Source of the DNA: Eggerthellaceae bacterium
Lineage (GTDB): Bacteria > Actinomycetota > Coriobacteriia > Coriobacteriales > Eggerthellaceae
DNA length: 12,353 nt
Assembly (NCBI GenBank): GCA_022792415.1
Contig: JAAWAY010000094.1
Span: 1 to 12,353 of the forward strand
Direction: 5' to 3'
Part shown: positions 1 to 12,353 of the stretch, in pieces
Layout of the letters: each line of letters starts with the position of its first letter
Numbering within the stretch: the stretch's first letter is position 1
The notes under the pieces: model-generated
Seen by the model: the letters and a program-made list of their open reading frames with translations, nothing else
Databases searched by the model: none
Told to the model about the DNA's origin: nothing
Translations under genes and position numbers: made by a program

Positions 1-1
1 C

Positions 2-1402
2 TCGCGCATGAGCCAGGGCGAGCGCTACGACCAGTGGGACTTTATCCGCAGCGGCGCCGCGCGCGTGGTGGTGGGCGCCCGCAGCGCGCTGTTTACCCCG
101 CTGGCCGACGTGGGCCTCGTCGTCATCGACGAGGAGCACGAGGGCTCCTACAAGCAGGACTCCGCCCCCCGCTACCAGGCGCGCGACGTGGCCGAGTGGA
201 TGATGCGCCGGTCGGGCGGCGCGCTCGTGCTGGGCTCGGCCACGCCGTCGGTCGAGGCGCTGCACGCCGCCGCCACCCGCGACGCGTGGACCCAGGTGCG
301 CCTGCCCGAGCGCGCCAACGGCCGGCCGCTGCCGCAGGTGGAGGTCGTCGACATGGCCGCCGAGTTCAAGGGCGGGTCGCGCGCCATGTTCTCGGGACGG
401 CTCACCCGCGCGCTGGGCGAGGAGCTCTCGCAGGGCCGCAAGGCGGTGCTGCTGCTCAACCAGCGCGGGTTCGCCAAGTTCCTGCTGTGCCGCGACTGCG
501 GCTTCGTGCCCGAGTGCCCGCACTGCGCCACGTCGCTGGCCTACCACGACTCCGACCGCACGCTGCGCTGCCACCACTGCGACTACCGCGTGGCCGCCCC
601 CCCGACGTGCCCTGAGTGCGGCAGCCCCTACCTCAAGAAGTTCGGCGCGGGCACCCAGCGGGTGGAGGCCGAGCTGCGCGCGCTCCTGGACGGGATGCCC
701 GGCGTGGGCCCGGGCGTGCCCGTCATCCGCATGGACGCCGACACCACGCGCGGCAAGGGCGCCCACCAGCGCCTGCTCGAGGAGTTCGCCGCCGCGGACG
801 CCGCCGTGCTGCTGGGCACGCAGATGATCGCCAAGGGCCTCGACTTCGACGACGTGACGCTCGTGGGCGTCATCAACGCCGACACGCAGCTGCACCTGCC
901 CGACTACCGCGCAGGCGAGCGCACGTTCGACCTGATCGAGCAGGTGGCCGGCCGCGCGGGCCGCGCCGAGCTGCCCGGGCGCGTGCTCGTGCAGACCTAC
1001 GAGGCCGACGCCGTGGCCATCCGCGCCGCGGCCGCCTACGACCGCGCGCTGTTCCTGCGCGCCGAGCTGCCCAAGCGCCGCGCGCTGGGCTACCCGCCCT
1101 ACGTGGCCCTGGCCAACGTGCTGGCTTGGGGCCCCGACGAGGGCGAGGTGGCGCGCGTGGCGACCGACCTGCAGCGCCAGCTGGAGGCGCTCGCGCGTGA
1201 CCACGGCGGCCCCGACTGGCAGGTGCTCCCGGCCACGCCCTGCGCGCTCGGCAAGCTGCGCAACGCCTACCGCTGGCACGTGGTGGTCAAGGCCCCGCCC
1301 GGCGCCGACATCCCCGGCGTCCTGACGCGCCTGTTCCGCGCGCGCAAGGCCGACGCCGCGGTGAACGTGGCCGTCGACGTCGACCCGGTCGACCTGCTGT
1401 AG
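2..1402 (+). CDS. priA: Primosomal protein N-prime (PriA replication-restart helicase), 3' portion. The gene runs off the left edge; the M at 8 is internal.
   Basis: In-frame continuation from the window edge. DEEH (DExH) helicase motif II (VVIDEEHEG). Canonical PriA Cys-rich zinc-binding region (CRDCGFVPECPHCATSLAYHDSDRTLRCHHCDY...CPECGS). Helicase C-terminal region and PriA C-terminal domain. High-GC codon usage. TAG stop at 1400-1402. Confidence 0.9.
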   Translation, partial: SRMSQGERYDQWDFIRSGAARVVVGARSALFTPLADVGLVVIDEEHEGSYKQDSAPRYQARDVAEWMMRRSGGALVLGSATPSVEALHAAATRDAWTQVRLPERANGRPLPQVEVVDMAAEFKGGSRAMFSGRLTRALGEELSQGRKAVLLLNQRGFAKFLLCRDCGFVPECPHCATSLAYHDSDRTLRCHHCDYRVAAPPTCPECGSPYLKKFGAGTQRVEAELRALLDGMPGVGPGVPVIRMDADTTRGKGAHQRLLEEFAAADAAVLLGTQMIAKGLDFDDVTLVGVINADTQLHLPDYRAGERTFDLIEQVAGRAGRAELPGRVLVQTYEADAVAIRAAAAYDRALFLRAELPKRRALGYPPYVALANVLAWGPDEGEVARVATDLQRQLEALARDHGGPDWQVLPATPCALGKLRNAYRWHVVVKAPPGADIPGVLTRLFRARKADAAVNVAVDVDPVDLL

Positions 1403-1454
1403 CCCGCCGCCGCCTGCGGGGCCCGCGCGCCGCGCGGAGCGCCCCGGCAACGCG

Positions 1455-1460
1455 TATAAT
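1455..1460 (+). promoter_or_regulatory. Perfect TATAAT -10 hexamer in the priA-downstream intergenic region. Possible promoter for the 1540 gene.
   Basis: gcgTATAATcag seen directly. No convincing -35 17 bp upstream (the region is GC-rich), so the support is weak. Confidence 0.25.
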
Positions 1461-1539
1461 CAGGGGAAACAAGCGCAAGCCGGCCAGAGGGGCCGCGCCC
1501 GGGCCGTCGGGCCCGGCAGGCCGAGGGGAAGGAGGGGCC

Positions 1540-2622
1540 GTGTCGACCAGCAGCCGCCGGTGGCGGTGGGCCTCCGCCCGCGCCCTCGTCTCGTCGCTCA
1601 CGCCGGCCGCCGCGGGCCTGGCGGCCCTCTCGGTGGCGCTCGTCGCGCTAACGGCCGGCGCCTACGGCCTGGCCGTCCCGGCCCTGGCCGGGCAGAGCGC
1701 CCTCGTGCTGGGCCCCGTCACCGCTGCGCCGTTTCCCCACGTGGACCGCGCCGACGGCCTGGCGGCCACGGGTGGCGCGCCGGGCCTGGGCGAGGTCGCC
1801 CCGCGCGACGGGGCCGAGGGCGGCGCCGACGGCGCTGACGGGGCCGACCCCGCCGCGGCCGGCGCCGAGCCCGCCGGGGGAGCCGACTCCGCGGGCGCGC
1901 TGCCGCCCACGCTCGGCACCATCCTGCTCCCCACCGTCAGCGCCGGCGCGTCCGACGCGCAGGCGGTCGCCACGGGCGGCGGCTCGGGAGGCGTGGCATC
2001 CGGCGCGGCCGGGTCGGCTGGCTCGTCTGGCTCGGCGGGGTCGTCGGGGTCCTCGGGCGGCGCCGGCACGGCCGGATCGACGGGCGGATCCTCGGGCGGC
2101 AGCTCGTCATCGGGCGGGTCGTCGTCGGGGCCCGCGGAGGAGCCGCGGGGTGAGGCGGCCATCCAGCAGGCCTACGAGACCGAGCACAACGACGAGGTGA
2201 AGGCCCTGCTCACGCGCTACTACCAGCAGGTGCCCACCTACATGAACCGCGCCATCGAGGCATACAACGCCTTCCCTGCGCAGGCCAAGACGGCCTCGCT
2301 CTCGCAGCGCCAGGCCTACGCCGCGCAGGTGGAGTCCCAGATGTCGCAGGCCATCGGCCCGTGGAACCAGATGACGCTCGACATGCAGGGCAAGCGCTGC
2401 TCCCAGTACTACCGGGACAAGTACGCCGAGATCGACAAGCTCTACAGCGACGTGTACAAGGTGTACGAGGGGCTGCAGGAGGCGTGGGGCGTCAACCTGG
2501 GCTACGCCGACCCCGCCGGCCACGAGGCCGACTACCTCGCGCCCCTCAACGCGCGCCTGAGCGGCGGACGCCCGGCGGCGGTGGTCGACTACGAGCGCCG
2601 CCTGGCAGGGGCGCGCCCGTGA
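1540..2622 (+). CDS. Secreted or membrane-anchored hypothetical protein. It has an N-terminal signal/anchor, an Ala/Gly/Asp and Gly/Ser low-complexity linker, and a C-terminal ~170-aa helical domain of unknown function.
   Basis: GTG start at 1540 preceded by GGGGAAGGAGGGG (SD). Basic N-terminus (RRWRW) then a hydrophobic stretch. GC3-rich codon usage. The TGA stop at 2620-2622 overlaps the ATG of the next gene (TGATG). Confidence 0.75.
   Translation: MSTSSRRWRWASARALVSSLTPAAAGLAALSVALVALTAGAYGLAVPALAGQSALVLGPVTAAPFPHVDRADGLAATGGAPGLGEVAPRDGAEGGADGADGADPAAAGAEPAGGADSAGALPPTLGTILLPTVSAGASDAQAVATGGGSGGVASGAAGSAGSSGSAGSSGSSGGAGTAGSTGGSSGGSSSSGGSSSGPAEEPRGEAAIQQAYETEHNDEVKALLTRYYQQVPTYMNRAIEAYNAFPAQAKTASLSQRQAYAAQVESQMSQAIGPWNQMTLDMQGKRCSQYYRDKYAEIDKLYSDVYKVYEGLQEAWGVNLGYADPAGHEADYLAPLNARLSGGRPAAVVDYERRLAGARP
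1972..2131 (+). repeat. Degenerate tandem nucleotide repeats (ggctcg / tcgggcgg units) encoding the Gly/Ser-rich linker of the 1540-2622 protein.
   Basis: Directly visible repeated ggctcgtctggctcggcggggtcgtcggggtcctcgggcgg... units. Encodes GSAGSSGSAGSSGSSGGAGTAGSTGGSSGGSSSSGGSSSG. Confidence 0.5.
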
Positions 2623-4373
2623 TGGCGGCGATCGGGGAGGGGGCCCTCGCCGCGCCGGGCGCGGGGAGCCTGCGCCTCGTGCGCGTGGAGGGCTTCGAGG
2701 CGCCCGAGGTGCTGGCCCCGGGCGACGAGGACGCCTACCGGCGCCGCTTCTGCTCGCTGCTCATGGACGACGCCCGCTCCCGGCGGGGCGGCCTGGGCCA
2801 GGTGACCTGGGCCGTCAACGCGCGCGGCGAGGCCCTGGCCGTCAAGCGGCTCCTGCCCGCGGAGGGCGCCGCGGCGGGGTCGCGCGGGTGCCAGGAGGCG
2901 CTCGAGCGCGCCTTCGCGGAGGAATACGAGGGGCACCGGCGCGTGTCGGGCCTCAAGGGCTTCCCGCGCCTGTACGGCCGCGGCACGGTGGACGGCGCGC
3001 CCGCGCTCATCATGGAGTGGGTGGAGGGCGAGACGCTCGAGCACGCGGCGCGGGCGCTGGCCGTGGACGGCGAGGGGCGCCTGTCGCCCCTGACGGCGGC
3101 GCGCCTATCCCGTGACCTGTTCGAGCTGCTGGCGCGCATGGACCTGGTGGAGGGCGGGTTCTCGCACCGGGACGTGACGCCGGCCAACGTCATGGTGTGC
3201 ACCACGCTTCAGCCCTTGGCGGCGCAGGTGGAGGAGGGCGTGTTCGACCTGCGGCTGGTCGACTTCGGCTCGGCGGCCGTGGGGGAGCGCCGGGCCACGT
3301 CGCTCACCGAGGCGTGGGGCGCGCCCCGCGGCGCGACGCCCGAGTACGCCCCGCCCGAGATGCTCACCGAGGACGTGGCCGAGGCCGTGGCGGCCCGCGC
3401 GGGCGCGGCCGTGGACGTGTACGCCGCCGCCGGCGTCGCGCAGCGGCTGCTGACAGGGCGCCCGCCCTTCGACCTGGCCTCCGACGTCCGCTCGCCCTAC
3501 CGCTGCAAGACCGAGGACGTGCCCGCGCCGCTGACCTGCGCGCACGAGGCCGCGACCGACCTGGGGGCGGTGCTGGCGGGCGAGCCCGAGGTGGCCGTGG
3601 CGCTCAGCCACGCCGTCGCCGACGCGGGCGGAGCGCCGGGGCCCGACCGCGCCCGGGAGGCGCTCTGCGCGGTGGACGCGCAGCTGGCGGGCCTGGTGGG
3701 CCCGTGCTTGGCTCCCAAGCCGAAGGACCGCCCCTCCGCCGCGGCGGTGCGCGACGGCCTGACCGCCTTCTGCCGGCAGTACGCCCCCAACCTGGGGCGC
3801 GCCCTGCGCGGCGAGGCGCTCGACCCGGCGGTGCTGGGCGAGGGCGCCACCCGCGTCGCGGACCGCTCGCGCCGTGCCGCCGCCGTGCTGCGGGGCGTCG
3901 CCCGCGCGGCGTGCGGGCTGGTGTGGGCGGCGGTGCTGGCCTCGGCTGCGCTGCTCGCCGACGGCGCGCGCGCCACGGTGGCCACGGGCGCGGGCCCCGA
4001 AGACGTCCTGGTGCCCGGCTGGGCGGTGGCGCTGCTGCTGGCCGCGCCGACGCTGGCGGCGTACGCCGCGCGGGGCCGCAACGGTGACCGTGGATGGGGC
4101 CTCGCCGCGGGGAGCGCCGCCCTGGTCGGGGCGTCGCTTCTGGTCATGGGCGCCGGCGCGGTGGTCGACCTGGCGTCGGGCGAGGTGGCGGCTGCCCTGG
4201 CAGCAGCCCTGGCCGCCTGCGCCGCCGCGGCGTGGTGTCCTATGGCGATCGGCTACGCGCTCTCGCCGCGCCGCCGACGCGCCCGCGCCGGGCGCAGGGC
4301 CGCGCGCGACGGCCTGCCGGCGGGGGAGGACGACGCGCAGGACGGCGCCGAGCCCCTGGGGCTGGCGTCGTAG
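2622..4373 (+). CDS. Hanks-type (PknB-like) Ser/Thr protein kinase-family protein with a C-terminal ~4-helix transmembrane domain. No PASTA or extracellular sensor domain. Atypical catalytic loop HRDVTPAN.
   Basis: ATG at 2622 overlaps the upstream stop (translational coupling); the ORF-track M at 2361 is an in-frame extension across the upstream gene. Kinase subdomains are recognisable: RRGGLGQVTWAV (Gly loop, compare PknB GFGGMSEVH), ALAVKRL (VAIK Lys), EEYE (alphaC Glu), IMEWVEGETL (hinge), HRDVTPANVMV (catalytic loop, with Thr in place of the conserved Lys), DFGSA (DFG), PEYAPPEM (APE), DVYAAAGV...LTGRPPF. The C-terminal third is strongly hydrophobic (multiple predicted TM helices). Confidence 0.8.
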   Translation: MAAIGEGALAAPGAGSLRLVRVEGFEAPEVLAPGDEDAYRRRFCSLLMDDARSRRGGLGQVTWAVNARGEALAVKRLLPAEGAAAGSRGCQEALERAFAEEYEGHRRVSGLKGFPRLYGRGTVDGAPALIMEWVEGETLEHAARALAVDGEGRLSPLTAARLSRDLFELLARMDLVEGGFSHRDVTPANVMVCTTLQPLAAQVEEGVFDLRLVDFGSAAVGERRATSLTEAWGAPRGATPEYAPPEMLTEDVAEAVAARAGAAVDVYAAAGVAQRLLTGRPPFDLASDVRSPYRCKTEDVPAPLTCAHEAATDLGAVLAGEPEVAVALSHAVADAGGAPGPDRAREALCAVDAQLAGLVGPCLAPKPKDRPSAAAVRDGLTAFCRQYAPNLGRALRGEALDPAVLGEGATRVADRSRRAAAVLRGVARAACGLVWAAVLASAALLADGARATVATGAGPEDVLVPGWAVALLLAAPTLAAYAARGRNGDRGWGLAAGSAALVGASLLVMGAGAVVDLASGEVAAALAAALAACAAAAWCPMAIGYALSPRRRRARAGRRAARDGLPAGEDDAQDGAEPLGLAS

Positions 4374-4467
4374 GGCGGGATGCGGACGATTATCGAATCA
4401 AAGCCTTGACCAGGCATTTGCGGCGATTAGCAAGCTATTCGCCGCATGATATGCGGTGAATAAGAAA

Positions 4468-4499
4468 GGGGGCGCGGCCCGAGATCGGGCCGCGCCCCC
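4468..4499 (-). terminator. Intrinsic terminator. A perfect 13-bp GC stem (GGGGGCGCGGCCC / GGGCCGCGCCCCC) with a 6-nt loop, followed on the minus strand by a U-rich tract (CUUUCUUAUU). Possibly bidirectional.
   Basis: Perfect inverted repeat seen directly. The T-run is only on the minus-strand 3' side (plus 4456-4467 = ...ataagaaa). It would end minus-strand transcripts coming from the island operon or gene remnant. It may also stop the plus-strand kinase operon. Confidence 0.6.
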
Positions 4500-4526
4500 T
4501 CTGCGCGTCGGGTACGCGGGCTCCCG

Positions 4527-4668
4527 CTAGGCGCGGGGGACGACCAGGCGCGTCCGGTTCCAGACGCCCTCGTCGTTCACGTAGTAGCGTCCGATCCACT
4601 TGTCGGTGGCCATGGCGCCCGAGTCCTCGAAGTATTACCAGTGGTCACCGGTGCGCAGTTGGGCGGAA
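4527..4668 (-). pseudogene. 3'-terminal remnant of a cell-wall-binding-repeat (CW_binding_1 / choline-binding-type) protein gene. It has an in-frame TAA at 4635-4637, and its 5' part is replaced by low-GC DNA.
   Basis: Minus-strand translation ...ISAQLRTGDHW*YFEDSGAMATDKWIGRYYVNDEGVWNRTRLVVPRA* ends at TAG (4527-4529). Two tandem units match the G-x-M-A-T-G/D-W...YY...G-x-W repeat logic of clostridial/streptococcal cell-wall-binding repeats. GC-rich, host-like. The ORF has no start and an internal stop. Confidence 0.5.
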
Positions 4669-4695
4669 ATCTGATTTCAAATCCAAACGCGTTCG

Positions 4696-5196
4696 CTAGA
4701 TGCGAAACAAGGATCGAATAGCAGAGCCTAGATGAAGGACGGAGCTTATTGTATAAAGGTCATCAGCAGTGAGAGTGTTATCGGAATCGCCATCATCTGG
4801 TTTTTCCTCATCCGGTTCGTTTTCGGGCACAATAGCAGGATTTTCGATCGTCTCTGTTGTCCCATCCATATATTGTATTTCCACTTTTTTCAATTGTGCC
4901 GATGCAATTGTTCCGTTATACCAAAGATGCTCAAAATGATACGACTCGTATGCACCGGGCTCAATCGGGCCTACGCCTTGGGCAAGTTTTATTGGGGAGT
5001 TGCTATTTCTTTCACCGACGATGTCACCCACAGAATTGATGGCCTGTAAGGTGAACTTAATATACTTTACTGTTTTGTCGGTATCGTTTTGAAGACGGAT
5101 TCGGACGCCAGCCCCACCAGCGCTATCCACACCGCTAATGAAGCAATCATTGTAATCTTTATATCCAACTCGCACCGACGAAATTATTATTCCCAT
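4696..5196 (-). CDS. Hypothetical small protein (166 aa), predicted beta-rich with an acidic C-terminal segment. Last gene of the low-GC operon.
   Basis: ATG at 5196..5194 with SD GGAGAGG 7 nt upstream. The ORF-track start at 5202 is a TTG two codons earlier. Low-GC codon usage matches the neighbouring island genes. No recognisable motif. Confidence 0.65.
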   Translation of the reverse strand: MGIIISSVRVGYKDYNDCFISGVDSAGGAGVRIRLQNDTDKTVKYIKFTLQAINSVGDIVGERNSNSPIKLAQGVGPIEPGAYESYHFEHLWYNGTIASAQLKKVEIQYMDGTTETIENPAIVPENEPDEEKPDDGDSDNTLTADDLYTISSVLHLGSAIRSLFRI

Positions 5197-5240
5197 TTTC
5201 AATCCTCTCCATCAAGGTTTCTTCAATGCTAGTATTTCGG

Positions 5241-6179
5241 TTATTCTCCACATGCCATCTTGTTTTTCACCTCTCTAATCATGTGCTTTTTGCTTGCTAT
5301 TTCCTCGTCAGTTAGCCGTGGTGTTTCAACGTATGCGCCCCATTTGTTGCGGACGAGATCCATTGAATTTCTTTCAAGCAACTCGCTAATCATGGTTATC
5401 ACCAACTGATAAACCTCAGATTTTGATTCCTGGTGCGTTTCGACGAGATCGGCAACTTTGATTAACACCTTGGTGCAGTTATCCGTTTCTTCTTCTAATT
5501 CCCAGAAGGCTGACCGAGTTTTGCTCATGTCGTAATCGCGCACTATTTCCGAGGCAACGTCTCTCATGGCTGAACAAACGATGGTTGTGGCTTTCCCAAA
5601 CACCTTTTGTTGACTAACGACAACGCCGGCCGAAGCCTCGTATTTCTTTATCGCCGAAGAGAAAGAATCGATGCCAGCGGAAAAGATGTCCGTGAAGTAT
5701 TCGTTTGTGAGCATTGAAACGTTTGCGCAACCCAAGGTCATCAGCCGGATTGCCAGTTCCTCGAGATATGATTCAATTGTTTTCGCCGCTGTTCTTTTTT
5801 CTGATTCGAAAGGTAAAGATTTGAGCGCCTGGATGAAACACGAAATAGACTCTTCAATACGAAGATTTTTCAGTGTCATCAGTTGGCCTATAGCCCGGCC
5901 TTTAAGTACATATACATCAAACCCCTGAGGTTCTTCCTCAATGGCTTTGTTGCAATGCGCTATCGCCAGGCTCCAATCGCTGGCATTGTAAGAGTCTTGA
6001 GCGAGCTCAAGGCGAAGATTTGCAGAATGAGCAAAACCGTCTTTTAGGCTACCCCCCCCCCTGGTGCTATTCTGCTCAAAAGACAGGTCATGCTCGACGC
6101 CGCAGCATTCGCAAACGGCGATGTTTCCCTCGCCCGTTTTTAGCCGACCTCCGCATATGTTGCATACGAGTGTTGCCAT
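5241..6179 (-). CDS. Zinc-ribbon plus TPR-like helical protein (312 aa), hypothetical.
   Basis: N-terminal CNICGG...CECCG (CxxC-x15-CxxC zinc ribbon). A TPR-like unit (SDWSLAIAHCNKAIEEEPQGFDVYVLKGRAIGQL). ATG at 6179..6177, 3 nt after the stop of the upstream gene (TGAGCCATG). Low GC. Confidence 0.7.
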   Translation of the reverse strand: MATLVCNICGGRLKTGEGNIAVCECCGVEHDLSFEQNSTRGGGSLKDGFAHSANLRLELAQDSYNASDWSLAIAHCNKAIEEEPQGFDVYVLKGRAIGQLMTLKNLRIEESISCFIQALKSLPFESEKRTAAKTIESYLEELAIRLMTLGCANVSMLTNEYFTDIFSAGIDSFSSAIKKYEASAGVVVSQQKVFGKATTIVCSAMRDVASEIVRDYDMSKTRSAFWELEEETDNCTKVLIKVADLVETHQESKSEVYQLVITMISELLERNSMDLVRNKWGAYVETPRLTDEEIASKKHMIREVKNKMACGE

Positions 6180-6182
6180 GGC

Positions 6183-6743
6183 TCACTCACCAGATTCCCG
6201 TTGGAGAGAGGCGCAGCACGTTTCGCGGCGGCATTTCTTGGCGTTGTCGTTGTCAATGGGGATAATGCTGTCAGCGTCGTAATAGTTGTCTCTTACGATG
6301 GCCCCAATCTGGTACACGAGGTCCACGAGATCAGCCGATTCCTCCGCTAGTTTTTGGAATTGAGAATCAACATCATCGTATTGATCCAAAGTTACCAATT
6401 GATGCACGAGCTTATTTCGTTCCTTGCACCACCTTTTCACAGAGCGAAGCGTATCGGGCTTCACGTCCTTGACCAGGGGATACTCTCTTTTGGATAAACG
6501 TATAAGGCACTCGATCTTGGTTGTGATGCCTGTCGGCCTCGCATTTTCTGCTCGCGGCGCTTTCGGGCAGCCCTGCGCTATTTTTGAAATAATGCGATCG
6601 AAGCGGTTTTCGAAGCATGCATAGGCATACCAGCACGTCTCAACGTAAGACCCTCGCTCTATTGCGTTGTTGATGCGCTGAAGAACGTCATCGTGCATTG
6701 CTGCCATTTCAAGTCGCTTTTCATAGGGTTCCAAGGGTTCCAT
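6183..6743 (-). CDS. Hypothetical all-alpha protein (186 aa) with a HEPN-like R-N-x3-H motif (KERNKLVHQ). Candidate HEPN-superfamily RNase or Abi-like effector.
   Basis: ATG 6743..6741 lies 3 nt after the stop of the upstream gene (TAGGCCATG). Rx4H (R109-N-K-L-V-H114, nt 6402-6419) sits in a predicted helical context about 110 aa into the protein, as in HEPN domains. No other family signature recognised. The functional call is inference. Confidence 0.65.
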   Translation of the reverse strand: MEPLEPYEKRLEMAAMHDDVLQRINNAIERGSYVETCWYAYACFENRFDRIISKIAQGCPKAPRAENARPTGITTKIECLIRLSKREYPLVKDVKPDTLRSVKRWCKERNKLVHQLVTLDQYDDVDSQFQKLAEESADLVDLVYQIGAIVRDNYYDADSIIPIDNDNAKKCRRETCCASLQRESGE

Positions 6744-6746
6744 GGC

Positions 6747-7421
6747 CTACTTCTTTCCTGCCTTGATCATGATGTTGCGTTTGTCGAGAAGGCGAGATAT
6801 TGACTGGAGGGTCTCCAGATCAACCCTTCCGCTTTCCTTAACCTGTTCGACATAGGCGTTGATTTGACTCTCTATCTCCGACGTCGACTCGAGGCTCCTC
6901 GAATTGCTGAACCGGGCCGTGTCTATCAACTCGTTCAAGGCTTTCTGCTCTTCGCCTCTTACTTCGAAATCAGCCTCGATGCCGCGTAGGCTCATAAGGA
7001 GGTCGCGGGAGAAGGCCGTGGACCTTTCAGCTGCATTCTCGACTTGGCTGGCGTAGCTCATGCCCTTTTCTGCGCCGATTAACGCGATTGAACTCATGGC
7101 CAGGAGAATGACGCCAGTAACAATCGATATGGTTGTATCTCCGGGTAGCAAGAGGGCGAGCGCTCCACCCACAGCGAGCTGGATAAGCAGGAAGAGCGTG
7201 GGTAGAACAAGTTTCGGGTACGTTTGGAACAGCCCTGAGACGTCGGCTTGCGTTCTGCTGATGCCTGCGAAATAAAGAAGAACTCCTTGCGCCAGGCCAA
7301 ACAAGAGCGCGATCCACGAGGTAGCGGTCTGCGGCGCAAGCAACGAGATAAGGAGCGCATACGCTGCGTAGATGATTGCAAGGATGCCGAGGCAGGCTAC
7401 CCTCATTGTTGGTTTCTTCAT
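6747..7421 (-). CDS. Integral membrane protein (224 aa). About 4 N-terminal TM helices, then a cytoplasmic coiled-coil/helical domain. Possibly a YdjH-like partner of the SPFH protein.
   Basis: ATG 7421..7419 preceded by AAGGAGGGG (SD). Starts 3 nt after the stop of the SPFH gene (TAGGCTATG). Long hydrophobic segments (ILAIIYAAYALLISLLA, WIALLFGLAQGVLLYFAG, LVLPTLFLLIQLAVGGALALLL, IVTGVILLAMSSIALIGA) followed by a charged heptad-like C-terminus. Confidence 0.75.
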   Translation of the reverse strand: MKKPTMRVACLGILAIIYAAYALLISLLAPQTATSWIALLFGLAQGVLLYFAGISRTQADVSGLFQTYPKLVLPTLFLLIQLAVGGALALLLPGDTTISIVTGVILLAMSSIALIGAEKGMSYASQVENAAERSTAFSRDLLMSLRGIEADFEVRGEEQKALNELIDTARFSNSRSLESTSEIESQINAYVEQVKESGRVDLETLQSISRLLDKRNIMIKAGKK

Positions 7422-7424
7422 AGC

Positions 7425-8561
7425 CTATCCCCTCCTTGTGCCACACTCGGGGCAGAATTTCTCCGTTGAGCCGAAGGGCCTGCCGCACTCCGGGCAGAAT
7501 TTTGCGTTTTGCTGACCTGTATCTGCTGGTTGCCCGTTGCCGTCGACAACGGAGACGGAAGGTGGGTCGACCAAGGGGTCGGCTGTCCCGATTGAGCTCG
7601 CCATCGCACCGCTTACCAGGTTCCCCACTGGGCCGCCGACGCCACTCACCATTCCGAGCCCGATTCCCATGTTTGCGAACTCGCCAACGCCCTCATTGGC
7701 AGCCACCTTTTCGGCAACATCGAAACCGCGCTCCTGCTGATAGGTGTAGCCCTCGATGCGACGCTTGTCGGCGGTGGCGCCAGCCTCGATCACCGTGCGC
7801 TTGGCCTCTGTCTCCTGATTTATGATGCCGACTTGCTGCTCGATCTGCGCCTCGCGTACATCGGCGTACTGGCGGAAATACAGCTCGCGGAACTTCTCGT
7901 AGATAGGATCTCCCTCGGGTCTCATGACCGTCGTCACGAGAAACTGCGTGAGCTCAAGGCCGTATTCCTCGAAGTCGGATGCTAGCCGACCTTTAACGTC
8001 GTCGGAAAACTCCTCCAAGTGCGCGTCAAGCTCGAAAATATTAAGCGCTTTATTCTGTACAGCCTGTACAAGAGCGGTTTTTACACGTGTCTGCAAGAAA
8101 GCCTTGAAATAGCTAATGAGATTGTCTTGTGACAGCACCGCCTCTGTTCCGACAATCTTTACAAGTAGTTTTTTAGCTTCGCGTACGGCGAGCGCCATTT
8201 CGCCCGAGGCGCCAATCGACAGGGGAAACCCGAACTCGGGCTCCATGTACTGTACTTTCGAGTTGGTCCCCCAGGGGATGCCCATCTGCTCGGTAAGGTT
8301 TACAAAGTAAACCTCGGCATGAAAGGGGGATATGCCGTTTGACGGCAGGCTTACAACCTTGTTGATGAGTGGGAGGTTCTGGGTCTCCAGCGTATGGCGC
8401 CCAGGGCCAAATAGATCGAGTGCTTGACCGTTGAGGAAAAACATTGCCTCCTGCGACTCGTGGACAATGAGTTGCGAGGCGGTATTGAAATCCTCCGCGG
8501 GATGTTTCCAGATGAAGGTGCGGTTGTCGCCCTCATACTTAATGACGTCGATAATTCCCAT
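7425..8561 (-). CDS. SPFH/Band-7 (flotillin-like) protein of the YdjI / Band_7_1 type with a C-terminal double CxxC zinc ribbon (378 aa).
   Basis: Recalled similarity to B. subtilis YdjI: ...AEVYFVNLTEQMGIPWGTNSKV versus AEVLFVNTKEFTVRWGTKQ; a Gly/Met-rich low-complexity segment; C-terminal FCPECG...FCPECG versus YdjI NFCPNCG...NFCPNCG. Start taken at ATG 8561..8559 (MGIIDVIKYEG...) with SD GGAGGGG 9 nt upstream. The ORF-track extension to 8762 has no SD, is Cys-rich junk, and covers the predicted promoter. Confidence 0.85.
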   Translation of the reverse strand: MGIIDVIKYEGDNRTFIWKHPAEDFNTASQLIVHESQEAMFFLNGQALDLFGPGRHTLETQNLPLINKVVSLPSNGISPFHAEVYFVNLTEQMGIPWGTNSKVQYMEPEFGFPLSIGASGEMALAVREAKKLLVKIVGTEAVLSQDNLISYFKAFLQTRVKTALVQAVQNKALNIFELDAHLEEFSDDVKGRLASDFEEYGLELTQFLVTTVMRPEGDPIYEKFRELYFRQYADVREAQIEQQVGIINQETEAKRTVIEAGATADKRRIEGYTYQQERGFDVAEKVAANEGVGEFANMGIGLGMVSGVGGPVGNLVSGAMASSIGTADPLVDPPSVSVVDGNGQPADTGQQNAKFCPECGRPFGSTEKFCPECGTRRG

Positions 8562-8658
8562 TCCAGCATGCCCCTCCATACAAGACAGACAGTCCAGAGC
8601 CAAGAAGCGACCTCCTGTCCTCGAGAAGGGAAAGAGGCTGCAATCCGTTCCACTGGCT

Positions 8659-8687
8659 TTGAATGATATGTGGGGTGAGAGGTAACT
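8659..8687 (+). promoter_or_regulatory. Candidate plus-strand promoter for the FHA-A gene. TTGAAT-17-GTAACT immediately abuts the palindromic operator.
   Basis: Hexamers seen directly. The -10 is weak. Position relative to the palindrome (8687-8700) is consistent with repressor control. Confidence 0.3.
8663..8668 (-). promoter_or_regulatory. Candidate -10 (TATCAT) of the minus-strand island operon promoter. The palindrome lies in its -35 region.
   Basis: Minus strand reads TTGTTGCGCAACAAGTTACCTCTCACCCCACATATCATTC. TATCAT matches TATAAT at 5 of 6. This gives a roughly 95-nt leader to ATG 8561. Confidence 0.3.
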
Positions 8688-8700
8688 TGTTGCGCAACAA
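8687..8700. promoter_or_regulatory. Perfect 14-bp palindrome TTGTTGCGCAACAA in the divergent intergenic region (operator-like). The core TGTTGCGCAACA recurs at 9881-9892.
   Basis: Exact dyad symmetry seen directly. An identical 12-bp core recurs 1.2 kb away. It sits between the divergent candidate promoters. Confidence 0.55.
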
Positions 8701-8869
8701 AGTCGAGCGATCAGGGGTGTTTGAGCGGAGGGTCGGCTTCGCCTCGCGCAAACGGCAACCAATCTCGTCTATGCTATGCTCATCAGCGAAAACAACGGGG
8801 CAGCAGCTTGCTCTCGCATCGACACACCCGGCGCGGGCGCCGCGCTCAGGGCAAGAAGGAGGCCGCCGG

Positions 8870-9838
8870 ATGGCAGCGACCGATACCACCCCGGGCATGG
8901 TGCTCTTCTCAACCCTCAAGCGCGACGCGTCCCTCAGCTACAAGGACACGGCCTCGCTCGTGCTGTCGGGCCGGCCCCTGCCGGACGGTCGCAGCCCGCT
9001 CAGCCGCATCGATGACCGCACGTGGCTGTCGCGCTACGTGGTGAACGCGCCGGCCGGCACCGCCCAGCCCCACTTCTTCAACGATTTCTCGCTGTCGGCC
9101 CTGCGCATCACGGCGCGCCTGAAGTCGAAGCGCGGCCGTGGGATGTCGGGTGAGGACGTGCTGGCGCTCGTGACGGGCGACGCGGGCCGCGCCATGGAGG
9201 ACGCGCTGGCCGCGTGCCACCAGGACGTCGGACCCTACCGTAACCAGATGGCGCGCGTGATGGGCGACGCGGGGCTCACGGCCGACGAGCGGGCCGAGGC
9301 TGCCATGGTGCTGTTCGTGGCGGCCGGCTGCACGGCCGACGTGCGCCGCGCGGTGGAGGCGACGTCCGACTTCATGCGCAGCGCGCACGGCGGCGGCCTG
9401 TCGACGCCGGCGTTCGCGCTCATGCCGCGCGAGGGGACGCCCCGGCGCGGCGAGGCGCCCGCTCCGTCACTGGGCCTGCTGCGCGTGGTGGACGGCTATG
9501 TGTGCGGGGCGCCCCACTGGGTGGCGCCCGATGGCGAGGGCGCGGAGATTGGCGCGCTCTCCTTCGCCGACGGGGCGGTGACCGACGTGGGCGAGGACGT
9601 GTCGGGGCGCCACGCGCGCCTGTGGAACGAGGACGGTGCGTGGCTGGTGGAGGGCCTGGGGTCCACCAACGGCACGGTGCTCGTGTCCGCCGCGGACGGG
9701 TCACGGGTGGTGGTAGAGCCGCCGGCGCGCGAGCGGGCCGGCTTCGAGCCGGCGCCCGTGGAGGTGCGCCCGGGCGACCAGCTGCTGCTGGGCGGCACCA
9801 CCGCGTTCCTGGTGCTGGAAGGATCACCTGACGCATAG
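8870..9838 (+). CDS. FHA-domain protein, paralog A (322 aa). An N-terminal ~220-aa domain of unknown function plus a C-terminal forkhead-associated (phosphothreonine-binding) domain. High GC.
   Basis: ATG 8870 with SD AAGAAGGAGG 7 nt upstream; the ORF-track M at 8663 is an upstream in-frame extension. FHA signature VSGRHARLWNEDGAWLVEGLGSTNGTVLV (S-x-x-H, NG-T, then hydrophobic beta strands, ...PGDQLLLGGTTAFLV). About 45% identical, and the same length, as the 10618-11586 product. Confidence 0.85.
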   Translation: MAATDTTPGMVLFSTLKRDASLSYKDTASLVLSGRPLPDGRSPLSRIDDRTWLSRYVVNAPAGTAQPHFFNDFSLSALRITARLKSKRGRGMSGEDVLALVTGDAGRAMEDALAACHQDVGPYRNQMARVMGDAGLTADERAEAAMVLFVAAGCTADVRRAVEATSDFMRSAHGGGLSTPAFALMPREGTPRRGEAPAPSLGLLRVVDGYVCGAPHWVAPDGEGAEIGALSFADGAVTDVGEDVSGRHARLWNEDGAWLVEGLGSTNGTVLVSAADGSRVVVEPPARERAGFEPAPVEVRPGDQLLLGGTTAFLVLEGSPDA

Positions 9839-9880
9839 CCCGTCTTGCGGGGCCTTCTCCATACGTTCATCACCAAATAC

Positions 9881-9892
9881 TGTTGCGCAACA
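9881..9892. promoter_or_regulatory. Second copy of the palindrome TGTTGCGCAACA, 43 nt after the FHA-A stop and 64 nt before the 9956 ATG.
   Basis: Exact 12-bp perfect palindrome identical to the core at 8688-8699. Flanking sequence is not conserved, so it is a discrete site rather than a long duplication. Confidence 0.55.
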
Positions 9893-9910
9893 CCGCCTGC
9901 GCAGGCGGTG
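9891..9910. other. Perfect 20-bp palindrome CACCGCCTGCGCAGGCGGTG (hairpin-capable), overlapping the operator core by 2 nt and followed by AAAAA.
   Basis: Seen directly. Could be a U-tract-less terminator for FHA-A, a second operator, or an RNA structural element. Confidence 0.4.
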
Positions 9911-9955
9911 AAAAACTGGGCTTCCTATCCATGACCGGAAGGAAGCGTCCCAACC

Positions 9956-10621
9956 ATGGTCCAGTGCAACGGCAACCTCATCGTCTTCGCCTGCGAAGAT
10001 GCTCTGATGCACGCCATTCTTCTGGAAATGGGCTCCAACCTTGCGAAAGCCGAGCGTCGACGGTCAAGACACTATGTCAGTCCCGTTTCGGCTATCAGGA
10101 TCGAGGGAACGGAGTCGACGCAGGAGCTGCTGGGCAAGATAGTGCCGCTTTACCTGAAGGACCCTGTCGCTGCCCTTAATCCAAACTCACGCACGAGTGC
10201 CGCCGATGGAGAGCCGGCTCCTCCTGATCTGAAGGTCATAGACGGGTACACGGTGCTATCCCTTGCTTTCGCCACTGACGGAGGCGTGGTTGATTCCGAT
10301 GTGACACAGTTCGTTCGAGCCCTGCCCTCCGAGCAGTGCGGCATTGCAGCTTGCCACTGGTTTGATGGACTTGAGAGACGTCTGCTTATTCAGGGCAACC
10401 TGCGTGACGCCGGCCCGTTTCGCTGCGGCGGTCCAGCAGGTGGAATCGATTCGCTTGAGTTGTTCTTCGGACAGGATATGTTCGCGACCCCCGAGCAGTG
10501 GGAGCGTTTCCTGCACAGTAATAGTTCCGCAGGGGGAGATGTCACCTCGCCGCACGATGACGGGCCGCAGGGCGTGGCTAATCGAAGACTGGCAGCTATG
10601 ATCGGGGATGCTGGACTGTGA
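9956..10621 (+). CDS. Hypothetical cytoplasmic protein (221 aa), translationally coupled to FHA paralog B. Medium GC.
   Basis: ATG 9956 with a GGAAGGAAG purine-rich stretch upstream. The TGA stop (10619-10621) overlaps the GTG start of the next gene (GTGA). No recognisable motif. The C-terminal ...RRLAAMIGDAGL resembles a segment (RNQMARVMGDAGL) of FHA-A. Confidence 0.65.
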   Translation: MVQCNGNLIVFACEDALMHAILLEMGSNLAKAERRRSRHYVSPVSAIRIEGTESTQELLGKIVPLYLKDPVAALNPNSRTSAADGEPAPPDLKVIDGYTVLSLAFATDGGVVDSDVTQFVRALPSEQCGIAACHWFDGLERRLLIQGNLRDAGPFRCGGPAGGIDSLELFFGQDMFATPEQWERFLHSNSSAGGDVTSPHDDGPQGVANRRLAAMIGDAGL

Positions 10622-11586
10622 CACTGCCCGAGGTCTCGCCTCGCGTGGTGCTGTTTGACACGATAAAGCGACTCGGAGGCGTCAGCTATAAGGAAACGGC
10701 GCGAATGCTTCTGTCTTCGCGACCGCTGATGGGAGGGCGCAGTCCCGCAGAGCGCCTTGAGAGCAGTCGCACGTGGCTGACGCGCGAGGTGGTGCATGCC
10801 GAAAACTTTGCAGGGCAGCCCGGTTTGTTCTGCGATTTTGAGGTGGGGGCGATGCGAGTGCTGGCGCGGCTCAAATCGACCAGGGCCGGGGGCCATGGTG
10901 GCGCTGCTTTAGTTCGCGAGCTCTGCGAGGGGCAGGCTGCGGCTGACATGCTGCAGGCCCTAGAGGCAACGGGACGAGGGGGACGCCTGTACCGAAACAT
11001 GCTCACGCGTCTCGTCCGCGCGAACGGCTTGGAGAACGACGAGCGTGCCGAGGTTGCCATGGTGCTGTTTGTGGCGGCGGGCTGCACAGGTGATGCGCGG
11101 ACGGCAGTTGCTGACGCCTTGAGGTTCTCGCACTCCGTTCATGGTGGCCGTATGGAAATGGGAGACGCTGAAGTCGCGGAAGACTCGAACGGGGTTTGTC
11201 TGGTTTCTCACGATGACAGCCCGCCCCTTCTTGGTCTTCTTCGCATGGTCGGTGACTACATTGCAGGCGGTCCCTACTGGGTGTCCCCGGAGCGCGACGG
11301 CGCCACGATCGGCATGCTCGCGCTCGGGTCGGAGGATATCGTCGACGTTGAGCCTGATGTGGCGAATCATCATGCCCGTGTGTGGTTTGACGGGTCATCG
11401 TGGTTCGTCGAGGACCTCAGGTCGGGTTCGGATGTGGCAGTGTTTCGTGATGACAATACATGCCATGAAGTAGCTTTTGGTGGAATCGCTCACTTAAGCC
11501 GTGGGGATGAGATCGTGCTCGGCCGAGGTACGCGATTCCACGTTGTATTCGGTCTTCCTGGTGTTGATCGGCCAGCTCCGCTTTAA
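10618..11586 (+). CDS. FHA-domain protein, paralog B (322 aa). Same architecture as 8870-9838 but in about 56% GC DNA.
   Basis: GTG start overlapping the upstream stop. Collinear gap-free N-terminal alignment with paralog A (VVLFDTIKR...SYKETARMLLSSRPLMGGRSP versus MVLFSTLKR...SYKDTASLVLSGRPLPDGRSP). Shared DERAEVAMVLFVAAGCTGD block. C-terminal FHA-like segment (NHHARVWFDGSSWFVEDLRSGSDVAVF). Confidence 0.85.
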   Translation: MTLPEVSPRVVLFDTIKRLGGVSYKETARMLLSSRPLMGGRSPAERLESSRTWLTREVVHAENFAGQPGLFCDFEVGAMRVLARLKSTRAGGHGGAALVRELCEGQAAADMLQALEATGRGGRLYRNMLTRLVRANGLENDERAEVAMVLFVAAGCTGDARTAVADALRFSHSVHGGRMEMGDAEVAEDSNGVCLVSHDDSPPLLGLLRMVGDYIAGGPYWVSPERDGATIGMLALGSEDIVDVEPDVANHHARVWFDGSSWFVEDLRSGSDVAVFRDDNTCHEVAFGGIAHLSRGDEIVLGRGTRFHVVFGLPGVDRPAPL

Positions 11587-11708
11587 GGGGGAGGCCCACT
11601 TTTTCAGTGATATGTGCTTCAGAAGCCGTCTCAACGGGGGCAGATGGCGGGAATCAGAGTACTTGCGCGTACGTGGGGCCCGGCTTTTGCAATGCCCTCG
11701 CGTGTCTC

Positions 11709-11737
11709 TTTACGCTGGTATTTCCTCTTGCTACAAT
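11709..11737 (+). promoter_or_regulatory. Candidate sigma70-type promoter TTTACG-17-TACAAT on the plus strand. It could drive a short antisense RNA across the 3' end of the small minus-strand ORF.
   Basis: Hexamers and 17-nt spacer seen directly. It lies downstream of the FHA-B stop and about 55 nt upstream of the 11793-11826 hairpin. Speculative. Confidence 0.25.
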
Positions 11738-11792
11738 GTGGTCAGCGGATGCCCGTGTTTGGTGATGCGGGCAACGCCGTTTTGTTTCTTTG

Positions 11793-11826
11793 GTGACCGC
11801 AGGCCTCAGCTAGCGCCTGCGGTCAC
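11793..11826. other. 12-bp-stem hairpin (GTGACCGCAGGC-N10-GCCTGCGGTCAC) overlapping the stop codon of the small minus-strand ORF. U-rich on its plus-strand 5' side; UUU follows the stem on the plus strand.
   Basis: Perfect 12-bp inverted repeat seen directly. Not a canonical terminator in either orientation. Possibly a shared 3' stabiliser or terminator of convergent transcripts. Confidence 0.45.
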
Positions 11827-11935
11827 GCTGCGTTTCGGGGCGCTCACCCCGTGCTATGGACACGGCCTTGACCACCGCCGTCGCCAATCCCACCACCGCA
11901 GTGGCAAGCGCAACAACTTGAACAGCCAATTCCAT
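11810..11935 (-). CDS. Unannotated 41-aa small hydrophobic peptide MELAVQVVALATAVVGLATAVVKAVSIARGERPETQRDRRR. One TM helix plus a charged tail. Type I toxin-like or small membrane protein.
   Basis: ATG 11935..11933 preceded by a perfect SD AGGAGG (plus 11946-11951) at 10-nt spacing. Clean ORF to TAG (11812..11810). Missed by the ORF track, whose cutoff is 60 aa. Candidate promoter upstream (see 12017-12045). Confidence 0.45.
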   Translation of the reverse strand: MELAVQVVALATAVVGLATAVVKAVSIARGERPETQRDRRR

Positions 11936-12016
11936 GGGCAAATCACCTCCTTTCGTAAAAGAAGGCGCTGCCAGCACACGGGGCTTACTCCGCTGACCGC
12001 TTCCGATTTTATCATG

Positions 12017-12045
12017 ATTATAGGAACATACGTTCTATATTTAAA
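12017..12045 (-). promoter_or_regulatory. Minus-strand promoter TTTAAA-17-TATAAT for the small ORF. A GAAC-N4-GTTC (Cheo/LexA-type) box at 12024-12035 sits in the spacer next to the -10.
   Basis: Minus strand reads TTTAAATATAGAACGTATGTTCCTATAATCATG. Perfect -10. GAACGTATGTTC matches the Gram-positive SOS-box consensus GAAC-RNRY-GTTC in both orientations. AT-rich island in otherwise GC-rich DNA. Confidence 0.35.
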
Positions 12046-12282
12046 TATACTCTATTTGATTATAAGCGGGCCGCTCAATGACTACATTTGTTGCCGGAAC
12101 GCATGAAGCATGAAAGCTGAGGATAATCGAACTTCTATCAGCTGAAAAAAACGAAGCAGAGCTTGCTCATCTCTTGGCGGAGAGGGACGGATTGAGGAAT
12201 TCGTTTGCTGGCGGGCGAGAATCGGACTGTCGAAGAGTGGTCCGAGCATAAGATCGACGAGATGTTCAACAGGAAATTAGGG

Positions 12283-12353
12283 ATGTGGAGTGGCGGCTTT
12301 GAGCGGATCTTGGGAAAGGTTGATGTGGCCTTCTCCCTCCCTTGCCCCCCACA
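12283..12353 (+). CDS. Possible 5' end of a gene running off the right edge (MWSGGFERILGKVDVAFSLPCPP...).
   Basis: ATG 12283 with AGGAAA 6 nt upstream. The open frame continues to the window end. Only 23 codons are visible, and an alternative in-frame ATG exists at 12262. Confidence 0.25.
   Translation, partial: MWSGGFERILGKVDVAFSLPCPP

Follow-up and report, generated by a model that had tools for sequence, protein, structure and literature searches.

A horizontally acquired five-gene SPFH operon as a candidate undescribed membrane-associated stress or defence system

[quoted passage not shown] YdjG consists of two zinc ribbons, an NTF2-like domain and a transmembrane (TM) segment, and YdjH of a TPM domain and a coiled coil (PMC11237479); no effector slot with HEPN, TIR or nuclease-like genes is described for YdjGHI. 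HEPN proteins are found in several immune systems (Csm6/Csx1, HEPN-MNT, AbiV, HepS and RloC/PrrC), and the HEPN survey (PMC3710099) does not record an association with SPFH, TM and zinc ribbon-TPR (ZnR-TPR) proteins. Work on vWA-MoxR (VMAP) systems proposes Band-7 as a superstructure-forming scaffold within a conflict system (Kaur et al. 2020, PMC7159879); these are NTPase-dependent ternary systems with Band-7 fused in the effector position, and they include no Band_7_1/TM/ZnR-TPR operon (PMC7159879).

The locus described here contains five tightly packed minus-strand open reading frames (G1 to G5), spanning positions 4696-8561 of the 12,353-nt stretch of DNA that was analysed (the window; Table 1). 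The five genes and their domain calls, made originally from the sequence alone, agree with the Pfam matches, motifs, hydrophobic segments and folds found in this analysis. The junctions G1/G2, G2/G3 and G3/G4 read TAGGCTATG, TAGGCCATG and TGAGCCATG, each with the predicted spacer of exactly 3 nt, which implies translational coupling. The block has a GC content of about 51%, against 0.77 and 0.74 in its flanks; the original prediction was thus correct about the contrast, although its values of 43% for the block and about 70% for the flanks required correction. GC content drops along the operon from 0.557 in G1 through 0.538 (G2), 0.499 (G3) and 0.468 (G4) to 0.443 in G5, and GC3 is 0.42-0.67 inside the island versus 0.90-0.99 in the flanks, so the difference is real and not a strand effect. 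As its composition indicates, and as had been predicted, the operon does not share the origin of its flanks and was acquired horizontally.

Table 1. Features of the operon and its surroundings in the window.
Feature	Coordinates	Strand	Remarks
Ser/Thr kinase gene, host, left neighbour of insertion	2361..4373	+	Pfam Pkinase E 2e-14
Perfect GC-rich hairpin, 16-nt arms, between kinase gene and remnant	4467..4500	.	inverted repeat
Putative cell-wall-binding-repeat gene remnant (W*YFEDSGAMATDKWIGRYYVNDEGVW...), left island edge	4541..4665	-	translation; GC 0.60-0.64
G5, small beta-sandwich protein, 166 aa	4696..5196	-	7 strands
G4, zinc ribbon + TPR + helical domain, 312 aa	5241..6179	-	N-terminal CxxC...CxxC, weak TPR matches
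G3, HEPN-fold protein, 186 aa, variable slot	6183..6743	-	RNxLxH motif
G2, membrane protein, 224 aa	6747..7421	-	four hydrophobic segments + helical tail
G1, soluble SPFH protein, 378 aa	7425..8561	-	real ATG at 8561
Divergent intergenic region G1/FHA1	8562..8869	.	GC climbs back to host level
FHA1, host FHA-domain gene, right neighbour of insertion	8870..9838	+	Pfam FHA, GC 0.74
Second palindrome TGTTGCGCAACA	9881..9892	.	upstream of 221-aa ORF

None of the cassette proteins has a significant system match in PADLOC-DB v2.0—the best score for the G1 zinc ribbon is E 0.054—and no paper describing a G1-G5 system was found in the literature, in line with the prediction that this is not a named defence system. 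We propose that the block, with its five genes, is a variant of an operon that is widespread among gut Coriobacteriia and Clostridia but uncharacterised, and that combines a membrane SPFH scaffold with swappable abortive-infection effectors, a reading to which we give an even chance. The cassette probably represents a modular system for phage defence or conflict that has not yet been described.

Within the cassette, G1 shows the strongest conservation (81% identity to its homologue in locus L010 and 77% to that in L090), and has at least 542 relatives in GTDB species genomes. It matches Pfam PF13421 (Band_7_1), as was expected, at residues 24-216 with an E-value of 6e-39 and 134.3 bits against a cutoff of 24, and it contains a Gly-rich segment and two C-terminal CPECG motifs, with zinc-ribbon matches at residues 351-376 just under the Pfam cutoffs; a search for hydrophobic or TM segments found none. 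An SPFH domain above the gathering score, a C-terminal zinc ribbon and the lack of a TM segment place G1 with the YdjI/SamI-type Band_7_1 proteins, whose Gly-rich segment it also shares (PMC8581546, PMC11237479). As with ydjI, the genes beside G1 in its operon encode a zinc-ribbon protein and a membrane protein with several TM segments, and by analogy the two systems likely share a logic in which operon partners bring the soluble SPFH protein to the membrane. The membrane partner, G2, has four TM segments within residues 5-118 followed by a cytoplasmic coiled-coil tail, lacks a Pfam match, and likely anchors G1.

The locus cannot be described as YdjGHI with PspA exchanged for a HEPN protein, as was originally suggested. 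G2 (four TM segments and a coiled coil) and G4 (zinc ribbon and TPR, no TM segment) do not have the architectures of YdjH and YdjG (PMC11237479), give no TPM or other YdjG/YdjH-type match in Pfam or NCBIfam, and are non-homologous to them by the tests run; the gene order is also reversed, the SPFH gene coming first here. A co-operonic pspA gene (PspA_IM30) is absent from the window ORFs and from the Pfam-annotated related loci L090, L092, L094 and L100.

G1, G2 and G4 constitute a conserved core that recurs across hundreds of species of Coriobacteriia and Clostridia. Of 80 species-level loci, which comprise only the closest G1 relatives and are not an unbiased sample, about 70 have G1 followed by a G2-like gene (cluster c0) and then a G4-like gene (cluster c1). 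The partners are far less alike than the SPFH proteins: where G1 is 77-81% identical, G2 is just 25-33% identical in the same loci, and G2 and G4 together fall at 25-35%. Such fast evolution relative to G1 is a pattern typical of conflict-exposed partners. The C-terminus of G4 differs between genomes, and its homologues score clearer TPR matches than G4 itself.

The slot between G2 and G4, occupied by G3 in the window, is variable, and HEPN is just one among several occupants. In 28 Collinsella species it holds a CAP12/Pycsar TIR gene (PADLOC PDC-S35 E 8e-71; Pfam CAP12-PCTIR_TIR E 4e-34), so that a gene matching PDC-S35, listed in PADLOC as a single-gene candidate, sits inside an SPFH operon; this type of TIR is absent from the window. 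Sixteen loci have one of two other HEPN-like families with an RNxIAHG motif and sub-threshold similarity to the Pfam HEPN family pEK499_p136 (E 8e-4 to 0.1), L041 has a nuclease-like DUF4365 gene matching a pAgo-associated REase model, and the slot is empty in most Clostridia loci. The G3 homologue of L103, L106, L107 and L114 is followed by a gene for a ZnR-TPR-TIR_2-TM-RCC1/DUF6273 protein (TIR_2 E about 1e-12), and the N-terminal module of G4 is homologous to that of these ZnR-TPR-TIR_2 proteins (hhalign 97.2%, E 3e-11).

These data could also be accommodated by a stress operon with a guest gene, the main rival explanation, which we regard as rather unlikely. G1-G2-G4 would then serve membrane stress or membrane organisation as a housekeeping module comparable in function to YdjI/SamI, with a permissive insertion hotspot at the G2-G4 junction, and self-sufficient single-gene defence or toxin genes (the G3 HEPN, the PDC-S35 TIR and DUF4365) would borrow its transcription while being mechanistically unconnected to the scaffold. 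The core lacks a slot gene in about 25 loci, from which it appears that no effector is needed for it to function and that it may be such a module, and PDC-S35 fits a self-sufficient gene. This explanation is also favoured by L100, in which G1-G2-G4-G5 is followed by a pEK499_p136 HEPN gene 500 nt after the cassette and outside the slot, and by the G3 homologues that persist without a cassette in L001 (where G4 has decayed), L005 (in another context) and L007 (Bil-like), so that effectors may act independently. Passive hitchhiking is nonetheless hard to reconcile with the fusion of TIR into a G4-type core protein in several cassettes, and the 3-nt gaps, the rapid divergence of G2 and G4 and the near-restriction of the G3 family to cassettes or a Bil-like operon, instead of a scatter over defence islands, likewise speak for functional linkage. 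The original prediction had counted a ubiquitous core cassette, syntenic with pspA, as evidence against itself: the core is indeed widespread (at least 542 species-level matches) and syntenic in many Clostridia and across Collinsella, where the cassette is near-universal, whereas pspA is absent in the loci examined. Near-universal syntenic presence is unusual for a defence system, and it counts against a defence role.

G3 is an all-alpha protein with the up-down helical bundle of the HEPN fold, and the residues R109, N110, L112 and H114 of its Rx4-6H motif are invariant across 19 homologues. The HEPN call on this protein therefore stands as to fold and motif; no Pfam HEPN family matches it, and matches to the PADLOC CARF_HEPN models are weak (E 0.005-0.011). 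With the intact RNxLxH motif and the HEPN fold, G3 is a predicted RNase effector. It shares the helical bundle, the Rx4H motif and the Asn after the Arg with the HEPN immune systems listed above, and its output is likewise predicted to be RNA cleavage leading to growth arrest. It is set apart from them by the lack of a Pfam HEPN match, by six invariant Cys residues and an N-terminal MHDD motif, and by its partners, which are SPFH, TM and ZnR-TPR proteins and not a CARF, MNT, ABC-ATPase or other known sensor; no cassette protein has a nucleotidyltransferase match of the HEPN-MNT type.

The G3 family is very rare, with 225 profile matches among 1.84e9 representatives and 19 clusters at 90% identity, and it occurs mainly in SPFH cassettes and otherwise in Bil-like ubiquitin-type operons. 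A G3-family gene directly follows a G2-like gene in the Band_7_1 cassettes of the window, L090, L092, L103-106, L108, L109, L114 and L116; a 126-aa gene takes the G2 position ahead of it in L094, and L107 has the same cassette genes in a rearranged order. A sister clade with 39-40% identity to G3 lies just upstream of YukD-ThiF-UQ_con/FHA-trypsin-JAB genes, a context called Bil-like by Pfam domain content only; the Ubl/E1/E2/JAB genes of Bil-type systems are absent from the window. The G3 family thus recurs in immune-type operons.

Many HEPN proteins are not toxins, and G3 might instead be a non-toxic HEPN protein with a role in RNA processing, or one that serves a membrane-stress complex as a regulatory or structural component, the window copy being a transferred stress operon. 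The six invariant Cys residues and the MHDD motif, which hint at sensing of metals or redox state, would suit this role, as would the stress function of the B. subtilis SPFH operon. We consider it improbable, given that the catalytic-type RNxxxH motif is invariant, that the alternative slot occupants (Cap12/Pycsar-type TIR and DUF4365 nuclease-like) are immune-type domains, that the second context of G3 is a Bil-like operon, and that the cassette is associated with mobile elements. Taken with the TIR fusion, the slot occupants and the contexts of G3 lend real support, at the level of comparative genomics, to the defence or conflict role put forward in the original prediction; against it stands a core that is syntenic and effector-free in many genomes.

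In the abortive-infection reading that we prefer, G1, G2 and G4 would, by analogy with YdjI/SamI, assemble beneath the membrane into an oligomeric scaffold that reports on membrane state. This scaffold would hold the effector inactive or sequestered. Phage infection would perturb the membrane or the scaffold and so release or activate the effector, and RNA cleavage by G3 would arrest the infected cell. More tentatively, and with some doubt, the SPFH/4-TM coiled-coil/ZnR-TPR operon may represent a new family of immune systems, widespread in gut Gram-positive bacteria, that guard membrane integrity and whose SPFH cage or ring would sense phage-induced perturbation of the membrane or envelope and license interchangeable effectors: the G3 HEPN, the Cap12-type TIR, the fused TIR_2 or the DUF4365 nuclease. 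If true, an SPFH scaffold would for the first time be the basis of a defence system, and 'phage shock' machinery of the YdjI/PspA type would be tied to genuine immunity against phages. G5 would be an accessory and possibly sensing component. It ends in an acidic, disordered tail, and it has probably lost the C-terminal CFI-box domain or TM anchor carried by its relatives, which are membrane-anchored; the window copy of the cassette may accordingly be impaired.

Several cassettes are associated with mobile elements. All five genes are present on a metagenomic contig (L090) with a resolvase alongside, the L010 cassette lies within an IMG/VR viral contig, and that of L100 is carried on a MobA/RepA/integrase element that also bears an NLR-like gene. 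An addiction or toxin-antitoxin-like module, in which G3 is the toxin, G4 or G2 the antidote, and the cassette mainly stabilises its mobile element, would fit the resolvases, integrases and relaxases beside the cassette in L090, L094, L100, L103, L106 and L114 and the retained adjacency of G3 and G4 in L001 and L090, but is very improbable, as the cassette proteins include no known antitoxin, whether of MNT type or another, many genomes conserve the core without any toxin, and L001 has an intact G3 beside a pseudogene G4, which a G4-dependent toxin should not tolerate.

The island is inserted in a kinase/FHA neighbourhood, as was predicted, between two genes that adjoin one another in relatives. 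By tblastn synteny L041 and L062 have the kinase gene and the FHA1 homologue side by side, and in Collinsella the FHA1 homologue is directly upstream of the SPFH gene in the same direction. On the left, a hairpin that looks like a terminator precedes the island edge. The predicted remnant of a cell-wall-binding-repeat gene is located there, assigned by its repeat pattern, with no support from a family search; the claim that the island replaced the 5' part of a host gene is less certain, since the intermediate GC content of the remnant is compatible both with a host gene and with transfer as part of the island. The shared palindrome of the original prediction is present: the 12-nt sequence TGTTGCGCAACA occurs twice in the window, at 8688-8699 and 9881-9892, against a chance expectation of 0.01 per window. 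The first copy, in the G1/FHA1 intergenic region, is 127 nt upstream of the G1 ATG, and in L062 an identical palindrome precedes the G1 homologue by 91 nt. The ORF downstream of the second copy heads a U221-FHA2-U201 block of 58% GC.

The window, which is the entire 12,353-bp contig of an Eggerthellaceae MAG, contains the expected block of five minus-strand genes (G1 to G5; the NCBI tags HFJ75_05010 to HFJ75_05020 correspond to G5 to G3), and both composition and the ORF listing place it in lower-GC DNA than its surroundings. The GC figures of the original prediction required correction: the mean is 0.51 in the island and 0.77 and 0.74 in the flanks. GC3 is 0.42-0.67 in the island versus 0.90-0.99 outside it. 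The compositional contrast is genuine rather than a strand effect, and the block is of foreign origin; a chimeric assembly as the source of the GC jumps was judged unlikely, because both high-GC flanks encode genes—kinase and FHA—that are adjacent in relatives. GC falls steadily along the operon, from 0.557 in G1 through 0.538 (G2), 0.499 (G3) and 0.468 (G4) to 0.443 in G5, which suggests a mosaic history. The island ends lack flanking direct repeats and att-like sites, and the collections searched contained no near-identical donor DNA: the closest sequence is 77% identical, over G1 only.

Coordinates of features in the window and of TIR_2 fusion proteins in related loci
Feature	Sequence	Coordinates	Strand	Description
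Kinase gene	window	2361-4373		left flank
Hairpin	window	4467-4500		perfect, 16-nt arms
Cell-wall-binding-repeat remnant	window	about 4541-4665		short; directly past G5; GC 0.60-0.64
G5	window	4696-5196	minus	166 aa; seven-strand beta-sandwich, disordered acidic tail
G4	window	5241-6179	minus	312 aa; N-terminal zinc ribbon; TPR matches weak here, clearer in homologues
G3	window	6183-6743	minus	186 aa; HEPN-fold protein
G2	window	6747-7421	minus	224 aa; four hydrophobic segments in aa 5-118, then ~100-aa helical tail
G1	window	7425-8561	minus	378 aa; real ATG 8561; Band_7_1 SPFH, E 6e-39
FHA1 gene	window	8870-9838		right flank
TIR_2 fusion protein	L103	6223-8745
TIR_2 fusion protein	L106	6547-9108
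TIR_2 fusion protein	L107	3146-5989
TIR_2 fusion protein	L114	6547-9639

The G1/G2, G2/G3 and G3/G4 gaps are 3 nt each, with junctions TAGGCTATG, TAGGCCATG and TGAGCCATG exactly as first read, and 44 nt separate G4 from G5. The G1 protein, which has no TM segment, contains a stretch rich in Gly and, at its C-terminus, a zinc ribbon with two CPECG motifs. None of the cassette proteins has a convincing match among PADLOC models, a search for a sigma-70-like promoter 5' of G1 found none, and a homology search with G4, which also has a helical domain, returned solely G4 itself. A ten-G run within G4 (6052-6061, minus), absent from the G4 homologue of related locus L090, encodes TRGGGS between the zinc ribbon and the TPR part; a 1-nt change in it would truncate G4, and the tract could be either a slipped-strand phase-variation site or a weak point of assembly or sequencing.

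When one genome per GTDB species was scanned, at least 542 relatives of G1 were obtained, and the downstream genes were compared in the best 80, which derive from Coriobacteriia (Collinsella, Parvibacter, Olsenella and Eggerthellaceae) and diverse Clostridia. About 70 of these best 80 loci of at least 542 have the order G1, G2-like, G4-like, as determined by tblastn and clustering of downstream ORFs, and these three genes constitute a conserved core. G1 identity across relatives is 55-81%; that of G2 and G4 is just 25-35%, including loci in which G1 is 77-81% identical.

Bacillus subtilis YdjI depends for its membrane localization on the membrane proteins YdjG and YdjH (PMC8581546), of which YdjG has two zinc ribbons, an NTF2-like domain and a TM segment, and YdjH is a TPM-domain protein (PMC11237479). 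YdjI and G1 have the Band_7_1 plus zinc-ribbon architecture in common, but G2 and G4 have neither the YdjG nor the YdjH architecture and the gene order differs, so that the cassette follows a YdjI-like principle and is not a YdjGHI operon. A pspA gene is absent from the window and from the Pfam-annotated loci L090, L092, L094 and L100. Two SPFH proteins (L114 4093-5280 and L103 3813-4949) end in SHOCT (Pfam E 1.6e-5), which replaces the zinc ribbon, and those of L092 and L107 have additional zinc-ribbon regions fused N-terminally, indicating that the terminal module of G1 is interchangeable.

The interval between the G2-like and G4-like genes (the slot), surveyed in the best 80 of the at least 542 G1 relatives, varies in content among genomes, and this content is of immune type. 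The window occupant is G3. In 28 Collinsella species there is a 219-aa protein matching Pfam CAP12/Pycsar TIR (E 4e-34) and PADLOC PDC-S35 (E 8e-71), and in 13 Collinsella species a 202-aa protein with the motif RH[LVI]RN[GA]IAHG, whose similarity to the pEK499_p136 HEPN family stays below threshold (E ~0.1). Relatives of the 202-aa protein, of 162/168 aa and with the same motif, are found in L010, L011 and L076 (pEK499_p136 E 8e-4 to 0.02), the L011 slot copy being truncated to only 66 aa. The slot of L041 contains a DUF4365 protein (E 9e-17), also matched by a pAgo-associated REase model, and that of L049 a DUF1413 protein; about 25 loci, mostly in Clostridia, have an empty slot.

G3 represents a Cys-rich HEPN family, previously unclassified and very rare, with 19 clusters among 5.8 billion proteins. 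A profile built from the 19 sequences has, among 1.84 billion representatives, 225 matches with E<=1e-3, of which 15 reach E<=1e-30; a sequence search of PDB chains with G3 gave nothing useful. Its invariant residues are C37, C43, C59, C79, C106, C171 and M16-H17-D18-D19 (MHDD); to judge from this pattern, the six cysteines and MHDD suggest a metal or redox site, atypical among HEPN families.

Genomic contexts of G3 were obtained by exact look-up and a metagenome scan. A G3 homologue lies directly 3' of a G2-like gene in the Band_7_1 cassettes of L090, L092, L103-106, L108, L109, L114 and L116; L094 has a 126-aa gene in the G2 position, and L107 has the same cassette genes in changed order. 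L090, which adjoins a serine resolvase, contains five of the five genes, with identities of 77% (G1), 33% (G2), 55% (G3), 35% (G4) and 39% (G5). In L100, G1-G2-G4-G5 are followed by a pEK499_p136 HEPN gene, and the element also bears a MobA relaxase, RepA, an integrase and an NLR-like gene. Decayed cassettes are represented by L001-L004, with an intact G3 homologue beside a G4-like pseudogene, and an antitoxin role of G4 for G3 was rejected on the basis of L001.

A clade sister to G3, with 39-40% identity, is located outside SPFH cassettes, in a conserved operon of M78 peptidase / ZnR-TM-Big_2 / G3-like / YukD-ThiF-ZnR-UQ_con+FHA-trypsin-JAB. Judged by its domains, this operon appears to be a Bil-like ubiquitin-type system, with an unreported HEPN component. 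The family is almost confined to SPFH cassettes and Bil-like operons, which hints at a common regulatory logic. The sister-clade loci are L007-L009, L110, L113 and L115 (G3-like gene, for example, at L007 2361-2906); YukD has the role of Ubl, ThiF of E1 and UQ_con of E2, Prok-RING is also present in the operon, and L009 has an integrase nearby.

In L103, L106, L107 and L114 a gene for an 840-1030-aa protein adjoins G3, on its 3' side but 5' in L107. These proteins contain a zinc ribbon, TPRs, TIR_2 (E about 1e-12) and either RCC1 repeats or DUF6273, and a TM segment is predicted in most of them (judged by eye from sequence). Their N-terminal ZnR-TPR module and the N-terminus of G4 are homologous (hhalign probability 97.2%, E 3e-11); in those cassettes a core-type protein thus bears an immune effector domain by fusion. 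The proteins are large and receptor-like, and their TIR architecture is unusual.

The best-supported interpretation is a modular conflict system in which a scaffold would be coupled to an exchangeable toxic effector. We infer that the SPFH protein, the TM anchor and the ZnR-TPR adaptor would form a sub-membrane complex that sequesters the effector and frees it when infection perturbs the membrane; here the effector would be the HEPN protein G3, whose putative RNase activity would lead to abortive infection. In the main rival explanation the core would be a housekeeping module for stress, and the slot no more than a hotspot for independent single-gene defence genes; in favour of it are the effector-free core of many Clostridia, the synteny of the Collinsella core, PDC-S35 as a single-gene candidate and the ability of G3 to persist alone. 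Integration is favoured, short of proof, by the 3-nt gene coupling, by the fusion to TIR, by the rapid evolution of both G2 and G4 and by the few contexts in which G3 is found. We see a substantial chance that the cassette stands for a new family of defence systems.

SPFH proteins (stomatin, prohibitin, flotillin, HflK/C and YdjI) are universal membrane scaffolds, and their bacterial roles are debated. If the proposed coupling is true, an SPFH operon recruiting HEPN, TIR and PD-(D/E)xK-like effectors would gain a testable function, from membrane surveillance to abortive infection, and bacterial immunity a new sensor principle. Among the species with the core are abundant human gut bacteria that can be cultured, such as Collinsella aerofaciens and Parvibacter caecicola, which makes genetic work and phage challenge feasible. 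A literature search found no paper joining SPFH/Band-7 operons to HEPN/TIR effectors or anti-phage defence, and a survey of HEPN proteins (PMC3710099) lists no SPFH-operon association. Kaur et al. (PMC7159879) describe Band-7-like domains solely as scaffolds in vWA-MoxR systems, which are unrelated to the SPFH cassette. We rate the joining of a YdjI-type SPFH membrane operon to HEPN/TIR effector logic as the novelty.

Among sequenced phage genomes there are no relatives of G3 and just two of G1, both weak; in IMG/VR, G1 has four relatives and G3 none. One IMG/VR viral contig contains the L010 cassette, which has a resolvase 5' and capsid-like genes 3'. With the exception of the L010/L096 prophage-like contig, phages are thus not typical carriers of the cassette.

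In two related Coriobacteriia, L041 and L062, the homologues of the flanking kinase and FHA1 genes lie side by side, which places the island within a kinase-FHA pair; in both relatives an SPFH cassette is within a few kb of that pair. About 45 Collinsella species have an FHA1 homologue immediately 5' of the SPFH gene and co-directional with it. This proximity in Collinsella and in L041/L062 indicates that an FHA/SPFH link, functional or regional, is conserved in the class, and gene neighbourhood suggests that Ser/Thr phospho-signalling is linked to the SPFH operon. In Collinsella L013-L058 the FHA gene is at about 7049-7981 and the SPFH gene starts at 8001; in Eggerthellaceae/Coriobacteriaceae relatives the pair is a few kb from the cassette, in varying orientations.

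The anticipated shared palindromic operator corresponds to a 12-nt palindrome, TGTTGCGCAACA, situated 127 nt 5' of G1, with a second copy 5' of the block formed by a 221-aa ORF, a second FHA gene (FHA2) and a 201-aa ORF (chance expectation 0.01); the two sites stand, and the operator role is plausible. The palindrome is also located 91 nt 5' of the L062 G1 homologue, the only one of 98 G1 homologues to have it, and is thus ruled out as a general feature of SPFH cassettes and is plausibly a candidate lineage-specific operator. A 28-nt palindrome (4419-4446) was dropped as an operator candidate because it is unique in the window, TGTTGCGCAACA being the repeated one. The block headed by the second copy (9839-12353; GC 0.58) is also of lower GC and encodes the 221-aa unknown protein, FHA2 (10618-11586) and the 201-aa ORF; this block and the SPFH cassette may share their regulation or their origin. 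FHA2 is a paralogue of FHA1, with a 63-nt stretch 86% identical (9283-9345 vs 11037-11099), and both proteins match the same Collinsella gene.

The G5 family consists of only six clusters. In its relatives the beta-sandwich domain is followed by CFI-box-CTERM (NF041770, E 1e-21) or a TM helix, and in one it is preceded by a zinc ribbon and TM helix. The window G5 aligns to relatives over aa 1-122 only, followed by an unrelated acidic tail, and a search 3' of it found no CFI-box remnant; from this alignment, the left edge of the island probably cuts G5 short. G4-like proteins also end in this CFI-box in L010, L012 and L075, as does a second such paralogue in L087. The CFI-box-CTERM motif (GCYVATAVYGSYDCPxVWTLRRYRD...; L010 10269-11522, L012, L075, L087 11422-12537, L090 4633-5313 and the relatives' proteins P0021/P0022) shifts between the C-termini of G4-like and G5-like cassette proteins, and is absent from the window copy. 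As to the host cell-wall-binding gene proposed to have had its 5' part replaced here, the repeat remnant past G5 is present; it has no match in a family search, and its intermediate GC makes derivation from the host uncertain.

At the far left, a 360-aa high-GC ORF without a family match (1540-2622, plus strand) overlaps the start of the annotated kinase ORF. Kinase homologues align only from about residue 100 of the 670-aa ORF onward; the kinase itself therefore probably begins near 2660, and the 360-aa ORF may represent a gene of its own.

Follow-up and report, generated by a model that had tools for sequence, protein, structure and literature searches.

A cysteine-rich HEPN-superfamily protein encoded beside an SPFH protein and a membrane protein in a horizontally acquired Eggerthellaceae operon

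The 186-aa protein described here, which the database records as a hypothetical protein, is a member of an unmodelled, cysteine-rich family of the HEPN superfamily. It is encoded in a horizontally acquired operon, directly after the genes for an SPFH protein and for a membrane protein with four predicted transmembrane helices (4-TM protein), and this arrangement is conserved in one clade of its relatives. On balance, the protein probably acts in a conflict system, as a HEPN RNase effector held on a membrane scaffold. The DNA analysed, called the window below, is a 12,353-nt contig from an Eggerthellaceae metagenome-assembled genome, and contains the following features.

4450-8900, no strand assigned: low-GC island, identified from composition (borders approximate)
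7425-8561, minus strand: SPFH protein (Pfam Band_7_1, 9e-39; Zn_Ribbon_1)
6747-7421, minus strand: 4-TM protein of 224 aa, family F4 (from hydropathy and an alignment of 17 family members)
6183-6743, minus strand: HEPN-fold ORF of 186 aa, a standalone protein and the third gene of the island operon
6402-6419, minus strand: codons CGA AAT AAG CTC GTG CAT for R109-N110-K-L-V-H114 (read from the sequence)
5241-6179, minus strand: Zn-ribbon/TPR protein of 312 aa (from BLASTP and weak TPR matches)
4696-5202, minus strand: 168-aa protein, the last gene of the operon (from BLASTP)

The five genes are co-directional, in the order SPFH, 4-TM, HEPN, Zn-ribbon/TPR and 168-aa protein, with stop-to-start gaps of 3, 3, 3 and 38 nt. 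The three gaps of 3 nt indicate that the tight packing of the genes is real, in agreement with a first-pass annotation of this DNA, which had described the HEPN gene as tightly coupled to genes for a membrane protein and an SPFH protein. The island genes have a GC content of 44-56% (51% overall), compared to 75-77% for the flanking host genes, which encode PriA, a protein kinase and FHA proteins. The five-gene block is therefore a foreign island, and it is concluded that the operon was acquired horizontally. No integrase, tRNA or island-flanking direct repeat was found around it, and scans of the window with Rfam and for tandem repeats, tRNAs, promoters and terminators added nothing. None of the island components matches a PADLOC model. 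No match to the PspA family was found in any island protein using Pfam and NCBIfam, and no nucleotidyltransferase was found among the five proteins using Pfam, NCBIfam and PADLOC.

The SPFH protein has a Gly-rich linker, a C-terminal zinc ribbon and no transmembrane segment of its own, and in this it is similar to YdjI, which we take to be a member of Pfam Band_7_1. Its start was set at MGIIDVIKY (position 8561), based on homologues and on a GGAGG sequence upstream; the listed ORF extends to 8762. The four predicted transmembrane helices of the 4-TM protein are followed by a cytosolic helical domain of about 100 residues. This domain carries the F4 family motif R[YF][SA]DPxS, which reads RFSNSRS in the window copy, and a C-terminal RNxxxK. 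The protein gave no match in Pfam, NCBIfam or PADLOC, and it is likely to be the membrane anchor of the SPFH protein.

The 312-aa protein opens with a CxxC...CxxC zinc ribbon, followed by a TPR-like segment and, at the C-terminus, a helical region. BLASTP matched it to proteins L007_317 (35% identity), L015_369 and L021_385, and to the N-termini of the F9 proteins of related loci L017 and L027. Its N-terminal module shares homology with the N-termini of those proteins encoded after HEPN in related loci in which zinc ribbon and TPR are joined to a TIR domain and a sensor. No TIR and no recognizable sensor domain were found in the window protein itself by Pfam scan and BLASTP. Word-indexed homologue searches with the Zn-ribbon/TPR and 4-TM proteins returned only the query proteins themselves, and the 312-aa protein was therefore folded from its single sequence, which gave an AlphaFold2 model with a pLDDT of 43 that is unusable. 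The 168-aa protein is related to the N-terminal part of protein L007_236 and, in locus L024, to one domain of the lipoprotein encoded ahead of HEPN, and has no family match in Pfam, NCBIfam, PADLOC or PHROGs.

The HEPN-like motif lies within the sequence KERNKLVHQL, which starts at residue 107 of the 186-aa protein and contains R109, N110 and H114. The first-pass annotation had pointed out the spacing of R109 and H114 and the polar residue following the arginine, and reading the ORF confirms both. Taken from a single sequence, such a motif is not significant by itself: in 20,000 shuffles of the protein, Rx4-6H occurred in 41%, R[polar]x3-5H in 20% and the exact RNx3H in 0.9%, and the protein also contains a second Rx6H (R10..H17), which is not conserved. 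It is the conservation of R109-N110-x3-H114 across homologues that raises the motif above chance.

An alignment was made of 19 family members, found in a search of 5.8 billion clustered proteins (alignment A1). R109, N110 and H114 are invariant in all 19, at identities down to 37%, so that the pair proposed in the first-pass annotation is kept, including the polar N after R. Also invariant are M13, M16, H17, D18, D19 and V20, six cysteines (C37, C43, C59, C79, C106 and C171), and W38, Y41, F44, E45, R47, R50, K54 and W105. A profile search of 1.84 billion representatives gave 225 proteins at E<=1e-3. Among the best 150 of these 225, almost all full-length proteins have RNxxxH, or in a few cases RDxxxH, at the equivalent place. 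In a second alignment (A2), of 92 remote representatives with 17-46% identity to the query, the motif residues are present in 90 (R109), 86 (N110) and 91 (H114) of the 92 sequences. Other positions are also close to invariant in A2, namely E35 (88/92), E45 (90/92), R47 (89/92), W105 (91/92) and G136 (84/92). The six cysteines and the MHDDV motif are characteristic of the close subfamily only. Since the wider family lacks the cysteines while E45, R47, W105 and RNxxxH are kept, the conserved core is that of a nuclease-type site. It speaks against an RNase role that a simple metal-independent RNase model does not explain why the six cysteines are invariant within the subfamily.

AlphaFold2, supplied with the 19-sequence alignment, gave a model of the 186-aa protein with a pLDDT of 87.9 and a pTM of 0.84. 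The protein had been described as helical from its sequence, and the prediction is all-helical. Helices are predicted at residues 7-29 (H1), 33-58 (H2), 73-85, 96-118 (H3), 130-156 (H4) and 165-170, with residues 59-95 forming an insert between H2 and H3, and with a cysteine-containing tail after H4. R109 and H114 are predicted to lie in the last third of H3, a helix that is followed by the loop 119-129. E45 and R47 are both placed in H2, where their spacing is ExR and not the Ex3[KR] typical of the superfamily. In the paper that defines the superfamily (Anantharaman et al., 2013; PMC3710099), HEPN domains are characterized by an insert between H2 and H3, a motif at the end of H3 and an acidic residue in H2. 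The model agrees with each of these points, and the predicted topology therefore fits HEPN; a fold other than the HEPN four-helix core, which the first-pass annotation had named as counting against its proposal, is not what is predicted.

The list of folds for the 186-aa protein includes the HEPN domain of sacsin (9.2), TTHA0636 (9.0), the HepT toxin 7ae2 (8.7) and Csm6 6tug (8.3), together with YutE, TT1696, AMPylated HepT 8xdj, SsR10, ST0689 and HI0074. A Foldseek search of the model against PDB and BFVD gave no significant match, and HMM searches with A1 and A2 against PDB sequences gave only noise (coiled-coil designs, FliD and p300).

Profile searches gave no significant match to a curated HEPN family. 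No model in Pfam, NCBIfam or PHROGs matched it, and there was no profile match to the Abi families (Abi_2/AbiD-F, AbiV, AbiU2 and AbiJ). PADLOC gave matches with E values of 0.005-0.011 between residues 93-156 and CARF_HEPN models, which cover the C-terminal HEPN part of these models only. Across the 92 relatives, HEPN families predominate among the weak matches. The sub-threshold Pfam matches were to RiboL-PSP in seven relatives (best 7e-5), Apea, HEPN and HepT-like_2 in three each, Cthe_2314 and Ymh in two each, and DUF4145 in one, while the weak PADLOC matches were to Csx1/Csm6, several CARF_HEPN models and RTasHEPN. Consensus sequences of the family matched RiboL-PSP-HEPN at 5e-4 and 1.5e-3 (the latter aligning residues 4-135 with profile positions 57-185 of 191), Cthe_2314-HEPN at 1e-3 and Swt1-HEPN at 0.05. 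None of these matches reaches its gathering score; the RiboL-PSP and Cthe_2314 matches score 19-20 bits, against cut-offs of 27-28. Because every model match is below threshold, the protein is filed as belonging to an unmodelled HEPN family and is not given the name of any existing one. The earlier HEPN assignment thus stands as far as the motif and the fold are concerned, although no HEPN model of Pfam or PADLOC recognizes the protein at threshold, and it is not a member of Abi_2, AbiV, HepT or Csm6.

By profile score, the nearest profiles are those of the RiboL-PSP-like (PF18735) and Cthe_2314-like (PF18730) HEPNs, which give the best matches, sub-threshold but covering nearly the whole domain. 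The likeness extends to a four-helix up-down core with an H2-H3 insert and, in the model, to an RNxxxH near the C-terminal end of helix 3 and an acidic residue in helix 2. Unlike these families, the subfamily of the window protein has the MHDDV motif, six cysteines that are invariant in it and a Cys-containing tail at the C-terminus. Contexts with SPFH or ubiquitin-like (Ubl) proteins do not appear for RiboL-PSP or Cthe_2314 in the accessible part of Table 1 of PMC3710099.

Searches of assemblies, species-representative genomes and metagenomes, in which only HEPN sequences served as queries, gave about 33 distinct loci, whose neighbouring genes were classed from BLAST comparison with reference neighbours and from Pfam. 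The contigs of two remote relatives were too short to show gene context. About 15 of the 33 loci (type A, including the window, L007, L012, L015, L019, L027, L028, L030-L034, L036, L039 and L041) encode an SPFH protein (Band_7_1 with a C-terminal zinc ribbon), a 4-TM protein and HEPN. The 4-TM gene sits between the other two in most of the type A loci in which the stretch from SPFH to HEPN is complete; L015 has a 126-aa version of the 4-TM protein that lacks transmembrane helices, and L032 has a permuted gene order. The gene after HEPN in type A opens with a zinc-ribbon and TPR module homologous to the N-terminus of the 312-aa protein.

In a further eight or so of the 33 loci (type B), HEPN lies between a protein with multiple zinc ribbons, a transmembrane segment and Ig domains and a Ubl-type operon, which encodes a YukD-like Ubl, a ThiF E1, a UQ_con-FHA E2, trypsin, JAB, Prok-RING and JAB-LysM. 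An HTH and ImmA pair is usually found upstream. Membership of the Bub operons was considered for these Ubl-type loci and rejected, as they have no DUF6527/BubE and their parts differ. In the remaining loci HEPN follows lipoproteins or transmembrane proteins or, in L001-L004, is accompanied only by a 97-aa remnant of the Zn-ribbon/TPR gene, with no SPFH or 4-TM gene; this last variant is widespread, being present on 26 contigs, and indicates that the scaffold is not needed in order to carry the HEPN gene.

In a distance tree of the HEPN proteins, type A is separate from type B and the others, and the window protein falls in the type A clade. Operon context therefore tracks the HEPN tree. The first-pass annotation had called the association with an SPFH protein and a membrane protein an unusual context, but it is the conserved setting of one clade (about 15 of about 33 loci). 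Several of the operons among the related loci are flanked by resolvase or integrase genes. A tblastn search with the 186-aa protein and two remote relatives against plasmid and phage collections gave no match, nor did a scan of viral contigs for the HEPN family. No cas genes are present in the collected loci, and no NTase family was found in the Pfam annotations and scans, which cover part of the related loci. The SPFH pairing recurs across gut bacteria, in an operon that seems to be undescribed and of the defence type.

The proteins encoded after HEPN are in most cases more elaborate than that in the window. A TIR_2 domain (approximately residues 158-281) was found in all ten of the F9 proteins with an intact N-terminus that were scanned, from nine loci, and these are mostly encoded directly after HEPN. 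Their C-termini vary, and carry DUF6273, RCC1 repeats or further TPR repeats. In most relatives, the adaptor has a TIR domain as well as a C-terminal sensor that varies (DUF6273 or RCC1), which is the architecture of a sensor-effector conflict system. In L027, the DUF6273 end of the TIR protein encoded directly after HEPN is the VR of a genuine diversity-generating retroelement (DGR): over 124 nt, VR and TR differ at 20 positions, of which 18 are adenines in the TR, and bAvd and RT genes are alongside. A search for TR/VR pairs in eight further targets found none, except for one short match that is not at adenines, and the DGR linkage is therefore documented in L027 only. The window has no DGR, and neither the window operon nor that of L007 has a TIR. 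The window copy is a TIR-less minimal version of the operon.

Catalytic members of the HEPN superfamily are homodimers with a composite active site, and their cleavage of RNA leaves a 2',3'-cyclic phosphate. HEPN RNases are metal-independent and dimeric (PMC3710099, PMC13017515). The conserved residues suggest that the 186-aa protein would be a metal-independent endoribonuclease, in which the helix 3 motif would supply the catalytic residues (R109, N110 and H114) and E45 and R47 of helix 2 would assist catalysis. By analogy with other HEPN RNases it would probably be active as a dimer. The SPFH and 4-TM proteins may form a membrane-associated scaffold, on the model of YdjI and YdjGH, whose role would be to retain or position both the HEPN protein and the Zn-ribbon/TPR adaptor; here the scaffold is that of the window operon. 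An envelope signal, or a ligand of the adaptor or sensor, would then release or activate the RNase, and the resulting cleavage of RNA would lead to growth arrest or abortive infection. The presence of HEPN without SPFH and 4-TM in L001-L004 argues either for an RNase that must be activated and is not lethal at all times, or for one that is restrained by the retained TPR fragment.

A wider reading is put forward only tentatively, and may well prove wrong. The combination of SPFH, 4-TM, HEPN and Zn-ribbon/TPR proteins, the last with or without a TIR and a variable sensor, could be an undescribed membrane-scaffolded immune system of gut Firmicutes that was transferred into an Eggerthellaceae genome. 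A flotillin-like cage or microdomain would hold the HEPN RNase, which would be triggered by a hypervariable receptor, diversified by a retroelement in some cases, and the same HEPN family would also serve in Ubl conjugation operons.

Not all HEPN domains are nucleases; those of MtlR and sacsin are not. One alternative is that the 186-aa protein is a non-catalytic adaptor or regulator with a HEPN fold, acting as the structural client of an envelope-stress module in which the SPFH and 4-TM proteins resemble YdjI and YdjGH in the Psp response, and with no role in conflict. We regard this as unlikely. HEPN families that lose nuclease function typically lose the Rx4-6H motif (PMC3710099), whereas in the present family R, N and H hardly vary at all, despite its great sequence divergence. 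The island has no PspA-like gene, and relatives of the protein are found with TIR, DGR and Ubl-conjugation partners and with adjoining recombinases. The invariance of the motif and the nature of these partners disfavour a purely structural role, and the partners point to conflict and not to housekeeping stress.

A role as the toxin of a classical toxin-antitoxin pair, neutralized by a neighbour (either the cytosolic domain of the 4-TM protein or the Zn-ribbon/TPR protein) and serving for addiction to the island and not for sensing, is quite improbable. Neither an MNT nucleotidyltransferase nor any other known antitoxin is encoded next to HEPN. In contrast to antitoxins, the partners are big proteins of several domains that vary between loci (TIR, RCC1, DUF6273 and Ubl machinery). 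The gene immediately upstream of HEPN also differs among loci, and can encode a membrane protein, a lipoprotein or a Zn-ribbon-TM-Ig protein.

HEPN was first described as a nucleotide-binding domain, and HEPN genes in this family are frequently linked to TIR proteins. The 186-aa protein could thus be a ligand- or metal-binding sensor with a HEPN fold and not a nuclease, in which the cysteines and the conserved H2-H3 insert would bind zinc, an Fe-S cluster or a signalling nucleotide, for example a TIR product, with other effectors receiving the signal from it. The invariant, subfamily-specific cysteines and MHDDV motif would suit such a function. The wider family dispenses with the cysteines and yet keeps E45, R47, W105 and RNxxxH, and the operons of the window and L007 have no TIR to supply a signal, and we give this reading a similarly small probability. 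The suggestion that R109 and H114 are a chance pair in a generic helical bundle unrelated to HEPN, which could appeal to the shuffling frequencies, to the Foldseek result and to the failure of any model to reach threshold, is close to refuted.

The preferred interpretation, that of a scaffolded RNase effector, can be compared with several known systems. The closest are RAZR, the HepT toxins, the YdjI-PspA modules and the DGR conflict sensors, each of which shares only one aspect with the operon. RAZR/PD-T7-4 (PMC13017515) is an abortive-infection RNase in which an N-terminal Cys4 zinc finger is fused to a DUF4145 HEPN domain. It thus has zinc finger and HEPN in one protein and no membrane scaffold, whereas here the zinc ribbons are on the TPR neighbour and the SPFH protein. 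The 186-aa protein has no N-terminal zinc ribbon and no match to DUF4145, the one weak match among the 92 relatives being that listed above. HepT has no significant sequence similarity to it, and HepT/MNT systems (PDB 7ae2, 8xdj and 5yep) differ in that the window operon has no MNT partner and has other partners instead. Csm6 and Csx1 have an N-terminal CARF domain and belong to type III CRISPR, whereas the 186-aa protein is a HEPN domain only, with no CARF and no CRISPR-Cas neighbourhood.

YdjI of B. subtilis, the closest analogy, is an SPFH protein that is soluble and has a zinc finger at its C-terminus. [quoted passage not shown] The window resembles this module in having an SPFH protein that is composed of Band_7_1 and a C-terminal zinc ribbon, lacks a transmembrane segment and adjoins a 4-TM protein, and in also encoding a zinc-ribbon-bearing partner. 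It differs in the client, which is PspA in the B. subtilis module, while here there is no PspA gene and a HEPN protein is co-encoded. The DGR conflict sensors (Kaur et al., 2020, PMC7159879; PMC10907252) are similar in that the L027 DGR diversifies the C-terminal domain of a TIR protein. Those systems have STAND, vWA-MoxR or GTPase cores and occur in multicellular bacteria, whereas the core here is SPFH, 4-TM and HEPN in gut Firmicutes, with the TR/VR pair in one locus. No description of an SPFH-HEPN system came up in literature searches that combined SPFH with HEPN, anti-phage defence or DGR/TIR. The domain is a new family within a well-known superfamily, and the layout of SPFH, 4-TM and HEPN with a Zn-ribbon/TPR-TIR-sensor protein matched nothing in PADLOC.

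Among the effectors of prokaryotic immunity, HEPN RNases form one of the main classes, which includes Cas13, Csm6, HepT, Abi proteins and RAZR. To our knowledge, SPFH or flotillin-like proteins have so far been tied to membrane organization and the Psp stress response, and not to nuclease effectors. If the operon is a defence system, it would add a new HEPN family, would point to a novel means of keeping a toxic RNase in check, namely sequestration on a membrane scaffold, and would show one effector being reused in TIR systems, with DGR-diversified sensors and in ubiquitin-like conjugation operons. If the immune-system reading is true, this would be the first link of SPFH scaffolds to nuclease-based abortive infection. 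Should the 186-aa protein not be a nuclease, the results still provide a clear conserved neighbourhood for the poorly understood YdjI-type SPFH proteins. Because the operon is compact (4-5 genes, about 4 kb), it is testable by heterologous expression.

The components of the operon have not diverged to the same extent. Between the window and L007, the SPFH proteins are 76% identical, and the 4-TM, Zn-ribbon/TPR and 168-aa proteins 33-39%. Judged from these identities, such uneven divergence is typical of, and would fit, interaction or sensor parts that evolve rapidly.

The island operon of the window and its orthologue at L007, a locus with the same kind of operon, have diverged to strongly unequal extents from gene to gene. 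Identity is 76% for SPFH, 55% for the HEPN protein, 39% for the 168-aa protein, 35% for the zinc-ribbon/TPR protein (ZnR-TPR) encoded after HEPN, and 33% for the four-TM membrane protein. A C-terminal domain of about 130 aa, 56% identical between L007 4603-5313 and L021 6800-7957 and carrying the motif GCY[VI]ATAVYGSYDCPQVWTLRRYRDYTL, is fused to a domain resembling the 168-aa protein in L007 and to the ZnR-TPR module in L021. The window's own 168-aa protein lacks a C-terminal domain of this type.

At seven related loci (L028, L030, L031, L032, L034, L036, and L039), the partner proteins encoded after or near HEPN all contain TIR_2 at about residues 158-281, followed by a variable C-terminal sensor, which is DUF6273, RCC1 β-propeller repeats or extra TPRs. 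Three of these loci (L032, L034, and L036) each encode two or three such TIR_2 paralogues in tandem.

Locus L027 contains, within 8547-12947, a complete diversity-generating retroelement (DGR). The gene directly 3' of the HEPN gene encodes a ZnR-TPR-TIR-TPR protein, and the retroelement targets this protein's C-terminal DUF6273 end. The components are as follows:
L027 10858-10981, variable repeat (VR)
L027 11145-11534, bAvd
L027 11572-11695, template repeat (TR)
L027 11889-12947, reverse transcriptase (RT)
TR and VR differ at 20 of 124 nt, and 18 of these 20 mismatches fall at template adenines.

A second clade of the HEPN family occurs within Ubl-type operons, found in L009 (519-10742), L020, L022, L026, L035, L038, and L040. 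These encode a YukD-like Ubl, a ThiF E1, a UQ_con-FHA E2, a trypsin-like protease, two JAB peptidases, and Prok-RING/zinc-ribbon proteins. In L009/L011, L020, L026, and L040, and also in the partial locus L043, a regulator pair of HTH and ImmA (M78) is located upstream. Identification of these operons as Bub was rejected because they lack DUF6527.

The locus also exists in a decayed form, represented by L001 7730-8983 and likewise L002-L004, in which HEPN is intact (on 26 contigs), SPFH and the four-TM protein are missing, and ZnR-TPR is reduced to a 97-aa remnant corresponding to residues 50-122. This form adjoins rve transposase and lysin-like genes.

In the window HEPN protein (6183-6743, minus strand), C37, C43, C59, C79, C106, and C171 are invariant in the close subfamily, to which the MHDDV motif (within M13-V20) is also confined; both are absent from the wider family of remote HEPN relatives. 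The cysteines and MHDDV may constitute a Zn site, Fe-S site or redox switch.

The mechanical SPFH ORF (7425-8762, minus strand) carries a 67-codon 5' extension beginning at TTG; homologues and a GGAGG site favour a start at the ATG at 8561 (MGIIDVIKY).

Two paralogous proteins with C-terminal FHA domains are encoded on either side of a 221-aa ORF:
8663-9838, plus strand, FHA protein, 75% GC and host-like
10618-11586, plus strand, FHA protein, within a stretch of 55-63% GC (9800-12353)
This stretch may be a further acquired segment.

A perfect, GC-rich 16-nt inverted repeat with a 2-nt loop (4467-4500) lies in the stretch that separates the host kinase gene from the island operon's end; it may be a terminator, although it has no T-run.

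What the first reader, a model, noticed from the sequence alone, without database searches (positions are those of the whole stretch)
8870..11586. Two same-length (322 aa) FHA-domain paralogs with different GC content in tandem loci: xenologous duplication of a phospho-signalling module
FHA-A (about 70% GC, host-like) and FHA-B (about 56% GC) align collinearly without gaps at about 45% identity. Each follows a copy of the palindrome. FHA-B has acquired an upstream translationally coupled partner gene (9956-10621). The conserved N-terminal ~220-aa domain is uncharacterised. The C-terminal FHA domain implies phosphothreonine-dependent interaction, and a membrane Hanks kinase gene lies only 4.5 kb upstream. 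Before the island insertion the kinase and FHA-A would have been near neighbours. The second copy looks horizontally acquired from a different lineage rather than locally duplicated.
Basis: partly seen in the sequence, partly recalled or inferred. Interest (0 to 1): 0.65.

Follow-up and report, generated by a model that had tools for sequence, protein, structure and literature searches.

The report
Resident and imported FHA-domain paralogs
A gut actinobacterium carries its normal kinase-associated FHA signalling protein next to a second, compositionally foreign copy that comes with its own partner gene and has lost most of the residues FHA domains use to read phosphothreonine; both belong to an uncharacterised protein family.

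Summary
The two 322-aa FHA genes are real, but they are 39% identical with several indels, not 45% without gaps. GC is 74% against 61% (GC3 93% against 64%).

FHA-A is the resident gene. In about 65 of 74 Coriobacteriia genomes its ortholog lies directly after a membrane Hanks kinase. Here a foreign segment of about 4.2 kb separates the two.

FHA-B belongs to a separate, kinase-unlinked clade (bootstrap 500/500) and never groups with FHA-A (0/500).

The partner gene was not newly acquired. A sister strain (FHA-A 98% identical) has the same FHA-A–partner–FHA-B layout and the same GTGA overlap. There the partner is 47% and FHA-B 53% identical to the window's, and both have host-like GC3 (0.86–0.90). 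The window therefore carries a foreign allele of an existing two-gene cassette.

The N-terminal domain of about 175 aa is confidently modelled, all-helical, and has no relative among solved structures.

The palindrome is a Coriobacteriia-wide cis-element. The function of the module is not known.

The parts
1540..2622 (+). First gene of the conserved three-gene operon. It encodes a single-pass membrane protein with an N-terminal transmembrane segment, a Gly/Ser-rich linker and a C-terminal globular part.
   Evidence: Hydropathy shows a transmembrane segment at residues 15-51. Weak but repeated tblastn matches lie just upstream of the kinase in many loci. There is no Pfam or NCBIfam hit. Its stop overlaps the kinase ATG.
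2622..4373 (+). Membrane-anchored Hanks-type Ser/Thr kinase, the ancestral upstream neighbour of FHA-A.
   Evidence: Pfam Pkinase E 1.8e-14. HRD, DFG and APE motifs and 3-4 C-terminal transmembrane segments are present. Orthologs lie directly upstream of the FHA gene in about 65 of 74 loci. GC3 is 0.966.
4660..8860 (-). Foreign insertion (about 4.2 kb, boundaries approximate) that splits the kinase-FHA-A pair. It holds five minus-strand genes: 4696-5202, 5241-6179, 6183-6743, 6747-7421 and SPFH/Band7 with zinc ribbons at 7425-8561.
   Evidence: GC is 44-56% against about 77% in the flanks. The segment is absent between kinase and FHA in L001-L005 and the other loci. SPFH has a Pfam Band_7_1 hit at E 9e-39. 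SPFH homologs of 63-72% identity occur in ordinary-GC relatives L033, L040 and L042.
8687..8700 (.). Palindrome copy 1, TTGTTGCGCAACAA (14-nt perfect dyad). It lies in the divergent SPFH / FHA-A intergenic region.
   Evidence: It is 127 nt from the SPFH start (8561) and 170 nt from the FHA-A start. The same motif lies 68-86 nt upstream of SPFH homologs in L033 and L042.
8870..9838 (+). FHA-A, the resident A-type protein. It has a novel all-helical N-domain (residues 8-173), a disordered linker (about 175-198; pLDDT below 50 at 181-194) and a C-terminal FHA domain (200-318).
9881..9917 (.). Promoter-region elements of the partner-FHA-B operon: palindrome copy 2 TGTTGCGCAACA (9881-9892), a second 20-nt dyad (9891-9910) and the conserved GGTGAAAAACT (9907-9917).
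   Evidence: The palindrome and GGTGAAA(A/G)ACT are conserved upstream of the partner homologs in L079, L087 and L088. The bases between them differ between alleles. B-type FHA genes in L084 and L085 have GTTGCGCAAC-N8-GAAAAACT.
9956..10621 (+). Partner gene (221 aa, acidic, soluble, orphan family), translationally coupled to FHA-B.
   Evidence: No Pfam, NCBIfam, PADLOC or PHROGs hit. Only 6 representatives exist among 1.84 billion proteins. The P0137 homolog in L087 has the same GTGA overlap with a B-type FHA gene. GC3 is 0.622.
10618..11586 (+). FHA-B, a B-type (kinase-unlinked) paralog with the same two-domain architecture but a degenerate FHA motif set.
   Evidence: Pfam FHA 22.6 bits. It is 39% identical to FHA-A and 52.6% to the L087 copy. 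The clade with L087 B' and P0122-P0125 has 500/500 support. Motifs are G-M, ANHH and SD, that is 2 of the 6 canonical residues. GC3 is 0.638.

Best explanation
**FHA-A: shown.** FHA-A is the vertically inherited member of a Coriobacteriia-wide three-gene operon. The operon encodes a single-pass membrane protein, a membrane-anchored Hanks Ser/Thr kinase, and a cytoplasmic protein with a novel helical N-domain, a flexible linker and a C-terminal FHA domain. In this strain a foreign segment of about 4.2 kb has been inserted between the kinase and FHA-A.

**FHA-B and the partner: shown.** They form a separate two-gene operon with a 4-nt start/stop overlap. FHA-B belongs to a distinct, kinase-unlinked 'B-type' clade of the same family. 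A sister strain with a nearly identical FHA-A has the same FHA-A-partner-FHA-B layout. Its partner and FHA-B are only about 50% identical to the window's and have host-like base composition.

**Evolution: inferred.** A partner/B-type cassette was already resident downstream of FHA-A in this high-GC lineage. The window's copy is a recently imported allele from an ordinary-GC (about 60%) Coriobacteriia donor. The sharp drop in similarity starts at the end of FHA-A.

**Mechanism: inferred.**
- FHA-A acts as the adaptor or substrate of the adjacent kinase. It is built like mycobacterial FhaA (globular N-domain, linker, FHA), and the N-domain is the output end.
- Because the whole family lacks the phosphate-binding Arg, any phospho-recognition must be non-canonical.
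- FHA-B keeps only 2 of 6 phosphothreonine-motif residues and has no kinase of its own. It most likely works phospho-independently as a stoichiometric complex with its partner.
- Through the shared N-domain, FHA-B may engage the same target as FHA-A.
For: **Synteny.** The kinase lies directly upstream of the FHA gene in about 65 of 74 genome loci, and priA lies 3-5 kb upstream in several. The closest relative (72% identity) shows 340 aa - kinase - FHA with a 161-nt spacer.

**Composition.** GC3 is 0.95-0.985 for priA and the operon's first gene, 0.966 for the kinase and 0.926 for FHA-A. It is 0.42-0.65 for the island genes and 0.62-0.64 for partner and FHA-B.

**Phylogeny.** A+P0001 group in 500/500 bootstraps, B with L087-B' and P0122-P0125 in 500/500, and A+B in 0/500.

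**Sister strain L087.**
- FHA-A is 98.4% identical in protein and 95.5% in DNA.
- The partner is 47% and FHA-B 53% identical, with the same GTGA overlap.
- GC3 there is 0.94, 0.90 and 0.86 for the three genes.
- Similarity collapses after the FHA-A stop, except for promoter motifs.

**Assembly.** An independent assembly, L086, reproduces both junctions.

**Motifs.** The residue after the conserved Gly is never Arg in 74 sequences. It aligns with the R of GR in 1uht and 1mzk. FHA-B is the only one of the 74 that lacks S245 and G268. Motif definitions come from PMC3162421.
Against: - No functional data exist for any family member.
- The right-hand boundary of the cassette is unknown, because both contigs end.
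- Replacement of an existing cassette cannot be told apart from independent insertion of related cassettes at a hot spot.
- The sister-strain comparison rests on two short contigs (2.7 and 1.2 kb).
- The B+B' sister relationship has only 59% bootstrap support.
- The trees are neighbour-joining trees from corrected p-distances, not maximum likelihood.
- Loss of the GR Arg does not prove loss of phosphothreonine binding. A basic residue at S+2 (R or H) and R250 are conserved and could compensate.
- A partner-FHA-B complex is inferred only from the conserved translational coupling.
Confidence: 0.55

Rival explanations
1. FHA-B is a xenologous duplicate acquired once by horizontal transfer. It then picked up a new partner gene and works as a phosphothreonine reader wired to the kinase at 2622-4373.
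For: GC3 is foreign. FHA-B falls in a separate clade. An FHA profile hit is present. The kinase is nearby.
Against: The partner-FHA-B pair, with the same overlap, is present at the same site in a sister strain with host-like GC. FHA-B has only 2 of 6 phosphothreonine-motif residues. Its closest relatives are not next to kinases.
Confidence: 0.15
2. The partner plus B-type FHA pair is an exchangeable accessory cassette of the defence-island type, for example an anti-phage or anti-mobile-element module. The pseudo-FHA protein would mimic the host's kinase adaptor or tap into it.
For: - All four distant partner homologs sit in accessory or defence-type neighbourhoods. One lies inside a BREX locus between PglX and PglZ/BrxL. 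One lies beside MZB, RelB/ParE and AAA_14-DUF4143. One lies beside DUF4357, and one beside AAA_14-DUF4143.
- The closer homolog P0136 neighbours a HIRAN-Sel1 operon.
- Allelic divergence of about 50% next to a 98%-conserved neighbour is the pattern expected of a fast-turnover cassette.
- The adjacent island carries SPFH and a HEPN-like gene.
Against: There is no PADLOC or PHROGs hit for the partner, FHA-A or FHA-B. Nothing was found in viral contigs. The association rests on only 4-5 loci, and the distant homologs are never paired with FHA genes.
Confidence: 0.12
3. The family are kinase-controlled transcription factors. The N-domain would bind the palindrome TTTGTTGCGCAACAAA, so each FHA transcription unit would be autoregulated, in the manner of EmbR/PknH.
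For: - The exact 10-mer occurs upstream of the operon in 22 of 63 loci, against a background of 0.017 per kb.
- It lies directly upstream of the FHA gene where that gene comes first (L075, L076). It also lies upstream of B-type genes (L084, L085) and of the partner operons.
- The N-domain is mildly basic, with a median pI of 8.7.
Against: - The palindrome also precedes SPFH, lipoprotein and small membrane-protein genes.
- It is absent upstream of the operon in this window and in the closest relatives. About half of the loci lack it.
Confidence: 0.1
4. FHA-B is a decaying relic under relaxed selection, and the cassette is non-functional cargo.
For: FHA-B alone among 74 family members has lost S245 and G268, and it also has substitutions at N267 and T269. 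Its FHA domain is somewhat more diverged relative to its N-domain than in other members (ratio 0.90 against 1.07-1.13).
Against: The 322-codon ORF is intact. Fold-core residues (G228, H248, W258, D303) are kept. The Pfam FHA hit is still above the cut-off. The start/stop overlap with the partner is conserved between alleles.
Confidence: 0.06
5. The contig is an assembly chimera of a high-GC and an ordinary-GC Coriobacteriia genome, joined through similar FHA genes.
For: GC changes sharply three times within 12 kb. The contig comes from a metagenome-assembled genome.
Against: An independent Logan assembly is 100% identical across both junctions around FHA-A. Contigs from two other samples show the same FHA-A-partner-FHA-B order. 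Gene order on the high-GC parts follows the conserved synteny.
Confidence: 0.02

Closest known systems
Mycobacterial FhaA (Rv0020c), the FHA adaptor of the PknA/PknB pathway
   Different: The N-domain is not DUF3662 (no Pfam hit) and is all-helical, with no relative among solved structures. The Arg of GR is absent. The operon is membrane protein - kinase - FHA, not the fhaA-fhaB-pstP-rodA-pbpA-pknA-pknB cluster (that cluster is recalled from established knowledge).
EmbR / PknH (an FHA-containing transcription regulator controlled by a Hanks kinase)
   Different: No winged-helix or BTAD domain is detected by Pfam or by fold search. DNA binding is unsupported.
Non-canonical FHA folds that lack the phosphothreonine motifs (MxiG-N and YscD of type III secretion; Cpn0172 FHA-2)
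   Same: The FHA fold is kept while the GR/SXXH/NG set is incomplete. MxiG-N was shown not to bind phosphothreonine (PMC3162421). FHA-B has 2 of 6 motif residues and FHA-A has 5 of 6.
   Different: These proteins are not secretion-system components. FHA-A keeps SXXH and NG, so partial phospho-recognition remains possible.
GarA/OdhI-type small FHA regulators
   Different: The protein is twice the size, with a structured 175-aa N-domain instead of a short disordered phospho-tail. T7-P8 sits at the start of helix 1 and may simply cap it.

Membership tests
FHA domain (Pfam PF00498) | Profile match above the curated cut-off | tested here: met
   FHA-A scores 27.8 bits and FHA-B 22.6 bits, against a cut-off of 20.7.
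FHA domain (Pfam PF00498) | FHA beta-sandwich fold | tested here: met
Canonical phosphothreonine-binding FHA | [quoted passage not shown] | tested here: not met
   The Gly is kept, but the next residue is Ala in FHA-A and Met in FHA-B. It is never Arg in 74 family members. It aligns with the R of GR in 1uht and 1mzk.
Canonical phosphothreonine-binding FHA | SXXH motif before strand 5 | tested here: inconclusive
   FHA-A has SGRH, so the feature is met. FHA-B has ANHH: the Ser is lost, uniquely among the 74 sequences, and the His is kept.
Canonical phosphothreonine-binding FHA | NG motif before strand 7 | tested here: inconclusive
   FHA-A has NG, so the feature is met. FHA-B has SD, so it is not met. 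The other B-type members have AG or TG.
Canonical phosphothreonine-binding FHA | Binding of phosphothreonine peptides | not testable with these tools
   This needs ITC, fluorescence polarisation or NMR with phosphopeptides from the kinase.
FhaA (Rv0020c) family | N-terminal DUF3662 domain | tested here: not met
   No Pfam or NCBIfam match in residues 1-200. The N-domain has no fold relative in the PDB.
EmbR-like FHA transcription regulators | Winged-helix DNA-binding domain plus BTAD domain | tested here: not met
Hanks-type Ser/Thr kinase (the neighbour at 2622-4373) | Pkinase profile match and catalytic HRD, DFG and APE motifs | tested here: met
   Pfam Pkinase E 1.8e-14. HRDVTPANV, VDFGSA and TPEYAPPE can be read in the translation.
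Known anti-phage defence systems (PADLOC-DB 2.0) | Profile match of FHA-A, FHA-B or the partner to a defence-system component | tested here: not met
   No hits for these three proteins. Only the kinase gives generic kinase-domain matches (PD-T4-6, mad6).

The most novel reading that the evidence does not exclude
The partner plus B-type 'pseudo-FHA' pair is a new kind of exchangeable accessory cassette in Coriobacteriia, parked beside the core kinase-FHA signalling operon. Its N-domain would be a molecular copy of the resident adaptor's output domain. The cassette could then intercept or rewire the kinase pathway without needing phosphorylation, for example as a defence or counter-defence device. 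The cassette, the kinase operon and envelope genes would share one palindromic operator.
Probability: 0.12. Interest if true: 0.7.

Novelty: new variant of a known kind. Interest (0 to 1): 0.42.

Why it matters
Coriobacteriia such as Eggerthella, Adlercreutzia, Slackia and Collinsella are important gut bacteria that metabolise drugs and diet components, yet their Ser/Thr-kinase signalling is essentially unstudied.

- **A tractable module.** This locus points to a class-wide three-gene module: membrane protein, membrane kinase, and an FHA protein with a novel N-domain. The FHA domain systematically lacks the phosphate-binding arginine. That gives a concrete case for asking how non-canonical FHA domains work.
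- **An evolving paralog.** The second, kinase-unlinked paralog has an orphan partner. Its alleles differ by about 50% next to a 98%-conserved neighbour. This shows that part of the family evolves as an exchangeable cassette.
- **A candidate regulon marker.** The palindrome offers a handle on a candidate envelope-related regulon.

None of this is demonstrated functionally. The value lies in well-defined, testable hypotheses rather than in a surprising mechanism.

Tried and rejected
- **Partner truncated at the FHA-B junction.** This was suggested by the longer C-terminus of P0136. It was rejected because P0137 ends at the same ...MI(E/G)DA(D/G)L position.
- **Assembly chimera.** Rejected by the independent contig L086 and by L087/L088.
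- **Insertion boundaries.** I looked for direct repeats flanking the 4.4-8.9 kb insertion and for spacer homology to L001 and L005. There were no repeats of 9 nt or more and no alignable spacer.
- **RNA genes.** No tRNA, tmRNA or Rfam family was found anywhere in the window.
- **Partner relatives in other collections.** Scans of JGI metagenome contigs and viral contigs found no partner relatives. For B-type FHA genes the viral scan found nothing, and the metagenome scan returned a single locus (L091, 40% identical) whose FHA gene lies directly after a kinase.
- **Defence and phage libraries.** PADLOC and PHROGs gave nothing for the FHA proteins or the partner.
- **Look-ups that returned nothing new.** The exact-sequence look-up of the kinase found nothing, and that of the 322-aa FHA-A found only L086.
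- **Unavailable or failed steps.** The AlphaFold-database fold search (afdb50) was not available. The first genome scan failed because the 74-sequence alignment was too diverse, and it was repeated with 12 sequences. A Biopython bootstrap run timed out and was replaced by a numpy neighbour-joining implementation.
- **Literature.** Searches for the palindrome and for FHA proteins in Coriobacteriia found nothing relevant.


Full report
**What is in the window.** The window is a complete 12,353-bp contig of an NCBI 'MAG: Eggerthellaceae bacterium'. Its composition is a mosaic.
- Positions 1-4400 are about 77% GC. They hold the 3' part of priA, a membrane-protein gene (1540-2622) and a Ser/Thr kinase gene (2622-4373).
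- Positions about 4660-8860 are 44-56% GC and carry five minus-strand genes.
- FHA-A (8870-9838) is 74% GC.
- Everything from 9840 onward is about 58-61% GC.

**Checking the observation.** Both ORFs are 322 codons long, and both pass Pfam's FHA gathering threshold (27.8 and 22.6 bits against 20.7). They are homologous over their full length, but at 39% identity with 32 gap positions. In the ungapped register identity is only 14%. GC is 73.9% against 61.2%, and GC3 is 0.926 against 0.638.

The partner ORF (9956-10621) ends in a TGA that overlaps the FHA-B GTG start as GTGA. TGTTGCGCAACA occurs at 8688-8699 and 9881-9892 and nowhere else in the window.

NCBI annotates shorter products, 177 and 293 aa. 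The 322-aa starts are supported in two ways. Residues T7, P8, F13 and K17 are conserved across the family. An independent gene call also gives 322 aa.

**Structure.** With a 74-sequence alignment, AlphaFold2 gives a confident model of FHA-A (pLDDT 91.2).
- It has an all-helical N-domain (nine helices, residues 8-173), a disordered linker (about 175-198; pLDDT below 50 at 181-194) and a beta-sandwich (200-318).
- It has no Pfam or NCBIfam match.

**The phosphothreonine motifs.** Canonical FHA domains carry GR, SXXH and NG motifs that form the phosphate pocket. MxiG-N lacks the full set and does not bind phosphothreonine (PMC3162421).
- In the 74-member family the residue after the conserved Gly is Ala 53, Ser 10, Met 5, Thr 5 and Pro 1, and never Arg.
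- HMMER alignments to 1uht and KAPP (1mzk) place this residue opposite the R of GR.
- FHA-A keeps SGRH and NG, so it has 5 of the 6 residues.
- FHA-B reads G-M, ANHH and SD, so it has 2 of 6. It is the only one of the 74 sequences that lacks the Ser and the Gly.
- All B-type relatives also lack the Asn.

The FHA assignment is therefore right at the level of fold. The inference of phosphothreonine-dependent binding is weak for FHA-A and unlikely for FHA-B.

**Family distribution and synteny.** Homologs of about 320 aa are common in Eggerthellaceae, Coriobacteriaceae and Atopobiaceae. In 78 loci, tblastn finds the kinase directly upstream of the FHA gene in about 65 of 74 genome loci, and priA 3-5 kb upstream in several. 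In the closest relative (72% identity) the order is MatE - 340 aa - kinase - 161-nt spacer - FHA.

So the window's high-GC parts are the syntenic core, and positions 4660-8860 are an insertion into the kinase-FHA spacer. Two genomes (L047, L050) carry tandem kinase-FHA-kinase-FHA duplications.

The kinase has HRD, DFG and APE motifs and 3-4 C-terminal transmembrane segments.

**Origin of FHA-B.**
- FHA-B is about equally distant (about 40%) from all A-type proteins. It has few relatives in the protein database (19 hits, best 45%).
- Neighbour-joining trees with 500 bootstraps place FHA-A with its syntenic ortholog (500/500). They place FHA-B with P0122-P0125 (500/500) and never place A with B (0/500).
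- P0124 and P0125 are stand-alone genes on contigs of 60-63% GC, with no kinase upstream.

**The sister strain.** The decisive context came from the partner gene. A full HMMER scan of 1.84 billion representatives finds only six members of the partner family. One of them, P0137, lies on contig L087 from another sample. L087 encodes three genes in order.
- An FHA-A ortholog, 98.4% identical in protein and 95.5% in DNA.
- The partner homolog, 47% identical.
- A B-type FHA gene, 52.6% identical to FHA-B, which overlaps the partner by the same 4 nt.

There the three genes have GC3 of 0.94, 0.90 and 0.86. Nucleotide similarity to the window collapses right after the FHA-A stop, except for conserved promoter motifs. 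With this sequence added, the B-type clade keeps 500/500 support, and B+B' pair in 294/500.

I infer that a partner/B-type cassette already sat downstream of FHA-A in this high-GC lineage. The window carries a recently imported allele with ordinary GC. The alternative, independent insertion at a hot spot, cannot be excluded.

**Not an assembly artefact.** A Logan contig from SRR11195283 is 100% identical to window 7166-10730. It spans both junctions around FHA-A.

**The palindrome.** GTTGCGCAAC occurs 46 times in 1.39 Mb of fetched loci, where about one occurrence is expected by chance. The consensus is ATTTGTTGCGCAACAAAT.
- In 22 of 63 loci an exact copy lies in the 1-kb window upstream of the first gene of the kinase operon. 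The background is 0.017 per kb.
- It also precedes SPFH homologs (L033, L042), lipoprotein genes and small membrane-protein genes of about 90 aa.
- It precedes B-type FHA genes (L084, L085) and all partner homologs linked to this cassette.
- In the window both copies lie in the low-GC segments. The first is 127 nt from the SPFH start. The high-GC operon promoter has none.

The palindrome is thus a Coriobacteriia-wide operator-like element, and not a signature of the FHA paralogs. Whether the FHA proteins themselves bind it is open. The N-domain is mildly basic (median pI 8.7) but shows no DNA-binding fold.

**The partner.** It is soluble and acidic, with no known domain. Its distant homologs are never next to FHA genes, and they sit in accessory neighbourhoods.
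- One lies between PglX and PglZ/BrxL of a BREX locus.
- One lies beside MZB, RelB/ParE and AAA_14-DUF4143.
- One lies beside DUF4357.
- One lies beside AAA_14-DUF4143.

PADLOC and PHROGs give nothing for the partner or for either FHA protein. This is a lead towards a defence-island role, and no more than that.

**Verdict.** It is wrong, or at least unsupported, on the newly acquired partner, on phosphothreonine dependence and on the meaning of the palindrome.

What is there is the following. A resident member of an uncharacterised, class-wide family of kinase-associated FHA proteins with a novel N-domain lies next to a foreign allele of a kinase-unlinked paralog operon whose FHA domain is degenerate. 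This is a new variant of a known kind, namely FHA adaptors of Hanks kinases. It is of moderate interest, and its function is still unknown.

Noticed in passing
window 8687-8700 and 9881-9892; loci L006-L076 (e.g. L006:7119, L033:2515, L042:10257, L075:9833): ATTTGTTGCGCAACAAAT is a strongly over-represented palindrome in Coriobacteriia, with 46 exact 10-mers in 1.39 Mb. It lies upstream of the membrane protein-kinase-FHA operon in 22 of 63 genomes. It also precedes SPFH genes, lipoprotein genes and small membrane-protein genes of about 90 aa. This looks like the operator of an unidentified regulator of an envelope-related regulon. No literature on it was found.
   Followed up: partly
window 1-4400 and 8870-9838; L087: The core genes have extreme GC3 (0.93-0.985), although the closest relatives found (72% identical FHA, 66% identical kinase) sit on contigs of about 55% GC. 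Contigs from two other samples (L087, L088; about 70% GC) confirm that a very GC-rich Eggerthellaceae lineage exists.
   Followed up: partly
window 4660-8860 (minus strand): The inserted island encodes five proteins. They are an SPFH/Band7 protein with C-terminal zinc ribbons (7425-8561), a 4-TM protein with a coiled-coil tail (6747-7421), and a 186-aa protein with an RNKLVH (Rx4H, HEPN-like) motif and a weak CARF_HEPN hit (6183-6743). The other two are a zinc-ribbon/TPR-like protein (5241-6179) and a 168-aa protein (4696-5202). GC3 rises from 0.42 to 0.65 across the island. SPFH plus the 4-TM gene recur near the kinase-FHA locus in L033 and L040.
   Followed up: partly
window 11810-11935 (minus strand), with 12045-12017 and 11797-11826: A 41-aa hydrophobic peptide ORF (MELAVQVVALATAVVGLATAVVKAVSIARGERPETQRDRRR) has a strong Shine-Dalgarno sequence. 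It has a promoter-like site (TTTAAA-17-TATAAT) upstream and an inverted repeat downstream. It resembles a type I toxin or small membrane peptide gene, as often seen on mobile DNA.
   Followed up: no
window 9891-9917; L079:~9930-9960; L087:~1000-1030; L084:~610-650: Downstream of the palindrome, the partner and B-type promoters share GGTGAAA(A/G)ACT at a spacing of 8 or 18 nt, which is one helical turn apart. The intervening bases form a different dyad in each allele; in the window this is the 20-nt perfect palindrome CACCGCCTGCGCAGGCGGTG.
   Followed up: no
L047 (2379-7583) and L050 (8299-13503): Two uncultured Coriobacteriia genomes carry a tandem duplication of the whole kinase-FHA pair (kinase-FHA-kinase-FHA). 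This is a different route to FHA paralogs from the one in the window.
   Followed up: no
L089:5945-6601; L090:3208-3894; L092:1963-2637; L093:832-2787: Distant homologs of the partner protein sit in defence-type neighbourhoods. One is inside a BREX locus between a split PglX and PglZ/BrxL. One is beside MZB and RelB/ParE. One is beside DUF4357, and two (L090, L093) are beside AAA_14-DUF4143. One is fused to a C-terminal extension of about 430 aa.
   Followed up: partly
window 8870-9838 and 10618-11586: The public annotation calls both FHA genes with late internal starts (177 aa and 293 aa). This cuts off most or part of the conserved N-domain. Family conservation and the conserved GTGA overlap support the 322-aa products.
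   Followed up: yes
window 4463-4500 and about 4520-4606 (minus strand): A GC-rich hairpin (GGGGGCGCGGCCC-GAGAT-CGGGCCGCGCCCCC) follows the kinase stop. Just beyond it, a 28-codon high-GC ORF fragment (MATDKWIGRYYVNDEGVWNRTRLVVPRA) looks like a leftover cell-wall-binding repeat. This was read from the sequence only.
   Followed up: no

Follow-up and report, generated by a model that had tools for sequence, protein, structure and literature searches.

Does the short hydrophobic peptide encoded near the end of this stretch of DNA belong to a type I toxin-antitoxin-like module, with an SOS-linked promoter and a convergent antisense RNA? The stretch (hereafter the window: 12,353 nt, positions 1-12,353 of the forward strand of contig JAAWAY010000094.1, assembly GCA_022792415.1, Eggerthellaceae bacterium) had been interpreted in this way in an earlier note, and that interpretation as a whole is partly supported. 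Comparison with ~20 related loci (designated here by L numbers) delimits a conserved module of ~260-350 bp (window 11650-12045), which, as far as sequence comparison goes, is a real, conserved and unannotated mini-gene of gut Coriobacteriia. The reading preferred here, with a probability of about 0.6, is that the module would represent a new, previously undescribed family of type I toxin-antitoxin-like systems that is Coriobacteriia-specific, SOS-linked and chromosomal.

The module and its peptide

The ORF is located on the minus strand (11935..11810) and encodes a 41-aa peptide, MELAVQVVALATAVVGLATAVVKAVSIARGERPETQRDRRR; the sequence, its relatives and an AF2 model give a single hydrophobic helix at residues 2-29, followed by a tail that is basic and disordered. 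The hydrophobic peptide that had been proposed is present, and its relatives keep the same start and show constraints of the coding type. The Shine-Dalgarno sequence (SD), described earlier as perfect, is found as stated: AGGAGG (11951-11946), 10 nt, then ATG. Indels are all multiples of 3 in the CDS and of 1-2 nt in the UTRs. The variable columns are 9 of 32 at codon position 2, 22 at position 1 and 20 at position 3. The dN/dS ratio is 0.1-0.5 within a subfamily and nears 0.6-1.0 between subfamilies. The ORF is uninterrupted across 14 DNA variants and ~35 peptide clusters. Like type I toxins, it is shorter than ~60 aa and specifies a hydrophobic, putatively membrane-targeted peptide: on the Kyte-Doolittle scale, the highest mean over 19 residues is 2.24 (TisB, 2.50; Fst, 2.24), hydropathy of 1.9-2.3 being like that of TisB and Fst, and AF2 models the helix with mean pLDDT values of 87-95 for the 10-residue blocks of residues 1-30. 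The basic tail is in part imposed by a terminator on the opposite strand.

Pfam and NCBIfam gave chance-level matches only (Anophelin, E = 0.2; TrbK, E = 0.03), far below the cut-offs, and no membership in the profiles of Fst/Ldr, Hok, TisB, TxpA, BsrG or other curated toxin families. Rfam gave no match for window 11600-12100. A protein antitoxin was rejected because, in the alignments of the module, a further conserved ORF did not show up (antisense-frame ORFs were outside the systematic check). A leader peptide was rejected because the gene downstream of the module is convergent in most contexts, so that there is usually nothing to control; the exception is L019, with a co-directional LMWPc gene.

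The module is carried by Adlercreutzia, other Eggerthellaceae and Collinsella. It was found in 6 species genomes (one copy per genome) and 8 metagenome contigs, with 7 close relatives of the peptide; Collinsella sp. zg1085 (L034) has three paralogues. A profile search gave at least 35 clusters of peptides of 39-44 aa with the same layout. Family members are either named solely 'hypothetical protein' in the sources or nameless. The Collinsella copy encodes a peptide with 44% identity and retains every element of the module with different sequences. Statistics on the single window are weak (promoter-like sites: 2 observed, 0.5 expected; GAAC-N4-GTTC: 1 observed, 0.2 expected, at least one in 39 of 200 shuffles). 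The features of the module are considered to be beyond chance because the ORF, the SD, both promoters and the hairpins are repeated with the same order and spacing across ~20 distinct loci.

Predicted promoters and RNA structures

The sense promoter proposed earlier, TTTAAA-17-TATAAT, is present (12017..12045, minus strand; TTTAAA, 12045-12040; TATAAT, 12022-12017; 10 of 12 matches), but only the window has it, and it is out of alignment with the -10 of the other loci. The family-conserved -10, which had been missed, is the extended element TGATAAAAT (12006..12014, minus strand), aligned with TGnTA(C/T/G)AAT in most other loci. Both -10 elements, sense and antisense, are conserved as TAnAAT, the third position alone being free. 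The sense transcript is predicted to start at ~11999, to begin with GGUCAGCGG and to be of at least 260 nt; homology between loci sets in at this predicted start, at GGTCAGCGG, 7 nt downstream of TGATAAAAT.

A LexA/Cheo-type dyad, GAACGTATGTTC (12024..12035, minus strand; GAAC-N4-GTTC core), lies inside the TTTAAA/TATAAT spacer and is regarded as a putative SOS operator. It is 11-12 nt upstream of the family-conserved -10; since this -10 is TGATAAAAT, the dyad occupies the -35 position. GAAC-N4-GTTC is the core of the LexA consensus of Firmicutes and Actinobacteria. The dyad is found at the same position in 10 of the 14 promoter variants, whose flanks are unrelated: either perfect (five variants: window, L015/L032, L017, L020, L026/L027) or with one mismatch (five more). 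It is absent or degenerate in L022, L023, L029-L033 and Collinsella, and SOS control is therefore not family-wide. The claim of a LexA/Cheo-type box in the promoter stands as to its presence, and the box recurs; it has to be amended as to position and as to the several members that lack it or have it degenerate. When 111 kb of related DNA were scanned, nearly all dyad-type sites were at module promoters (two others; ~5 loose matches expected by chance). One of these two others, a near-identical box in a related Adlercreutzia MAG (L001), is located 35 nt upstream of the ATG of pcrA/uvrD and overlaps the -35. The dyad is taken as a putative LexA box of Adlercreutzia on the basis of the general Gram-positive/actinobacterial consensus and of this one pcrA/uvrD site. 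A literature search for the LexA motif of Coriobacteriia or Eggerthella gave nothing relevant.

The 5′ UTR (~63 nt; 11936..11999, minus strand) is the most conserved part of the module in the alignment. Mean pairwise identity is 90% for the 5′ UTR, 83% for the 3′ element and 74% for the CDS; judged from these alignments, the RNA parts are under stronger conservation than the peptide. A perfect 10-bp inverted repeat (GGTCAGCGGA / TCCGCTGACC, 239 nt apart), also missed earlier, provides a closing helix. Its 5′ arm, GGUCAGCGGA (11989..11998, minus strand), pairs with 11749-11740; its 3′ arm, UCCGCUGACC (11740..11749, minus strand), found by inverted repeat, fold and covariation, overlaps the start of the antisense RNA. 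The helix is 98.8% paired across 16 variants. Three pairs have compensatory changes, which come from one lineage and from the comparison with Collinsella, and the U.G/U-A/C-G variation fits the peptide strand only. The Collinsella equivalent is of 14 bp, with a different sequence. In the predicted structure, the 3′ UTR pairs with the mRNA's own 5′ end, as in a hok-type fold-back.

A second structure, present in both the MFE and the centroid predictions, is an anti-SD hairpin (11944..11967, minus strand) in which CGCCUUCUUU (11967-11958) pairs with AAAGGAGGUG (11953-11944) and would sequester the SD. It is near-invariant in Eggerthellaceae and has co-varied in Collinsella (CUUCCCUU/AAGGGAGG). 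The whole proposed structure is 92.6% paired, versus 37-46% in slid controls, and its covariation was reached by 0 of 500 shuffles. Fold z-scores are -5.2 for the window mRNA, -7.1 for the Collinsella mRNA and -3.4 for the antisense RNA. Beyond the 3′ arm, a search of the window gave no mRNA terminator.

The opposite-strand promoter that had been pointed out is confirmed (11709..11737, plus strand; TTTACG, 11709-11714; 17 nt; TACAAT, 11732-11737, with TG before the -10). In the family it reads TTTACG-16/17-TAnAAT, with -10 TA(C/G/A/T)AAT, and in Collinsella TTTACG-16-TATAAT. All subfamilies, and Collinsella as well, retain this convergent promoter, with two terminator-like hairpins after it. 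The antisense RNA predicted from it would start at ~11744 and be of either ~50 nt (end near 11792) or ~85-95 nt (end near 11830-11840). The first terminator-like element, not recognized in the earlier note, is a stem-loop (11745-11780) with a U-rich tract (11780-11792) (11745..11792, plus strand; fold z = -3.4). Its T-rich run is retained in most loci, and Collinsella has SL1 plus U8. On the peptide strand, this segment corresponds to the conserved element of the 3′ UTR, whose identity exceeds that of the CDS. The second hairpin (11793..11826, no strand assigned; inverted repeat and covariation) has a perfect 12-bp stem (11793-11804 with 11815-11826) and the stop codon in its loop. Both sides of the stem are changed in 9 of its 12 pairs, and no fewer than 5 versions of the stem sequence occur. 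In Collinsella, U5CU3 comes after the hairpin on the antisense strand and A8 on the peptide strand. The hairpin probably acts as the second antisense terminator. The earlier description of a promoter pointing into a 12-bp hairpin holds for the overlap with the stop codon; the hairpin is, however, the second of two terminators, and since no U tract follows it on the peptide strand, the mRNA has to read through. The predicted antisense RNA would match the 3′ UTR element with perfect complementarity; its long form would do so for the last codons of the ORF as well.

From these elements we infer the transcripts and their ends, the binding of LexA, the direction of antisense control, toxicity at the membrane and a biological role, as follows. 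LexA would probably repress the sense promoter through the dyad at -35. The promoter would drive an mRNA for the single-helix membrane peptide that is apparently translationally silent: the SD would be locked in the 10-bp anti-SD hairpin, and the first 10 nt, probably ~35 nt, of the 5′ UTR would pair with the conserved 3′ UTR element to give a closed mRNA, as in hok (tac/fbi) and aapA1. The convergent extended -10 promoter would give a small RNA, of ~50 or ~90 nt, ending at either of the two tandem terminators and pairing with the 3′ element, in its long form also with the last codons. By analogy with txpA/RatA and bsrG/SR4, the duplex would trigger decay of the mRNA or block its activation. 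The peptide would be made only upon strong induction of transcription (DNA damage) or upon loss of the antisense RNA. Pairing of the antisense RNA to the 3′ element could in principle also free the 5′ UTR and lead to activation instead of repression.

Genomic context and alternative readings

The module is chromosomal and single-copy in most genomes. No match was found in the collections of viral contigs, plasmids and phages that were searched; classic addiction modules often reside on plasmids or phages. Its context is variable, often inside defence islands, and its neighbours differ in every context, with no conserved partner gene. Non-BREX contexts, in which the ORF is intact and the SD and start are invariant, are the vicinity of ffh-ftsY (L022, L023 of Adlercreutzia caecimuris B7, L025; in L022/L023, between an ABC binding-protein gene and ffh-ftsY) and, in Collinsella, that of glycosidase/peptidase genes. 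In L001, L021, L026 and L032, the module is always found between variable cargo and a C-terminal fragment of the BREX gene pglX (pglX-C; the intact homologue is of 319 aa, ~ PglX/BrxX residues ~885-1195). The cargo at the split pglX includes Shedu, a SIR2-like gene and a three-gene candidate system. In the window, it is an FHA/SPFH/kinase island, whose proteins have no homologues in the cargo of the other loci; exact look-ups of the 322-aa, 224-aa, 41-aa and 55-aa products of the window gave no record. A decayed relic of the 5′ end of pglX-C, with an in-frame TGA, lies outside the module (12078..12182, plus strand). It is recognized from DNA homology to L015 up to window 12146 and from an alignment; the translated match is weak. 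The literature searched for a split pglX gave nothing relevant.

The presence of a LexA-type dyad upstream of a ~40-aa single-helix membrane peptide, in a chromosomal and mostly single-copy module, is also what would be seen if the product were an SOS-induced effector without any toxin-antitoxin pair, e.g. a DNA-damage checkpoint peptide that blocks division in the manner of SidA, DidA, YneA or SosA, the antisense RNA merely fine-tuning it. This is considered unlikely: the dyad is missing in the most core-like context (L022, L023) and in Collinsella, the context is variable and often a defence island, Collinsella has three paralogues, and the module adjoins lexA in no locus seen. In addition, an elaborately silenced mRNA faced by an antisense gene of its own is characteristic of type I toxins.

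A wider proposal, which is doubtful, is that the module forms the constant border of a recombination hotspot with exchangeable defence cargo, at which the BREX methyltransferase gene pglX is split at a single fixed position. If so, the module would anchor the cargo by addiction, its tandem terminators would insulate transcription of the cargo, and its LexA-type operator would couple the toxin, possibly with pglX-C/pglZ/brxL, to DNA damage or phage attack.

Conservation of an ORF and of RNA elements has no direct bearing on toxicity, and a likeness to type I toxins is common among small membrane proteins. The peptide might accordingly be a benign protein (e.g. one that regulates, or is part of, a membrane complex) under sense/antisense RNA control, involved in neither toxicity nor addiction. 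The lack of a conserved partner gene argues against this, as do SD sequestration, 5′-3′ closure and a convergent small RNA, a combination typical of products that must stay off; we rate this possibility as rather improbable.

The constant position between cargo and pglX-C, the relic beside the module in the window, the metagenome contigs that end just past the module and the conservation of the non-coding parts above the CDS would all fit a device acting at the RNA or DNA level, i.e. an insulator (tandem terminators) with outward promoters, the ORF being secondary. That the ORF is intact, with invariant SD and start, also in non-BREX contexts, and that it has codon-position and in-frame-indel signatures, makes this quite improbable.

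Finally, a chance ORF (41-codon ORFs are common by chance in GC-rich DNA) or a MITE-like repeat (the unit is small, is found in several contexts and has a perfect terminal inverted repeat) can hardly be correct, the MITE being rejected on the one copy per genome in six genomes: no target-site duplication was seen, viral, plasmid and phage collections gave no copy, both promoters lie outside the repeat, homology runs past it, its U.G wobbles are sensible only as pairing within one RNA strand, and the ORF is kept intact throughout the variants and clusters.

Comparison with known type I systems

Known type I systems are almost all from Proteobacteria and Firmicutes. No report of a type I system in Coriobacteriia or other Actinomycetota was found in the searchable literature. 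Under the preferred reading, a type I toxin-antitoxin-like family, a conserved membrane-peptide module linked to the SOS response, in gut bacteria as common as Adlercreutzia and Collinsella, would give access to their stress-induced dormancy and persistence. Its recurrent position in a split BREX pglX, beside exchangeable defence genes, suggests that it helps to stabilise or regulate defence islands. The family also illustrates a gap in annotation, in which genes of 40 codons and their antisense partners are overlooked.

The SOS-induced division inhibitors SidA/DidA (Caulobacter), YneA (Bacillus) and SosA (Staphylococcus) are likewise small membrane proteins under LexA control (putative in the module). 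They have no dedicated antisense RNA and are found at fixed loci, yneA and sosA adjoining lexA, whereas the module moves between contexts and some of its copies have no dyad. The tisB/istR-1 and dinQ/agrB systems of E. coli are closer: a small single-helix membrane peptide, a LexA operator in the promoter (putative here), a primary mRNA inert through structure of its 5′ UTR and a constitutive small RNA that counteracts it (both predicted here). They have no sequence similarity to the module. The 5′ UTR is the pairing partner of IstR-1 and AgrB, which are transcribed divergently or close by; the predicted RNA of the module is convergent instead and spans the last codons and the 3′ UTR. The module also differs in belonging to a Gram-positive actinobacterial class and in having a GAAC-N4-GTTC dyad, absent in part of the family.

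In fst/RNA II (par, Enterococcus pAD1), as predicted for the module, transcription is convergent, both strands share a hairpin near the 3′ end of the ORF, and the product, a toxin in par and a putative one here, combines hydrophobicity with a charged tail. The par locus has direct repeats (DRa/DRb) and RNAs with complementary 5′ regions, whereas the module has an inverted repeat and predicted RNAs with near-identical 5′ ends. Neither the direct repeats nor the shared bidirectional terminator of par are found in the module, whose U tracts are on the antisense strand only, and Pfam and NCBIfam gave no match to the Fst family.

The txpA/RatA, bsrG/SR4, bsrE/SR5 and yonT/SR6 systems of Bacillus subtilis have the same convergent genes overlapping at their 3′ ends, and their duplex triggers RNase III-dependent decay. 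They are carried by prophages or remnants, and their toxins are unrelated to the peptide of the module; they are not known to have an SOS box or a 5′-3′ closing helix. In the module, the antisense strand has a tandem pair of terminators ahead of the ORF. In hok/sok (tac-fbi) and in Helicobacter aapA1/IsoA1, as predicted here, the toxin mRNA is closed by pairing of its 5′ extremity with a 3′-terminal element, and the SD is sequestered. There is no match to Hok in Pfam or NCBIfam, no sequence similarity, and no mok-like overlapping leader ORF was seen. Sok and IsoA1 bind the 5′ leader; in the module, it is the fold-back's 3′ partner to which the predicted antisense RNA is complementary. The fst/RNAII arrangement suggested in the earlier note has to be replaced: the layout resembles a hok/aapA1 fold-back combined with a 3′ overlap of the txpA/RatA type. 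The module would thereby be a natural example of RNA design, with a hok-like 5′-3′ lock and a 3′ antisense RNA in the Gram-positive style.

Peptide gene and peptide family

The best-supported reading of the peptide gene and its flanks is a type I toxin-antitoxin-like pair, predicted from the features below. The peptide ORF extends on the minus strand from ATG (11935) to TAG (11810) and encodes MELAVQVVALATAVVGLATAVVKAVSIARGERPETQRDRRR. AGGAGG (11951-11946) lies 10 nt before the ATG, in the Shine-Dalgarno context AAAGGAGGTGATTTGCCC, as an earlier note on this DNA had stated. The two promoters claimed there are exactly the sites given by a scan of the window: TTTAAA-17-TATAAT (12045..12017, minus strand, 10/12 matches) and TTTACG-17-TACAAT with TG (11709..11737, plus strand, 9/12 matches). 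The 12-bp-stem hairpin said to overlap the ORF stop has perfect 12-nt arms (11793-11804 and 11815-11826), the stop codon being inside the loop.

The conservation that the note had proposed to look for was found in other genomes, in metagenomes and in protein clusters. The word-indexed search gave seven relatives (56-90% identity; 40-41 aa once called N-terminal extensions are set aside), one of them named 'hypothetical protein [uncultured Adlercreutzia sp.]'. Six species genomes, including Adlercreutzia caecimuris B7 and Eggerthellaceae bacterium 24-137, each contain the invariant 22-mer AAGGAGGTGATTTGCCCATGGA a single time; it is also present on eight metagenome contigs and absent from the viral contigs, plasmids and phages searched. 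Searched with a profile, 1.84 billion cluster representatives yielded 35 clusters, almost all of 39-44 aa and of common layout: M-[DE]-L-x-I-Q, a hydrophobic Ala/Val/Gly-rich helix, 'ARG' and a K/R-rich tail. Collinsella sp. zg1085 has three paralogues annotated as hypothetical proteins; beyond these, no other of the 35 clusters carries a name. Pfam, NCBIfam and Rfam contain no known family for the peptide or the RNA.

On sequence evidence, the ORF is coding and the family is real. The start is unchanged and the stop is located in the hairpin loop in 14/14 distinct DNA versions. Indels are all of 3 nt in the CDS and of 1 and 2 nt in the UTRs. Variable columns amount to 9/32 at codon position 2, 22 at position 1 and 20 at position 3. 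Most dN/dS values are 0.1-0.5 in the second subfamily; between subfamilies they are 0.4-1.0, with mainly hydrophobic-for-hydrophobic exchanges. Peptide hydropathy is within the TisB/Fst range, and AlphaFold2 predicts a single helix (residues 2-29) with a disordered tail (mean pLDDT 87-95 per 10-residue block, residues 1-30). A harmless small membrane protein is a possible alternative.

Conserved module and RNA architecture

The DNA-level match to other loci is confined to 11650-11998 (77-95% identity); what the loci have in common is, judged from the alignments, a module of 260-350 bp and not a neighbourhood. Mean pairwise identity is 90% in the 5' UTR, 74% in the CDS, 62% in the tail and hairpin, 38% in the A-rich linker, 83% in the 3' element, 74% in the antisense -10 and 30% beyond the module. 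Since the 5' UTR and the 3' element exceed the CDS, the non-coding parts are more strongly constrained than the peptide. Inter-locus homology starts at GGTCAGCGG, 7 nt downstream of an extended -10 (TGnTAnAAT), and the transcription start is therefore predicted there. The -10 aligned with other loci is TGATAAAAT (12014-12006, minus strand); the TATAAT proposed in the note is present but specific to the window, 11 nt upstream of it.

L015, a related locus, carries a second, partial copy (2543-2710, mid-CDS to antisense promoter) about 260 bp downstream of the complete one and in the same orientation, which suggests recombination between modules. In the L009/L021 promoter variant (e.g. L009 8560-8610), no -10 can be recognised where the family has it, 5'-3' pairing is weakened by divergence of the 5' UTR, and the peptide contains TTWGKRPKT; the ORF is intact, yet this may be a decaying copy.

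Three helices are predicted in the mRNA. The anti-SD hairpin (CGCCUUCUUU paired with AAAGGAGGUG) is almost invariant in Eggerthellaceae and is replaced in Collinsella by the matching pair CUUCCCUU/AAGGGAGG. The stop-codon hairpin has at least five different stem sequences, with changes on both sides in 9/12 pairs; these rewrite the C-terminal tail (QRDRRR, KGGHRN, ADRKH, AGRE and others). The closing helix joins the 10 nt at the predicted mRNA start (11998-11989) to their perfect complement at 11749-11740. Pairing in this helix is 98.8% over 16 variants, with three compensated pairs in subfamily 3 (GGUCGACGGC/GCCGUCGGCC). One of its pairs alternates between U.G, U-A and C-G; U.G is acceptable on the peptide strand only, so the pairing is a feature of the mRNA, not a DNA repeat. 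Complementarity to the 3' element is also seen in the 5' UTR stretches CCCGUGU and GGCAGCGCC. Pairing over the whole proposed structure reaches 92.6%, compared with 37-46% after partners are slid by 1-3 columns, and 0/500 shuffles reached the observed covariation. Fold z is -5.2 for the read-through mRNA and -3.4 for the predicted antisense RNA (start ~11744), which has two strong hairpins with UUUUGUUUCUUUG between them.

An independent check is offered by the Collinsella sp. zg1085 copy (L034; peptide 44% identical, genome ~50% GC), which keeps every module element with a different sequence: a sense -10 TGTTACAAT, an anti-SD hairpin, a stop-codon hairpin, an antisense promoter TTTACG-16-TATAAT and a 14-bp 5'-3' helix (GGUAUCAACGCAGC with GCUGCCGUUGGUGCC; two G.U pairs, one bulge). 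Two canonical intrinsic terminators are present on its antisense strand, where U8 comes after SL1 and U5CU3 after the stop hairpin; in the peptide-strand reading, A8 comes after this hairpin. The stop hairpin would therefore terminate the antisense RNA, not the mRNA, and the mRNA must extend to the 3' arm (fold z = -7.1 when run to that arm). The tail that the note had taken as an Arg-rich toxin trait is indeed K/R-rich, but its K/N/R codons are the reverse complement of the terminator, so that it is partly a by-product. Opposite the antisense terminator (window 11810-11845; L034 10095-10126), Arg/Gly/Ala codons of the basic tail come from the stem and Lys/Asn/Glu codons from the U tract. Tail composition and terminator strength are coupled by this shared DNA.

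Putative SOS operator and genomic context

The GAAC-N4-GTTC claimed for the sense promoter is present as the dyad GAACGTATGTTC (12035-12024, minus strand) and overlaps both sense promoters (TTTAAA/TATAAT and the aligned -10). It is the sole such site in the window (0.2 expected; at least one in 39/200 shuffles), which alone is not significant. Of the 14 promoter variants, those of the window, L015/L032, L017, L020 and L026/L027 carry a perfect dyad, and those of L001/L016 (GTAC...), L009, L018/L019 and L028 one with a single mismatch; in L022, L023, L025 and L029-L033 the dyad is degenerate or missing. In most loci that have it, 10-12 nt separate it from the -10 downstream, and flanking sequences are unrelated between contexts. 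In 86 kb of related DNA, 4/5 perfect sites are at module promoters versus about one expected. A relaxed search of 111 kb (at most one mismatch, AT-rich spacer; about five loose matches expected by chance) gave only two hits outside modules. One, GTACATTTGTTC (19399-19410 in L001, from a related Adlercreutzia genome), ends 35 nt upstream of the ATG of a pcrA/uvrD-type helicase gene, overlaps its TTGATT-17-TATACT promoter and has the 14-mer GTACATTTGTTCTT in common with the L001 module box. In E. coli and B. subtilis, uvrD and pcrA belong to the classical LexA targets. GTACATTTGTTC is thus a candidate SOS operator of Adlercreutzia, and because of this site the dyad as Adlercreutzia LexA operator is supported, not proven. 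The literature search found no paper on the LexA motif of Coriobacteriia. An SOS checkpoint peptide is another possible reading.

Upstream of the L016 module, the nearest to that of the window (95% identical), tandem LexA-like boxes TCGAACATTTCTTC and AAGTACATTTGTTC are found 22 nt apart (131-164). L034 does not have the LexA-type dyad; a perfect 16-bp palindrome, TTCGTTGTACAACGAA (9846-9861), about 55 nt upstream of its -10, may be the site of another regulator.

The PriA fragment at the window start is 90% identical to Adlercreutzia faecimuris and 78-82% to other Adlercreutzia and Eggerthella; the host is therefore assigned to Adlercreutzia (Eggerthellaceae, Coriobacteriia). GC is 72-83% to ~4400 (priA and, immediately upstream of the island, a Ser/Thr kinase gene), then 44-76%, mostly below 63%; the low-GC part (4450-12353) is at 44-62% with a 68-76% patch at 8800-10000. 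From this shift, the module is placed in an acquired island, and the window is read as a mosaic in which a sharp GC drop marks the horizontally acquired DNA. Island products are an SPFH/Band-7 protein, two FHA-domain proteins and five ORFs without family match; none has homologues among the proteins of other module loci. A weak Rfam match to BjrC68 (4459-4527, E = 0.075) lies at the island boundary.

A 319-aa protein that represents the C-terminal part of the BREX methyltransferase PglX/BrxX (residues ~885-1195 of 1205) is encoded divergently from the peptide in L001-L008, L009-L012, L021, L026 and L032. Further along, a gene of its own codes for the N-terminal part (856 aa in L001; in L026 it stops at profile position 869 of 1174). 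This BREX type 1 pglX is split at one fixed point (~residue 870-885), the C-terminal gene being separately started (L001 8892-13896; L021, reoriented, 3773-7914; L026 55-10704; L032 5350-6309); the BREX papers searched do not describe such a split. Between the parts is variable defence cargo: a Shedu SduA nuclease gene (L001), a SIR2-like gene (L021) or three genes including one for a PDC-M26A-like protein (L026). The module adjoins the C-terminal gene in every split locus seen. In the window, 12078-12182 (plus strand, possibly to 12251) is a decayed 5' relic of that gene (MTTFVAGTHEA*KL..., in-frame TGA), whose DNA homology to L015 reaches 12146; the module thus seems to have been acquired together with part of a BREX locus.

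Other copies have different neighbours: an ABC binding-protein gene and ffh-ftsY flank the module in A. caecimuris B7 and two relatives, peptidase and glycosidase genes in Collinsella. In the majority of contexts, a divergent gene lies upstream of the module and a convergent one downstream; a toxin gene would thereby be protected from transcriptional read-through. The module may alternatively be an insulator or promoter cassette at the junction with defence cargo. Many metagenome contigs (L009-L014) end 30-190 bp past the peptide ORF, as expected if the DNA beyond the module is cargo that varies among co-occurring strains.

Proposed mechanism and relation to known systems

In the toxin-antitoxin-like reading, transcription would be gated in many copies by the putative LexA-type operator, and the mRNA would be doubly locked, by the anti-SD hairpin and by 5'-3' closure. 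A convergent small RNA of ~50 or ~90 nt, perfectly complementary to the 3' lock and the last codons, would presumably direct duplex-dependent decay, as RatA and SR4 do. By pairing to the 3' element it would release the 5' UTR as well, which bears on the sign of its effect. Transcript ends, LexA binding, that sign, toxicity and physiological role are what we infer from these sequence-level steps.

The peptide is no sequence member of the curated toxin families of Pfam and NCBIfam. The fst/RNAII arrangement suggested in the note does not hold: the repeat logic of par (fst/RNA II) is not found, since the inverted orientation of the module repeat makes the 5' ends of the two RNAs alike instead of complementary. 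The module would be similar in function to tisB and dinQ, which encode SOS-boxed membrane peptides; its 5'-3' lock is like that of hok and aapA1, and its convergent 3' overlap like that of txpA/RatA and bsrG/SR4. It would therefore be a new family of a known type, whose significance is raised somewhat by its phylum, by an SOS link in a Gram-positive lineage and by its association with BREX.
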